Shown here piece by piece: positions 1 through 64,000 of a stretch of DNA of 64,000 nt; within the stretch, counting starts at the first letter, position 1, and every line of letters begins with the position of its first letter. Under the pieces are notes generated by a model. It saw only the letters and a list, made by a program, of their open reading frames with translations. It searched no databases and was not told where the DNA came from. This stretch comes from a virus, in the IMG/VR virus record IMGVR_UViG_3300027833_000013, positions 64,001 to 128,000 of that record. One strand, given 5' to 3'. The position numbers and the translations under genes were made by a program.

Positions 1-375
1 TTGAAATACAGTTTCTACTAGCACTAATATGTTTTGTGCGGCTAAAGGAACTGGACTATCATTATCTCCATTGTTTAACGGACCAAAATCAACTTCGCTT
101 GCATCACCTACACCTAAATTTTGCTGTACAATATTTACAGGCTCTTGTCTTTTTAATTTAGCCCATGTACCGTTTGCATAAGATTCATGCGCCGAAGTTT
201 CTGTATTATATCTAATCATTCCGTTAGCTGGAAACACTGGACGACTTGCAGTATTACCCATAGGAACTACTACTGCTTGTTCGCCACCTAACTGAACAAT
301 TTGATTAATGTCATATTTAACACCAACTGCTTTAATGTTTCTTACGCTTGTACTTTGTGCTTTGATTAATCTCAT
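1..375 (-). CDS. Putative virion structural protein (3'-truncated by window edge; not in ORF track)
   Basis: ATG at 375, open to position 1: MRLIKAQSTSVRNIK...VPMGNTASRPVFPANGMIRY...; the G-x-T-x-x-RP...GMIRY motif is typical of myovirus fibre/structural proteins. Confidence 0.7.
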   Translation of the reverse strand, partial: MRLIKAQSTSVRNIKAVGVKYDINQIVQLGGEQAVVVPMGNTASRPVFPANGMIRYNTETSAHESYANGTWAKLKRQEPVNIVQQNLGVGDASEVDFGPLNNGDNDSPVPLAAQNILVLVETVFQ

Positions 376-378
376 TTG

Positions 379-717
379 TTATACTTCCAAGAAGCTTACT
401 GTTGCGCTCAAGTTAGTAGGAGATTGTGATATCATTACAATTTTGTCACCTGCGTCTAGTACAACCTTTTCACTGTCAAATGTAAACGTTTCGCCGGCAG
501 GTAATGAAAGATCATTAATTACCATGTTGGCATTACCTTTAGCACTTCCGCTTGCTATAAAGTGCATGTCAAACATTGTTTCGCCATGTTCTAAGTGCAG
601 TGGGTTAGTTGCTTCGGTATTACATACCATAATTGTTAGTACTGCATACGTTTTACCTGCGGGTACAAGTAATACATTAGTATCAGTACTTCCTATTGCT
701 GTGCTTGTTATCGCCAT
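379..717 (-). CDS. Hypothetical (likely virion) protein, 112 aa
   Basis: AAGGA RBS, beta-rich sequence, packed in a minus-strand structural operon. Confidence 0.7.
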   Translation of the reverse strand: MAITSTAIGSTDTNVLLVPAGKTYAVLTIMVCNTEATNPLHLEHGETMFDMHFIASGSAKGNANMVINDLSLPAGETFTFDSEKVVLDAGDKIVMISQSPTNLSATVSFLEV

Positions 718-729
718 TTCGTTTCCTTT

Positions 730-1689
730 TTAAAACAACATACTCAATAAAAGAGCATTCTGTCTACTTATTATTTCACCTTCTTTAGAAGCACTGTGTT
801 TGAAAAACAATCCAGTACCACCTGATGCAGGTGCTTTTACGTATACTTTAAGACCATCTGTCGGGATTGCTGGATCAGAGCTTTGTAACGTTAATGTGAA
901 GTTATCTTTAACTACAACTCCGCCAGTGCCTTGTGATTCTAAAATTAAATCAGTGTCAGATGCAGTAGTTGATATAATATTATCTTGGAATCTAAAGTCT
1001 TCAAACTCAACTCTATTTCCAAAAATTTGACCTTTAGGAATATTATCAATTTGGAAAGTAACTACACTAGGTGCACCACTTACTTCTGTATCTCTAACTT
1101 CTACATATGATTTACTAGCAGAACCTTCTTCTATTCTTCTTTGAAAGGTACTAGTAAGTTGTGTTACAATTGTATCATCAACATATTTTTTGTTAGGAAT
1201 ATCATCATCATCTGTAATTTGTGTTTCATAGTTATTTGTACCAGTAACACTTATTACGCCTGTCCCAGAGTTGATTAAATATAAATTACCGCCGCCAGTT
1301 GATACACTATTAATACGCAGTCCTTGCAAAGTACCTGAAGCATTTACAAAAGTAAATCCTCCAGTTATAGTAGTTTCACTAATTGGATCTACCCATGTAA
1401 CAGTTTCGTCAAATACAAGTTTTGCATCAGGCAAACTGCCTCTGTCTAATTGTATTCCTGATTGAGTAAGTGTAATGCCTGTACCTTGTTCACCTTCATT
1501 AAGTGTAATAATATTATCTTTTAAATTTAAATTTGATGAACTAACTTGCGTTGTGTTACCATTAACTACTAAGTCTCCTGTAATCGTAACAGTGCCTAGT
1601 GCAAGTCCGGTATCTAATGTAATATTACCAGAGGATTGAACTTTAATTTTATAATCACTATTTGGCAAGGCTAAAATTTTAGTAGACAT
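730..1689 (-). CDS. Putative virion structural / fibre-associated protein
   Basis: S/T/G-rich. The ITGDLVVNGNTTQVSSSNLNLKDNIITLN and NKKYVD motifs have counterparts in the fibre protein at 48196-50010. Confidence 0.65.
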   Translation of the reverse strand: MSTKILALPNSDYKIKVQSSGNITLDTGLALGTVTITGDLVVNGNTTQVSSSNLNLKDNIITLNEGEQGTGITLTQSGIQLDRGSLPDAKLVFDETVTWVDPISETTITGGFTFVNASGTLQGLRINSVSTGGGNLYLINSGTGVISVTGTNNYETQITDDDDIPNKKYVDDTIVTQLTSTFQRRIEEGSASKSYVEVRDTEVSGAPSVVTFQIDNIPKGQIFGNRVEFEDFRFQDNIISTTASDTDLILESQGTGGVVVKDNFTLTLQSSDPAIPTDGLKVYVKAPASGGTGLFFKHSASKEGEIISRQNALLLSMLF

Positions 1690-1710
1690 TTATAATTCCT
1701 ATTGTATTTG

Positions 1711-1734
1711 GAGTGGGGAATTTCTCCCCCACTC
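1711..1734. other. GC-rich stem-loop between genes (RNA stability/processing or weak terminator)
   Basis: GAGTGGGG...CCCCACTC 8-bp inverted repeat; no U-tract on the minus strand. Confidence 0.5.
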
Positions 1735-1754
1735 TATAAGTCTTCTTAAGATGC

Positions 1755-2216
1755 TTATGCGTCTTCAGTGAAGTCGTCGTCATCAGTTCCGATTAATGTA
1801 TTTTGGTCGCCAGCTTCTTCAACCTGCGCCGCACCATCGGTAGTACTAGTTGCAAAGTTCCAAGGAACACTCTTGCCATCATAAGCATTACTACCTGTAG
1901 CACTTGGTGCTGACAAAGTAGCTTTGCGTCCAGAAATTTTACTTACTGTGTATGTTTCTGCATCGTCCATTTTGAATGAAATAGCCATCTCACCTGCCGC
2001 TAATGCCGCTGGTAATTTACCAGTTGTTAGCGTACAAGTAAATTCGCCTGCTGTTTCAATTTCTTCGCATACAAATTTCTTTGATGCTTTTTGCTTTACA
2101 ATATAACCTTCTTTAACTGCTGTTCCGTTATGAAAGTTTACTTTGATTTCGTTGCCGCCAGATGTAGGACCTACGCCTGCAACTCCAAACAATCTCTTAT
2201 TTAATGGTCTACCCAT
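1755..2216 (-). CDS. Hypothetical late protein (possible head-associated protein)
   Basis: Strong TAGGAG RBS and an upstream TAAATA late-promoter motif; lies downstream of the capsid gene and tRNA. Confidence 0.65.
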   Translation of the reverse strand: MGRPLNKRLFGVAGVGPTSGGNEIKVNFHNGTAVKEGYIVKQKASKKFVCEEIETAGEFTCTLTTGKLPAALAAGEMAISFKMDDAETYTVSKISGRKATLSAPSATGSNAYDGKSVPWNFATSTTDGAAQVEEAGDQNTLIGTDDDDFTEDA

Positions 2217-2303
2217 TTGTTTCTCCTAAGTTACGTTCTATGTAATACGCAGTGGGTCAATTCTGCATAAGTCCGTATTATACGGCACGATTTACGACAT
2301 AAG

Positions 2304-2309
2304 TATTTA
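2304..2309 (-). promoter_or_regulatory. T4 gp55-type late promoter core (TAAATA)
   Basis: GATAAATACTTAT upstream of the 1755-2216 gene; the same motif precedes most structural transcription units. Confidence 0.6.
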
Positions 2310-2313
2310 TCAG

Positions 2314-2350
2314 AAAAGAGAAAAGGTCCACGCTAGGTGAACCTTTTTTT
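2314..2350 (-). terminator. Rho-independent terminator after tRNA-Gly
   Basis: Minus strand AGGTTCAC-CTAGC-GTGGACCT followed by TTTCTCTTTT. Confidence 0.7.
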
Positions 2351-2353
2351 ATA

Positions 2354-2427
2354 TGGAGCGGGTACGGAGAATCGAACTCCGGTCTAAAGGTTGGAAACCT
2401 TCAGCTCTACCATTAAGCTATACCCGC
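2354..2427 (-). tRNA. trnG: tRNA-Gly (anticodon TCC) with encoded CCA
   Basis: GCGGGTA TA GCTTAATGGTAGAGC T GAAGG TT-TCC-AA CCTTT AGAC CGGAG TTCGATT CTCCG TACCCGC T CCA folds as a complete cloverleaf. Confidence 0.96.
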
Positions 2428-2439
2428 ATAGTTATGTAT

Positions 2440-2468
2440 ATAATAGCACTAATAAAAATGTTTGTCAA
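2440..2468 (-). promoter_or_regulatory. Sigma70-type promoter for tRNA-Gly
   Basis: TTGACA-17 bp-TATTAT, 12 bp upstream of the tRNA. Confidence 0.7.
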
Positions 2469-2490
2469 CCAGTTAACAAAAAAAAGTCAT

Positions 2491-2520
2491 AAAAAAACAG
2501 GACCCGTAGGCCCTGTTTTT
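2491..2520 (-). terminator. Rho-independent terminator after major capsid gene
   Basis: Minus strand CAGGGCC-TACG-GGTCCTG-TTTTTTT (UNCG tetraloop, U7 tail). Confidence 0.85.
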
Positions 2521-2536
2521 AATTTTAAAGCAAAGT

Positions 2537-3709
2537 TTAGCTAAAGCTAACGTTTGCAGATGTAATAGCAACATTTGCTAAGTAATCAGCGGCATTACCC
2601 AAAGATGATGCTGTGTTTGACAACTCAACATAACCATAACGAGTCATAAAGCTAACTACTGGTTCAAATGTGGACGGATCCATTACTACACCACTTGACA
2701 TCAACGGGATGTATGGGCAATAAAATGCTGGAGCATCTGATTCACTTTGACCTTTATAACCAACAAGCGCCATAGCGTTATCGGCTGCATATGTATCTAC
2801 ATATACACGCATTGCGTTATTCAAAGTACCTACAAACTTAGTGTTTGTTGGAGCTTCAAAAGTTCCTTCAGTTGTACGTGCAAAAGCACTTGTTGTAGCA
2901 GACTGTAGGATTGTTAACGCAAATGGGCTAACAACACAATAGTTACCAGCGCCTCTACGTGTACGCTGAGCGATCAAGTTAGCCGCTCTGTTGATTTGAA
3001 CTGCCAATGCGGCATGCTCGTCACCAACAAATGTTGCTGTACCTGATACAGCGGCTTGGTTGTATGTTTGTACAGCCGTGCCACTTAGCGAACGTAAAGA
3101 AGCAATAACTTCTTGGTCAATCTCAGCAGTAATCTCTTGTGCAAGAGCTGCCATGATTTCAGCTTCGACATCAATGCCGTGCTGTGCTTGTGCGTCCTGA
3201 GCTGATTCAAATGTCCAACGAGCGCTCAACTTACGAGTTTTCGCTTCAACAGTCTGTTTCAAGATCTGGATGCTTAGTTTGTTACCAGCAGTACCTTCAG
3301 ACAAGCTAGTTCCTTGTGCTTTACCAGCATCTGAACCGGCTGCATCACCAGAATAACCAACAGCAATTTTGAATGGGCTTAATGCTTCTTCGCCTGCTGT
3401 TGCATCATCTGCTGTGTCCGAATAACGTACACGTAACGTGTGGATCTGACCCACAGGTCCAGTCATTGGCTGTACGCCAACAAGTTCGTTTGCAATGACC
3501 GTAGGCATTACACGACGAATAACTGGTAGGATTACTCTGTTAAGAGTTGCGACATTACCGGCAGTAGTCGAACCAGCGGCTGATGTTTCAGACAAATACT
3601 TGCGTGTATTTTCTAAAGTTGCTGACATTACAGATTTCTTAGTTCCTGTAAGGCCTTCCATCAATGCTGTTTTCGTCTCTTGCCAGCGACTTTCTAATAG
3701 TTCCGACAT
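2537..3709 (-). CDS. gp23: Major capsid protein (T4 gp23-like)
   Basis: Conserved gp23 motifs: GVQPMTGPVGQI, VEAKTRKLSARWT, EITAEID, FYCPYIPL, FMTRYG. Confidence 0.95.
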   Translation of the reverse strand: MSELLESRWQETKTALMEGLTGTKKSVMSATLENTRKYLSETSAAGSTTAGNVATLNRVILPVIRRVMPTVIANELVGVQPMTGPVGQIHTLRVRYSDTADDATAGEEALSPFKIAVGYSGDAAGSDAGKAQGTSLSEGTAGNKLSIQILKQTVEAKTRKLSARWTFESAQDAQAQHGIDVEAEIMAALAQEITAEIDQEVIASLRSLSGTAVQTYNQAAVSGTATFVGDEHAALAVQINRAANLIAQRTRRGAGNYCVVSPFALTILQSATTSAFARTTEGTFEAPTNTKFVGTLNNAMRVYVDTYAADNAMALVGYKGQSESDAPAFYCPYIPLMSSGVVMDPSTFEPVVSFMTRYGYVELSNTASSLGNAADYLANVAITSANVSFS

Positions 3710-3719
3710 AATTATCTCC

Positions 3720-4814
3720 TTAATTTAATCCAGCTAAACGACGGATGTCAACGACATTTTCGTTTTGCTTTTGTCTACTAACGTTAGTTTCTTCTTTGTT
3801 GCCTGTGATTGCTTTGCCTTCTGTAAGCTGTGCCTTCTTCTTTGCTGGACTATTACCTTCAATAACTGTTGGTAGATACTTGCTAAACGCCGACTTTAGT
3901 TTCGGAGTTTGAACAGATTCCAGTAAGTCTGTCATTATTTCACGTTGTGCTTTGCCTAATGGCGCAATCAAATCGTGCATAATTTCTTTACGTTGAACTG
4001 ACTCGTTAATCTGCTTAATTTCAGCTGTCTTAGCTTCTGAAAGCGTTGTAGTCTTTTCAACAATTGTTTTAGCTTCTGATAGTTGACGATTTTTAGTATC
4101 GATAACTTTCATTAACTTAGCTGTTTCACTTTTTTCGTTTAAGTAGCTATTAGCATACTCAGACGCAAACGATTCAAACAACTTACGACCGAAGTCATTC
4201 TGTCTTGCAACTTCAATATCTTCCTTCAGTGTAGCAATCTCTTTATTCAAGTTCTTGCTTACTGTTTCAGATACTAACTTTGCACTCTTTTCAATAAAGT
4301 TAGTTTTAACCTTATTAAAGTGTGTCTTAGCTTCACGTACTAAACGTACTTTCGTTTCAGCTAGGTCTTTCTTATCTTCAGAAAACTCGTTTATTTCTTT
4401 AGCCAGAGCTTCTACTACAAATTCTTCAAGTTGTCCAAACTTAGTTGACATAACTTTCTGATCTTCGTGTAGTTCAGTTACTTCTTTTCCTAGCTGTTGC
4501 ATAACAAAACCTTTCATTAGGTCTGCGTTTTCACGCATCGCTACTGCATATTTTGCTTTTGCTTCTGCTAGTTGTTTGCGGTCTTCTGCAAACTCAGAAA
4601 TCTCTGCATTAAGACGCTCGGAAAGCATAGAATCAATGGATTCAACCATTTGACCCTTGTCATGCTCATACTTTTTAGCAAACTCTTCACGAAGTTCCGC
4701 AGTTACCTGCATCTTATTCGATTTAATTTTGCTATCCCAAGCTTCTTCTATTTGCGCTCTGATATCTTCAGAAACAACATCGTTTTCAAAGAGTGTTTTC
4801 AGTGCATCTATCAT
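3720..4814 (-). CDS. gp22: Prohead core scaffolding protein (gp22-like)
   Basis: Long coiled-coil E/K-rich protein between the protease and capsid genes, as in the T4 gene order. Confidence 0.75.
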   Translation of the reverse strand: MIDALKTLFENDVVSEDIRAQIEEAWDSKIKSNKMQVTAELREEFAKKYEHDKGQMVESIDSMLSERLNAEISEFAEDRKQLAEAKAKYAVAMRENADLMKGFVMQQLGKEVTELHEDQKVMSTKFGQLEEFVVEALAKEINEFSEDKKDLAETKVRLVREAKTHFNKVKTNFIEKSAKLVSETVSKNLNKEIATLKEDIEVARQNDFGRKLFESFASEYANSYLNEKSETAKLMKVIDTKNRQLSEAKTIVEKTTTLSEAKTAEIKQINESVQRKEIMHDLIAPLGKAQREIMTDLLESVQTPKLKSAFSKYLPTVIEGNSPAKKKAQLTEGKAITGNKEETNVSRQKQNENVVDIRRLAGLN

Positions 4815-4830
4815 ACTATTTTCTCCTAGT

Positions 4831-5448
4831 TCACTGGAGTTTGCTAATAATATTTATTAGCGATTCCTTAAGATACTTTTGTGCCTTTACATCGTGCTTT
4901 GTTGCCTGTGCTAATTCATATGCCTTCATTCCCCCACGTGCATTCATTAAATGTTCATAAATTGCTGTAGGATACGCACCAGGGGCACTAGGCTGAGCCA
5001 CAATGTCCACAGTGATTATTTCGAAATCGGTTACATCACCGCTTCCGTTAACTTCACCAGAGCCCCTACTGGAAACGCCAAGTTTAACGCCGTTTTCCAA
5101 CATTGTTTTAACTAGCAATCCCATAGGAGTTGGTAATATCTTCATTTTACCATAACCATTTGCATCTTCCATCCACATTTCTGTAATCATGTGAGATACA
5201 CGGTCAAGGTTAATATTAAGGCCTTCCGGATGATCTACTTCCCCAAGAACACTATATCCTCCAGTAACTTGATCGTTAAGAGTTTTGACAGCCCTACCAA
5301 TTTCATTAACGGGATACACACGCTGGTTAGCATTGCGCACACCGCCTTGAATGCAAATACCTTTCATATATAGGTCTTTGCCTTCATTAGCAGATTCTAC
5401 GACGATTTTCGCCTGGTCGAATGTCAAATGTTCTTGAATTAAGTTCAT
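4831..5448 (-). CDS. gp21: Prohead protease (T4 gp21-like, peptidase S77)
   Basis: NANQRVYP, GEVDHP, LGVSSRGSG and DIVAQPSAPGA motifs. Confidence 0.93.
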   Translation of the reverse strand: MNLIQEHLTFDQAKIVVESANEGKDLYMKGICIQGGVRNANQRVYPVNEIGRAVKTLNDQVTGGYSVLGEVDHPEGLNINLDRVSHMITEMWMEDANGYGKMKILPTPMGLLVKTMLENGVKLGVSSRGSGEVNGSGDVTDFEIITVDIVAQPSAPGAYPTAIYEHLMNARGGMKAYELAQATKHDVKAQKYLKESLINIISKLQ

Positions 5449-5458
5449 CTAGCTTTCC

Positions 5459-6400
5459 TTACTTGCCAATGATCGATTTTTTATCACTAGCTGTTTCGCC
5501 TGCGCCTTTTTTCTCAGCGCCGTGGCCTTTTGACATAGCTTTCATTGCTTTCCCTGCTTTTCCGCCTGGAACGTTTATGTTGCCCATGTTATCTTCTTTA
5601 GCACTTGGGTCAGCTAAGCCGCCTTTTGTACCTTCTGAATTGCTTTCGCCGCCAGCTACTATATTTGCTGATGTGCCATCGCCCATTTTGTTTGCACTTG
5701 CTGTTGGGGATTTAGTGTTTGCACCGTTGTCGCCCATTGTAGCATTTACTTTTTCAACATATTCACGCATTGTTTCAGTTTCTGATTTGTCAGCTTCTTC
5801 GACTTCTTCATCAGTTGCTTCTTCTACGTCAAGATCAAAACTCTCTTCTTCAGGAGCTTCTTCTTCGTCACTGTCGGCTTCGCCTTCAGCATCGTCTGTA
5901 TCGCCTTTTTCGTCATCATCGGAAGCCATATCGGTTCCCATTTCTGCATCAAAAGCCGCTTTTAACTTTTCAATTTCGTCTTGCAAGTCTGCAATGTCGT
6001 CTGCTACGTCACCTTCTGGTGCGTCATCAGCATCATCATCCATGTCCATTGGAGCATCATCGCCTGCTGGCATTTCAAGATCGCCCATCATGTCGTCTAC
6101 TGGATCTGCTTCAACTTCAAACTCGTCTAGGTCAAACCCTTCTTCAAGCTCTTCATCAGACTCATCAACTTCTTCATCTTCGTCTAAATCTTCGTCAGTT
6201 GCTTCGTCAACTTCTTCATCTGTAGTTTCATCAACTTCTTCATCAGTTGCTTCGTCAACTTCTAGATCATCTTCTAAAAGATTCTCATAAATATCTCTGG
6301 ATTTTTCTACTACTATTTCGTGAAATAGTGCTTCCGCTCCAGCGCGGTCTTCGTTAACTAATTTTTCGAGCATTTCCTCGAATTTATTACGGTCTGTCAT
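5459..6400 (-). CDS. Highly acidic prohead core protein (positional analogue of gp67/gp68)
   Basis: Very D/E-rich, tandem DEATDEEV-type repeats, immediately upstream of the protease, own TAAATA at 6453-6458. Confidence 0.6.
   Translation of the reverse strand: MTDRNKFEEMLEKLVNEDRAGAEALFHEIVVEKSRDIYENLLEDDLEVDEATDEEVDETTDEEVDEATDEDLDEDEEVDESDEELEEGFDLDEFEVEADPVDDMMGDLEMPAGDDAPMDMDDDADDAPEGDVADDIADLQDEIEKLKAAFDAEMGTDMASDDDEKGDTDDAEGEADSDEEEAPEEESFDLDVEEATDEEVEEADKSETETMREYVEKVNATMGDNGANTKSPTASANKMGDGTSANIVAGGESNSEGTKGGLADPSAKEDNMGNINVPGGKAGKAMKAMSKGHGAEKKGAGETASDKKSIIGK
6155..6265 (-). repeat. Intragenic ~24-bp tandem repeats (DEATDEEV/DETTDEEV/DEATDEDL)
   Basis: Repeated tcaacttcttcatc and gttgcttcgtcaac units. 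Confidence 0.75.
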
Positions 6401-6500
6401 TTTTTCTTCTCCTAAAATGAAATATATTTACCTACGGGTAGGCTGTCAATTGTATTTACTCATAGTATGAAATATAGGTGTATAATAGGCTCAAAATGAG

Positions 6501-7109
6501 TCATTTTATAATATAGTTTCCTACATTAAATGAGTTAGTAAATTCTTTTACTGTTATATGGGTTAAATTTGCAAAATTGCCAAACGGTTCAGGTATAAAT
6601 GAGTCCTTATCTTCTATTACTCTTATATATCTCTTTTCGGGAGATTTCTGCATTACACTACATGTTTGACGTAACCAGTTGCCGAAATACGTTGCAGTAT
6701 CTTCACTTCTTTTGTAATTTGCAGTACTCGAGTATATGTTATTGACCCTCTTGCCTTCAGGTCCGATGCCTTTATAGTCAAACCCTAAAATATAAATTGT
6801 ATCGTGTGCATGCGAAGCCGCAAGATGTAATGCAGTTGGTCCGCTACTCCAACCTAACCCTGGATTAAAATAGTTAAACCCTCTATAAGATTCAAATGAT
6901 TTATTAAAGTTCGTCCATACCTGGCCTTCATGTTGATAACGATTTTGATTAATTTCATTAATCATTTTAATATCAACAGCTATAAGATAGTCCGGTTTGA
7001 ATTCCCTGTATACTGCATTACAAGCATACATTGTTCCGTATTTTTTTAAGGGTTCTAAAGGTATAGAGGATCGGCTAGTGCCGTTGCCCAATACAAACGC
7101 TACGCTCAA
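6501..7109 (-). CDS. Maf/DUF115 (GT42/GT29-like fold) putative glycosyltransferase
   Basis: AFVLGNGTSR, YACNAVYR, PDYLIAVD, WSSGPTALHLA and IYILGFDY match the GNGPS...N...SG...I.l.GfD pattern of sialyltransferase-like/Maf proteins. Confidence 0.55.
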   Translation of the reverse strand: MSVAFVLGNGTSRSSIPLEPLKKYGTMYACNAVYREFKPDYLIAVDIKMINEINQNRYQHEGQVWTNFNKSFESYRGFNYFNPGLGWSSGPTALHLAASHAHDTIYILGFDYKGIGPEGKRVNNIYSSTANYKRSEDTATYFGNWLRQTCSVMQKSPEKRYIRVIEDKDSFIPEPFGNFANLTHITVKEFTNSFNVGNYIIK

Positions 7110-7112
7110 TTA

Positions 7113-7361
7113 TTATACTCCGCCGGCCTCTGCGTTAGCCGATAGTCCATACATTTGTCTAACAAATAACAATTCTTTCTCTTGTTCTTCAGTATGTAGT
7201 TCTGCGGCTTTCCTTACGCGATTAATCTGACGTAGTGTAAGTCTAGTTTTGCGTGTATCATCAAGATCTACGGGAGAGTCGTCAAGGTCAGCTTCGTAAC
7301 GCTTGTCGTCGACTGGATCAACAGTTTCTTTGTCAAAGTAAAATAGTTCACGTAGTATCAT
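7113..7361 (-). CDS. Small head-cluster protein, 82 aa
   Basis: Directly follows the portal gene; perfect TATAAATA at 7367-7374. Confidence 0.7.
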   Translation of the reverse strand: MILRELFYFDKETVDPVDDKRYEADLDDSPVDLDDTRKTRLTLRQINRVRKAAELHTEEQEKELLFVRQMYGLSANAEAGGV

Positions 7362-7369
7362 ATAGTTAT

Positions 7370-9106
7370 TTATACAGTTGCGCCAGTATCTGCGCCTGCA
7401 TCTCCTGTTGCTGTGTCTGCTGTGTCAATGTCCAGGCCGCCGTCTACTGGCGCTTCATCTGCTGGTGCTTCATCTTCCATACTGCCCATGTCGCCGGCTA
7501 TTCCAGCACCACTAATACCAGCAGTTCTCATTTCGCCTTCTGCGTCAGCAGGTAATGTTTGTAAGTTTTCGTCATTTTCTTCTTTCCACAAACGTTCATT
7601 CTCAGCTACTTCTTCAGCACTTAATCCTAAGAAACGTTGTAATGCAAAACGATTAGAAATATAAGGTATAGCACTCATCTGTGTATATGTAGGTACACGA
7701 GCATTATCAATTTCACTTTGTCTATAGCTTGCAAAGTTTTGTGGTGGTTGAAAACGTAAATCAAACATTGCAGTATCAACATTAATACCTTTTTCAAGTA
7801 TATAACGTTTAAACTCTTGATTTAATTGCTCAACAACTAAGTTTTGTAGTCGTTCGCAATATGTGTTAAAGCGAAGTTCTTGAATATATGCTGTACCTAC
7901 TCTGCCGTCATTGTATTGTGCCGCGCTGTCATCAGCCCCTGTAGGTAGATAGCTGGAAGGAATTCGTAAGCCGCGTACGAGCTTATTAGTAAAATATCTA
8001 AGGTCATCAATTTCTCCAAGGTTAGTACCGCCTGGCAATGTTTCAACTTTTGATCCACGTCCTTCAGCAGTTTGCGGGAAGAAGTAATCTTCGTTCATTG
8101 ATAAAGGATTATAACTACTGTCTATAACATTAGTTCCTCCGCCTGTAGCACTTGGGATTCTGCGTTGGTGAATCTCAGTTTTTACACGCTCGACAAACTG
8201 CATCGCTAAGTGCGATGGCATGTTGCCAACATCAACATAGAACACCCTGCGTTCTGGAGCACGTTGTACTCTGTAGATGATAATAGCATCCTCTAGTAAT
8301 TCTTTTTGCTTGTATACTTTAAACACAGTTTCTAATAAGCTGTTACCAAATGGGTAGTTATTGTCTAATCCTTCTGATAAACTTAAATGTATAACATTAT
8401 CTGAGTCTACTGATAGTTCGCCGTCTTCAGTGCTGAATCTTGATCCAGATGCAGTAGGTGTATTACCTGCCATCCCTCTAACGCTTCCAGTACTGCCTAC
8501 AGCACCGCCGCCGCCATTAATTGTTCCGCTTGTTACATGCGGAGTAGTTGCAACCATATCTTTAAAGTTTAGATTAAAGTTTTTAATAACGTATTGTTCA
8601 GGAGTTTTACCGCTACTTTCGTTTACAATAATTCTACTAACGTTTGCACTATCTACATGAAACAATTTTTTAGTTTCTGGATCTCTTACAAAAAATTGAT
8701 CACCGTACTTAAACACGTTGCGTAATATTCTAAACATACGTGTTTCAAATTTGTTTAATTTGCACCATTGCTGTAAGTATTGTTGAATAATAGTTGTTTC
8801 TGAATTTGTAGATTTCTTTTTGAAGTCAATAGTAAATGGCGTTCTATTTTGTGTGTTTTGCTGTGAGCAAAACTCTGCTAATATGTCAAGGGCCGCATTA
8901 ACTTCTGAATCCATATCCATAGTATTATACTGTCCGTAACGTTCAACTCTATTAGGACTGCCTACATATACATCTGGCAAGTAGGAACTATACTTCGTTG
9001 TGGCAGGTCCGGGAGTAGAACCGTTGCGGCCTCCACCCAACGGCGAATAACTTCCGCCCATGTTGTCGCCTGTTTGTACAGGAGTAAAGTATTTTTTCCA
9101 ACTCAT
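7370..9106 (-). CDS. gp20: Portal protein (T4 gp20-like)
   Basis: LLEDAIIIYRVQRAPERRVFYVDVGNMP, EDYFFP...RGSKVETLPGG, LGEIDDLRYF. Confidence 0.95.
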   Translation of the reverse strand: MSWKKYFTPVQTGDNMGGSYSPLGGGRNGSTPGPATTKYSSYLPDVYVGSPNRVERYGQYNTMDMDSEVNAALDILAEFCSQQNTQNRTPFTIDFKKKSTNSETTIIQQYLQQWCKLNKFETRMFRILRNVFKYGDQFFVRDPETKKLFHVDSANVSRIIVNESSGKTPEQYVIKNFNLNFKDMVATTPHVTSGTINGGGGAVGSTGSVRGMAGNTPTASGSRFSTEDGELSVDSDNVIHLSLSEGLDNNYPFGNSLLETVFKVYKQKELLEDAIIIYRVQRAPERRVFYVDVGNMPSHLAMQFVERVKTEIHQRRIPSATGGGTNVIDSSYNPLSMNEDYFFPQTAEGRGSKVETLPGGTNLGEIDDLRYFTNKLVRGLRIPSSYLPTGADDSAAQYNDGRVGTAYIQELRFNTYCERLQNLVVEQLNQEFKRYILEKGINVDTAMFDLRFQPPQNFASYRQSEIDNARVPTYTQMSAIPYISNRFALQRFLGLSAEEVAENERLWKEENDENLQTLPADAEGEMRTAGISGAGIAGDMGSMEDEAPADEAPVDGGLDIDTADTATGDAGADTGATV

Positions 9107-9123
9107 CGTGTTATTTTCCTTAT

Positions 9124-11622
9124 TTAGAAGCTACCTGAAGCTTCTCTAAAGCCTGTTCTATTGATAGTATTAGTTAATCTTGTAACTTCTATTAGTGTAT
9201 CTAGCTTAGTATTTAGTAGGGTTAGCTGATCTGAGCTACCTGTTCCGGCAGTGCCAGCAGTGCCGCTAGGCATTGTTGTATTACCTGCGTTATTGCCATT
9301 AGTGAACGGTAACCAACTGTTATCCTTAGTTAGCTCGTCGTTTATTTTTTCAAAAGAGTTACCAAGGCGTTCCATTTGATCGGCATATAATCTTAAACTA
9401 CTAACGTCTAAATCGTCACCAAATTTTGACAACGCTTCTAATGCAGTTCCGCTTAATTTTACATTCTCAATAGCTGTTGCATCAATGTTTTTAAACTTAT
9501 TAAGTCCTTCGACAATTTTATCAAAAGGTGAGTCAGCGCCAAAGAAACTAGTAATACTTTCTAGTACTCCGCCAGCAGTTAGTGATATTAGTGCAGGTCC
9601 TAGTAATCCTAATGATGTAGCAATTTCTGCAAAGTTTGTGGCTCCCTTCATGTTAGCCATTTTTTCAACACCTGCGGCAATCTTTTCAACGCCGTCTCCG
9701 GCTAAGTTAATGCCGTTTCCTGCAAGTGTTATTGCGGCGCCAGTACCAATAAGCATAGCTGTAAATACTGCGGCACCAATTGCTACTGGTCCGTTTGCAA
9801 ACATTCTAAACACTGAAGTAAGTGCTCTAAATCCTAGCGTAATAAGCCCACCGGCTGCAAGCAATCCGCCCAATGATGTTAATCCAGCTAAAAGAGCTGG
9901 GCCTGCAAGCATGCCTAAGAATTCACTTAACGCACCGCCTTCACGTTCGCCTGTTGCTTGTTGATCATGATCCGGTCCTTCCATTGCTCTTTTACCAAAT
10001 ATAACATCTTTAGCTAAGTTCATCAGTCCTGACATAGCTGTTGATATATGTGGAGATATTAGCTCACCAAGTTTACTTAATCCTGTTGATAGGTAGCCTC
10101 CTATAGTTTCCATTAAGTTACCTTCTTTAAAAGATTTAAGTAAATCACTCATCACAGTTGATATTCCTTCAACTACTGCATTTAGTCCGCCAGGACCATC
10201 ATCAGTAACAACACCATTAAATGCTGTTGTTAACGAACTCATCGCTGCCTGTACTGTATCAAAGACACCTGATGTAATTAATGCATCAGTAATACTATTT
10301 CTTAACTTAGTTACAGTGTTACTAAACAATAATGACTGTCTTGACCTTTCAGCTTCTTTATCAGCTTCTAGTGCTTTTGCCGCAATTTCTGCTTCTGTTA
10401 GTGCTACAACTGTGTTGCCTAACCCTAATAGTCTTGATTGTGTTTGGGCAAATACATCGCCATCAGCGGCCATTGCCGCAAGTACTAACTTTTCCGCATC
10501 AGTCTTGTTAATCATTACCTGCCTAGCTTTTTCCATTTCTATCGCCATTTGTTCCGCGGCTCCAGGAACTCCATCATGCAGGGCTTTGGCTGCGGCTGCG
10601 ATACCTGGGTTTAGATTTAGTAGGGCATTACCTGCTTCAGTATAAGGTATACCACCAGTAGCAATCATTTCTGTAACTGCTTCGCCAAGTTCCGCATCTC
10701 TTGATGTTAACATTGCTACTGTACTTTTAATTGCTAGTTGGGCTTGGGAACTCATTGTAGACATCACTAAAGCAAGCCTATCATCTCGAGCGGCGGCGTC
10801 CATCTGATCTTGTACTTCTTGTCTTGACTTGCCTGTAATTTTTGCAAGTTTGTCAATTTCTTTAATGTACGCCTGGGCAGATGCCGCGCCTGCCGCAGAT
10901 GTTAGCCCTTGAGTTCGTCCTAATCGTTGCTGTTGCCTCATGTAGCCAGCTGTAAATTCACCAACTTCTTCCATTTGCATACCCATAAGCAAAAATTGAT
11001 TAGCACTTTGAGATACTTGACTTTGCAATGCTACAAACATTTTAGCACCGTTACCAGCAGTGCCTCCTAGTTTTGCAAGGCCTTCACTATTGTTAGATAA
11101 GACAGTTTGGAAAGATTCAAAACTCATTCCGGTTTTTGTGGCTTGAAGTTTTGCTTCAAACAGAGAACCACCTAGGTCGATACCTACATTAGATAACTCT
11201 CTAAACGCATCAATTTGATTATCTAATACACTTACTAATAATTGGCCTACTCCGCCTATTACACCGCCAAATATAGGAATTGCACTTAGTGCGCCTGTTA
11301 TATGTTGTGTAAAGTCACTAAGTTTATCACCACCAAGCAATGCTTCACTTGCTAGGCCTTTTACCGCACCTGTAATCTGTGAAAAGCCTCTAGATAGTGC
11401 ATTGCCAGAACTATTTGCCGCTTCTTCTAATTCTTCTAATTCTTTAGTAGTTTTACCTGACTGTTTGGCTAATTCGTGTAAGTTGCCCGCGGCTTTGTTA
11501 TTGCCGCCTGAGGCACCTTTCCCTTCCATTACTTTTAATAATCGAACTAGTGTTGCTTCGGAGGCAGCGTTATTTAATTCTACTTCTTCTTGCCCAATCG
11601 TACCTGTTACTTTTTCAGCCAT
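9124..11622 (-). CDS. Tape-measure-like protein (probable start 11622, MAEKVTG)
   Basis: Long helical A/G-rich protein with a hydrophobic, TM-like block (LLAGLTSLGGLLAAGGLITLG...). Start revised because 11733 overlaps the divergent gene, and a TATAAATA plus RBS precede 11622. Confidence 0.6.
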   Translation of the reverse strand: MAEKVTGTIGQEEVELNNAASEATLVRLLKVMEGKGASGGNNKAAGNLHELAKQSGKTTKELEELEEAANSSGNALSRGFSQITGAVKGLASEALLGGDKLSDFTQHITGALSAIPIFGGVIGGVGQLLVSVLDNQIDAFRELSNVGIDLGGSLFEAKLQATKTGMSFESFQTVLSNNSEGLAKLGGTAGNGAKMFVALQSQVSQSANQFLLMGMQMEEVGEFTAGYMRQQQRLGRTQGLTSAAGAASAQAYIKEIDKLAKITGKSRQEVQDQMDAAARDDRLALVMSTMSSQAQLAIKSTVAMLTSRDAELGEAVTEMIATGGIPYTEAGNALLNLNPGIAAAAKALHDGVPGAAEQMAIEMEKARQVMINKTDAEKLVLAAMAADGDVFAQTQSRLLGLGNTVVALTEAEIAAKALEADKEAERSRQSLLFSNTVTKLRNSITDALITSGVFDTVQAAMSSLTTAFNGVVTDDGPGGLNAVVEGISTVMSDLLKSFKEGNLMETIGGYLSTGLSKLGELISPHISTAMSGLMNLAKDVIFGKRAMEGPDHDQQATGEREGGALSEFLGMLAGPALLAGLTSLGGLLAAGGLITLGFRALTSVFRMFANGPVAIGAAVFTAMLIGTGAAITLAGNGINLAGDGVEKIAAGVEKMANMKGATNFAEIATSLGLLGPALISLTAGGVLESITSFFGADSPFDKIVEGLNKFKNIDATAIENVKLSGTALEALSKFGDDLDVSSLRLYADQMERLGNSFEKINDELTKDNSWLPFTNGNNAGNTTMPSGTAGTAGTGSSDQLTLLNTKLDTLIEVTRLTNTINRTGFREASGSF

Positions 11623-11649
11623 ATATTTCGGTTTCCTATTAAGTACGCA

Positions 11650-11689
11650 TATAAATATAAGAGATACATACTTGTATAATGTATTTATA
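11650..11689. promoter_or_regulatory. Pair of oppositely oriented late promoters
   Basis: TATAAATA on + at 11650-11657 and on - at 11682-11689. Confidence 0.7.
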
Positions 11690-11700
11690 CGGAGAATGAA

Positions 11701-12591
11701 ATGACAGAATTTAACGATTCGGGTATGACCCAAATGACAGCGCCGGGTGCTAACCCTTTAAAGAAATATTTTAGACAACCAAAGTTATATATTACGTTGC
11801 CTAGCAAAGGAAAATGGTATCCTAGCGGTACAATAGAAATGTTAGAAAATGGTGACTTAGCGGTCTTTGCTATGACCGCTAAAGACGAACTAACTTTAAA
11901 AACTCCTGATGCATTACTTAACGGCCAAGCAACTGTTGAGATAATACAAAGTTGTGTGCCCGGTATTAAAAATGCTTGGGCTGTTCCAAGCATTGACATT
12001 GATGCTTTGCTAATCGCTATACGTATTGCTACATATGGCGAAAATATGGATATCACAGTAACTCCGCCAGGATCTGAAGAAGAGAAATCATTTGCACTGA
12101 ATCTCAGAGAACTATTAGACACTATGGGACAATTTGATTTTGAGGAAGACGTTCCGTCGTTAGGAGAATTCCAAGTTAAGATTAGACCAGTAACTTATAA
12201 AGAGTTTACATCGGCATCATTAACTACATTTGAAGAAGAAAGAATGTTTAGAATTGTTAATGATGGTGAGATGGAGCAAGAAGAAAAGCTATCTCAATTC
12301 GGAAAAACGTTTAATAAAATTAGAGATCTAACTGTTGGTATGATTACAGATAGCATTGTATCAATTGCAGTTGACGATATGATTGTAACTGATAGGATGC
12401 ATATTACTGATTTCATTAGTAATGCAGACAAAGCGGTGTTTGATACCATTACTACACACATCGATAATGAAAAAAAGAAACATGCTATTAAGCCATTAAA
12501 AGTACAGTCAGAGCCTGAGGACATTGCAAATGGTGCTCCAGAAACTTACACAGTTCCAATTGCATTTGATCAATCAAATTTTTTCGCCTAA
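11701..12591 (+). CDS. gp26: Baseplate hub assembly / tail chaperone protein (T4 gp26-like)
   Basis: YITLPSKG, MTAKDE..L, DIDALLIAIRIATYGE resemble the gp26 family. Confidence 0.65.
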   Translation: MTEFNDSGMTQMTAPGANPLKKYFRQPKLYITLPSKGKWYPSGTIEMLENGDLAVFAMTAKDELTLKTPDALLNGQATVEIIQSCVPGIKNAWAVPSIDIDALLIAIRIATYGENMDITVTPPGSEEEKSFALNLRELLDTMGQFDFEEDVPSLGEFQVKIRPVTYKEFTSASLTTFEEERMFRIVNDGEMEQEEKLSQFGKTFNKIRDLTVGMITDSIVSIAVDDMIVTDRMHITDFISNADKAVFDTITTHIDNEKKKHAIKPLKVQSEPEDIANGAPETYTVPIAFDQSNFFA

Positions 12592-12622
12592 GGATCGTCG
12601 ACTGGCCAGTTGATCGAATCCT
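12576..12622 (+). promoter_or_regulatory. Programmed -1 ribosomal frameshift signal
   Basis: In-frame A AAT TTT TTC (two overlapping X XXY YYZ heptamers, 12576-12585) followed, after a 5-nt spacer, by a 13-bp hairpin at 12591-12622. Confidence 0.75.
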
Positions 12623-12815
12623 AGAAGAAATTAGAGATTTAGAAGGCCAAGCAAAAGAGTTTCGTCATACAATATTAAAGATAATGTGGTATATGCGAGG
12701 TAGTATTTCAATGGACGAAGCGTTTATGCTTTCAACTGAAGATCGAGAAATTATTAACGACATAATTAAATCTAATTATGAAGATACTAAGAAGTCTGGA
12801 ATGCCTCTAATTTAA
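12579..12815 (+). CDS. -1 frame extension of the gp26-like gene (gp51/gpGT-like C-terminal domain); missing from ORF track
   Basis: Open frame FFRLRIVDWPVDRILEEIRDLEGQAKEFRHTILKIMWYMRGSISMDEAF...GMPLI*. The first ATG is only at 12684, and the frame opens at 12570 just before the slippery site. Confidence 0.7.
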   Translation, partial: FFRLRIVDWPVDRILEEIRDLEGQAKEFRHTILKIMWYMRGSISMDEAFMLSTEDREIINDIIKSNYEDTKKSGMPLI

Positions 12816-13426
12816 CTAGTTGCTGGTCCAACTGTTGGTGCTTTAGTACCCGATAACTGTGCTTTAATCTGATCTGCAATGCCAGATTTTTTAATTTCAT
12901 CTGCAATGCCGCCTATCATCTTAGTAGTTAGTGCGGCGCCAACAGCCCTAGGTGCCATTTTAGCAGTAGAATTATTTACCCATTGAGCACCTGCCCAAAC
13001 ATAAGTTTCACCGTCGTCGCCAGTTTCTAATTGCCCAGCACCTTTAGCTACTTTAATTTTTGGATTGGGCTTAGTGTTATTTTGTGTTTGGCCGTATTTA
13101 CTAAGTTTTTCATCTTTGTTTAGGTCTTTAAAGTTTTCACTACCTTCTGCACGTTTGATAAGTTTTTCAAGTTGTTGCACCATTACTGGATCGGACATTA
13201 TAGCTTCTAATCCCTTTGCAAAGGGTGCAATTTGTTTTGCTAAGTTAGCAGGTAATGCTTCGCCTTTAGAAACTTTATCCATTGCCTTACTCATTGTGCC
13301 TCCAGACCCTTTACCGCCTAACTTTTGTGCCATGCGTTTAGCACCTTGTGCAACTTTTTTTAGTTTGTCGTTAGGTGCTTCATTAAGAGTTTGTAATTCT
13401 AAATTAGTAATATCATTGACGTTCAT
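12812..13426 (-). CDS. Basic hypothetical protein, candidate internal head protein
   Basis: K/A/G-rich; N-terminus MNVNDI...LNE|AP resembles a protease-cleavable capsid-targeting leader. Confidence 0.55.
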   Translation of the reverse strand: MNVNDITNLELQTLNEAPNDKLKKVAQGAKRMAQKLGGKGSGGTMSKAMDKVSKGEALPANLAKQIAPFAKGLEAIMSDPVMVQQLEKLIKRAEGSENFKDLNKDEKLSKYGQTQNNTKPNPKIKVAKGAGQLETGDDGETYVWAGAQWVNNSTAKMAPRAVGAALTTKMIGGIADEIKKSGIADQIKAQLSGTKAPTVGPATS

Positions 13427-14007
13427 TATAACATCCCCGCTAGTGCTTTTTTATGCGCAACAGATAAGTTATTAATTTTATTTTGAAGCTCTGCAGGAAT
13501 TTTGGCAGGCTTTCCTGTTGCATTTGCTTTTGTTCCCGGACCGTTATTAGTAGTTCCGGGCTTTGTGCCTTTACCAACAGTCGACTTCATTCCTGTTTTA
13601 GCTTGCGCTTTGTTTAGTATTCCTGCTTTAGGATCTGCTTGAGTAGGTGCCGCTGCCGCATTGCCGCCAGTAAGTTTATTACGTGCCGCTTGCTTTAATA
13701 CGTCCATTACAGTTTTCTTATCTATAATTCCTTTAGGTAGCTGAACTCCGCCAGCAGATAAATTATTTTGTTTCATAAACGCGGCAAAATCAGTATCGGA
13801 CATATTTTTATCATTCTTGCCATTAATACCTTGCCATGTTTTTAATGTCTTGTATAATGCGTTTGCTTCTTTACCCATTTGGGCACTTCCTGCCATACGT
13901 TCAGCACCAGGCAATTTACCAACAGCGCCTTTAACTGCATTACCAATGCCACTAGTAGGAGCTTCGCTAATTTTTTTATCTTCATTTAAAATATCATAAA
14001 CGTTCAT
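13426..14007 (-). CDS. Basic hypothetical protein, candidate internal head protein
   Basis: N-terminus MNVYDILNE...ISE|AP is similar to its neighbour; AAGGA RBS; late promoter TAAATA at 14037-14042. Confidence 0.55.
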   Translation of the reverse strand: MNVYDILNEDKKISEAPTSGIGNAVKGAVGKLPGAERMAGSAQMGKEANALYKTLKTWQGINGKNDKNMSDTDFAAFMKQNNLSAGGVQLPKGIIDKKTVMDVLKQAARNKLTGGNAAAAPTQADPKAGILNKAQAKTGMKSTVGKGTKPGTTNNGPGTKANATGKPAKIPAELQNKINNLSVAHKKALAGML

Positions 14008-14041
14008 GAGTAGTCCTTAATAATATACTATAAGTGTATTT

Positions 14042-14566
14042 AGTAGTTAGTGTATTAACTTCGTTAATACAAGTTATCGCTAACGCTCAAACTACTTACA
14101 CTTCGTTTTGATTAAATAATTTATAAATGAATTATAATTGCATTATTACGAATGTAATAATGTTTAAGTTTCATGTAGATTGTTTTAGTCAGACGGAACC
14201 TGTTTAAGGGTTCCATCTAATCTTGAGCTTCATGTGAGTCCGTCACAGCCGAGACATTGGAAGTAGGTAATTGTTTATACACAAAGTACAATGGGCTCTG
14301 ACCTTTCCCAACCTACGTCGACATTATGTTGCTTATAATATACAATGTACATTATATGTAACAATATTCCCTCGCTTCGTTCCTATTGCTAAAGAGTTTT
14401 TATGTACTGTGTTTGTGTTTTTCGACTGCCAACAATGCAATCTATATCAACCAGTGAGCCCAATTTGTTTGGTGGCTTCCTCCCTCTGGGGAGTCGATCA
14501 ATATGTACGTGTGCTTCTATACGAGAGCTTTTTCCACAGCGGTATTTCTAATCTGGCCCGCTAACC
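14042..14566 (-). ncRNA. Candidate large structured non-coding RNA / structured element
   Basis: ORF-poor gap of about 525 bp in a gene-dense genome. It has many hairpins, including a 12-bp stem at 14189-14220 whose mismatches are G-U pairs only on the minus strand, and several crossing long-range complementarities. Confidence 0.6.
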
Positions 14567-15001
14567 TTATGTGTTGGAATGTTTTGCCTGTAAATGTTCT
14601 TTAAGAATTTTTGATCCGCCAACTCTAACATTTATGATACCGTTGTAGTATTCATCTGTTTCAAGTACTCTGCGTTCAAACTGCTCTCGTGCCTCTAAGT
14701 AACTTGCTATGCCTCTGCTAGGACAAATATGAATAATTTCTCTTATGAAATGTTCTTCGCCTAACTCTAAAACGTCTGCATTAAGTCTATCACTGGAACC
14801 GTAATAAGTTTGCCAGTCACTTTCTTTAGTACTACGTCTTTTGTTTTTCTTGCCTTTGAGTGGTTTCTTTGTTACTTTGAATTTTGCTAGTTTTTTGCCT
14901 ACGTATTTCATGCCATTGACTTTGTTTGTTATCAAGTAAACAAATGCTTCACAACCTTCTGGTAGTTCGTCTATTGTTTCGCCTTGATAAGTCCATTGCA
15001 T
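14567..15001 (-). CDS. Stand-alone GIY-YIG endonuclease (EndoII/Seg-like catalytic domain only)
   Basis: FVYLITN...KYVGKK, YYGSS, conserved E (YLEARE) and YYN motifs; 144 aa, no C-terminal NUMOD/HTH domain. Confidence 0.85.
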   Translation of the reverse strand: MQWTYQGETIDELPEGCEAFVYLITNKVNGMKYVGKKLAKFKVTKKPLKGKKNKRRSTKESDWQTYYGSSDRLNADVLELGEEHFIREIIHICPSRGIASYLEAREQFERRVLETDEYYNGIINVRVGGSKILKEHLQAKHSNT

Positions 15002-15015
15002 ACAGATACTTACCG

Positions 15016-15222
15016 CTATTTGCCTTTTTCTGCCGCCTTTTTGGCTTTATACTTATCGTTGATCTCATCGCCTCTTATTTTAGCATGTTTTCTTATTTCT
15101 CTCAACCACTTTCTGCTTTCAGCATGTGTTCTATGAGACTCACGAGCTTCAAACTTTTCGTTCGCAGTAAAATAAGATAGATATGCCTTTACAAGCATGT
15201 CATGTGCATCATCTTCGATCAT
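15016..15222 (-). CDS. Small basic helical protein
   Basis: ATGA overlap with the gp46 stop; K/R-rich. Confidence 0.65.
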   Translation of the reverse strand: MIEDDAHDMLVKAYLSYFTANEKFEARESHRTHAESRKWLREIRKHAKIRGDEINDKYKAKKAAEKGK

Positions 15223-16991
15223 TCTATAATCTCAATATCATTTTCATATGATGTAAATCCGTTTTCCTTAACAACTTTCATTACGTTATTAACTCTTCCA
15301 ATAAGCTCATCCTTGTGAGAGATAAGAAATACATTCTTTTCGCCTTCTCTAGCCATCTTCTTAAGGACACCTAACGAATTTTCAACACCAGCAGTGTCCA
15401 TACCACTATCAATAAGTTCATCAATAAATAATAAGTTAATCTTTTGATATAAACTTTCCCAAACGTCACGGAATGCAAAACTCATACCTAAGATAAGTCT
15501 GTTACGTTCTCCGCGTGACAAGTTATCAAAGTCTAAGTCTTGACCTAACTGAGTAATTTCAACATTTAAGTCATTTAAGAATACTACTTGATGTGGTAAG
15601 CCGAGTTTGTCAAGATACATTGAAAGTCTATTGTTAAGATACATCAAGTTCTGATCAATAATCTTTTTACGGATAAAACTATCTTTATTAGTAAGAAGTT
15701 TTAATAAGAAGTCTTGGTGTTCTTTAAAACTAGTAAGCTCGTTTACTATATTCCAGTTAATCTCTTGCATTGCACTATTGTTTAATTCATCAATTTGTGC
15801 TTGATAAGGGTCTAATTCTTGTTCTTTACTATTTAATGCTTGCTTTAAGCTATCTACGTTAGTCCTATGGTCGTATGCTTCTTTAGCAGTATCATAAAAT
15901 GTAGTAGGCTTACCGTTAATATCACCGATATCACCGAGCCCTTTTGTAACATCGTTTACTTTAATAGTAATCTCAGACTGATACGCAATAGCATCAACAA
16001 GTTCTTTAGATTTACGTTCTGCAATCTCTGCCTTTTTGTCTGCATGTAGCTCTTGACCACATGTATAACATGTTGCATCGTCTAGTTCTGCAATGTCTTT
16101 ATTTGCCTTTTCAACAGTCTTGTCGGCACGTACTAATGCTGGTTCTAATGTACTTAATTCTTTTTTAAGAGCCAAAATAGCATTGTTATGCTGTGTCCAA
16201 TTAGACAACTTTTCATGCGACTCTAGTTCAGTGTTAATATCTAAGTGTTCTAGTTGATCGATGCCTAATTGTAGTTTTTTTACGTCTTGTTCATTTTTAG
16301 AAAGCCATGCACGTTGTGTACTTTGTAAACTCTCAATAGTTCCGCCGATCTTTTCATTAGCACTTTGGATAGCATTAATTTTTAATGTTTCTTCTTGGAT
16401 AGCATCTTTAGTTTTCTTAGTTTGTTCTTTAAGTGTATCGGCTTTTTCACTAAGGATGGTAATACCAAGTAGTTGTTCAATAATTGCACGTTGGTCGTTC
16501 TGCCGCATACTTAAAAATGGTTCAGTATAGGTGTTTAGTGCAAGTATATGCTTAAACATATCGTGACTCATGTCAAGCAAGTCGTTAATAAACTCCTGAG
16601 TCTTGCGACTGTCACCTTGTGACTCGTCTGTCATCTCTTGTTCGTGCTCATCAACATAAAACTTTAGTACATTAGGTGAACGTCCGCGCTCGATACGATA
16701 GTCAACATTGTTTTTTTCAAAATGCAGTGTAACAAGCATGCCTTTTGAGTTTGTTTTGTTGATTAAGTTGTTTTTCTTAATGTTAGTAAGTGCAGTACCG
16801 TACAATGCATAAGACAATGCATTAATGATAGTAGTTTTACCAGTACCGTTACGTGATCCACTATCGTCGCCTCCTTGATCTAAGTTTTCGCCTAGAACTA
16901 GTGTTAGGTTGTCTTTGTCAAAGTCTACGGCTTGGGTCTGATTGCCTACACTCATAAAGTTACGTACTGTAAGGTCTTTAATTTTTATCAT
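15219..16991 (-). CDS. gp46: Recombination endonuclease ATPase subunit (gp46 / SbcC / Rad50-like)
   Basis: Walker A NGTGKTT, coiled coil with CYTC zinc hook, LSRGE signature, Walker B LFIDE, ISH. Confidence 0.93.
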   Translation of the reverse strand: MIKIKDLTVRNFMSVGNQTQAVDFDKDNLTLVLGENLDQGGDDSGSRNGTGKTTIINALSYALYGTALTNIKKNNLINKTNSKGMLVTLHFEKNNVDYRIERGRSPNVLKFYVDEHEQEMTDESQGDSRKTQEFINDLLDMSHDMFKHILALNTYTEPFLSMRQNDQRAIIEQLLGITILSEKADTLKEQTKKTKDAIQEETLKINAIQSANEKIGGTIESLQSTQRAWLSKNEQDVKKLQLGIDQLEHLDINTELESHEKLSNWTQHNNAILALKKELSTLEPALVRADKTVEKANKDIAELDDATCYTCGQELHADKKAEIAERKSKELVDAIAYQSEITIKVNDVTKGLGDIGDINGKPTTFYDTAKEAYDHRTNVDSLKQALNSKEQELDPYQAQIDELNNSAMQEINWNIVNELTSFKEHQDFLLKLLTNKDSFIRKKIIDQNLMYLNNRLSMYLDKLGLPHQVVFLNDLNVEITQLGQDLDFDNLSRGERNRLILGMSFAFRDVWESLYQKINLLFIDELIDSGMDTAGVENSLGVLKKMAREGEKNVFLISHKDELIGRVNNVMKVVKENGFTSYENDIEIIE

Positions 16992-17998
16992 AGTTCGTTA
17001 TAAATATCCATTAGCATCTTCTTATCGAAGTTGTCTGAGTCAATTGCATTAATTTCTCCTGCAACAATTTGATCTACGCTTTCGAATTGTGCAATGTCTA
17101 GTTCTGTATTAATGTCTTCTAACTGTTTTTGTGGAATTAAACTAATTTCACGACAGTTGTAAGTATTAATAAACGTTTCTTTAATAAAACTTGCCTCTTC
17201 AAAGCTAATAGGCAAGTCTAAGTTAACACGTAGATACATATTAGGTTTAATAATTGTATCTGCTTCGTCGATTAATTGACTTAGTTTAATAGTACGGTAC
17301 TTGGGACAGTCAGGCCAGTTAAGGTATACTGGCTCAGCATCGTTTTCTCTATCGAGTATCATCATACCACGGTCATCATCCCATGCATCTGCATAGTTGT
17401 GCGGAAACGCATTACCTAAGTAATGTACCACGCCTTGTTGCTGACGTTTATGGAAGTGTCCACTAAAAACATAAGACTGATTAGCAAAGTCTTCTGCTCT
17501 AAGCTCTCCGTGGTCGGGCATCTGTACCATAGCGTTCATATAGAAGCTAGGTAGCTCAAAATGCCCAAATATATATTTGCTTTTTAGCTTTTTAAGTTTC
17601 TTCCATTCGTCGCCTACTAACCAAGGCACAATAGTAACATCCTCGATTGTTGTAAGTTCGTCGATAAATGTAATACCTGGAATATGTTTTGCAAATGCAG
17701 TACTATTAACGTCACGCTTGTCTTTATAATACAAGTCGTGGTTACCATCAAAGAAGAAGAACTGCTCAAAGGCAGCTCCTAGCTTCTCCATACAACGGAT
17801 AGTAGCATCCATAGTTGTAAGATTTAAACTGTTTCTATTATGGTGCCAATCACCACAAAAAATACCAGTCTCACAACCGTTGGTTTTTGCTTGTTCAATA
17901 TACCAATCAACAAAGTCTTCACAATCTTGATTGTGCATCTTGCTATTACCTTTTAATCCCAAGTGGATGTCGGTAAAGACTGCGGCTTTTTTAAACAA
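16988..17998 (-). CDS. gp47: Recombination endonuclease nuclease subunit (gp47 / SbcD / Mre11-like)
   Basis: Metallophosphoesterase motifs DIH, GDWHH, GNHD, GHFE, SGHFH; TTG start with GAGGA RBS. Confidence 0.93.
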   Translation of the reverse strand: MFKKAAVFTDIHLGLKGNSKMHNQDCEDFVDWYIEQAKTNGCETGIFCGDWHHNRNSLNLTTMDATIRCMEKLGAAFEQFFFFDGNHDLYYKDKRDVNSTAFAKHIPGITFIDELTTIEDVTIVPWLVGDEWKKLKKLKSKYIFGHFELPSFYMNAMVQMPDHGELRAEDFANQSYVFSGHFHKRQQQGVVHYLGNAFPHNYADAWDDDRGMMILDRENDAEPVYLNWPDCPKYRTIKLSQLIDEADTIIKPNMYLRVNLDLPISFEEASFIKETFINTYNCREISLIPQKQLEDINTELDIAQFESVDQIVAGEINAIDSDNFDKKMLMDIYNEL

Positions 17999-18025
17999 AT
18001 TTACGTCCTCTATGATTCAACTAAC

Positions 18026-18054
18026 ATTATACAACAAAATCTCAATAAGATCAA
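18026..18054 (-). promoter_or_regulatory. Sigma70-type promoter for gp47-gp46
   Basis: TTGATC-17 bp-TATAAT. Confidence 0.6.
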
Positions 18055-18058
18055 TGAC

Positions 18059-18895
18059 TTATTTGGAAGATTTCATTTTATCGGTTTCTCGTTTCTGCTC
18101 TGCTTCCCATTGTCCTTGATTTTGTCTAGTAAAGCTAGGATTCATATTGTTCATTTCTAGAATGTCATCACGGATGTTCTGCGCACGTTTTTCAATATTA
18201 ATAACACGTACAAAACTATTAGTAACTGCGGCAGTGTAATATGCAAACGGATTATCCGACTTAGATTCATCAAACTGTAAACCAATTTGTGCTAATTGTA
18301 GAATAGCTTGTCCGCGCATTTCGTCGTTGTATGTGTAACCACGTACATTGCCTCGAGTAGCATAACGATCACAAAGTTTCATCCACATCATAGCAAGTTT
18401 ATTAGTTGCCTTTCCGTGTGTTTTGTCAAAATGTCCATTTTCCATGCCACCTGCCCAATGACTCTTTCCTACTAATATTAAATCACCGTCATCATTGTAC
18501 TTGTAATGATGAAAAGGTGGAAAATTAAGTTTTGTTTTAGTATCGGCAATAGTTTTTGGGTTCTTTTTACGTCCGGGCTCTTCTGGAATATGATCAAACG
18601 TCATTACACGGAAGATCAATTCTTCCTTAGTAATTGTTTTATAATCTACTTCGCATTCTGCTTGTTTAACTTTATGTCCCAAGCCTTTTCTCCGCTCAAA
18701 TTCAGCAGTCGACATTTTCTTTGCTTTAGCACGTTTAGCTTCAGCAACTGTTAGTCTATTAATTTTTCCAATATCAAGTACAATAAGATCAAACATAGCA
18801 TGTGATTCTTCTGTAAAACTACAGAATGTACTTTTTGATTTATGTATTTCTTTTAATATATCTTTGTTATTTAGGTAATTTACACGTCTAGCCAT
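18059..18895 (-). CDS. gp55: Late-transcription sigma factor (T4 gp55-like)
   Basis: NYLNNKDIL, GYTYNDEM, FDESKSDNPFAYYT...NSFVRVINIEKR; adjacent to gp47/gp46 as in T4-like phages. Confidence 0.85.
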   Translation of the reverse strand: MARRVNYLNNKDILKEIHKSKSTFCSFTEESHAMFDLIVLDIGKINRLTVAEAKRAKAKKMSTAEFERRKGLGHKVKQAECEVDYKTITKEELIFRVMTFDHIPEEPGRKKNPKTIADTKTKLNFPPFHHYKYNDDGDLILVGKSHWAGGMENGHFDKTHGKATNKLAMMWMKLCDRYATRGNVRGYTYNDEMRGQAILQLAQIGLQFDESKSDNPFAYYTAAVTNSFVRVINIEKRAQNIRDDILEMNNMNPSFTRQNQGQWEAEQKRETDKMKSSK

Positions 18896-18925
18896 TACTT
18901 CTCCAAGTTATAAGATGTTACATAC

Positions 18926-18954
18926 ATTATAATATACATACATTAAAAAGTCAA
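18926..18954 (-). promoter_or_regulatory. Sigma70-type promoter for gp55
   Basis: TTGACT-17 bp-TATAAT. Confidence 0.7.
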
Positions 18955-18955
18955 C

Positions 18956-18961
18956 TAAATA
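18956..18961 (+). promoter_or_regulatory. Late promoter core (TAAATA) for baseplate operon
   Basis: CTAAATAACACTATAAGAAGGAG upstream of ATG 18983. Confidence 0.6.
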
Positions 18962-18982
18962 ACACTATAAGAAGGAGATATT

Positions 18983-19837
18983 ATGCCAGGTCGAAATCCA
19001 TTTACAAGTTTACAAGAAACTTTTGGTAGTGCTATTAATGTTGTAAGTACATTAAAAAGAACAGTAGACACTGTATCTGCGTTTGCCGACAACCCTTTAG
19101 GATTTATGAAAAACATTCGTAGTGCAAACCTCCAACCAGATGCAATGCCAACGTTTAAATCAAATACTAGTGCTATAGTTAAAAGTCCTAGAGGCGAAAA
19201 CGACTGGCGTGTAAGTTTAAGCGTTCCGCCTATAATGAAAGGAATGCCCAAAACATTATTACAGCCTTTAGTTAACACAAATAATAGAATGGTATTTCCT
19301 TTTACGCCGTCTATTATATTTTCTCATTCTGCAAGCTACAATGCATTGCAACCTACACATACTAATTATCCATTTTTTAACTATCAAAGTTCAGCTGTGG
19401 ACGCTATAACTATTGCAGGCGACTTTTTTGTTGAAAATGCAGAAGATGCAGAGTATTGGGTTGCGGCAGTTACTTATTTGCGTACTGTAACTAAAATGTT
19501 TTATGGCACCGGCGCGAATTTAGGTAATCCTCCGCCAATTATTAAACTAAATGGGTACGGAGAGTTTGTTTTTAACAATGTGCCGTGTGTAGTAACTGCA
19601 TTTAATATTGATTTACCGCAAGACGTGGATTATATTAAAACTACAATGGGAGGATCAACAACACCTGGCAATCATCATGCTGATCCTGTAACTACTGAAG
19701 GTGCCGATACATGGGTTCCAGCACAAAGTTTAATATCAGTAACAGTACAACCAATATACAGTAGAGCTAGACAAGCTGAATTTAATTTAAACGATTTTGT
19801 TAGTGGTAAACTAATAACAGGTAAAGGAATGATTTAA
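18983..19837 (+). CDS. Baseplate tail-tube initiator/cap protein (gp48/gp54-like)
   Basis: MVFPFTPSI, GNPPPIIKLNGYG, FNNVPCVV are tube-fold baseplate motifs; first gene of the baseplate operon. Confidence 0.6.
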   Translation: MPGRNPFTSLQETFGSAINVVSTLKRTVDTVSAFADNPLGFMKNIRSANLQPDAMPTFKSNTSAIVKSPRGENDWRVSLSVPPIMKGMPKTLLQPLVNTNNRMVFPFTPSIIFSHSASYNALQPTHTNYPFFNYQSSAVDAITIAGDFFVENAEDAEYWVAAVTYLRTVTKMFYGTGANLGNPPPIIKLNGYGEFVFNNVPCVVTAFNIDLPQDVDYIKTTMGGSTTPGNHHADPVTTEGADTWVPAQSLISVTVQPIYSRARQAEFNLNDFVSGKLITGKGMI

Positions 19838-20139
19838 TGGCAAGTTATAATAATTCTAGTCCGTGGGCAAATACAAAGGTTGTAGATCAAAGATATTTAG
19901 GATTGTTTCAAATCCGTCCTGTTCCTAAAGAAAGTGACGATGTATTATATGAAATTGAATCTCAATATACTCATAGGCCAGATTTATTAGCTTACGATCT
20001 ATACGGAAGTACAAAATTGTGGTGGGTATTTGCGCAAAGGAATATGGACACAATTAAAGACCCAATTTATGATATCGAAGCAGGCGTAGAAATTTATCTA
20101 CCAAAAGGACCTTCATTAAAACGCTTGTTAGGAATTTAA
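19837..20139 (+). CDS. gp53: LysM-like baseplate wedge protein (gp53-like)
   Basis: RPDLLAYDLYGSTKLWWVFA motif. Confidence 0.75.
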   Translation: MASYNNSSPWANTKVVDQRYLGLFQIRPVPKESDDVLYEIESQYTHRPDLLAYDLYGSTKLWWVFAQRNMDTIKDPIYDIEAGVEIYLPKGPSLKRLLGI

Positions 20140-20142
20140 AAG

Positions 20143-23100
20143 ATGCCACCTAATTTTAACGGACTGCGTAACAACATTGCTAGAAAAGTAAATTCAATTA
20201 AAGAATTGGTACCGGATATTTCATCAACGTTAGAAGGTGAAGTTTCTAAATTCACAAATGAACTAGCTTCTTTTGATTTTACTAAATCTGCAATAAACGT
20301 ATTAGGCATAAATGACGGTACTGCGGTTTCAAGTCTACTTAGTAAACTTAATGGACCGGGAGCAACAGCAGACTCTTTTAATTTTAAAAGCAATTTAAGT
20401 GCAAAACCTGGTCCAATTGGCACTACAAATAAGCCTGGAGAATTAGTTCCAGGTCAGAGTCCCGGTCCGTGGGCAAATGAACTTGAAGGCTTTGCTAGTA
20501 TGAATTGTTTAATGACACTTTCGGCATTAACTAAAGACGAAGTAAATGACCCTGATGGTACATATAGAAAATCCGGTGTTGCTGAAAATAGAATAATTTG
20601 TAGGAGCGGCGGCTCCGGTACTAAGAAAGTTAAAACTGCATACGAAAAGGTACTAGGAAAGACCCTAGAATTTTTCCTAGATGATTTAGAATTTAAATCA
20701 ATAATGGTGGCAGACAACGATGCTAGAAATTCTAATGTAACAACCCTAGCGTTTGAAGTTACTGAACCTTATAGTATGGGATTATTTTTAAATACTCTTA
20801 AGGCTGCGGCAACTTTAGGCGGCTATGCAAACTATATCGAAGCTACATACATGCTAACACTAGAATTTGTCGGTACGGACGAAGAGGGCAACATGGGAGT
20901 TGCTCCTTATTCTAGGAGATTTCTTCCAATTAAACTTAAGACTGTTAGGCTTAAAGTATCCGGCTCCGGCTCTGTCTACGCATGTACAGCATACTTGTCA
21001 AATGAACAAGCAATGCAAGATGCAGTACAGCAAGTAAAAACGGATATTGCAGTAACAGGAGCTACAGTTAGAGAACTATTGCAGTCAGGCGGCCAAAGTC
21101 TAACTACTATACTAAACACTAGATTGCTTGACATGCAAGATAAGGGACAAGTAAACGTTGCAGACCAATATGTTATTGTGTTTCCAGAAGACCGCACAAG
21201 TGCGACTGGAAGGCCTTCGGCTGCATCTAGCAATAGCTCTTCTGGAGCAACTATAAATCCATATGGATCTATGGCAGATGGTGAATTTGGCGGAATGGCT
21301 AGCTCTTCAAATCAATTAACACGAGCAGAATTAACAGAACAGTATAGATCTATTACAGGTGATAACGAAGGAGAAGTGCCACTAAATTACGACCAATATA
21401 TTAATAGTATTTCTGGCATTGTTAGATCGTCCACTGAATTTGGTTCTGCATTTAAAGATTATGCTAATAGTGATTTTGCAACAAATATAATTGGCCAAGC
21501 TGCCATTATTAATAATCCAGTTGAAGCAGGTCAGTCTCCGATGGGATCAATGCAGTATTCTCAAGAAAATATTGACAGGTACCCTATTTTCTCAAGAGGC
21601 TCAGCAGAATTACAAACTAGTGGCACTAATAGAATGTTTAAGTTTAGAGCAGGTGCACGAATACAAGATATAATCGAAGAAGTACTGTTAGTTAGTTCAT
21701 ATGGACAAGCACTTGCTGGACAACTTTCAGACATTACAAACCCTACAGGAATGGTTCAGTGGTACAGGATTGAAGCAGATACTTACACTGTTCCAGAAAA
21801 CACAGAAGTGCTTAGAACCGGCACAAGTCCTAACATTTATGTGTATAGAGTTGTGCCTTATATGGTGCATTCTAGCGTGTTTAGTAACCCAGCAACTCCG
21901 GCAGTTGGTATAGGAGCGTTAAAAGCTGAAGCGGCAAAAGAATATGAATATATTTACACTGGCAGAAATAAAGATATTTTAGATTTTGAGATTGATTATA
22001 GGTTTGCCTTCCAAGCAGGCGCTTTAGCAGATTCTGCGTCAAGTTCAGCTCAACAGCGACAAGGCAGTGCTGTGCAATCAACACCTAACCCACATTCTTC
22101 ATCTTATACAGCTGGTGGTGAATCAGCCGCTGAGTTTGTACCTGTGGAAGGTATGGTCTCACAAGTCGAAGTTATCAATGCAGGAGCAATAGCAGGCGGC
22201 GGCTCTGAAATAAGCAATGCAGAAATAAGCATCGCACGAAATTTTAATGACAGATTAGTTAACAGTAAAAATGATTTGCTAATGGCCGAACTAACAATTA
22301 TTGGTGATCCCTTTTATCTTAGTGATAACGGCGCAGGAAATTATCATGCCGGCGACACTTCGTATACTAATATGACCGAAGACGGCACGGCAAACTATTC
22401 CAACGGCCAGGTACACATTAATATATTATTTAGAACTCCGGTTGATATTGATGAAGATGTAGGAAATTATACATTTCCTGAAGACTTGCTATTAGTTGAA
22501 TCATTTAGCGGATTGTATATGGTTAAAACAGTTATGTCAACTATTAGTAAAAACCAATTTACTCAAACCCTATCACTGAATCGAGTTTTAAATCAGCAAG
22601 AGTCATCTACTACTGCAAATACTGGTATAATGGTTAGTACTACTGACGCAAGAGAATCATTAAATGAACGAGCACTTGACGTACAACGTATTGCAAGTGC
22701 GGCAATAAGTGAATTGAATTTTCCATCTAATATAATTGCATATCAAGACGAGTTAGCACAATTACTACCAAAAGTGCAGGAACTCGGAACTATAGCAGAA
22801 CAAGCCAAAGCCGCGTTAAATACTGATGAACTAGCACTATTTGGCAAAGTAGGTGAATTGGCAGAATCGCTAGAAGCTAGTATGGGCAACTTTGATATTG
22901 GCCAAGTCGGCCTTGACTTTGAAAATATTGAGCAAACATTAGGTCAATTTACAGGAATTAATTTGGATACTATTAAAACAAGTACATTACCTTCGTTAGG
23001 TACTATTGGCGCAAGTGTGTTACCATCCATACCGTTGCCAGGTGTAGGGTCATTAAATGCGGCAGCAAGTTTTGCACAGTCAAGAGGCGCAAGTGAATTA

Positions 23101-23262
23101 AATGCCTTAAATAGCAATCTAAGAGATAACATAGGCGGAGCAACAAGTGCTTTAACTGGACCACTTAGAACGATAGAGTTACCGGCCGTTAATTTGCCTA
23201 ATGTAGATTTAGGCGGCCAGCGGGTATTTAACACGCTAACTAATAGATGGGAAAGCTTCTAA
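20143..23262 (+). CDS. Baseplate hub protein (gp27/gpD-like position)
   Basis: Lies between the LysM protein and the spike; ELTIIGDP...FSGLYMVKTV...FTQTLSL motif of hub proteins. Confidence 0.55.
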   Translation: MPPNFNGLRNNIARKVNSIKELVPDISSTLEGEVSKFTNELASFDFTKSAINVLGINDGTAVSSLLSKLNGPGATADSFNFKSNLSAKPGPIGTTNKPGELVPGQSPGPWANELEGFASMNCLMTLSALTKDEVNDPDGTYRKSGVAENRIICRSGGSGTKKVKTAYEKVLGKTLEFFLDDLEFKSIMVADNDARNSNVTTLAFEVTEPYSMGLFLNTLKAAATLGGYANYIEATYMLTLEFVGTDEEGNMGVAPYSRRFLPIKLKTVRLKVSGSGSVYACTAYLSNEQAMQDAVQQVKTDIAVTGATVRELLQSGGQSLTTILNTRLLDMQDKGQVNVADQYVIVFPEDRTSATGRPSAASSNSSSGATINPYGSMADGEFGGMASSSNQLTRAELTEQYRSITGDNEGEVPLNYDQYINSISGIVRSSTEFGSAFKDYANSDFATNIIGQAAIINNPVEAGQSPMGSMQYSQENIDRYPIFSRGSAELQTSGTNRMFKFRAGARIQDIIEEVLLVSSYGQALAGQLSDITNPTGMVQWYRIEADTYTVPENTEVLRTGTSPNIYVYRVVPYMVHSSVFSNPATPAVGIGALKAEAAKEYEYIYTGRNKDILDFEIDYRFAFQAGALADSASSSAQQRQGSAVQSTPNPHSSSYTAGGESAAEFVPVEGMVSQVEVINAGAIAGGGSEISNAEISIARNFNDRLVNSKNDLLMAELTIIGDPFYLSDNGAGNYHAGDTSYTNMTEDGTANYSNGQVHINILFRTPVDIDEDVGNYTFPEDLLLVESFSGLYMVKTVMSTISKNQFTQTLSLNRVLNQQESSTTANTGIMVSTTDARESLNERALDVQRIASAAISELNFPSNIIAYQDELAQLLPKVQELGTIAEQAKAALNTDELALFGKVGELAESLEASMGNFDIGQVGLDFENIEQTLGQFTGINLDTIKTSTLPSLGTIGASVLPSIPLPGVGSLNAAASFAQSRGASELNALNSNLRDNIGGATSALTGPLRTIELPAVNLPNVDLGGQRVFNTLTNRWESF

Positions 23263-25970
23263 TGCCACCAAACAATAACCAAAACAATTTAAGATCTAAA
23301 CAACATATTGATCCTAGTTCACCGGGACCGTTTGAAGCTATTGTAGTTAATCATTTAGATCCTCACTATATGGGAACACTTCAAGTTGAACTATTAAAAC
23401 AGACAGGAGCAGGTAATCAACCTGAGCGATCAGGACAAATGATCGAAGCTAGATATTTAAGTCCGTTTTACGGCGTTACACCAACTGGAGCAACATCTGG
23501 AAATGAAGGATATAAAAATTCTCAAAAATCATATGGCTTTTGGGGAGTGCCGCCTGATATTGGAACTACAGTTTTAGTAATTCTTGTAGAACAAAGTTTG
23601 TCTAAAGCATTTTGGATAGGGTGTGTACAAGAAGAAAATATGAACTTTATGGTGCCAGGGTATGCTGGTACAGATAATTTATCTGATTACGGTAACCGAG
23701 CACCGTCAGCAGAATATAACAAACAGTTACAATCTGTAAAACTTAAAGATGCTACCAAATATAAAAAACCAGTACATGTTGATCTTGCAAGGTCATTAAT
23801 CCGGCAAGGATTAATATCTGACGATGTTAGAGGAATAACTACTTCAAGTGCTAGACGAGAAGTTCCTAGTGCTGTTTTTGGAATAAGCACTGGCGGCCCA
23901 GTAGACAAACGCACAGGTGCACCAAAAAGTGAAGTAGGACCAGTTGGTCAAAAAACTAATATACATACACATAGACTAGGTGGTTCGTCGTTTGTAATGG
24001 ATGACGGTGACGACAAGTTTATAAGAAAAGGTAAAGCAGAAGATACTCCAATGGAGTATGTAAGTTTAGAGGCAGGCGAAGTTGGCGGTGATCCCACATT
24101 ACCTGCTAATGAACTGTTGCGATTAAAAACTCGTACAGGCCATCAAATACTTTTGCACAATACTGAAGATTTAATTTACATTGGAAATGCAAAAGGTACA
24201 GCCTGGATTGAACTTACATCAAATGGTAAAATAGATATCTTTGCCGCAGATAGTATAAGTGTGCATACACAAGTTGATATGAATTTTACAGCAGATCGAG
24301 ATATAAATTTTGTTGCAGGACAAAACTTAAATATGGTAGTTGGACAAGACATCAAAGCTACTACAGGTTCTAATATGAATTTTGTTGTAGGTAAAAATGC
24401 TATGTGGAATGTAGGTGATAGTTACGATGTTGCCTCAGGCGGAAGTATATCGCAATATGCAGAAGGAAATTCTACATATACGTCAACTGGAAATGCCAAC
24501 TTTTTATCAGGAGCAGAAGTATTTATTGGTTCATCTGGCGGCAACGTCAACTTAGATGCTTGCAATAGTTTGAAGATAAATGCAGACCAAGAAGGTCATA
24601 TACATATTGGAACTGATTTACATATTACATCTAAAGGTGAAACAGACATCAAATCTACAGGCGAAATGGCTGTACAAAGTACTGCGGCTATGCGAATACA
24701 CAGCGAAGCAACATTAGATATACTTGGTGCTACTACAACTAAAGTTTCATCAACTGGTACATTAGATATTAATGGCGGTACTGCAATTAAGATGACAGGA
24801 TCATCAATTGACTTAAATGGACCATCTCCGGCGTCATTGGCAACGGCAGCCGGTGCAGAAACTGCGTTAGTTCCGGCAGCACCAACACCGCTTGCACCCG
24901 AACCAGCATCAGTAGCAGAACAAGCATCAAGAATACCACAGCACGAACCGTGGTATGAACACGAAAACTTAAATCCAACATTATATACTCCGGATAAAAC
25001 TAGAGCAAACACTGAACAACTTCCAACATTTGTGCCTCGTACTCCTGATACATTTGCTAAGTCAATTGGTACACCTATATTTGGCGCACCCCCAGTTGTG
25101 TCTAATAGAAGAAATTCTACGGGCGAGGTAGGTGTAACAACCCCTACTTCATATTACGGAGCATCTAGCACACCAGCGTATGACTCGCAGGAGTCATTAG
25201 GAATATCTCCTGCACCCGGTGCACCAGCATCTAGTGACATACGAGAACGAGCTAGAGTATTAGCATCAGCTATGCGAGCTGTAGGATTTACTGACGACGA
25301 AACGTTATTATCAATAATTGCAGTTTGTCATACTGAAAGTAGATTGCTACCTGCAGAAGAACTAAGTTATGGTAATAATACTAATAGCTATATTAGAAGT
25401 ATATTTAAAACAGCAACTAGGGGAGTTAGTGAAGCCGAACTTACTGCGGCCAAGTCTACAAAAACTTCTTTCTTTGAATTAGTATACGGTAACAATAATG
25501 CAAAAGGACGTGAACTAGGAAATCAATTTGATGGTGACGGTGGTGCATTTATTGGAAGAGGAATTATACAATTAACTGGCCGAGCAAATTATGAAAGATA
25601 CGGCAAAGCCGCAGGGCTTATTGACGAAGCATTAGTTGATGGACCCGACGGTACAAACAAAAACCCGAACGGCGTTACTGTAATTGCTAATCCTAGTTTA
25701 TTGGCTACTGATTTTGTAACAAGTTGTAACGTAGCCGCACAATATCTTAAAGATAGATACCGTCCTAATAGAGGCAGGGGAATATTAGGTGATCTAAGAC
25801 TATGTATTAATGCAGGCGGATATGATCATGCATATCCTAAAGACTTGCAATTTTTAAACGCAATTGATGCAACTTGGATACAAGAACCTCTACCTGAATC
25901 AGTACAAGGCATTGACGATAATGTTACTAACGCAGGCGGAACGCAAGAAAGAAGAAAAGGACCATTTTAA
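23262..25970 (+). CDS. gp5: Baseplate central spike (gp5-like) with C-terminal GH19 lysozyme/chitinase-like domain
   Basis: N-terminal DP...G.LQV/PPDIG OB-fold, RTGHQI, beta-helix repeats, Pro-rich linker, then GDGGAFIGRGIIQLTGRANY (GH19 motif). Start placed at the TAATG overlap, 23262. Confidence 0.8.
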   Translation: MPPNNNQNNLRSKQHIDPSSPGPFEAIVVNHLDPHYMGTLQVELLKQTGAGNQPERSGQMIEARYLSPFYGVTPTGATSGNEGYKNSQKSYGFWGVPPDIGTTVLVILVEQSLSKAFWIGCVQEENMNFMVPGYAGTDNLSDYGNRAPSAEYNKQLQSVKLKDATKYKKPVHVDLARSLIRQGLISDDVRGITTSSARREVPSAVFGISTGGPVDKRTGAPKSEVGPVGQKTNIHTHRLGGSSFVMDDGDDKFIRKGKAEDTPMEYVSLEAGEVGGDPTLPANELLRLKTRTGHQILLHNTEDLIYIGNAKGTAWIELTSNGKIDIFAADSISVHTQVDMNFTADRDINFVAGQNLNMVVGQDIKATTGSNMNFVVGKNAMWNVGDSYDVASGGSISQYAEGNSTYTSTGNANFLSGAEVFIGSSGGNVNLDACNSLKINADQEGHIHIGTDLHITSKGETDIKSTGEMAVQSTAAMRIHSEATLDILGATTTKVSSTGTLDINGGTAIKMTGSSIDLNGPSPASLATAAGAETALVPAAPTPLAPEPASVAEQASRIPQHEPWYEHENLNPTLYTPDKTRANTEQLPTFVPRTPDTFAKSIGTPIFGAPPVVSNRRNSTGEVGVTTPTSYYGASSTPAYDSQESLGISPAPGAPASSDIRERARVLASAMRAVGFTDDETLLSIIAVCHTESRLLPAEELSYGNNTNSYIRSIFKTATRGVSEAELTAAKSTKTSFFELVYGNNNAKGRELGNQFDGDGGAFIGRGIIQLTGRANYERYGKAAGLIDEALVDGPDGTNKNPNGVTVIANPSLLATDFVTSCNVAAQYLKDRYRPNRGRGILGDLRLCINAGGYDHAYPKDLQFLNAIDATWIQEPLPESVQGIDDNVTNAGGTQERRKGPF

Positions 25971-26738
25971 ATGTGTAATGTTTTTATACCAGAAGGTAAA
26001 GTTGTACGCCCAGGTACAATACAAGATTTAACTTCAGAAAGTGCATCGTTAGATTCGCAAGCATTTAATTATACAGGCGAAGCATCAAATCTTGAAGGCG
26101 ATTATCCAGGATCAATTGGCGGCCTAAATTCAAATTCTGGATCACCTATTGCATATGCTAATCCGGGCCCTGTTCCTAGCGGCCCTGGATACTTAAAAAT
26201 GAAAGCGTTACTTGATAATGTAATTTCAGCAGATTGGAAAGAAAAAGGCCGCCCGGGAAATCCTAATATCTTAGCCTGTTATGATGCTTGCGGACTATCT
26301 TATGATCGAGATACTGGATCAAGTGCTTATTATTGGTGTGCGGCATTTGTAAGTTATATACTAAAAACAGCAGGTATCCAAAGTCTAAGCTCAATGAGTA
26401 GTCAAGCATATCGAAATTATGGATCTGAAGTAGACTGGAGAACATTAGATAAAATTCGATATTTAGATATAGTAGTTTTTAAGTCTAAAACAAGAACCGG
26501 AGGACATATTGGATTTATTGTTGGTGCAGATGCAACGACTAATAAACTTAAAGTGTTAGGCGGAAACCAAGGAGACGATGCAAAAGTAACAACTTACAGT
26601 GTTGAAACCTCTAAACAGTATGTTATTAACATAAAGCGTAACTGGAACGTTCCTGCAGAATATGACAAGCCATTATTTGGCGAAAATAAATTAGATATAG
26701 ACGCTGTTTCAACAGGCACAAACAGCACTACAGTATAA
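25971..26738 (+). CDS. NlpC/P60-CHAP-like cell-wall peptidase (TIGR02594-like)
   Basis: WCAAFV, GHIGF, LGGNQ motifs. Confidence 0.75.
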   Translation: MCNVFIPEGKVVRPGTIQDLTSESASLDSQAFNYTGEASNLEGDYPGSIGGLNSNSGSPIAYANPGPVPSGPGYLKMKALLDNVISADWKEKGRPGNPNILACYDACGLSYDRDTGSSAYYWCAAFVSYILKTAGIQSLSSMSSQAYRNYGSEVDWRTLDKIRYLDIVVFKSKTRTGGHIGFIVGADATTNKLKVLGGNQGDDAKVTTYSVETSKQYVINIKRNWNVPAEYDKPLFGENKLDIDAVSTGTNSTTV

Positions 26739-26751
26739 GGCTAAATATAGT

Positions 26752-27201
26752 ATGAGCACATTAGAAAAGGATATGTACGAAAGAATTAAGGTGACTGGAG
26801 CAAAGAAAGCTCCATCACAGCCTAATTCTGCACGAGCATATAGAGGGTTAAGTACAACAAACCCAAATAACGCTTCGTCTACATTGTACGATCTTGCATT
26901 AATTAAGCAAGACTTAATAAATCACTTTCATATAAGACAAGGTGAAAAATTAGAAAACCCTGAGTTTGGTACAATTATATGGGAAGTGTTATTTGAACCA
27001 ATGACAGATGATTTAAAAGGCGCTATTGCAAAAAATGTCACTGATATTGTAAATTACGATCCGAGAGTTCAGGTAGATCTAGTAACTGTTGATGCATTTG
27101 AAACAGGTATTCAAATTGAATTAGACTTAACATATCTTCCTTACAACATATCTGAATCTATGCGCTTAACATTTGATGAAAGCAATGGATTAATATCGTA
27201 A
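26752..27201 (+). CDS. gp25: Baseplate wedge protein gp25
   Basis: IKQDLINHFHIRQGEK..NPEFG...LFEP...YDPRV. Confidence 0.88.
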   Translation: MSTLEKDMYERIKVTGAKKAPSQPNSARAYRGLSTTNPNNASSTLYDLALIKQDLINHFHIRQGEKLENPEFGTIIWEVLFEPMTDDLKGAIAKNVTDIVNYDPRVQVDLVTVDAFETGIQIELDLTYLPYNISESMRLTFDESNGLIS

Positions 27202-27259
27202 ATTATATACGCACTTATCCTAAACTAATAAATACTGTGAGTGAAGGAAACCATAAACT

Positions 27260-30200
27260 ATGTCAACTACAGATAGACAAAACAGGTTATTAGTAGCCGA
27301 AAATTGGAAGCGTATATACCAAAGTTTTCGCAATGCTGATTTTCAAAGCTACGACTTTGATAACCTAAGAAGAACAATGATAGCATACCTTAGGACTAAT
27401 TATCCTGAGGATTTTAACGATTATATCGAGTCTAGCGAATATCTTGCGCTGATAGATTTAATTGCATTTTTAGGCCAAAATATTTCCTTCCGTATTGACC
27501 TAAATGCAAGAGAAAACTTTTTAGAATTAGCAGAGCGTAGAGAATCAGTTCTCCGTTTAGCACGGTTACTTTCTTACAACCCAAAACGTAACCAAGCGGC
27601 CCAGGGACTTTTAAAAGTAACAAGTGTTTCAACAACTGAAGAGGTTGTAGACAGTAATAACTTTAATTTAGCAAATCAACAAATACAATGGAACGACCCA
27701 ACTAACACAGATTGGTATGAGCAATTTATTAAAGTAATGAATTCTGCACTACCTGCTAATGGAACTTTTGGACGCCCACTTAAAAAAGAAATTGTCGACG
27801 GTGTTCCAAATGAACAGTACAGATTTAATGCTGTTAATACTGACATTCCGACATACGGATTTACTAAAACAGTACAAGGAAAATCACTACAATTTGAGGT
27901 AGTGTCTACAGATTTAAATACTGATACAAAAAACGCTGAAGAAGAAATTCCGTTGACTGCAAATAGTTTTGCGTATCTTTATAAAGACGATAGTCGCGGA
28001 CCTGCAAGTAGTAATACTGGATTCTTTTGTACTTTCAAACAAGGCTCATTAGATAGCGGACAATTTGTAGTTAATACTCCGACAACTAATCAAGTAATTG
28101 ATATCGATGCGGCAAACATTAATAACGATGATGTTTGGCTTTACAAGTTAGATGCATCTGGACAAGAGTCAGAATATTGGACAAAGGTTGATGCTGTTGA
28201 AGGCAACAATATTATCTATAATAGTGTTAGTAAAAAAATTAGATCAGTTTACAGTGTACTTACTCGAGTAAGTGATAGAATTAGTTTAGTGTTTTCAGAC
28301 GGTACATTTGGAGAACTACCACAAGGCGTATTTAAAGTATTTTACCGTACTAGTAATAATCAAAGTTATGTAATTAAACCAACCGACATGACAGGAATTC
28401 AAATTAAAGTCCCTTATTTAAGTAGAAGTAATACTGTTGAAACAATTACGCTTAATTTAGAATTAAAATATACTGTTGCTAATAGTTCTACAAGCGAAAC
28501 TAACGAAAGCATTAAGCAAAATGCACCTTCGACTTATTATACCCAAAATAGAATGGTAACAGCAGAAGACTACAACGTTGCTCCGTTAGGCATAAGTCAA
28601 GACATTATTAAAGTAAAATCAGTTAATAGATTTGCAAGTGGAATTAGTAGATATTATGATTTGTTAGATGCAACTGGAAAATATAGTAGTACAAATTTGT
28701 ATGCAAATGACGGCATTATATATAAAGAAAATTTAGTTAATAAAGATAGCTTTACCTATATAACACAAACAGACATTGAAAGTGCTATTACAAATAAAAT
28801 AGAACCTATTTTAAAAGATCGAAGAGTTTTAAATTATTACCTAACAAACTTTACAAAAGTTATTACATCTGATTTAAAAGCAGAGTGGGTACAAACTACT
28901 AGCGACACTAATAGAGGGACAGGACACTTAATAGACGAAAGTGATGTAAAGTACAAAGTTGGTACTTTTACAGCAAACAACCTGCGCTTACTAGAAGCAG
29001 GGTCGCTTCTTAAGTTTGAAGCCCCAACAGGTTACCACTTCTTAGTAGGTGATAAGACAACATTAATTGCAGGAGCAGTCGGCGCACCTAATACACTAAT
29101 GTATAAGTGGGTAAAAGTAATTAGTGTAAATGGCGACGGTACTACAAACACTACATCGGGCCTAGGACCTATTGTGCTTAACGATAGTATTCCGACACAG
29201 GCGCTATTAACAGAAATTAGACCTAAACTAACTACAAGTATTAATGATTCAGTTAAAGTACAAATTATTGACCAAGCATTTGCAAATAATACATTTGGAC
29301 TGCGCTATGATGTTGGTACTAGACAGTGGAGACTTATTACTGAAGTAAACTTAGATACAATTAGTGATTTTAGTACAGGAAAAACCGGCGATGTTAGCAG
29401 TCAAAACTTAGATGCAAGTTGGTTATTATGGTTTAAAACTGACGGCGAAAAATACAATATTACATATCGGGCAATGCGTTATGTATATGAAAGTGATAAC
29501 GAAATTAAATTCTATTACGATAGCAGTGATAAAATTTATGATAATAAAACTGGTAAAATTATTAAAGATAAAATTCAAGTATTAAGTATTAATACACAGC
29601 CTATGTTAACTTTACCGTTTACATCTGACTACAATTTTGAAATTACAAAAGAATATAGAGATGCCGACGGCTATGTAGATTCAAAGAAAGTAGAAATATC
29701 ATTCTTTGATGCTGATGATGACGGCGTAGTTGATAATCCAGGATCGTTTGTTGACATTGTTAATGAAACTGTTTCCCCTACTACAAAGTATATATTTCAA
29801 AAGAAATACACTACAACCGACGGTGTTGAAGATTATCAATATGTAACACAAACGTCACAAAACATATTAGTGCTTACATCTGAATCGGCTATAGGAGCAT
29901 ATAGTTCTTATGATGCATTAACTATCTTTTTCGCAATTGACACAGGGTTATTCAAACAGTTATCGTCAGATAAACTTTTACTAACGCAAATATCAAATTT
30001 TAAAGCATTTATTGGTAGAGCAGATTTAAAATTTAGATATGTACATGCCGCAGATAATAACAAGCGGATTGATCCTAGTAGTACCAACTTAATAGACACG
30101 TACTTGTTAACAAGATTGTATGACACCAGTTACAGAAAATGGCTAAATGGTGATCTTACAACAAAGCCATTACCGCCTAGCAGTGATCAACTGTATAGAA

Positions 30201-30736
30201 GTTACGGCGCTGAGTTAGATAAGATTAAAAGTATTAGTGACGAAGTAATATACCATCCAGTAAAGTACAAAATACTTTTTGGATCAGCCGCGGAGAATAG
30301 TTTGCAAGCAACGTTTAAAATTGTTAAAAATACAGAAACTGTATCCAACGATAATGAAGTAAAGTCAAATGTAATTAATGCAATGAATGAATATTTTAGT
30401 TTGGAAAACTGGGAGTTTGGTGAATCATTTTACTTCTCAGAACTCTCAACTTACATAATGAATCAACTTGCACCTTCAATTAGTTCTATAGTAATTGTTC
30501 CAAGCGACGACTTACTATCATTTGGATCGTTGTATGAAATAAACTCAGAATCTGATGAAATTTTCATAAGTGGTGCAACTGTAGAAAATGTAGAAATAAT
30601 AGATACTATTACTGCAACTAAACTAAAATCCTCAGGCACTGTTATTACAGCAAGCACTGAAGTTTCAAATACTGGAATACAAAGTTCGAGTACTGCATAT
30701 ACGTCCACTATCAACACCGGAGGCTCGAGCTACTAA
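27260..30736 (+). CDS. gp6: Baseplate wedge protein gp6-like
   Basis: DFDNLR, ENFLELAERRESVLRLARLLSYNPKR, FSDGTFG, QNRMVTAEDY; TAAATA at 27229-27234. Confidence 0.88.
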   Translation: MSTTDRQNRLLVAENWKRIYQSFRNADFQSYDFDNLRRTMIAYLRTNYPEDFNDYIESSEYLALIDLIAFLGQNISFRIDLNARENFLELAERRESVLRLARLLSYNPKRNQAAQGLLKVTSVSTTEEVVDSNNFNLANQQIQWNDPTNTDWYEQFIKVMNSALPANGTFGRPLKKEIVDGVPNEQYRFNAVNTDIPTYGFTKTVQGKSLQFEVVSTDLNTDTKNAEEEIPLTANSFAYLYKDDSRGPASSNTGFFCTFKQGSLDSGQFVVNTPTTNQVIDIDAANINNDDVWLYKLDASGQESEYWTKVDAVEGNNIIYNSVSKKIRSVYSVLTRVSDRISLVFSDGTFGELPQGVFKVFYRTSNNQSYVIKPTDMTGIQIKVPYLSRSNTVETITLNLELKYTVANSSTSETNESIKQNAPSTYYTQNRMVTAEDYNVAPLGISQDIIKVKSVNRFASGISRYYDLLDATGKYSSTNLYANDGIIYKENLVNKDSFTYITQTDIESAITNKIEPILKDRRVLNYYLTNFTKVITSDLKAEWVQTTSDTNRGTGHLIDESDVKYKVGTFTANNLRLLEAGSLLKFEAPTGYHFLVGDKTTLIAGAVGAPNTLMYKWVKVISVNGDGTTNTTSGLGPIVLNDSIPTQALLTEIRPKLTTSINDSVKVQIIDQAFANNTFGLRYDVGTRQWRLITEVNLDTISDFSTGKTGDVSSQNLDASWLLWFKTDGEKYNITYRAMRYVYESDNEIKFYYDSSDKIYDNKTGKIIKDKIQVLSINTQPMLTLPFTSDYNFEITKEYRDADGYVDSKKVEISFFDADDDGVVDNPGSFVDIVNETVSPTTKYIFQKKYTTTDGVEDYQYVTQTSQNILVLTSESAIGAYSSYDALTIFFAIDTGLFKQLSSDKLLLTQISNFKAFIGRADLKFRYVHAADNNKRIDPSSTNLIDTYLLTRLYDTSYRKWLNGDLTTKPLPPSSDQLYRSYGAELDKIKSISDEVIYHPVKYKILFGSAAENSLQATFKIVKNTETVSNDNEVKSNVINAMNEYFSLENWEFGESFYFSELSTYIMNQLAPSISSIVIVPSDDLLSFGSLYEINSESDEIFISGATVENVEIIDTITATKLKSSGTVITASTEVSNTGIQSSSTAYTSTINTGGSSY

Positions 30737-33700
30737 TGGCTTATAATGATGACCAAAACGAATATCCACTTCCAGTTAATGGCAAATCTAATAGAAAGTC
30801 TGCGGAGTTACTTCCGAGATACTTCCGTACTGAGACAAATACTAAGTTTTTAAACGCAACATTAGATCAGGTTACTACGCCTGGCACTGCAAAAAAACTT
30901 AATGGGTATTATGGCAGAAAAACTGCAAATGCATATTCTCCTAAAGATATCTATTTAGGAGATGTTACAGCTCAACGAGAAACTTATCAGTTAGAACCGT
31001 CGTTAATATCTAAAGACTTACTCGGCAATGTATTATTTTATAAAGATTATAATGATTTTAGAAATCAACTTAGTGTATTAGGCGGTAGTGTATCAAATGA
31101 AAGTTTATTAAACAGCCAAGAGTACTATGCATGGAACCCTAATTTAGATTGGGATAAACTTGCTAACTTTAGAGAATATTACTGGTTACCAAATGGTCCT
31201 GCAAACGTAACAGTCTTTGGCCAAAATGATGATGTAACTAGTACGTACACAGTTTCAAGTGTAGATAATTTAGGCAATAGAGGATACACATTTAACGGTA
31301 ATTTAACACAAAATCCAACATTAGAATTATATAGAGGTCAAACTTACATATTTGATATAGATGCCGCTGGGTTGCCACTTACTTTCAGAACATCGAGAGC
31401 TATCGAAAGCGATAACGAGTATGCAATCGGCATAACTAATTCAGGAACTGATACTGGATCGATTACGTTTACTGTGCCACTTGAAGCACCAGACAGATTA
31501 TACTATGTTGCCCAAACAGATATTAATACTGGTGGAACAATTAGAATTGCAGATATAGAATCAAACACTTCTATAGATGTTGCAACTGATATTTTAAATA
31601 AAAAAACATACACTACTGCAAATGGATTTGCATTAATGAATGGTATGAAAATTAAGTTTGAAGGAACTGTTACTCCTGAAATATATGCAACCAATACCTG
31701 GTATGTTGAAGGTGTCGGTGACAAGATTAAATTAATTAAAGATACTGATCTTACTATTCCGCAAGCATATTCCGCAGACATCAATGTATTGTTTGATGCT
31801 AATCCTTTTGATAATTTACCTTATAGTAGAGCAAACTCTTATAGTGCAACAAAAGATTATATTGTTATTAATCGTAGTTCACCTGATAAAAGTGCTTGGG
31901 CAAGAAACAACAGATGGTTCCACAAATCAGTGCTTGAAAAAACAGCTGAACTAAATGGTGAAGTATTTAACATTGATCAAAGTGCAAGAGCAAAGCGTCC
32001 TATTATTGAATTCAATGCAGGACTAAAATTATTTGAATTTGGTACAGAAGCCAAAACAGAAAATGTAGATTTAATTGATACTTTTACTACTGATGTATTT
32101 TCTACAATCAACGGCAAAGAAGGTTATAGCATTGACGGCGTTGATATTACTGACGGTATGCGCATATTGTTTACAGCGGATACCGACCTGCTTGTAAAAG
32201 ATAAGATATACAAAGTTAAATTTATTAAACATAATTCAACAGTAGCGCAAATAGCGTTAATAGAAGAATCGGATACTCTTCCTATTGCTAATCAAGTTGC
32301 ACTAATAATTGCTGGTACTAATGCCGGTAAACAATATTATTATAACGGCTATGCTTGGAAATTAGCACAATATAAGTCTACTGCAAATCAACCCCCGTTA
32401 TTTGAGATATTTGATGATTTAGGATATAGTTATACTGATTCATCAACGTATCCAGTAAGTGATTTTATAGGTAATAAACTGTTTAGTTATAAAGTAGGAA
32501 CTGGAAAGGCTGATATCGAATTAGGTTTTCCTATTACATATAAGTCACTTGAAAATGTAGGCGATATAACGTTTGATTTTAATTTAGTAACAGATTCATT
32601 TAATTATCAAATTAATAATACTCCGTTATCTAAAAACACAGACGTTGGATTCTGTAAAGTATATACTGACATTACTAGTTTTGAATATTGCAATGGATGG
32701 GCAACGACAAAAACTAACACAGTTCAAAAAGTTATTAGGCAATATGATGTTGCTACTGCACAGGCAGATTTTGCAATCGATGTTTATGACAAAAGCGGTA
32801 CACTAACTGACTTAACAGTTGCCGTACAAGTAAACAGTGCTTGGAGATTTGACTATACGCTTGTAACTGTAGACAATGTAAAAACTGTTAGATTTGCAAT
32901 AGCAATACCTGCAAACAGTAGTGTTGTAATTAAAACTAATAGCAACACTATTAAAAATGCTAACGGCTATTATGAATTTCCGCATGCAATGGAAAAGAAT
33001 CCACAGAATGAAAATCTTAGTTCCTTTACACTCGGCGAAGTAAACGATCATGTATTTTCAATGCTTGAAGACTTGCCGGGATTTGCAGGAACATTTCCTG
33101 GACCGAGCAACCTTGGCAATTTAGGAAACATAAATCCGTATGGTAAAAAGTTTCTACAGTATGCCGGATCTGCCAACATATCTGCTTATCACATTACAGA
33201 CAAAGATGCAAACATAATCAAAGCAATTGATCATGCAAGGCGCGAATATAGAAAGTTTAAAAGATCATTTATGCAAGTAGCAGAAACTCTTGGATATGAT
33301 GGCCCGACTAAACAACACGTTGATTTAGTATTAAAAGAAGTTAATAAAGATAAAACAAAAACAGACTCGTATCACTTTAGTGACATGGTACCATATGAAG
33401 GTGCAAAGCGTTTAGAATTCACAGTTTATGATACAGAAAATACTTTCTTTTCACTAAGTGAAAAATTTAGTTTAGATACGTTATCATCTAAAGCATTATT
33501 GGTATATCAAAATGGTACACAGTTAATTCATAATAAAGATTACACATTCAATTTAGATGGATTTGTTGTAATTACTGCAACTAAAGCAAAAGACGATTTA
33601 ATAGAAATATATGAATTTGGCAACACAGACGGCTGCTACGTACCTTCGACTCCTAGTAAGTTGGGATTATTTCCAACGTTTTATCCTACATTAATTTCTG

Positions 33701-36700
33701 ATAGTACGTATCAAACAGCTACTAATATAATACAAGGGCATGACGGTAGTAAAACTGTTGCATACAACGATTACAGAGACGATTTGTTATTGGACCTTGA
33801 AAAGAGAATATTTAACAATATTAAAGCAAAGTATGATACTACTAGATTAGATATTAACGACTTTGTACCAGGAAACGATAGAAATACTAAATTTACTAGT
33901 GTACAAGTTAATAATGGAATGATGTTTGACTTTGTGCAATGGACTGAAAGTTTAGGTAATATTGATTATTCTAGTAGTAGTGATTTTTACAGTAGAGATA
34001 ATAGCTTTACTTGGAACTATTCTCAAATGGCATCTTGGGACGGCACGTCTCTAAGAGGATTTTGGAGAGCAGTTTATAAAAGTGCTTATGACACAGATCG
34101 TCCTCATACACACCCTTGGGAAATGCTAGGATTTAGTATTATGCCCACATGGTGGGAAGCACAATATGGACCAGCACCGTATACAAGTGATAACTTAGTA
34201 TTATGGGAAGATTTACAAGAAGGTAGAGTAAATGTTCCAGGTGCATCTATAAAAATTATTAACAAATATAAAAGAAGTAACTTATTAAAGCATATTCCTG
34301 TTAACAACAGTGGTCAACTGTTAAGTCCACAAGACTCGGGATACACATCAGGAGTTGTATCAAACATAGATGCATCGTTTACATTTGGTGACGAAGCACC
34401 GGCTGAAACTGCTTGGAGACGTAGTGGCGAATATCCGTTTAGTTTAATTAAGTCTTGGGTGTTAAATCAACCTAATAAAGTAATTGGTTTAGGGTTTGAT
34501 ACGTCAAGAATGAAAAAATCTATTGCAGGACAATGGATATACACAAACTCGGGTAAAGCTATATCTCCAAAAGATATATTATATCCTAATACAATAACAG
34601 ACTCTAACGAAGTACTTACAAGTGGATTAGTTAACTATGTTATTGATTATTTAACTTCGGAAGCAACATCTGACGTTGCAACATATAAGTCAAAATTTAG
34701 TTTAATTAAAAATCAATTAGGTATTAAACTAGGGTCGTTTACTGACAATGAAAAACTAAGATTTATATTAGATAGCAGAACTCCGTTTAACAAAGGTAAT
34801 GTATTTCTTCCTAAAGAAAATTATAATATTTTCCTTAATAAAAGCTCACCGCTAACTGTTGCATCTTATAGTGGCGTAATGGTCGAAAAAGCACCTAAAG
34901 GATTTATTGTCCGTGGGTATGATAGTACTAACCCTATATTTAAATACACTATACCAAAAACGTCTGCTACTGATCCGACAATTACTGTTGGTGGTATATC
35001 AGAAGCATTTCTTGATTGGGATGCAGGAAAGAGATACTTAACAGGTTCCAATATAAAGCACAATAATGTATTTTATAGAGTAATAGATACTCATACTAGT
35101 GGCAACACATTTGACACTGAATACTTTCAAAAAATAGCACAACTTCCATTGACAGGCGGAGTAACAGCGTTATATAGGCGCACATTTGAAAATACTGATA
35201 CAACAGTACCATACGGCACAATACTAGATACTGTACAAGATGTAGTTGACTTTTTACTTGGATACGAAAATTATTTAACATCACAAGGTTTTGCGTTTGA
35301 TTATTATAATACAGAGCAACAGGTTGTAGAAGATTGGAAATTAAGTACAAAAGAATTTATGTATTTTACAACACAGAATTGGTCAGCTGGCACTGTAATA
35401 TCTCTAAGTCCGGCAGCAACACGATTGCGCTTTAAATCAAATTATGCAGTTGTAGACGACTTATACGATAGCTTCTATAACTATAGCATATTAAATGCAA
35501 ATGGTCAAAAGGTACCTGAAACTGTTACTAGATTAAACAGAGAAGATGGTGTATTCCAGATGCAGTTAAGAGATTCTGTAGACGGAATATACCATGCTGT
35601 ACTACCGCAAGTGCAATTTGAACACGTTGCTGTCTTAGATAACGTATCAGATTTTAAAGACGTAATTTATAGTCCTGCTACGGGATATCGACAAGAGCGT
35701 ATTAAGGTATTAGGATATGTTGCTTCGGGTTGGAACGGAAGTTTAAACATTCCAGGCTTTGTATTTGATAACGCAGAAGTTACTGAATGGGAATCATGGA
35801 CTGATTATGCAATAAGCAGTGTTGTAAAATATAAAGAATTTTATTATAGTGCAAGAGTTGATATTACTGGCAATGAAGCATTTGATTCTGCAGTTTGGGT
35901 TCGTTTAGATAAACGCCCAGAATCAAAATTAATGCCAAACTTTGATTATAAAATTAATCAATTTGCAGACTTTTATGATCTTGATTCAGACAATTTTGAT
36001 TCCGAACAGCAGAAAATGGCACAGCATCTAATAGGTTATCAAAAGCGTCAGTATTTAGAAAATATTATTAACGATGACGTTAGTCAGTATAAATTCTATC
36101 AAGGAATGATTGCTGACAAGGGCACACGTAATAGTATTGATAAATTATTTGATAGTTTAGCAAGTGCTGACAAAGACAGTGTTGACTTTTATGAAGAATG
36201 GGCAATTAAGTCAGCACAGTACGGAGCAAGTACAGGGTTTGAAGAAATTGAATATCAGTTAGATGAATCTAAGTTTAAATTAGAACCACAACCTATTGAG
36301 TTGGTTGATGTAGTACCAACAGCAACAACTGATTTGACTTATAGAATACCACATCATGACGTGTTCTTAAAACCAACAAATTACGAAACAACTAGACTAC
36401 CGACAAAATTTTTAGATACTGAATATGTAAAAACAGTTGGATACGTTACCGGAGATGATGTTAATAGAGCAGTAAATAGCCCTGCAGGCATATTAGCTTT
36501 CAACCCAGCAGAACTTGATAAAGGCGCATATGTTTGGGTATCGAGTAATAGCCAGTCTTGGGACGTACTAAAACATGTAAACAGTGACATTATAATTAAT
36601 ACTGTTTCAGTAGACGGTCCGACAGTATCACTATCATGTGATAAGACAGTGGCTCTTGAAGTTGGTGATATTATTGGCCTTTACAATGTTGATCAAATTG

Positions 36701-39700
36701 TCGGAACTGATTCAGCACCAACAGTTACTGAAGCGTTTTACACTGTTTCAGATGTTTACAATAATACAATTGAAATTACTTCAGATAATGCTGATTGGCA
36801 AAAAGTTGAAACACTAACTAACATCAACGGAATAATTACAAAATTTATATCTCAGCGTGTTGCTACATTAGCAACAGCAAATGATTTAAGTACTACTAAT
36901 TTAAAGTCTTTAGAGGTTATATGGGTAGACGATGACGATACTGGCAAGTGGAGAGTAATTAAAAATTCTCCAGTATATTCACAAGCACAGACACTTAAAA
37001 GTTCTTTGTCATTAGACAGTACTCAGCATAACTTTGGACATAGTATTGCTGTAAACAAATCTAATACGTTGTTAGCAGTTGGTATTCCTGATAAAGGCAA
37101 TGGCGAAGTACATGTGTTTAAGCGCAGTAGTGATGCAAACAATTTAGTATTTGATCAAACTATTACAGCACCAACGTCATACGTTGATACATATGACGGT
37201 AGTACTGAAGTTACATCTCAGAAGTTCGGCGAGAGTGTTTCATTTAGTCCAGATGGCAAATATTTAATTATTGGTTCTCCGCATGCAAGTAACGTAAAAA
37301 CTGCATACAAAGGCGACTACGTTCCCGGAAGTGACTATAACAAAAATGAAATTATTAAGTTTGGACCCAACTTGTTTAAAGCAGTTGCGGTAATTGACGG
37401 AGCAGTTGATTCTATTCCATATACAACATTTGATTCGTATCCGAATTTAGTGTCAGAGACTGATAGTACTACACTTAACTTATTACAAACAGGCAACTAT
37501 AAACTTAATAGCAAGCCTAATACTACACATATACTAGTTAGAGCACCTAAGGAAGCATACGAAGGTTCAAAAACTGGCGACAATATTGTATTAAAGTGGA
37601 ACAACTACAGTAACATAAACACACAAGGATGCAATGTATCAGTTGAGCCGTTTGATGGACAGTTCCCTGAAATTACAGGCGCATTATTGTCTGACATTCA
37701 TCCTATTGTAGCAAAAGTAGAAAACGTATTATATATTGCAAACTTTCAAAACTTACCAGGCATAGGACAAACAGTAAACAGTGCAGTTGCAAGTGGGACA
37801 GTTTCTTATGTAGGTGACAGTGACGGCGCTGCCGTTGTATATGTTTCTGACGTTAATGGTACATTTGCAGAAACAGGACAAATAGCAATTGGTAATATTG
37901 CAATTGGAGATTATACAGAAGATTATCAAAATCCGACAGCAGAAGTTGGCGGATATTGGATGATAACTACCCCTGCATACGAAACAGCGGCAGATAGTTC
38001 AAATGTATTTACTGATCCAGGACACGGATTAATATATCAAGACATTATTAAGCAAGACTCTGCTAGAACACCTAACTATTATTACAATATACAAGACACT
38101 ATTCAAGCTATTGGGGCAAAGGTATCTGCAAATGATCAGGCTTCGTTTATTGAAAGCTTCACATATGAAGGTGACCCAAATGAAGTATTTGCTGTACAGG
38201 AATCTAACAAATGGGCAATACGTGTTCCTAAAGCATTTTCAGATACTAAAACAGCCGGCGATCAATTTTATCTTTTCTTAGATGATCAGAGTGGAATAGT
38301 TGATTTAGCAGGTACTGCATTTACTTTTGATATTACAAACAAGCAACATACTATTAATGAAGTGCTTGACGGCTACATTGATTTTGTGTTTGACAACTTT
38401 AGTACAGTAACACAGTTACCGTTTGAACCTGCAATAGGCGACATAGTACGTGATGCATCCAGCGGTGCAACGGCTGAAGTAGCATTTTACAAAAGACAAT
38501 TTAATGACATACGAATTTATGTTAAAAATGTTACAGGTGCCTGGAGCTTAGGCGACACTTACGGACAAACAGCAGACATTATTAGAAATGGCACGCCAAA
38601 CAGAACAATGGGCGAAATCAAAGCAGTATCACTTGGCTCTTCAGAAGTTGGCAAGATTTTTGTTATTGAAGAAACTAGTAATTTTGCAAGTGTTGCAACT
38701 ACACAACTACTTGATAAAGAATACTGGATTTACGATGAAATTATATTACAGGGTATTGCAAGAAGTGCAAACGTACCGTCAAGTAATAACAATGATTGGA
38801 AACAAGTTAACAACATTCTTGCAAGTAATTCATCAAATGCATCTGCAAGCGGACTACTACAAGAAGGTATGATATCTGTTTATACATTAAATGAAATAGC
38901 ACAATTTGATTATGATAGTTCGTATGTAATACCAGAAAGACAAAATTATAAAAGATTTGGCGACGAAATACAAATAACACAAACTGGTACTGGAGTAAAG
39001 GCATTATACAGAGTTGCAGTAGCTTCCGGCGGAAACGCTACAGAATCTAACCCGGGTAGCATACATTTTATTAAACACGGATCGTCTAATACTGTAGGAA
39101 ATACATACGAAACATACCAATGGCAGTTAGACATTAATCCTTTGTTTAAAGGACAATTTACTTCAACAGTGTTTTACAAAGTAAATGAAATTGTTAATTA
39201 TAACGGCATTTTATATAGTGCAAAAATTAACATTGCAAGCGGATCGGCATTTGTGCCAAGTAGTTGGACAGAACTATCTAACACAACTACGCATGTTGGA
39301 TATATTCCTAGTACTCCGGAACAGCTATTGATAGGCGAAGACATTTACTCACCAGAGGGCGGAATTAGAGACTTTGCTCAAAAGTTTGATCAAGACGACG
39401 CAGGCGAAGTATTAATTACAAGTACTAAAATACAAGGTAATGATAGTACAGGCGAAAGAGCAGTTAATGTATATAGACAAGTTAATGGACAATTTACTAT
39501 ATCACAAACAATTACATCACCGTATATTGACGTAAGTACAGATACTCTTACAGGATATGCTGATGCAATAGCAATTAGTGCAGATGGTACTATGATTGCA
39601 ATAGGCGAACCGTATAACAATTCAATTGAAATTCAGCAAGGTAAAGTGTATCTTTATAAATTAACTAACGGTACATTTACATTATCACAGACATTGTTCA

Positions 39701-42700
39701 GTCACAATAATGAAGTAGCAGAACAATTTGGCAGTGCTGTTGGATTTGATGGCAATCAGTTAGCAGTAACATCGTTACAAGGCGACATTGAGATAGCTAC
39801 AACATACGATGCCGATACAACATACTTTGATAATAAGTTTACTAACTTTAAGAAAGTAAACATGGATAGCGGAGTTATTTACATATATGAAAGAATTAAC
39901 AATACTCTAGTATATGCAGAACAATTTATATTTGATGATTATGATTCAATGTTGTTTGGTAAAAATTTATTAGTAAGTAATAACCATGTGTATGCAAGTA
40001 TGCCTAGAATGACAGACTATACTACATATCAAGGTATGGTTGTTGATTATAGAAAAGTATTGGGTAAAACAGCATGGGTTACACACAGAAGCCCATTAGA
40101 TCAAGTTGACTTAACTAATATAAAAAGTGCATTCCTGTATAACACTAAAACTAATACATTAATTTCAGATATTGATATTATTGATCCAGTACAAGGAAAA
40201 ATTCCAGGCACAGCAGAACAAGAATTAAGCTTCAAAACATATTACGATCCGGCATCTTACAATGTAGGAGATGCTAGTGTTGTAGTAGATAAATTAGCAA
40301 GTTGGACCAACAATACAGTAGGCAAATTATGGTGGGATTTAAGTGCAGTTAAGTACTACAACTACTACCAAAATGATATTACATACCAGACTAACTTTTG
40401 GGCAGAAGTATTTCCAGGCACATCTATTGATGTGTATGAGTGGGTAGAATCAAATATTATTCCAAGTGAATGGGATTCGATAGCAGATACAGAACAAGGC
40501 ATTGCATCTGGTATAAGTGGATTAAGCAAGTACGGCGATACGATATACAGTCAAGCACTAGTATGGGACAACATTGCCGCAACGTCAACAGTAAAATACT
40601 TCTTCTGGGTGCTAAACAAGCGTACAATTCCAAATGTAGATTTTAGATTATTATCAGCACAACAAGTACAGACGCTTATTAAAGACCCTGCAGGTTCGGG
40701 ATATAAATTTGCCGCACTTATGTCTAAAGATAGATTTGCGTTGTTTAACGTATCTAATTTAATTAATAATAAAGATGTTGCACTTAATATACGTTATTGG
40801 ACTACAGAAAATAAAAATCAAAACGTACATAATGAATATCAATTAATATCACAGGGTGTTGCAAATAGCAAACCTAATAAAGATATTGAACGCAAATGGT
40901 TTGATAGTTTAATTGGGTATGATATTAAAGATAGACTAGTTCCAGATCCTTCTTTAAGTGTTAAAACAAAATATGGAATTCAAGACAGGCCAAGACAGGG
41001 TATATTTGTAAACCGTGAAGAAGCCCTAAAGCAAGTGGTTGAAAGAGTTAACGATACTTTGAAAAAACATATTATTGTTGATGAATTTGATATTAGTAAT
41101 TTAGTTAAGAGTGATCCAGCACCTGCCAATAGTACATTATTGTTTGATGCAGTAATTGAAACATTTGAAGATTTACAGTTCTTGGGAATAGCAAACAAAA
41201 CAATACCGACATTAACACCTACTATTACTGATGGAGAAGTTGTACAAGTATTAATTACTGCAACTGGTAGAGGATACATTGATCCTTCATATGTTAGCGG
41301 GACTAGAAAAGGTCCAAAAATTACTGTTAACGGTATTGGCACAGGAGCAGAAGTTGAATGTACATTAAATGAACTAGGACAGATTGCTACTGTTAATATT
41401 ATTAACGCAGGTGAAGGGTACGATGAAAATACAACACTAACTGTAAGAAATTTTGCCGCTTTAGTTACAACAGATTCAAATGTTTCAAATAAGTGGAGCA
41501 TATACGATTTAGTTGATAATAAGTGGGTAAGACGTGTAAGTCAGCGTTATGATACAAACTTATACTGGAAATATGCAGACTGGTATGCACCAGGGTATAA
41601 TAACTTTACGGCAGTGGTTGATTTAATCTCAGCAAGTTATTTGTTAGATAGTTTAGTTGATAACGACATTGGTGACACAGTAAAAATTGAGAACGTCGGA
41701 TCCGGCGGTTGGCTATTACTTGAAAAAATTGATAACCAGATTAATGTTGATTACACTGTGAACTATAAGACAGTTGGCAAACAAAATGCAACTATACAAT
41801 TTATTGATACGTTATATAATGTTAGTAAAAGTAAAATAGGATTTGATAGTAATAACTATGATACTGTGTTCTTTGATGCACAGCCTGTTACTGAAACTAG
41901 AATAATACTTGAAACAATTAGAGATAATTTGTTTGTTGATAATTTAGAAGCAGAGTATAATACATTATTCTTGGCTAGTGTCAGATATGCATTCAGTGAA
42001 CAACCAAATATTGACTGGGCGTTTAAAACTAGCTTTGTAAAAGCACAACATAACTTAGGTGATCTTGCACAAAAAGTTACATTTAAAAATGATAACTTAG
42101 AAAGCTATCAAACTTATATAAACGAAGTCAAGCCATATAAAACTAAGGTTAGAGAATACGTAAGTTCGTTTACTAATACAGACCTTACTAGTACTACAAC
42201 TGCTGACTTTGATTTATCACCCAAGTATGATGTTGCAGAAGGCAAGATAACAGCGTCTAATGCAAAAGTATCAAGCACTAATGTTTATGGTGAAAGAGAT
42301 GTATCTTCATATCCAGACAAACATTGGTTTGATAATGTTGGTTACAAAATTACAAGTGTTGATATTGGTAATAAAGGAACTGCATATACATTGCCCCCAG
42401 TAGTTAAGTTTGAAGGCGGCGGCGGCACAGGTGCTACTGCAAAGGCGTTCTTAAATAATGGTAAGTTAAGTGAAATAAAAATATTAACACAAGGTAGTGG
42501 ATATATTAGCGCACCAACAGTAGTACTTGACGGTGGCCTGAGTGATACAGGAACAATTGGCAGGGCAACTGCAATACTAGGCAATGGCGTAGTTAGAGGT
42601 ACTAAAGTTTCGTTTAAATTTGATAGAGTAAGCGGAGTACCTTATATTACTACACTAGCTACAACAGAAACTTTTAATGGAACTGGTAGTAAATTTAACT

Positions 42701-45537
42701 TTGATCTTAAATGGCCAATGGATAGAAAAATAACAAACACAATCGTTGTTGTTTCTAATATTGAACTATTGAGAAGTGAATACACATTTACTAATATTAA
42801 AGATACTACTAAGGGGTATGATAGAAATATAGGAAGAATATCATTTACTACTCCTCCTAAATTAGGAACAGCAATATCTATTACCTATACTAAAGACACG
42901 AATTTACTAGATGCACAGGATAGGATATCTTTATTATACAATCCGACTACTGGTATGGTAGGACAAGACATTTCACAATTAATGGACGGGATTGATTATG
43001 GCGGTGTTGAGATCAAGAGCTTTGGTTTTGAAGGCAGTGCAGGCTTTGATACTGATCCGTTCTTTACACAAACCTTTGATACTTATGATAATACGTATGA
43101 GGATTTAGTCTTTCAACTAGATGGTTCAACTGCTACACTAATATGGACAACTCCATTAGAAGACGGAGTAATATATAACGTTTATAAAAACAATGTGCGC
43201 ATTGATGATCAGTATTATAACGATTCAAGCGAAGCAACTAATCCAAATGCTAAAATGCTTAGTATTGTCGGTGACGGCACTCAAGTAGAATTAAATATAC
43301 AAGATGCAGGAATAACTGGTGTAGACACTGACACGTTTATTATTAGAAAAACTACTAGTGACGGTAGCTTTAAACCTGACACAACTTCTTATGATACACT
43401 ACTCGATGGCGGCACTACATTATACGATACTGCTAGGGGCATTGACGCCGCAGAAATAGTAGTTGATGGTGACGGATTTGTTACACAAACAACTAATAAA
43501 GGTCCTGAAGAATTAGTACCTGGACAAGTATTAGATACATTAGATCTAAAAGTTGTACATAGGCCAGTTGAAGGCGGCAGTACAATTTATAGTGATGTAT
43601 ATTGGACAGACGGCACTACTGCTACATTTAACTTAGGCGGCCATCCAAATTCAGCAGATGCTGTTTTTGTAAGAATTGACAATGTTAAAGTTGCATCAAC
43701 ACAATACACAGTAGATTATGTAACTAATACAATTACATTTACAACACCTCCAGCTACAAGAAAATTGTTAAACACCATTGTATTAGGGTCTGCAGGCCAA
43801 AAGATATTAGATATTAATACATTTACTGGAGACGGAAGTACAATAGAGTTTATTACTAATGTAGAATGGCAAACAGGAATGACAAACTTTGTTAATATTA
43901 ACGGAGTATCGCAAGAAGTTACTGTTTTCTCAGCAGAAAGTAGTTATGGTGTTGACGAAGGTTACGCAGGACTAAGATTTACAACTGCACCTGCACTTGA
44001 TGCAGTAATTGATTATGGATTGTTTTACGCAACAGGTACTAACTTTAGTCAAGTTGCAAGTCAGACATTTGTAGCAGACGGTAGCACATTGACATATGCT
44101 CTTGTAAATCCACCAATAGGTAATAATCCAGTTGCTAATCAAACAATTGTTAAAGTTAACGGAACAATATTAGATGCAGGATATAGTGATAGACATGTTA
44201 TTAGCGCCAACGTACTACAATATCAATTACAGAATTGGCAGCTAGGATTAAACACGATTAGAGGCCAAGACATTGAAATTTACTTAGACGGCATTAAGTT
44301 AGTTAGGAATATCCAATACAAATGGGATTCTGCTAGTAATATAGTTAATATGACAGCTAACGTAGCAACTGCTGGACAAATACTTGATGTGTTCTTAATA
44401 GCTGATGGTGCATATGCATTTGGATATGTAGGAATTGAAGCCGGAGTAGATAGTTCAACTAAGTTTATTTCAACTCCTGGTACCATATACTTTGACACTG
44501 CTCCTGGAATAGATGCTGTTGTTGAAATAACTACATTTAGTAATCACGACATTCAAGATATTGAAAGAATTAAGTATAATGTAATTAGTAGAACTTCAGT
44601 ATCAGAGGGTACTGTAGACTTCCAAGAATATACATTATTAACAAACGGATTTGTAAAATTACGCAAGCCTGTTAACGATTCGAGATATGTTTGGGTAATA
44701 TTAAATGGAATACAACTAACCCCGGCAACTGATTATTATGTAACTGAAGATCAAATGCATATTAAAATTGTTAAAGCCATTAGTGCAAATGACATTGTTG
44801 AATTAATTCACTTTACTGCTACTCCGACTAGCCAAAAGTTTGGATTTAGACAATTTAAGGATGTGCTCAATCGTGTTCACTACAAGCGGATGGATGAAAC
44901 GAATAAGTATATGTTAAGCCAACCACTTAATTGGTATGACTTAAAAATTGAACTTTTAGATGCAACCGGGTTGCCGACCCCTAACAAGACATCGAAAATA
45001 CCAGGAGTGGTGTTTATTGATGGTGAGAGAATTGAGTACTTTGTGAAACAAAATAATACTTTAAGACAAATACGTAGAGGAACGCTTGGAACTGGTGTAA
45101 GTACACTATACCCTGCAGGAACTTCTGCAACGGAACAAAGTATTGGCCAAACAATTCCTTATACAGACGAAACACTTACACAAGTACTTACAGCAGACGG
45201 TACGTCTACTGCGTATGTATTAGATTTTATACCTAATAATGTAAATGAATTTGAAGTATTTGTTGCAGGCAAGCGTCTAAGAAAGAACGCAATATCAATC
45301 TTTAACCCAATTCTTGACTTAGATAGTCCCGAGGGCGACGAAACGGCAAACGCTGAGTTTAGCGTAGACGGTAATACTAGTACGTTAACACTTAGTGTTG
45401 CGCCATTAGAGAATCAAAAAATTATTATTATAAGAAAACTAGGCAAACTTTGGACAGACGCCGGAACTAGCCTAACTAGACAAGAAAATGACATTGCGAG
45501 GTTCCTTCGAGCGAAAGTTACGGAGCTAGTCAAATAA
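30736..45537 (+). CDS. Giant (4933 aa) baseplate wedge / adhesin-like virion protein (gp7 position)
   Basis: Uninterrupted ORF following gp6. Contains FG-GAP-like propeller repeats, CBM5/12-like W...Y..G..V.Y motifs, GxGY..P repeats and F.GDG.T..F repeats. Confidence 0.75.
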   Translation: MAYNDDQNEYPLPVNGKSNRKSAELLPRYFRTETNTKFLNATLDQVTTPGTAKKLNGYYGRKTANAYSPKDIYLGDVTAQRETYQLEPSLISKDLLGNVLFYKDYNDFRNQLSVLGGSVSNESLLNSQEYYAWNPNLDWDKLANFREYYWLPNGPANVTVFGQNDDVTSTYTVSSVDNLGNRGYTFNGNLTQNPTLELYRGQTYIFDIDAAGLPLTFRTSRAIESDNEYAIGITNSGTDTGSITFTVPLEAPDRLYYVAQTDINTGGTIRIADIESNTSIDVATDILNKKTYTTANGFALMNGMKIKFEGTVTPEIYATNTWYVEGVGDKIKLIKDTDLTIPQAYSADINVLFDANPFDNLPYSRANSYSATKDYIVINRSSPDKSAWARNNRWFHKSVLEKTAELNGEVFNIDQSARAKRPIIEFNAGLKLFEFGTEAKTENVDLIDTFTTDVFSTINGKEGYSIDGVDITDGMRILFTADTDLLVKDKIYKVKFIKHNSTVAQIALIEESDTLPIANQVALIIAGTNAGKQYYYNGYAWKLAQYKSTANQPPLFEIFDDLGYSYTDSSTYPVSDFIGNKLFSYKVGTGKADIELGFPITYKSLENVGDITFDFNLVTDSFNYQINNTPLSKNTDVGFCKVYTDITSFEYCNGWATTKTNTVQKVIRQYDVATAQADFAIDVYDKSGTLTDLTVAVQVNSAWRFDYTLVTVDNVKTVRFAIAIPANSSVVIKTNSNTIKNANGYYEFPHAMEKNPQNENLSSFTLGEVNDHVFSMLEDLPGFAGTFPGPSNLGNLGNINPYGKKFLQYAGSANISAYHITDKDANIIKAIDHARREYRKFKRSFMQVAETLGYDGPTKQHVDLVLKEVNKDKTKTDSYHFSDMVPYEGAKRLEFTVYDTENTFFSLSEKFSLDTLSSKALLVYQNGTQLIHNKDYTFNLDGFVVITATKAKDDLIEIYEFGNTDGCYVPSTPSKLGLFPTFYPTLISDSTYQTATNIIQGHDGSKTVAYNDYRDDLLLDLEKRIFNNIKAKYDTTRLDINDFVPGNDRNTKFTSVQVNNGMMFDFVQWTESLGNIDYSSSSDFYSRDNSFTWNYSQMASWDGTSLRGFWRAVYKSAYDTDRPHTHPWEMLGFSIMPTWWEAQYGPAPYTSDNLVLWEDLQEGRVNVPGASIKIINKYKRSNLLKHIPVNNSGQLLSPQDSGYTSGVVSNIDASFTFGDEAPAETAWRRSGEYPFSLIKSWVLNQPNKVIGLGFDTSRMKKSIAGQWIYTNSGKAISPKDILYPNTITDSNEVLTSGLVNYVIDYLTSEATSDVATYKSKFSLIKNQLGIKLGSFTDNEKLRFILDSRTPFNKGNVFLPKENYNIFLNKSSPLTVASYSGVMVEKAPKGFIVRGYDSTNPIFKYTIPKTSATDPTITVGGISEAFLDWDAGKRYLTGSNIKHNNVFYRVIDTHTSGNTFDTEYFQKIAQLPLTGGVTALYRRTFENTDTTVPYGTILDTVQDVVDFLLGYENYLTSQGFAFDYYNTEQQVVEDWKLSTKEFMYFTTQNWSAGTVISLSPAATRLRFKSNYAVVDDLYDSFYNYSILNANGQKVPETVTRLNREDGVFQMQLRDSVDGIYHAVLPQVQFEHVAVLDNVSDFKDVIYSPATGYRQERIKVLGYVASGWNGSLNIPGFVFDNAEVTEWESWTDYAISSVVKYKEFYYSARVDITGNEAFDSAVWVRLDKRPESKLMPNFDYKINQFADFYDLDSDNFDSEQQKMAQHLIGYQKRQYLENIINDDVSQYKFYQGMIADKGTRNSIDKLFDSLASADKDSVDFYEEWAIKSAQYGASTGFEEIEYQLDESKFKLEPQPIELVDVVPTATTDLTYRIPHHDVFLKPTNYETTRLPTKFLDTEYVKTVGYVTGDDVNRAVNSPAGILAFNPAELDKGAYVWVSSNSQSWDVLKHVNSDIIINTVSVDGPTVSLSCDKTVALEVGDIIGLYNVDQIVGTDSAPTVTEAFYTVSDVYNNTIEITSDNADWQKVETLTNINGIITKFISQRVATLATANDLSTTNLKSLEVIWVDDDDTGKWRVIKNSPVYSQAQTLKSSLSLDSTQHNFGHSIAVNKSNTLLAVGIPDKGNGEVHVFKRSSDANNLVFDQTITAPTSYVDTYDGSTEVTSQKFGESVSFSPDGKYLIIGSPHASNVKTAYKGDYVPGSDYNKNEIIKFGPNLFKAVAVIDGAVDSIPYTTFDSYPNLVSETDSTTLNLLQTGNYKLNSKPNTTHILVRAPKEAYEGSKTGDNIVLKWNNYSNINTQGCNVSVEPFDGQFPEITGALLSDIHPIVAKVENVLYIANFQNLPGIGQTVNSAVASGTVSYVGDSDGAAVVYVSDVNGTFAETGQIAIGNIAIGDYTEDYQNPTAEVGGYWMITTPAYETAADSSNVFTDPGHGLIYQDIIKQDSARTPNYYYNIQDTIQAIGAKVSANDQASFIESFTYEGDPNEVFAVQESNKWAIRVPKAFSDTKTAGDQFYLFLDDQSGIVDLAGTAFTFDITNKQHTINEVLDGYIDFVFDNFSTVTQLPFEPAIGDIVRDASSGATAEVAFYKRQFNDIRIYVKNVTGAWSLGDTYGQTADIIRNGTPNRTMGEIKAVSLGSSEVGKIFVIEETSNFASVATTQLLDKEYWIYDEIILQGIARSANVPSSNNNDWKQVNNILASNSSNASASGLLQEGMISVYTLNEIAQFDYDSSYVIPERQNYKRFGDEIQITQTGTGVKALYRVAVASGGNATESNPGSIHFIKHGSSNTVGNTYETYQWQLDINPLFKGQFTSTVFYKVNEIVNYNGILYSAKINIASGSAFVPSSWTELSNTTTHVGYIPSTPEQLLIGEDIYSPEGGIRDFAQKFDQDDAGEVLITSTKIQGNDSTGERAVNVYRQVNGQFTISQTITSPYIDVSTDTLTGYADAIAISADGTMIAIGEPYNNSIEIQQGKVYLYKLTNGTFTLSQTLFSHNNEVAEQFGSAVGFDGNQLAVTSLQGDIEIATTYDADTTYFDNKFTNFKKVNMDSGVIYIYERINNTLVYAEQFIFDDYDSMLFGKNLLVSNNHVYASMPRMTDYTTYQGMVVDYRKVLGKTAWVTHRSPLDQVDLTNIKSAFLYNTKTNTLISDIDIIDPVQGKIPGTAEQELSFKTYYDPASYNVGDASVVVDKLASWTNNTVGKLWWDLSAVKYYNYYQNDITYQTNFWAEVFPGTSIDVYEWVESNIIPSEWDSIADTEQGIASGISGLSKYGDTIYSQALVWDNIAATSTVKYFFWVLNKRTIPNVDFRLLSAQQVQTLIKDPAGSGYKFAALMSKDRFALFNVSNLINNKDVALNIRYWTTENKNQNVHNEYQLISQGVANSKPNKDIERKWFDSLIGYDIKDRLVPDPSLSVKTKYGIQDRPRQGIFVNREEALKQVVERVNDTLKKHIIVDEFDISNLVKSDPAPANSTLLFDAVIETFEDLQFLGIANKTIPTLTPTITDGEVVQVLITATGRGYIDPSYVSGTRKGPKITVNGIGTGAEVECTLNELGQIATVNIINAGEGYDENTTLTVRNFAALVTTDSNVSNKWSIYDLVDNKWVRRVSQRYDTNLYWKYADWYAPGYNNFTAVVDLISASYLLDSLVDNDIGDTVKIENVGSGGWLLLEKIDNQINVDYTVNYKTVGKQNATIQFIDTLYNVSKSKIGFDSNNYDTVFFDAQPVTETRIILETIRDNLFVDNLEAEYNTLFLASVRYAFSEQPNIDWAFKTSFVKAQHNLGDLAQKVTFKNDNLESYQTYINEVKPYKTKVREYVSSFTNTDLTSTTTADFDLSPKYDVAEGKITASNAKVSSTNVYGERDVSSYPDKHWFDNVGYKITSVDIGNKGTAYTLPPVVKFEGGGGTGATAKAFLNNGKLSEIKILTQGSGYISAPTVVLDGGLSDTGTIGRATAILGNGVVRGTKVSFKFDRVSGVPYITTLATTETFNGTGSKFNFDLKWPMDRKITNTIVVVSNIELLRSEYTFTNIKDTTKGYDRNIGRISFTTPPKLGTAISITYTKDTNLLDAQDRISLLYNPTTGMVGQDISQLMDGIDYGGVEIKSFGFEGSAGFDTDPFFTQTFDTYDNTYEDLVFQLDGSTATLIWTTPLEDGVIYNVYKNNVRIDDQYYNDSSEATNPNAKMLSIVGDGTQVELNIQDAGITGVDTDTFIIRKTTSDGSFKPDTTSYDTLLDGGTTLYDTARGIDAAEIVVDGDGFVTQTTNKGPEELVPGQVLDTLDLKVVHRPVEGGSTIYSDVYWTDGTTATFNLGGHPNSADAVFVRIDNVKVASTQYTVDYVTNTITFTTPPATRKLLNTIVLGSAGQKILDINTFTGDGSTIEFITNVEWQTGMTNFVNINGVSQEVTVFSAESSYGVDEGYAGLRFTTAPALDAVIDYGLFYATGTNFSQVASQTFVADGSTLTYALVNPPIGNNPVANQTIVKVNGTILDAGYSDRHVISANVLQYQLQNWQLGLNTIRGQDIEIYLDGIKLVRNIQYKWDSASNIVNMTANVATAGQILDVFLIADGAYAFGYVGIEAGVDSSTKFISTPGTIYFDTAPGIDAVVEITTFSNHDIQDIERIKYNVISRTSVSEGTVDFQEYTLLTNGFVKLRKPVNDSRYVWVILNGIQLTPATDYYVTEDQMHIKIVKAISANDIVELIHFTATPTSQKFGFRQFKDVLNRVHYKRMDETNKYMLSQPLNWYDLKIELLDATGLPTPNKTSKIPGVVFIDGERIEYFVKQNNTLRQIRRGTLGTGVSTLYPAGTSATEQSIGQTIPYTDETLTQVLTADGTSTAYVLDFIPNNVNEFEVFVAGKRLRKNAISIFNPILDLDSPEGDETANAEFSVDGNTSTLTLSVAPLENQKIIIIRKLGKLWTDAGTSLTRQENDIARFLRAKVTELVK

Positions 45538-45561
45538 ATACATATAGCAGTGAGAGACAAA

Positions 45562-46167
45562 ATGACAGATAAATTAAATGATACATCAGGAATAGCAGTC
45601 CAAGGACACATTAAAATAAGTGATCCTAAAACTGGCGAAGTATATGTTGACAAGCGCAATGCAATTCATTATGAAAATATGAGTCTTGCACTTGCTGAAA
45701 GTTTAGCTAATGCAGGTAAAGGACCCATTTACGAAATGAGTTTTGGTAATGGCGGCACTAGTGTCGACCCAACTGGCATTATTACATATTTAACGCCTAA
45801 TAGTACAGGAACAAATGCTAGTTTATACAATCAAACATTTACTAAAGTAGTAGATGATTTAAGTACAAACAACACAGATCCTGTAAGAAACAAATTAGAA
45901 ACTAGGCACGTAAGTGGTACTAATTATACAGATATAATTGTAACGTGTTTGCTTGATTACGGCGAGCCGTCGGGCCAAGATGCATTTGATACTGCAACAG
46001 ATGCTTCGAGTACATATGTGTTCGACGAATTAGGATTAAAAAGCTATGATCCGGCGGGCGCAGGCAAATTAATTACACATGTAATTTTCCATCCTGTACA
46101 AAAATCATTAAATAGACTTATACAAATTGATTATACTGTACGAGTCCAAAGTTTGTCAGGAGCATAA
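45562..46167 (+). CDS. Baseplate/tail-fibre attachment protein
   Basis: YVFDELGL...LITHVIFHPVQKSLNR; between the wedge and fibre genes; TAAATA at 45535-45540. Confidence 0.6.
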   Translation: MTDKLNDTSGIAVQGHIKISDPKTGEVYVDKRNAIHYENMSLALAESLANAGKGPIYEMSFGNGGTSVDPTGIITYLTPNSTGTNASLYNQTFTKVVDDLSTNNTDPVRNKLETRHVSGTNYTDIIVTCLLDYGEPSGQDAFDTATDASSTYVFDELGLKSYDPAGAGKLITHVIFHPVQKSLNRLIQIDYTVRVQSLSGA

Positions 46168-46171
46168 TTAA

Positions 46172-48199
46172 ATGGCATATACTATTAACTTTACAGATTT
46201 TACAAATAAAGGTAGCATTACAGTTGAAGACAATACCTTAAATGTACAAACTAGTTTAAGTTTTCCTGGAAGACAGACTACTGCTTACGGTACTGCACTT
46301 AACGAAAACTTTTTACATATATTAGAAAATTTTGCAAACGTAACTGCACCAAGTAACCCTGTTGAAGGACAAATTTGGTACGATAATACTCCAGGTAGTG
46401 AACAGTTAAAAGTATACGACTCAACTCAATGGGTTGCATCCGGTGGCTTAAAGAAAGCACTAACATCGCCAGAGGCAGCAAACAGCGTAGTTGGTGATTT
46501 ATGGGTAGACACTGATAACCAACAGTTATATTTGTTCACTGGCTCTGGATGGGTATTAGTTGGTCCAGACTTTAGCGGAGGCCTTACTACAGGAGCACAA
46601 TCAGTTGAAATAGTAGGACAAGATAACATTGTGTACAATGCAGTACAAGTTGAAGTTGCGGCTAAACCAGTAGCAATAATTTCAACAGATAGTTTTACTC
46701 CTAAGGCAGTAATTAGTGGGTTTTCACAAATACAGCCGGGGATTAACTTATCTAACACAAATATTTCAGGTGACGGTATACCAAAGTTTGTAGGGCCTGC
46801 AGACCAAGCAGAAAACTTATTAGTTGGTACTACTAAAGTACCGGCAGCAAACTTTTTAAGAAGCGATGCAGTAAGTACAACAAACTTTCAAATTAAAATT
46901 AAAAATGATTCCGGACTATTATTAGGTAGCGGCAATCAGCTTGCACTTGAAGTAGAAGGCGAAGCTGGGGTAATTACACATAACACAAGTGGCAGTAATA
47001 TTGATATTAGAGTTAACAATTCTGGCACAACACAAACAGCAATTAGAATTGATTCAAATACAAACGTTGGAATTAACAACACTGCACCTGCAGAAAGTTT
47101 AGATGTAACCGGAAATATTAAGTTAAGTGGAAACGTATTTGTAGATGGCACTACAGCAAGTTCGAACTTTGGAAATGGCGCATTAGTTGTTAAAGGCGGT
47201 GTTGGCATTGCAGGCAATTTAAACGTTGGCGGCACATTTGATATTGACGGAATACTTACTACACAGAATGTAGCACCAGATTCGCCAAACGTAAGGAATA
47301 TTGGTAACACAGCAAACAAATATTTAGGTATATATGCAACTACATTTAACGGAAACTTGCTTGGTAATGTAACAGGTACAGTTAGTGGCAGAGCAGGTAG
47401 TGCTGATAAATTAGCAAGTAGTACAAACTTTCAAATGACAGGCGAAGTTATTGCTAATCAATTAGTATTTGACGGCCAAACAGGCGGCAGTACAAAGGTA
47501 TTTACGACTTCGGTATCAAACGCATTCATTAGTAATAAGACAAGTACAAATAACACTGTATCTGATGACGAATTCCTATTAAACCGAACAACAGGCACAA
47601 CTGGTCTTTATAGAGTTAGTAGAAATACACTATTAGCAAGTGTACCAACTAACCCAGTAGGTGTGTTAATGCCATACGCTGGTAGAACAGCACCTGCACA
47701 TTGGCTACTTTGTGATGGTTCAGAAGTACTACAATCAGATTATCCATTTTTGTTTACATTAATTGGGTTTGATTATAAGCAATCTAACTTGTTAAGCGAT
47801 AACGGCGTATTAAAATTTGCATTACCTGATTTAAGAGGCCGTAGTGCAGTTGGTTTAGATAATATGGGCGGCGATGCCGCAGGCAGAGTTACTGGATTAC
47901 GTGGTTCAGAAATTGGTAACAGTGCTGGTACAGAAGATGTAACAATTGGACTTAATAATCTACCAGAACACGAACACGATTTAGTTGTTGAGGGAACACA
48001 ATTTTACGCAATACTTGATGCGGCAAAAGGTGCAGAAAGTCCTGCTTCATCTATTACATACGACTCCCCAACAGGAAGCGGCCAAGGGCAAGCTGTTTCA
48101 ACTAGTGGCGGAGTAGCAGGCACAACGGGCACAGCAATAGATACAATGAATCCGTTTATGTCGATGAATTATATTATCTACACTGGAAACATAACATGA
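46172..48199 (+). CDS. Tail fibre protein with phage tail collar domain (gp10/gp12-like)
   Basis: PVGVLMPYAG..AP..WLLCDGS, LPDLRGR, PFMSMNYII collar motifs; shared N-terminal NENF..LE.F domain. Confidence 0.85.
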   Translation: MAYTINFTDFTNKGSITVEDNTLNVQTSLSFPGRQTTAYGTALNENFLHILENFANVTAPSNPVEGQIWYDNTPGSEQLKVYDSTQWVASGGLKKALTSPEAANSVVGDLWVDTDNQQLYLFTGSGWVLVGPDFSGGLTTGAQSVEIVGQDNIVYNAVQVEVAAKPVAIISTDSFTPKAVISGFSQIQPGINLSNTNISGDGIPKFVGPADQAENLLVGTTKVPAANFLRSDAVSTTNFQIKIKNDSGLLLGSGNQLALEVEGEAGVITHNTSGSNIDIRVNNSGTTQTAIRIDSNTNVGINNTAPAESLDVTGNIKLSGNVFVDGTTASSNFGNGALVVKGGVGIAGNLNVGGTFDIDGILTTQNVAPDSPNVRNIGNTANKYLGIYATTFNGNLLGNVTGTVSGRAGSADKLASSTNFQMTGEVIANQLVFDGQTGGSTKVFTTSVSNAFISNKTSTNNTVSDDEFLLNRTTGTTGLYRVSRNTLLASVPTNPVGVLMPYAGRTAPAHWLLCDGSEVLQSDYPFLFTLIGFDYKQSNLLSDNGVLKFALPDLRGRSAVGLDNMGGDAAGRVTGLRGSEIGNSAGTEDVTIGLNNLPEHEHDLVVEGTQFYAILDAAKGAESPASSITYDSPTGSGQGQAVSTSGGVAGTTGTAIDTMNPFMSMNYIIYTGNIT

Positions 48200-50010
48200 G
48201 CTATAAATTAAATAAAACAGACGGAACTTTACTTGTAGATTTAATAGACGGATCGATAGATACAGCTAGTACATCACTTTCGCTAGTAGGCAGGAACTAT
48301 TCAGGATTTGGTGAAATAATAAATGAAAACTATATTAAGTTATTAGAGAGTTTTTCAAATTCATCAAGTCCACTTAACCCTATTGCAGGACAAGTTTGGT
48401 GGGACACATCAGATGCTAGATTAAAAGTATATACAGGAACAGCATTTAATCCAGTTGGTGCTCCGTTTGTGCAATCTTCACAGCCTAGCATGGTTGCTGG
48501 CGATTTATGGATTAACAATAACGAAGATCAGCTGTATTTCTTTGATGGTGCAGGTGTTCCTACACTAGCAGGACCAGCATATTCGTCACAACAAGGTAAG
48601 TCGGGCTTTATAATAGTATCAAGACTTGATACACAGAGCAGGAATAGAACATGTGCTGACTTATATGTTGGTGGAACGTTAATGGCTGTAATGAGTGCTA
48701 TTGAATTTACTCCTGCAACAGCGATTTCTGGTATAACTGGCAATGTTAAAAAAGGTATTAATGTTATTGATACTAATTCTTCAACAGGATTTACGTATCA
48801 AGGAGTTGCAGACAAAGCACTAAACTTAATCAAGGCAGATGGTACTTCTGTTAGTGCAGACAGTTTCCTTTCATCAATAGCAGACGGTTCAACAACCGGA
48901 TCATTGCAAGTATTAAACTCCAATGGTATTACAGTAGGACCAAATGCTAATCAGATTATGAAAATAGTCGGTAATAGCTTTGTTACAGAAAATGCTAGAA
49001 TTGATGATGACTATATTATTAAAGTTACTAGTTCTGCGGCAGGATCACAATCTATTGATGCAGTTCATATTGATACATCTAATAAGCGTGTCGGTATATT
49101 TCAATCTACTCCGTTACATACATTAGACGTAACAGGCGATATGCGTGTTACCGGTAACTTAATTGTTGAAGGAGCAAGCGCAAGCATTGACGTTTCGACA
49201 TTAAGAGTTGAAGACAAACAAATAGAACTTGCTATTACAAGTGATAGTACATTACTAAATGATGCAGGCGTTGATGATGCAGGCATACTAGTTAGAGTAA
49301 CTGGTGATGATAAGAGTTTTACTTGGAAGAATGCAACTAAAGCATGGACTTCGTCAGAGCACATGGACATTGTAACAGGCAAGTCATATAAAATTGGCGG
49401 AACTAATGTATTATCAGCAACAACACTAGCTAGTAGTGTAACAAGTGCAACAGGATTAACTACTGTTGGTACATTAGGTAACTTACAAATTGACAATACT
49501 AATATTAATGATGCTACTATTACAACAACTGCATTAGGATTAACAATTACTAGTGCCGATACTATTACTATTAGCAACAGTAGAAGAATTACTGGCGTAG
49601 GTGCGCCATCGGTTGGAGCAGACGTTACGAACAAAACGTATGTAGATCAGCAAATTGCAGGCTCTTCTATTGCGTTTGGTTTAGACATTACTGGATTGAA
49701 CGATACACAGATAGCACTAATCATTAATGACTTAGTTCCGGCAAGTGGCGTATCAAATGGCACAGTAGCTAGAATACACGGCACATCACTCGGCGGAGCA
49801 AATGTTACAGGTATTGATGTTACGGCAGTAACGACTAAATCATTCATAACAGTTGATAAAAACGGAACTGAAAATCAATCCGTTTTACAAGACATTGGAT
49901 TCACTAATGCAACAGGTACAGTAAGCGTAACAGTTACACGAAGTTTGAAGCAATTTATTACCTCCGGTGGTAATTGGACATTTGATCAAAACTTAACAAG
50001 TAGCGTGTAA
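48196..50010 (+). CDS. Tail fibre / baseplate fibre paralogue
   Basis: Same N-terminal domain (LVGRNYSGFGE..NENY..LLE.F...P..GQ.W.D) as the flanking genes. Confidence 0.75.
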   Translation: MSYKLNKTDGTLLVDLIDGSIDTASTSLSLVGRNYSGFGEIINENYIKLLESFSNSSSPLNPIAGQVWWDTSDARLKVYTGTAFNPVGAPFVQSSQPSMVAGDLWINNNEDQLYFFDGAGVPTLAGPAYSSQQGKSGFIIVSRLDTQSRNRTCADLYVGGTLMAVMSAIEFTPATAISGITGNVKKGINVIDTNSSTGFTYQGVADKALNLIKADGTSVSADSFLSSIADGSTTGSLQVLNSNGITVGPNANQIMKIVGNSFVTENARIDDDYIIKVTSSAAGSQSIDAVHIDTSNKRVGIFQSTPLHTLDVTGDMRVTGNLIVEGASASIDVSTLRVEDKQIELAITSDSTLLNDAGVDDAGILVRVTGDDKSFTWKNATKAWTSSEHMDIVTGKSYKIGGTNVLSATTLASSVTSATGLTTVGTLGNLQIDNTNINDATITTTALGLTITSADTITISNSRRITGVGAPSVGADVTNKTYVDQQIAGSSIAFGLDITGLNDTQIALIINDLVPASGVSNGTVARIHGTSLGGANVTGIDVTAVTTKSFITVDKNGTENQSVLQDIGFTNATGTVSVTVTRSLKQFITSGGNWTFDQNLTSSV

Positions 50011-50043
50011 CGATAAATATAATAGACAAAGGGTTAAAAACAC

Positions 50044-51513
50044 ATGGCATACACAATTAATAGATACGCAGGTACTACTTTAGCTACTGTACAAGACGGA
50101 ACAGTAGATGCAACTTCCGATTTACGGTTTGTAGGTAAGAACTATGCAGGTTACGGTGAAATACAGAATGAAAACTTCTTATTCTTACTTGAAAATTTTA
50201 GTGGAGCATCACAACCACCAAAGGCTATATCAGGACAAGTTTGGTATGACAGTGCAGTACAAAAATTAAAGTTTTATAATGGTACTAAATTTAAAAATAC
50301 CGGCGGAGCAGAAGTATCGGCGACACAGCCAGTTGGATTAACATCAGGCGACTTTTGGTGGGATAGTGGTAACAATCAGTTATATGCATATGACGGAACA
50401 TCATTTATATTAGTAGGACCACAAAGTACAGGTAGTGGCGTTACACAGATGCAAAGTAAAACTGTTAAAGATACTACGTCAACAAATAGAAGTGTTATTG
50501 CCGCGACAATTAACGATGAAGTAGTTTATTTAATCAGTAGTATTGAATTTACTATTGATAGTACAGATGCATCAAATGCAATTACAGGATTTGATGTAGT
50601 TAAGAAAGGCCTTACTTTAATTAACACTACAGTGGCCACAAACGGAGTTACAAGTTCTGATCATGTGTATCATGGCACGTCATCAAACGCATTAAGATTA
50701 GGTGGAAATTTAGCAAGTGATTACTTACTAAGTTCTTCAGGTTCATTTACAGATGTTGTACGTTTTGCAGATACTGGATATTCAGTAGGCGATAGTAATG
50801 ATTTGCTTATTAAAATTGAAAATGGTAATGACGGTGTAATTGGCAACCAAGTGGGCACTAACAGTATTATTAAAATAAAAGCTAATAATGCATCAGGTTC
50901 ATTAACTCATTCTGCAACATTTACAGCATTAGGAATGACCCCTGCAAGTACTAACGCATTTGACATCGGAGCGTCGGGCAATGTATGGGCTAACGTTTAT
51001 GCAACAAACTTACAAGGTAATGCAACAACTGCAAGTGCTTTAAAATTAAGCGGAACTGTATATACTCCAAATGCTTCGGCAATTGCAAATACAGCGGCAA
51101 TTAGAGATGCATCAGGTAACTTAACAGCAAACTTATTCCAAGGCATTGCAACACAAGCACGTTATGCTGACTTAGCAGAGAAATACACAACAACAGAAGA
51201 ATTGCCAGCAGGTACAGCAGTAGCAGTAGGCGGCGAAGCAGAAGTTCAACCAGCAGTAGCAAGTAATCATTGCATTGGAGTTGTTTCAACTGATCCGGCA
51301 TACATGATGAACAGTGAAGCAGAAGGTCAATATATTGGACTTAAAGGACGTTTACCAGTAAGAGTAAAAGGCCTTGTTAAAAAAGGCCAAGCTGTATATG
51401 CATTAGACAATGGTGTATGTACTACACTTTCAACAACGGCACTGGTAGGAATTGCACTTGAGTCAAGTGATGACATAAACGAAAAATTAATCGAGTGTGT
51501 TTTAAAAGTATAA
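50044..51513 (+). CDS. Tail fibre paralogue with C-terminal intramolecular-chaperone (peptidase G2-like) domain
   Basis: Shared N-terminal domain; C-terminal ARYADLAEKY...IGVVST.PAY.MN...GR.PVRV. Confidence 0.75.
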   Translation: MAYTINRYAGTTLATVQDGTVDATSDLRFVGKNYAGYGEIQNENFLFLLENFSGASQPPKAISGQVWYDSAVQKLKFYNGTKFKNTGGAEVSATQPVGLTSGDFWWDSGNNQLYAYDGTSFILVGPQSTGSGVTQMQSKTVKDTTSTNRSVIAATINDEVVYLISSIEFTIDSTDASNAITGFDVVKKGLTLINTTVATNGVTSSDHVYHGTSSNALRLGGNLASDYLLSSSGSFTDVVRFADTGYSVGDSNDLLIKIENGNDGVIGNQVGTNSIIKIKANNASGSLTHSATFTALGMTPASTNAFDIGASGNVWANVYATNLQGNATTASALKLSGTVYTPNASAIANTAAIRDASGNLTANLFQGIATQARYADLAEKYTTTEELPAGTAVAVGGEAEVQPAVASNHCIGVVSTDPAYMMNSEAEGQYIGLKGRLPVRVKGLVKKGQAVYALDNGVCTTLSTTALVGIALESSDDINEKLIECVLKV

Positions 51514-51551
51514 ATAGTTATATACGTATATATAAAAGTAAGGAAGAATAA

Positions 51552-52448
51552 ATGGCGGTAGGCGACTTAATTACAGCGGCACGATATAATAACGCACAAG
51601 CGCGGGTGGCTGCGATTATGGGAGTTGGTGCCACTACTGAAGGATACGGACAAACGTTAGAAAGTTCTCAAGTTAGTACTGCATTAACAGTAACAGCAGA
51701 ACATATTAATGATTTGTATACTGATATTATTAGCGGCAGAATACACCAAACTGGTGCTACTCCTAACAGTATAACACAAATTGTTGTAGGCAATACTATT
51801 GCTGATGCAACTAGTGATGATCCAGACGGAACTGCCAAAGGCTTCCAAGATTACGAAGACTTAATAGCAATACTTGAAGCATCGCCAGGTAGATTTGCAC
51901 TAAGTGCATCACAATCGACTAGCGGAACTGGTGTTACTAGTTCTAGAACAGCACAGTGGAACACAGATGTGTCGACTGTTGTGCGTGTTGATTTTTCATC
52001 ATCGGATGCACGTAGAAATTATTTTAATGCCGGTAGCACAATTAAGTTTGAAGCATCATTAACAAGTCAAAGCGGATCAAAATCTAACGATTGGGCAAGT
52101 ATGTTAACTAATATGGGCACAATTGCAATGGGGTATACTGCTACTACTACAACTGGTACAGGAACAACTAGTTCAATTGGCAATTTTGATCTAACTGGAA
52201 CTAATCAAGTAATATTCCGTAAGCCAGGAACAGGTGTTTACTCTGCAAACGATTATTATGTTTATGCAAAAGCAAACTCAGCTACACAATTAGAATTTAC
52301 AATACTATTCCAAGAAGAAGCGGCAGGTAATCCAAATATCGACGAACAAGTAAACGGTACACTAACTAGTACAGTTAAGTTTACTCGAGCAAGTGGATCA
52401 TATGTTACTACACCAGCACCGAGCTTTGTTACTGTAACTTCACTTTAA
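51552..52448 (+). CDS. Virion structural protein
   Basis: T/S-rich beta protein preceded by a perfect TATAAATA (51509-51516). Confidence 0.6.
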   Translation: MAVGDLITAARYNNAQARVAAIMGVGATTEGYGQTLESSQVSTALTVTAEHINDLYTDIISGRIHQTGATPNSITQIVVGNTIADATSDDPDGTAKGFQDYEDLIAILEASPGRFALSASQSTSGTGVTSSRTAQWNTDVSTVVRVDFSSSDARRNYFNAGSTIKFEASLTSQSGSKSNDWASMLTNMGTIAMGYTATTTTGTGTTSSIGNFDLTGTNQVIFRKPGTGVYSANDYYVYAKANSATQLEFTILFQEEAAGNPNIDEQVNGTLTSTVKFTRASGSYVTTPAPSFVTVTSL

Positions 52449-52451
52449 CCA

Positions 52452-52480
52452 TTGACAACCTTAACTTTTTAGTATATACT
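52452..52480 (+). promoter_or_regulatory. Near-consensus sigma70-type promoter heading the modification cluster
   Basis: TTGACA-17 bp-TATACT, followed by an AAGGAG RBS. Confidence 0.8.
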
Positions 52481-52504
52481 ATACAGTATATCTAAGGAGT
52501 AACT

Positions 52505-52840
52505 ATGGACGAACGACTAGAAAAAGCATTAGCTGTTAGTAAAGCATTAGAAACACATCAAAATCAAAAAAATATTCTTCATAAGCAGTATAAAGATAAT
52601 TTACTCTATTACTTTGATGGACATAAAGTTAGTGTAGACCTTTCTTTAATTAGTTACTGTACTAATAGAACAGGACCTGTAGTTATTATAGACGATAACA
52701 AGACTCCGACACTTATTGATAACGTTGAAGAATTTAATAAAAAAATAACAGCAATGTACGACACTGCAACACGTAAATACCTTGTTGAATTTAAAAAGAT
52801 TAAATCAAAAAGGTCAGTAGAGGAATTAATCGACCTATGA
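52505..52840 (+). CDS. Hypothetical protein
   Basis: AAGGAG RBS; ATGA overlap with the next gene. Confidence 0.75.
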   Translation: MDERLEKALAVSKALETHQNQKNILHKQYKDNLLYYFDGHKVSVDLSLISYCTNRTGPVVIIDDNKTPTLIDNVEEFNKKITAMYDTATRKYLVEFKKIKSKRSVEELIDL

Positions 52841-53685
52841 CTCAAGGCGTATTGTTATTTGCATATAATTCTAAACATATGGATTATACAAAACAAGCTA
52901 TATATTGTGCAAAACTTATCAAAGAATACCTTGGTAAGGAAGTTGCACTAGTAACTGATAACGAAGAATATATTCAACGTCAATATCCGTTTTATACAAA
53001 GTATATAGATCATGTTATTACAACTGGTCATGAGGATAATGTACAAGAGCGTGTGTACAATGACGGACTGTATCACAGTGATCGCCAACGTTGGTATAAT
53101 ACTAATAGAAGCTCATGTTTTGAATTGACTCCGTTTGACGAAACACTTGTAATAGATACAGATGTTTTAATTTTTAATGACGAATTAAATAGATGCTTTG
53201 ACTCGACAGAAGATTTTCTAATATCTAAAGATTATAACTTTGTTGATATGAAGCGCGACTATTCAGAGTTTAATAAAGTGTCTGATACAACATGTGATAT
53301 GTTTTGGGCAACTGCATTTTATTTTAAAAAAACTGCATTTACAAATGTATTTTTTGATCTTATCGAACACATTAAAGAAAATTGGCATTTCTATAGACTA
53401 GTATATGAAGTTGTAGAAGTTAAGTTTAGAAACGATTATGCATTTAGCATAGCAATACATATGCTTCGAGGCATGAAAGACGCAACTTGGCCATCCCGTG
53501 TTCCTGCAAGCATTTGGATTACTGTAGATAAAGACATACTACATTCAATAAACGATACTAAATTAACCGTGTTATTACACAAAGAATACGACTATCAAGC
53601 AAGTGCAATTTGTGATGCTAATGTACACGTAATGAATAAGTTTTCATTAGAACGTTGCATTGACAAGGTATTTGAAAATGAGTAA
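52837..53685 (+). CDS. GT-A fold glycosyltransferase-like protein (GT8-like)
   Basis: TPFDETLVIDTD DxD motif and RND.AFSIA. Confidence 0.65.
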   Translation: MTQGVLLFAYNSKHMDYTKQAIYCAKLIKEYLGKEVALVTDNEEYIQRQYPFYTKYIDHVITTGHEDNVQERVYNDGLYHSDRQRWYNTNRSSCFELTPFDETLVIDTDVLIFNDELNRCFDSTEDFLISKDYNFVDMKRDYSEFNKVSDTTCDMFWATAFYFKKTAFTNVFFDLIEHIKENWHFYRLVYEVVEVKFRNDYAFSIAIHMLRGMKDATWPSRVPASIWITVDKDILHSINDTKLTVLLHKEYDYQASAICDANVHVMNKFSLERCIDKVFENE

Positions 53686-54517
53686 CGGTGTATGTTTACT
53701 AGCACAAAATAACGATACTACTGATTATATTAGACAAGCCTACGCACTTGCATTAAGCATTATTGCAAAGTCTCCTAAACAAAAAGTAAGCCTTATTACT
53801 AATGACAGTGTGCGTGACAAATACAGAAAAGTATTTGATCAAATCATTCCTATTCCTTGGGACGATAGTGCAACTAAAAGTAACTGGAAAATTGAAAATA
53901 GATGGAAAGTTTATCATGCAACACCTTACAGAAATACTATAGTATTTGATGTTGACATGCTAGTATTAGAGGATTTAGACATATACTGGAATCAGTTACA
54001 AAAAAATAATGTTGATCACGATATACTTTTTACTACGCAAGTGGTCAATTATAGGAACGAGCCTGTAACAAGTAGGTATTATAGAAAAACATTTGATGCA
54101 AACAACTTGCCTAATTTATATTCAGGAATGTATTACTTTAAAAAAGCAGAAACTACAAAACAATTTTTTGGCTTGCTAAAAACTGTTATGTGGAATTGGG
54201 GCGACTTTTACAAGATCAGTCTAAGTAAAATACCTCAAGAATGGTGTAGCTTTGATGTGTGTACTGCAATAACTGCAAAGTTATTAGATAGGACATACAC
54301 TATCGGAGACAACAATAATATTCTTGAGTTTACCCATATGAAATCGAGATTACAGAATGTTGATATTGATGATAAATGGACTAAGTCTCTTTTTGTAGAT
54401 TTTAATAAAGATCTTAATTTAATAGTTGGCGGAATTAAGCAGTCAGGAATATTTCATTATGTTGAAGATGAATTCTTAACAGACGAAATAGTTAGTATAC
54501 TAGAGGAAGCAATATGA
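53678..54517 (+). CDS. GT-A fold glycosyltransferase-like protein, paralogue of previous gene
   Basis: GVCLLA...DY..QA..LA, TPYRNTIVFDVD; start revised to ATG 53678. Confidence 0.65.
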   Translation: MSNGVCLLAQNNDTTDYIRQAYALALSIIAKSPKQKVSLITNDSVRDKYRKVFDQIIPIPWDDSATKSNWKIENRWKVYHATPYRNTIVFDVDMLVLEDLDIYWNQLQKNNVDHDILFTTQVVNYRNEPVTSRYYRKTFDANNLPNLYSGMYYFKKAETTKQFFGLLKTVMWNWGDFYKISLSKIPQEWCSFDVCTAITAKLLDRTYTIGDNNNILEFTHMKSRLQNVDIDDKWTKSLFVDFNKDLNLIVGGIKQSGIFHYVEDEFLTDEIVSILEEAI

Positions 54518-55140
54518 GTTACTATGCGTATTACAATGAAAAATGCGAAGTTACACAGATATCTAATGAGCCAGATCTGTCTACGAACGACATGTATATT
54601 TTAATTGATGAAGAAATGTTTATTGCATTTGCTAATGAAAAAATTAATTATATCAATTATAAAGTTATAAGCGGAAAGTTAACACTTAAAGCAGAAATTG
54701 AATTAGAAAAATATACTGACTCAAGAATCCCAATTGAACTTACTGATACATTAATAGAAAACTGCATGGTAGTAACACAAGATAAAAAAAATAAACATTG
54801 GTTTGCACAGTGTTATCTTAGTAGTGATGTTATAGAAAACTTTCTACTTATGCCAAAAGAACAAATTGAAAAAAAGATATTTACATTTTATGTAACAGCA
54901 AAAGACAACAGATTTATTTTACTTGATACAATAAAAATACCTGCAAAGTTTGTCCTCACAAAGAATGAAGGATGGCACACTGAAGCAACTAGTGCAGATA
55001 CTGGAGATGTGGTTGAAGTATTTACTGCACCGGCGTATACTATACCTAATATAGACAAAGAAATAGTAACTCAGGATGTTAGATTACTCGTCAGAAGAGA
55101 CTTTTTAACCTATCATCATAAAGTAGGAGAACTTACATGA
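54514..55140 (+). CDS. Hypothetical protein
   Basis: GAGG RBS, overlapping start/stop within the operon. Confidence 0.7.
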   Translation: MSYYAYYNEKCEVTQISNEPDLSTNDMYILIDEEMFIAFANEKINYINYKVISGKLTLKAEIELEKYTDSRIPIELTDTLIENCMVVTQDKKNKHWFAQCYLSSDVIENFLLMPKEQIEKKIFTFYVTAKDNRFILLDTIKIPAKFVLTKNEGWHTEATSADTGDVVEVFTAPAYTIPNIDKEIVTQDVRLLVRRDFLTYHHKVGELT

Positions 55141-56057
55141 AAATTATAGATTATGATATTATATACTTGTCATACGACGAGCCAAACGCAGAAAAAAACT
55201 ATGCAGACCTATTAAGTAAAGTGCCTTGGGCAAAACGGGTGCATGGTGTAGAAGGCAGTGATGCCGCACACAAAGCATGTGCAAACCTAAGTGAAACAGA
55301 TCGTTTTATTACAGTAGATGGCGACAACATTATTAATGCAGAGTTTTTAGGACAAGAACTTGACTTTGATGATCATGCAGATTTAGAACACAGTGTAATT
55401 AGTTGGTGCGGCAGGAATATAATTAACGGATTAATGTACGGCAATGGTGGATTAAAATGTTGGCCAAAGCAGTATGTGTTAGATATGAAAACACATGAAA
55501 ACGCAGAAGCAGACAACCCGCATGCACAAGTTGACTTTTGCTGGGATCTAAAATACATACAGCAAAACAGTTGGTATAGCGATGTACATAATAATGAAAC
55601 TGCACTACAAGCATGGAGGGCAGGGTTCCGTGAAGGTGTTAAGATGTCATTAGATCAAGGAGTGCGACCAACTAAAGAAGCTTTCTTACAAGGCCATTGG
55701 AAAAACTTACATAGGTTGTGGGTGTGGTTAATGGCAGGCGCTGATGTAGAAAATGGACTATGGGCTATTTATGGTGCTCGAGAAGGATTATATATGACAA
55801 TGTGTACAGATTGGGATTATGTACAAGTTAGGGATTTTGAATATTTAAACGAGTACTGGAATAAAACAGTTAGTGTATATATAAATGACGACAACTTGTT
55901 AGAATCAATTCAACGGTTAGGCAACAGTCTTATTGATGAATTAGAAATACCCATTGCTAAGAATCCTTTAGATGCACAACAAAGTAAGTTCTTTAAAGAA
56001 GTTTACCAGAATCCGAGTAGGAATGCACGACAACAGTTTGTGATTGATCCTGAATGA
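55137..56057 (+). CDS. Glycosyltransferase-like protein (GT-A, DxD)
   Basis: DIIYLSYDEPNA...RVHGVEG...TVDGD...NGLMYGNGG...AWRAGFRE; paralogue of 62027-62707. Confidence 0.6.
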   Translation: MKIIDYDIIYLSYDEPNAEKNYADLLSKVPWAKRVHGVEGSDAAHKACANLSETDRFITVDGDNIINAEFLGQELDFDDHADLEHSVISWCGRNIINGLMYGNGGLKCWPKQYVLDMKTHENAEADNPHAQVDFCWDLKYIQQNSWYSDVHNNETALQAWRAGFREGVKMSLDQGVRPTKEAFLQGHWKNLHRLWVWLMAGADVENGLWAIYGAREGLYMTMCTDWDYVQVRDFEYLNEYWNKTVSVYINDDNLLESIQRLGNSLIDELEIPIAKNPLDAQQSKFFKEVYQNPSRNARQQFVIDPE

Positions 56058-57424
56058 GTAACGAACAACGTATAGAAGAATTAAAACTAAAAAAAGATCT
56101 AATAAATTCTGTTAGTTGTAGTTTCTGTACGGCTAAGTGGTTACAAACAACCCTTATGTTACAAAATGGATATAACCATAGTTGCCATCACCCGGCACCG
56201 CATAAAATTCCATTAGAAGAAATAGAAGCAGATCCCGCAGCCTTGCACAATAGTAAGTTTAAAAAAGAACAACGTGCTATGATGTTAAAAGGTGACCGCC
56301 CTTCGGAATGTGATTACTGTTGGAAGATTGAAGATTTAGACAAAGATTATTTTTCAGACAGACATTATAAAACAGCAGACAACTGGGCATGGGACAGATT
56401 TGAAGATATTGCTAAAAGCAATCCACAAGATAATGTATATCCTAGTTACTTAGAAGTTAGTTTTTCAAATGCTTGTAATTTTGCATGTGCTTACTGCTCG
56501 CCTGAAATTAGCAGTAAGTGGATGGAAGATATAAAACAAAACGGTGAGTATCCGGACGGTGCTCATAACTTAGATTATTTAAAGCAAGCTGGAAAATTTC
56601 CATATGCAAACAACGAAGACAATCCGTATGTAACAGCATTTTGGAAATGGTTTCCTGATGCACTTCCGCATTTAAAAGTTCTACGTATTACAGGCGGCGA
56701 ACCTACAATGAGTAAAGATACTTGGAAGTTATTAGATTACATAATTAATAATCCACAACCTCAATTAGAAATTGCAGTTAATACAAATTTAAATGTTCCA
56801 GCAAAGCTAATAGATAAATTAATATACTATAGCGGCGAGCTTGAAGGTAAACTTAAAAAGTTTGACATATACACAAGTGCTGAAGCAGTTGGTGACCAAA
56901 ATGATTATGTAAGAGATGGGATGAATTACAAAGTTTGGATGACTAATGTACATCGTATGTTGTATGAAACTAATAGTACTGTAGCAATAATGACAACTAT
57001 TAATATTTTAAGTTTGCCTAGCTTTGCTAAATTTATACAAGACGTTATGGAACTTAGAAAAGATTACAATTTAAATTTTGAACACAATAGAATTCCGTTA
57101 AGCATTAACTATCTTAGATGGCCTTTGCATTTACAAACTATACTATTAGATAAAGAACAACGTGTAAAGTACGCTAATGAAATTGAGAGTACATGCGAGT
57201 CTTGGCTCAAATATTACAGTAAAGAAAAATATGCTAGAATTTACTTAGAAGAATTTGATCAAATAAAACGGTTGTGTAACTATCTTAGAAACACAGAACC
57301 AGCTATTCAGTATCGTGGTAACTTTTGCAGATATATACATGCATACGATAAGCGTCGAAACAAAAACTTTAAAGATACTTTTCCAGAGTACTCAACATTA
57401 TTAGAGGATTGGCATGCCAGCTAA
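56054..57424 (+). CDS. Radical SAM protein with N-terminal Cys-rich (twitch/SPASM-like) domain
   Basis: CNFACAYC, ITGGEP; N-terminal C..KW...SCHHP...EC.YCW. Confidence 0.88.
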   Translation: MSNEQRIEELKLKKDLINSVSCSFCTAKWLQTTLMLQNGYNHSCHHPAPHKIPLEEIEADPAALHNSKFKKEQRAMMLKGDRPSECDYCWKIEDLDKDYFSDRHYKTADNWAWDRFEDIAKSNPQDNVYPSYLEVSFSNACNFACAYCSPEISSKWMEDIKQNGEYPDGAHNLDYLKQAGKFPYANNEDNPYVTAFWKWFPDALPHLKVLRITGGEPTMSKDTWKLLDYIINNPQPQLEIAVNTNLNVPAKLIDKLIYYSGELEGKLKKFDIYTSAEAVGDQNDYVRDGMNYKVWMTNVHRMLYETNSTVAIMTTINILSLPSFAKFIQDVMELRKDYNLNFEHNRIPLSINYLRWPLHLQTILLDKEQRVKYANEIESTCESWLKYYSKEKYARIYLEEFDQIKRLCNYLRNTEPAIQYRGNFCRYIHAYDKRRNKNFKDTFPEYSTLLEDWHAS

Positions 57425-58859
57425 AGAAGATGAAACATTGCTACAGTACAGGCAACGTATAATAGATCCAAAGAGTACTAGCTTCTGTGGTGCAAAATGG
57501 TTTAATGCAACTACTTGGTTAGGTAGTGGCACAACTGCTAGTTGTCACCACCCGCCGGCACATCAGATTCCATTAGAAGAAGTAGAAGAAAACTACACAG
57601 CAATTCACAACACTAAACATAAGAAAGAGATGCGTAGGCAAATGCAAACGGGCGAACGCCCTGCAGAGTGCGAGTATTGTTGGAAAATGGAAGATATGAA
57701 AAAAGATGCAGTAAGTGATCGCACCTTTAAAACTATTATCTATACTGACGAAGAACTACAGGCTGCATATGATGCAGACTGGAATGAAAACACAGGTCTT
57801 AAAACGTTTGAAATTGCGTTTGATAGAACTTGTAACTTAGCGTGTTCGTATTGCAATGCTAGTTTTAGTACTACATGGGCAAAAGATATTAATAAGAATG
57901 GTCCTTATGAAAACTTAGTCAGTGATGGCGCAGGTGCGTTTAAACACAATGGTGATTGGGCCGCTCCGTACGATAATGATGCAGACAATCCTTATATACA
58001 GGCATTTTGGAAATGGTGGGATAACGGCCTTGCAGATAGTTTAGATGAACTACGCATTACAGGTGGCGAACCACTAATGAGCGGCAACACTTGGAAACTA
58101 TTTGATTGGTATTCTAAACAGAAATCAGATATGCGATTTGCTATTAACTCGAACTTAATTGCAAAAGAAAGCATTATTAATAAGTTGATTGAAAAAGCCC
58201 AAGGAATTAAAAAGTTCCACATTTATACTAGCTGTGAAGCAGTTGGTGAACAGGCTGAATACATCCGGGACGGGTTAGTTTACGATCAATGGGTAAACAA
58301 CGTAACACGTATTTTAGATGAAACTGACGTAGAGCTACATTGCATGATGACTATTAATAGTTTATGCTTGTTTAGTATTACAGAATTTCTTGATCAAATC
58401 TATACGCTAAAAGAACGTACAGGAACAAAAACGCCGACAGTAAGTTTAAACTTATTACGTTTTCCAAGTTTCCAAAGTCCTTTAGCATTGCCAGTACATC
58501 TTAAAGATTATTGCTACAATAAACTAAATGATTGGTATAACGTAAACAAGCACAAAGCGTTATGGCACGAGCATGAAAAAGCAAGCATCGAACGTTTAAT
58601 AGATTATCTAGTTACTGTAGATGCTCCGCATAGACGCACGAGCAATCCTGTAACACTATGGCGCGACTTTAAAACATTTTATCAGCAATATGATGTACGT
58701 AGAAATAAAAACATAAACGTGTTTCCAAAAATCCTAACAGATTGGATAGAAAGTATTCCTGATACAGATGCAAGTATTACAGAACTTGCAGAAAAAGAAG
58801 GATGGATATTAAATCCTGATAATAAGAATATTGCCAAAGGACTAGCAACATATGACTAA
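57414..58859 (+). CDS. Radical SAM protein, close paralogue of previous gene
   Basis: CNLACSYC, ITGGEP, SCHHP, ECEYCW. Confidence 0.88.
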   Translation: MPAKEDETLLQYRQRIIDPKSTSFCGAKWFNATTWLGSGTTASCHHPPAHQIPLEEVEENYTAIHNTKHKKEMRRQMQTGERPAECEYCWKMEDMKKDAVSDRTFKTIIYTDEELQAAYDADWNENTGLKTFEIAFDRTCNLACSYCNASFSTTWAKDINKNGPYENLVSDGAGAFKHNGDWAAPYDNDADNPYIQAFWKWWDNGLADSLDELRITGGEPLMSGNTWKLFDWYSKQKSDMRFAINSNLIAKESIINKLIEKAQGIKKFHIYTSCEAVGEQAEYIRDGLVYDQWVNNVTRILDETDVELHCMMTINSLCLFSITEFLDQIYTLKERTGTKTPTVSLNLLRFPSFQSPLALPVHLKDYCYNKLNDWYNVNKHKALWHEHEKASIERLIDYLVTVDAPHRRTSNPVTLWRDFKTFYQQYDVRRNKNINVFPKILTDWIESIPDTDASITELAEKEGWILNPDNKNIAKGLATYD

Positions 58860-60105
58860 AGATAATTTTTGTGTAGCACCGTGGATGCATTTACACGTTA
58901 TTAACGATGGCCGGGCATTTCCTTGTTGTCAAACACCTTTAGAAGATAAACATGCATATGGCAATGTAAGAGAAACTGCAATACATGATATCTTAAACAG
59001 TACTAAAGCTAAAGGCATGCGCAAAGATATGTTAACAGGTGTGCCATTACCTTCTAGTTGTGAGCGATGCACATCTAAAGAAAAGCACGGATTTGGTAGT
59101 ATGCGCACTGGCATGAATCAAAAGTGGTTACCTCAAGTACAAGACGAAGTAGACGCAACTCATGCAGACGGAACAATAGACAATCCTGTAATTAAAAATT
59201 GGGATTATAGATTTAGTAACTTTTGTAATCTTGCTTGTCCAACTTGCGGTCCATTGTTCAGTACACAATGGCATGCTGATTATAAAAAATTATTTCCTGA
59301 CTATCCAATGACCGAAAAGGCACTAGTTGATCTAAAAGATGCAGATTTATTTTGGAGTGATTTTTCAAAATATGCTAACCATGCAAAAGAAATTCATATT
59401 GCAGGCGGCGAACCATTTATGATGCCCGAAAATAATAAAGTGTTAACTGCATTAGAACAAGAAGAAAATTACGATATTGCAATACGATATAGTACAAACT
59501 GTACAGTATTAAAGCAAGGAAAAGAAAATATTCTAGACCGATTACAGAAGTTTAGTTATATACATCTTAGTTGTAGTATTGATGCCGCAGGCGATGCTTT
59601 CGAATACATTCGATATAAAGGTAAGTGGGACGTTGTTTTAAATAATTTAAAAGAAATTAGACAAAGTGGCCACAACTATTGGATTCATCCTACAGTAAGT
59701 ATATTAAATATTTTTAGAATTACAGAGTTGCACGAAGAACTTTGGAACGCAGATATTATACCAGCAAAACGAGTACATTATAATGCCGACGGAACTGGTG
59801 CAGAATTTCACATAGAAAACTACTGGGTTGACAGGATGCACTTTAATCCATTATTTGTTCCTGAATATTATAGTATGACAATAATGCCAGCACACCTTAA
59901 AGAGCAGGCCGCCGATAAAATTACAACTTATGGCAAACGACTAGAGAAGGAACATAGTATTCCGTTCCATGGCTGGCAAGCCTTAATTGATTTTATGTAT
60001 CAGGCAGATGACAGTCATTTGTATGATGAATTTTTAAGTAAAACACACAATTTAGATAAATTACGTGGCAATGATTTTTATAAAATTAACAAGGAATTTA
60101 AATAG
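58852..60105 (+). CDS. Radical SAM protein with N-terminal twitch/SPASM-like domain
   Basis: FCVAPW..PCC...CERC; CNLACPTC; AGGEP. Confidence 0.88.
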   Translation: MTKDNFCVAPWMHLHVINDGRAFPCCQTPLEDKHAYGNVRETAIHDILNSTKAKGMRKDMLTGVPLPSSCERCTSKEKHGFGSMRTGMNQKWLPQVQDEVDATHADGTIDNPVIKNWDYRFSNFCNLACPTCGPLFSTQWHADYKKLFPDYPMTEKALVDLKDADLFWSDFSKYANHAKEIHIAGGEPFMMPENNKVLTALEQEENYDIAIRYSTNCTVLKQGKENILDRLQKFSYIHLSCSIDAAGDAFEYIRYKGKWDVVLNNLKEIRQSGHNYWIHPTVSILNIFRITELHEELWNADIIPAKRVHYNADGTGAEFHIENYWVDRMHFNPLFVPEYYSMTIMPAHLKEQAADKITTYGKRLEKEHSIPFHGWQALIDFMYQADDSHLYDEFLSKTHNLDKLRGNDFYKINKEFK

Positions 60106-61106
60106 TGAGTAAAAAAAGTAAGCTAGAAAAGGTATCTCAATCGCAACTAGCAAAGACCATAGTAACGAACAAGACAATACAGAAAGATAATTACGACAGT
60201 CCTGGTAGCGATTGGGATAATGTTTCCCACTTAGGGGTTGATCATCTAGATACATCAGCAGTTTCACCTTTTCGAGTTAAATCATTTGATGATCTTAGAA
60301 ACTATGGCCCGTGGCAACCACTGCACCTATTAAGAAAACGTGCAGGCGAAACTCGTGAGAATGTATCATTCGATGTGCCCTGGGTACACGAAACTGAAAT
60401 TCCATATCTTAAAGAACAGCCTTGGAAATATAGAATAAATGAATACGGATTTAGAGACGAATGGAAATTTAAAACTAAACGTGCAAACATAGGCTACTTT
60501 GGATGCAGTATGACATATGGTGAAGGCGTCGATACCCCAGATCTATGGAGTACTCATATAACAAATGCGTATAAGTTAACAGGGTTAAACTTTGGTGTAG
60601 GCGGCGCCGGTCCTTTGCGTGTAGCAAGAACATTTGCCGCAGTACAGCAAACAATGAAATTAAAGTATGCTATAATAATGCTACCACAAATCTCAAGAGT
60701 AGAACTATGGCAATACAACAATTATCAGCAACCAAAACAGCATCCTAGATTACATACTATAAACTTAATTCCTAATTTTCCACCTAGTCCTACAGATTTT
60801 ACGGGAGGAGATGACGTGTATAATGATTACTTTAAAGTTATGACAGATGAACAATCAATTAGTCAGTGTGTACAAGCGTGTAATTGGATAACTCAAACAG
60901 CAAGAGCAAACAAGACTCGGGTACTATTCTGTTCTTGGGATCCGTTTAGTTTATGGGCTATGCACAATGCAGGAGTTCCTAATTTGCATAATAAAATGTT
61001 TAAAAGGCTAGACTTAGGTAGAGATCAAATGCACCCGGGCCCGGAGTCTAATTTACAATTTAGTAAAAGTATAAGAAGGTGGATAGATGCTAACCCTTGG
61101 CTTTAG
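60105..61106 (+). CDS. SGNH-hydrolase-like protein
   Basis: YFGCSMTYGEG (block I variant), NFGVGG (block II), C-terminal D.MHPG. Confidence 0.55.
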   Translation: MSKKSKLEKVSQSQLAKTIVTNKTIQKDNYDSPGSDWDNVSHLGVDHLDTSAVSPFRVKSFDDLRNYGPWQPLHLLRKRAGETRENVSFDVPWVHETEIPYLKEQPWKYRINEYGFRDEWKFKTKRANIGYFGCSMTYGEGVDTPDLWSTHITNAYKLTGLNFGVGGAGPLRVARTFAAVQQTMKLKYAIIMLPQISRVELWQYNNYQQPKQHPRLHTINLIPNFPPSPTDFTGGDDVYNDYFKVMTDEQSISQCVQACNWITQTARANKTRVLFCSWDPFSLWAMHNAGVPNLHNKMFKRLDLGRDQMHPGPESNLQFSKSIRRWIDANPWL

Positions 61107-62034
61107 AAATATACACGGCGTTAGTACTAGTATTAATTTACTGCCAGATAACACCGAAACATCATTAGTATGGCAATCTGCATTAGACACTTTATTAGAA
61201 ACGCACAATGATAAAATATTTCAAAAGAACTTTAGTCTATTAGGACATCCTACACATAATAGATCTAAACAGCACATGATAAATGATCTAGAACGAAGTG
61301 TTAACATTGTAAACATACATACAGAATACGAAATTGACGAAGACTTTTCTACATTTGATCAAGAAACATTAAACAGATTGCATCATCATTTTGAAATATT
61401 ACAAGGACAACTTTGGAACCCCAGTTCATTTTTAACTACAGCGTCTGGAGAAGTGCGGTGTGCAATATGTTATTTAAATCATTGCTGTCATGAACTAGAA
61501 GCATATTATGATTCGTATGAAAAGGAATATACTAACTATAACGGTTATTTTTACTATAACTTGTTAGGTATAACAGATAGAACTGACATGCCGCTAGGAA
61601 TAAAAAAGCAATTTACTACTGACATAACTGACGGCATGGTATATTTACATTATGCTCAAACAGGTAAAACTTGGTACGAAGCATACTTAGATAACGATTT
61701 AGAAATAGACCCTAGCAATATATCAGAACATAGGGTTATCACAGGCGAATTTAATTTATACTCTGGACCAGGGTTTAGTTTTCCAACAGACAGTAATTTT
61801 ACATCATGGTTAGAATCAAAAAATGTAGATCCTAATGATTCTGATTTAGCATTAGGATATGCACCAGTTGCAACAGTAGATGTACCATATACTGAACTAC
61901 AAGAAATATTAAAAGAATACGATGACTTTCATAGTATTGAATTTAATGGTAAAAAAATTGAATATAACTATAGACATACCGACCTAGAGTATGTTATAAT
62001 GTTAGAACATATGTGGAGTAAATGGAATGTATGA
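61087..62034 (+). CDS. Hypothetical protein (His-rich motifs)
   Basis: LNRLHHHFE and LNHCCHELE motifs; embedded in the operon. Confidence 0.65.
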   Translation: MLTLGFRNIHGVSTSINLLPDNTETSLVWQSALDTLLETHNDKIFQKNFSLLGHPTHNRSKQHMINDLERSVNIVNIHTEYEIDEDFSTFDQETLNRLHHHFEILQGQLWNPSSFLTTASGEVRCAICYLNHCCHELEAYYDSYEKEYTNYNGYFYYNLLGITDRTDMPLGIKKQFTTDITDGMVYLHYAQTGKTWYEAYLDNDLEIDPSNISEHRVITGEFNLYSGPGFSFPTDSNFTSWLESKNVDPNDSDLALGYAPVATVDVPYTELQEILKEYDDFHSIEFNGKKIEYNYRHTDLEYVIMLEHMWSKWNV

Positions 62035-62707
62035 CATTATTTTTATAAGCTATAATGAACCAGAAGCTGATGCTAACTGGGAACGTCTTACTGAAACATA
62101 CTTCTGGGCTAAACGTGTACACGGTGTAACTGGAATTCATCAAGCCCACATACAAGGTGCTAAACTAGCTAACACAGAAATGGTTTGGTTTGTTGATGCA
62201 GATGCAATAGTAATGGATGACTTTGACTTTAGTTACGAACCTGATAAAGATAACCTAGACACAGTGCATGTATGGCGTAGTCAAAACCCGGTTAACGGAT
62301 TAGTGTACGGCAACGGCGGAATAAAACTATTTCCTCGTCAGCTTACTATTGACATGGATTTGTCACAACCTGATATGACAACTAGTATAACGCACAAATT
62401 TAAAGTAATGCACGAAATTGCAAACATTACAGCATTTAATACCAACCCTTTCAGTACATGGCGTAGTGCATTTAGAGAATGTGCAAAATTAAGCAGTAAA
62501 GTAATTGATCGGCAAAAAAATGAAGAAACAGATAGTAGACTGGATACGTGGTGTACCGTTGGGCGTGAAAACTTATTTGGTGACTATGCTATTCGTGGTT
62601 CCATTGCTGGGCGTAAGTATGGCGCTACTCATCAAGGCGATACTGCCGCTTTAAGATTAGTAAACAATTATGATTGGCTAAAGGAGCAATTTGATGCAGA
62701 CGTTTGA
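62027..62707 (+). CDS. Glycosyltransferase-like protein (paralogue of 55137-56057)
   Basis: DIIFISYNEP...RVHGVTG...VDAD...NGLVYGNGG...WRSAFRE. Confidence 0.6.
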   Translation: MYDIIFISYNEPEADANWERLTETYFWAKRVHGVTGIHQAHIQGAKLANTEMVWFVDADAIVMDDFDFSYEPDKDNLDTVHVWRSQNPVNGLVYGNGGIKLFPRQLTIDMDLSQPDMTTSITHKFKVMHEIANITAFNTNPFSTWRSAFRECAKLSSKVIDRQKNEETDSRLDTWCTVGRENLFGDYAIRGSIAGRKYGATHQGDTAALRLVNNYDWLKEQFDADV

Positions 62708-63659
62708 ACTACTAGATAGATTTGAACTTCTGTATCCTACTAACAGTAAGTTAGCTGATTTGCGCCGGGCATATATTGACAAAGACCTAAGCAGTATTTT
62801 TAGATTACTAAATGCTGACGAAGAGTTGCGTAAAGCAATTATGGAAAAAAACTTACACAGTATTTTTAGAATTGTAGATACTTTTGATACTGAAGAACTT
62901 CGTAAAGCAGTGGTTGAAGATAATTTGCATAGTATTTTTAGATTAGTTGAAGATGAAGATTTACGCAAGTTAATTATGGAAGATAACACTTGGAAGTTGT
63001 GGCCGGTACTACACAACTATACTGACACACAATTTGTTGAAGCATTTAAAAACTTCTTTGTTAACGAAACAGAGATATGGGACGATTGTTTTAGTCGCGG
63101 TCAAATAGAAAGTAAACTATGGTTAATAAAAGAACTTAAAAAGTGCAATATAGATCTTGGTATAGTATTTCTATGTGGCGGCTGGTACGCTACATTAGCT
63201 ACTATGTTGTTTGAAAGTACAATTAACGTAGATAAGATACGTAGTTTTGATATTGATCCTAGTTGCCGAAGTATTGCTGAAACATTTAATAAACCGTGGG
63301 TTAAGGATAACTGGCAATTCAAATCATCTACAAAAGATATCATGGATATTAATTATGAGTTTGAAAGTTACGAAGTAATTAGAGCTGACGGAACAACGTG
63401 TCCTTTAGATGATACGCCAGACACAATTATCAATACAAGTTGTGAACATATTGAAAACTTTTCAAAATGGTATGATCTAATACCAGACGGTAAACTAGTT
63501 ATACTACAAAGCAATAACTTTTTTGAAGTAGAGGAACATGTTAATTGTGTTGGAAGTATAGAAGAGTTTGCGGTAAAGGCACCTATGGATAATATTTTAT
63601 ACAGCGGCGAATTAGAGTTGCCCAAATACAAAAGGTTTATGTTAATTGGATATAAGTGA
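62691..63659 (+). CDS. Class I SAM-dependent methyltransferase-like protein with N-terminal helical repeats
   Basis: LCGGWYA motif I variant, SFDID, DTIINTSCEH. Confidence 0.6.
   Translation: MMQTFELLDRFELLYPTNSKLADLRRAYIDKDLSSIFRLLNADEELRKAIMEKNLHSIFRIVDTFDTEELRKAVVEDNLHSIFRLVEDEDLRKLIMEDNTWKLWPVLHNYTDTQFVEAFKNFFVNETEIWDDCFSRGQIESKLWLIKELKKCNIDLGIVFLCGGWYATLATMLFESTINVDKIRSFDIDPSCRSIAETFNKPWVKDNWQFKSSTKDIMDINYEFESYEVIRADGTTCPLDDTPDTIINTSCEHIENFSKWYDLIPDGKLVILQSNNFFEVEEHVNCVGSIEEFAVKAPMDNILYSGELELPKYKRFMLIGYK
62760..62990 (+). repeat. 3.5 intragenic ~22-24-aa tandem repeats
   Basis: LRRAYIDKDLSSIFRLL / LRKAIMEKNLHSIFRIV / LRKAVVEDNLHSIFRLV / LRKLIMEDN; agtatttttaga occurs three times. Confidence 0.8.
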
Positions 63660-63882
63660 TCTTACACTCAGACAGCTTCAGACTGAAAGTGCTAGGGCAC
63701 TAAGTACTATGCAAGCCACTAATAACAATATACATCAATTTAATAAACAAGCACATCATAATAGTCAAAATTGGTATAGTGCTGTTATTAATTGGTACAT
63801 TGAACAGTACGGAGATTTGCCAAGTAAAGTCGGTCCTGGTAAAGACGTTAAACTAATGATGGAGGAACTTAATGATATTTGA
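63646..63882 (+). CDS. Hypothetical protein, 78 aa
   Basis: TTG start overlapping the previous gene; fills the operon gap. Confidence 0.55.
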   Translation: MDISDLTLRQLQTESARALSTMQATNNNIHQFNKQAHHNSQNWYSAVINWYIEQYGDLPSKVGPGKDVKLMMEELNDI

Positions 63883-64000
63883 AAATTCACAAGATACTTG
63901 GTCTATAGATCTATGGCCTGACATTACTGACATAGGCCTAAAAATTTCAGGTGGTGCCGACAGTGCCATTGTAGCATACATGTTAGCATTATATGTCACA
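63872..64000 (+). CDS. PP-loop (adenine nucleotide alpha-hydrolase; QueC/TilS-like) protein, 3'-truncated; not in ORF track
   Basis: GGAGG RBS, ATG 63872, MIFENSQDTWSIDLWPDITDIGLKISGGADSAIVAYML with SGGxDS motif. Confidence 0.7.
   Translation, partial: MIFENSQDTWSIDLWPDITDIGLKISGGADSAIVAYMLALYVT

Follow-up and report, generated by a model that had tools for sequence, protein, structure and literature searches.

We analysed a stretch of 64,000 nucleotides (the window), comprising bases 64001-128000 of a 169-kb linear viral contig (G000; 47% complete according to CheckV) from an uncultured, giant T4-like phage. On its minus strand, the genes for the late sigma factor, gp47 and gp46 are followed by a 68-aa basic ORF, a 144-aa GIY-YIG ORF, a gap of 560 nt, variable ORFs and the baseplate hub, and the genes downstream of the gap are unrelated from phage to phage. 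An initial annotation of the window had drawn attention to an ORF-poor gap that starts at the GIY-YIG stop codon without an intervening terminator; this is the longest gap of the whole contig, and we found no terminator-like site in its 560 nt. The co-oriented upstream gene block probably supplies read-through transcription into the element described below. The 68-aa basic protein (15016-15222, minus strand), which is conserved between gp46 and the nuclease, has no match in Pfam or PHROG, and is a possible nucleic-acid-binding partner. Elsewhere in the window, the tail/baseplate region contains an ORF of 4933 aa (30736-45537, plus strand). The features of the locus, in minus-strand order, are as follows:

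15016-18895, minus strand: genes for the late sigma factor, gp47/SbcD, gp46/SbcC and the 68-aa basic protein, co-oriented with the element
14567-15001, minus strand: gene for a small GIY-YIG nuclease of 144 aa (Pfam SegE_GIY-YIG, PHROG 447)
14170-14577, minus strand: structured RNA body ("type A" twin-box RNA) of about 410 nt, which in this genome shares its 5' end with the final codons of the nuclease gene
14425-14575, minus strand: 5' domain of the RNA, with many two-sided changes
14538-14562, minus strand: first hairpin (14562-58 with 14542-38), whose loop 14557-53 can pair over a long range with 14253-48
14259-14407, minus strand: knotted core, with helices from the covariation model
14229-14235, minus strand: box 1 (ACAUGAA), after an invariant CUC, from homologue comparison
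14192-14217, minus strand: 9-bp hairpin between the boxes, from the covariation model
14170-14176, minus strand: box 2 (ACAUGAA), after an invariant UCU, from homologue comparison; probable end of the folded RNA and putative site of an RNA-DNA hybrid
14141-14162, plus strand: first downstream hairpin, whose loop in homologues is usually C-GNA-G on the template strand
14106-14140, no strand assigned: 35 nt with an A+T content of 91%, which ranks in the top 0.02% of comparable windows of the contig; a candidate for an unwinding element
14077-14089, minus strand: short hairpin containing tandem G-A pairs, with a loop of the GNNA kind; 133 of 222 loci have it, and its stem covaries from GC/GC to GT/AC
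14051-14071, minus strand: 9-bp hairpin whose C-GAA-G triloop lies on the sense (non-template) strand; no hairpin of this loop class in the contig is longer

The nuclease matches the Pfam family SegE_GIY-YIG (PF19835) with an E-value of 9e-33 and 113.6 bits (cut-off 25), and is thus of the SegE type. It has no sequence beyond the catalytic domain, as the initial annotation had supposed, and the basic loop noted there corresponds to an insert that is predicted to form a beta-hairpin (residues 40-60). Foldseek and PDB sequence searches with the nuclease returned no significant match, and a wide structural search recovered GIY-YIG folds; the predicted fold gave a Z score of 8.1 against the I-TevI catalytic domain (rmsd 2.5, 78 aligned) and of 5.0 against T4 endonuclease II (EndoII). 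The predicted structure is that of a plain GIY-YIG domain carrying a basic beta-hairpin: it shares the fold of EndoII and the I-TevI catalytic domain, but the identity to them is only 14-20%, and the basic beta-hairpin insert sets the window's family apart. T4 EndoII is itself a GIY-YIG nuclease that likely has no separate DNA-binding domain and binds DNA as a tetramer, so the missing DNA-binding domain in our protein need not mean an RNA partner (PMC2764454). In PHROG 447 and many GenBank records, the family bears the name "NAD synthetase", apparently a mis-annotation that has been propagated.

Using nhmmer profiles for homologue detection, we saw a conserved structured element in hundreds of aquatic phage contigs. 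Among 80 viral loci fetched via the nuclease, nearly all of those with enough sequence have a gap of 370-920 nt past the stop codon, and in most loci this gap aligns to that of the window, with both conservation and covariation downstream of the homologous nuclease genes. A model of 76 pairs that includes at least four pseudoknots was 96.5% paired in 66 homologues of full length, whose columns are on average 61% identical, as against 32-42% in slid controls, and 33 of its pairs showed two-sided changes, amounting to 395 cells versus 102 in shuffles; the model was partly built from the same sequences, and the counts per helix weigh more than these totals. The strong covariation of the homologues is found despite a single-sequence fold that is modestly better than that of shuffles (z of -1.84 for the minus strand and -0.79 for the plus strand). 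One-sided G-U changes, including those in the inner 9 bp of a 12-bp stem recognised earlier, fix the minus strand as that of the RNA, in accordance with the suggestion that it is co-oriented with the nuclease. On these comparative grounds, we consider the element to be a real, heavily knotted large RNA that is not catalogued, and the large pseudoknotted minus-strand element that had been proposed to lie behind the nuclease gene is thereby upheld in outline.

The 5' domain consists of a 5'-end pseudoknot (14575-72 with the loop 14434-31), hairpins within 14537-14509, a long stem (14504-14495 with 14453-44) and a hairpin at 14441-14425. In the core, a long-range helix (14407-03 with 14290-86) is crossed by another (14316-11 with 14268-63); the loop of a hairpin at 14396-14369 can pair with 14262-59 and 14321-19, and there are also a hairpin at 14310-14292 and a variable AU insert near 14362-14328. 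The 5'-end pseudoknot and both crossing helices of the core covary. Three further long-range helices are nearly invariant and, if unproven, plausible. The pairs formed by the loop 14557-53 with 14253-48 are conserved and almost invariant, and UGAC (14191-88), which follows the inter-box hairpin, may pair with the loop 14302-14299, where we saw no compensatory change. A self-complementary GUCGAC in the core (14318-14323, minus strand), conserved though altered in some homologues, is a possible dimerisation site.

All of the motifs listed in the initial annotation exist as sequence. Among the helices that it had drawn, AGCGG/CCGCT (99% paired in the 66 homologues), GTAGGT/ACCTAC (98.5%) and the inner 9 bp of the 12-bp stem (98.5%) hold, CTCCC/GGGAG does so as a variable insert, and the direct repeat around the stem persists across the 66 homologues. 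The long AU stem is present in the window as a variable insert that is often absent from homologues. Four helices failed in the pair counts, among them TCGACT/AGTCGA (65% paired in the 66 homologues) and TGTGA/TCACA (82%, with no compensatory change); GCCA/TGGC clashes with two covarying helices. Although the RNA does contain pseudoknots, they differ from both long-range pairs proposed, which are the other two that failed: TGGGCTC/GAGCCCA is 67% paired with two compensating positions and competes with a covarying local hairpin, and TAGATTG/CAATCTA is 87% paired with zero compensatory change, its 5' strand being taken by a covarying local hairpin. Two features had been overlooked, that is, the twin boxes changing in step and the downstream hairpins of the single-stranded DNA type.

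Rfam models found only a tRNA in the window, and in the gap, as had been recommended for checking, there was no match at the gathering level nor at an E-value of 10, save a chance match of 15 bits. A tRNA-Gly(TCC) at 2354-2427 (minus strand) is the sole tRNA of the contig. The closest catalogued relative came from a second RNA type found at the same locus (type B), the 5' third of which is the Rfam motif Polynucleobacter-1, with 90-103 bits against RF01718; in type B loci, the RF01718 matches lie directly behind the same GIY-YIG family. Polynucleobacter-1 has been described downstream of a conserved family of small genes (GOS11034 / PSSM2_218-like), of which a cyanophage may carry a homologue (Weinberg et al. 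2010, PMC2864571 and its Additional file 1). The window's RNA resembles type B in its first hairpin and in the 3' twin-box module, but its middle core differs, and the catalogued motif covers only 141 positions, without the boxes. RF01718, whose members score at least 37 bits, has no match in the window or the genome even at an E-value of 10; type A is therefore a sister of Polynucleobacter-1, not a member, and we regard the element, as far as sequence relationships tell, as an uncatalogued large RNA variant related to it. Further types (including type C) and mosaics exist, all of which end in a similar box-hairpin-box module, and the window's element has the order CUC-box, hairpin, UCU-box with identical boxes that characterizes the extended, uncatalogued twin-box group (types A, B and C). 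In one mosaic RNA (L372:2900-3700), the first 152 positions match type A and the remainder resembles type C.

Several other known RNAs were considered and rejected. The pieces thought to recall CR-I and CR-V of RNase P/MRP RNA are, respectively, a covarying local hairpin and part of a variable insert that many homologues lack, and Rfam gave no match; nor did any Rfam model of GOLLD, ROOL or OLE match. The element is like these last three and HEARO/OMEGA in being a large ornate RNA that is phage-borne or lies beside a small nuclease gene, but it differs from HEARO/OMEGA, for which there was also no Rfam match, in that the nuclease is GIY-YIG rather than HNH or RuvC, its locus has a fixed place between gp46 and the hub region, and RNA and nuclease do not strictly co-occur. 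A group I intron with a GIY-YIG ORF does not fit the uninterrupted flanking ORFs, the varying downstream gene and the lack of an Rfam match. In bacterial genomes, we found only chance matches and phage-like contigs inside two MAG records. Two loci with the element and the same gp46-nuclease neighbourhood (L334 and L335) lie in a Neomarinimicrobiota MAG; they are probably mis-binned phage DNA, and Neomarinimicrobiota is a weak host lead.

Near the 3' end of the RNA in the window, the two 7-nt boxes lie 59 nt apart; across loci, the spacing is 49-67 nt and not a multiple of three, with no reading-frame constraint. The boxes are identical to each other in 113 of 114 type A loci and in all 105 type B loci, as well as in 87 of 89 metagenome loci when box 2 was left unconstrained in the scan, while the words vary between phages. 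The word has changed in step in both boxes at least 12 times in type A and at least 29 times in type B, counts that derive from rough trees and may be too high. At the flanking positions +8 and +9, transitions are one-directional: G at box 1 goes with A at box 2 (36:0 and 60:0) and U at box 1 with C at box 2 (20:0 and 16:0), the reverse combinations were never seen, and the one-way pattern is repeated in the metagenome loci (48:0 and 18:0). Such a pattern would be expected if box 1 paired, with G-U wobble allowed, to the complement of box 2, for which the comparison suggests the element's own template strand as the simplest candidate. However, position +8 of box 1 is nearly fixed as G, and the flank asymmetry could therefore have another cause; a minority of the +8/+9 combinations are plain mismatches, and position +10 shows no asymmetry. 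A covariation scan of the RNA revealed no internal complementary partner of the boxes. Counts of the own box word in the loci show neither enrichment nor depletion, and palindromic targets of it were not found. A TIGR-Tas or C/D-like two-guide RNP, which would have an array of repeated guide units and a DNA target in two halves, does not fit: the element is single-copy in G000 and no inverted box pair occurs there.

Past box 2, the whole downstream cassette of the window occupies 14162-14051, with the AT-rich stretch between hairpins. Hairpins with a C-GNA-G triloop or of the GNNA kind occur on the template strand at +7 to +60 in 137 of 222 loci (2 on the sense strand) and on the sense strand at +60 to +300 in 130 of 222 (none on the template strand), the expectation for strand-specific hairpins from shuffles being less than 1. 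The first downstream hairpin of the window has a variant 4-nt loop, GAAT on the template strand. Triloops are almost confined to the part downstream of the RNA body, and similar hairpins also trail nuclease-free copies of the RNA. GNA triloops, which alone among triloops yield stable DNA mini-hairpins, are the signature of these, and such hairpins are found at the initiation sites of G4, ssiA and N4 (PMC13037366). The locus shares with the G4 origin, RSF1010 ssiA and the N4 promoters C-GNA-G / GNNA mini-hairpins on exposed single strands (PMC13037366), in this case on opposite strands, but differs from these signals in that its hairpins lie behind a 410-nt structured RNA gene.

We propose that the element is an RNA-primed replication origin working like the RNA II of ColE1, a reading drawn from sequence comparison to which we assign a probability of about 0.5. 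The RNA would be made by read-through from the gp47-gp46-nuclease operon, or from a promoter of its own in stand-alone copies. Once the polymerase has moved past box 2, the folded RNA would present box 1 for pairing with the template DNA of box 2, and this pairing would nucleate or hold a persistent R-loop; box 1 would therefore follow box 2 through any change of word. Helicase and primase could then be loaded at the AT-rich stretch, once opened, and at the mini-hairpins of both strands, and the RNA or its processed end would prime DNA synthesis, with the GIY-YIG protein being at most an optional accessory that, for example, trims or resolves the structure. In ColE1, an RNA of 550 nt forms a persistent hybrid through rG/template-dC pairing (PMC4412123, PMC5043065). 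The proposal has in common with it a long RNA that folds and ends at the origin, a segment of this RNA that pairs with template DNA further downstream, and an exposed strand used for helicase loading with no need for an own initiator; it differs in that the pairing segment is a variable 7-nt word rather than a G/C run and in that the RNA is multiply pseudoknotted, and homology of the ColE1 type was not found, there being no sequence match in 72,556 plasmids. T4 oriF and oriG are likewise origins of a T4-like phage at which a transcript enters an unwinding element and forms a persistent hybrid, which here is proposed, but they consist of a middle promoter and an unwinding element, without a large folded RNA or twin boxes (PMC4412123).

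The origin reading is consistent with the small phages that carry the element. Three complete phages of 30-31 kb (L420-L423 in G006 and G001; and G007) have no recognisable polymerase or helicase, and searches of them for Pol B, a DnaB-type helicase and a reverse transcriptase gave no match; the presence of the conserved unit of RNA, twin boxes and opposite-strand DNA hairpins in such phages fits a ColE1-like origin. No replication initiator was recognised in two of the three; however, small phages often use initiators that escape recognition, which counts against this reading. Also to be counted against it are the occurrence of mini-hairpins at transcription starts (N4), the variant loop of the window's first hairpin, the complete lack of wobble in the 7-nt core, for which the model has no explanation, and the absence of types A, B and C from all cultured phages and plasmids searched. 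The major switch of gene strand and the cumulative GC-skew minimum lie at about 18900-19400 of the window, some 5 kb from the element, so that most genes on either side point away from it; as the skew minimum tracks the strand switch, it is uninformative and gives no independent support for an origin. An upstream AGGCA repeat proved apparent only, being not enriched relative to a control region. The motif TAAATA precedes 4 of 34 ORFs in G006 and 7 of 37 in G001, whereas random windows, whose A+T content is lower than that of intergenic DNA, would give 0.6 and 1.8; in G000 it precedes 39 of 147 ORFs. The 30-31 kb phages may be satellites of giant phages.

The initial annotation had instead taken the RNA for a guide or scaffold of the minimal GIY-YIG nuclease, in which case the two boxes might guide a dimer. 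The nuclease lies just upstream of the RNA in 55 of 61 type A and 90 of 93 type B viral loci, and its basic beta-hairpin would suit such a role, but gp46 is likewise upstream in most of them, and the linkage is confounded because synteny with gp46 is shared. Two small unrelated phages keep both parts in reversed order, with the RNA before the GIY-YIG gene (L086 and L137, in G006 and G007), which speaks for some link; their RNA subtype resembles that of the giant-phage locus L114. On the other hand, each part is found without the other: one complete 30-kb phage and 9 of 42 metagenome contigs have the RNA without the nuclease, and no such RNA adjoins the nuclease homologues of Melnitz (73% identity), S-SRM01, phiN3, Moby and several gp46-linked loci. 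At L429, the RNA stands behind a probable Holliday-junction-resolvase-like gene and no GIY-YIG gene follows gp46; at L431, L483, L490 and L500, its neighbours are small genes of unrelated kinds, and it may there be a second copy within a giant genome. Moreover, the RNA type switches about 25 times on the nuclease tree (a few labels stem from incomplete contigs), and nucleases that are 98-99% identical adjoin different box words or RNA types, which also led us to reject a box specificity encoded by the nuclease. With no palindromic target in sight either, we judge a boxes-guided nuclease dimer very improbable and the hoped-for RNA-guided nuclease in general unlikely; the sequences rather suggest that the nuclease is a loosely associated neighbour of the RNA, not a dedicated RNA-guided enzyme.

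Other readings leave the nuclease aside. The RNA could be a free-standing, trans-acting ncRNA (a scaffold, sponge or ribozyme) that shows its word twice so as to read an external RNA or DNA in two copies, the DNA signal downstream being a separate matter. Its fold, far more elaborate than a primer seems to need, its invariant core and the GNRA tetraloops enriched in its body are in keeping with this, and the flank asymmetry would arise equally from a partner with a perfect match to box 2 and a wobble match to box 1; but an outside target would have to co-mutate dozens of times, none was found by word enrichment or depletion in the loci or as an inverted pair in G000, and the downstream DNA hairpins stay with the RNA in other contexts, so that we hold this to be unlikely. 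A reading of the entire element as single-stranded DNA that folds and serves as a single-strand origin or packaging-type signal, with no functional RNA, is quite unlikely. In its favour are the DNA type of the adjacent hairpins, a C-GAA-G triloop in one of the variable inserts and some GNYA loops in type B; however, the many one-sided G-U/G-T changes and long-range pseudoknots speak for RNA, GNRA loops outnumber GNYA loops in the body (type A, 30 vs 13; type B, 48 vs 22) with nearly all triloops downstream of it, and the motif of the sister type B was judged probably RNA by Weinberg et al. (PMC2864571). A cis-acting transcription device, in which box 1 swaps into the RNA-DNA hybrid at box 2 and thereby terminates, pauses or anti-terminates the gp47-gp46 read-through, would account for the same box constraint, and the identical-plus-wobble stretch of 9 nt is about the length of a polymerase hybrid in a gap that has no intrinsic terminator. 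Nevertheless, it leaves the hairpins on both DNA strands and the AT-rich stretch unexplained, and it would act on downstream genes that are unrelated between phages; we find it distinctly improbable. Direct repeats that are forced to stay identical are typical of template realignment, and the boxes might accordingly be repeats at which a reverse transcriptase jumps on its template, in rolling copying of a telomerase-like or DRT2-like kind. This is highly improbable, as no reverse transcriptase was found in G000 or the three complete small phages, the spacing varies over 49-67 nt free of any reading frame, and the wobble direction disfavours a copy of box 1 re-pairing to box 2; a neogene or rolling-circle template is unlikely on the same grounds of spacing and missing reverse transcriptase.

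To return to the RNA-primed origin, we know of no established account of how replication starts in the abundant uncultured T4-like giant phages of lakes and oceans, nor of a function assigned to Polynucleobacter-1 since 2010. Taken jointly, the observations might, as a tentative reading that we rather doubt, describe a replicon class of giant aquatic phages not described before, in which a multi-pseudoknot RNA reads its own template via a recodable 7-nt twin box and opens a mini-hairpin-flanked origin; 30-kb phages without replication genes would have captured the cassette, some together with the GIY-YIG nuclease, and would possibly borrow the replication machinery of the giant. If the origin model is true, one conserved cassette would name the origin of giant phages and give Polynucleobacter-1 a role, and it would be a second natural example of a large folded RNA pairing back onto its own DNA, by a short recodable code that could be tested in vitro without the phage. 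Even without the origin model, structural and functional work would have a strong target in a 410-nt RNA that combines at least four pseudoknots with a pair of boxes mutating in concert.
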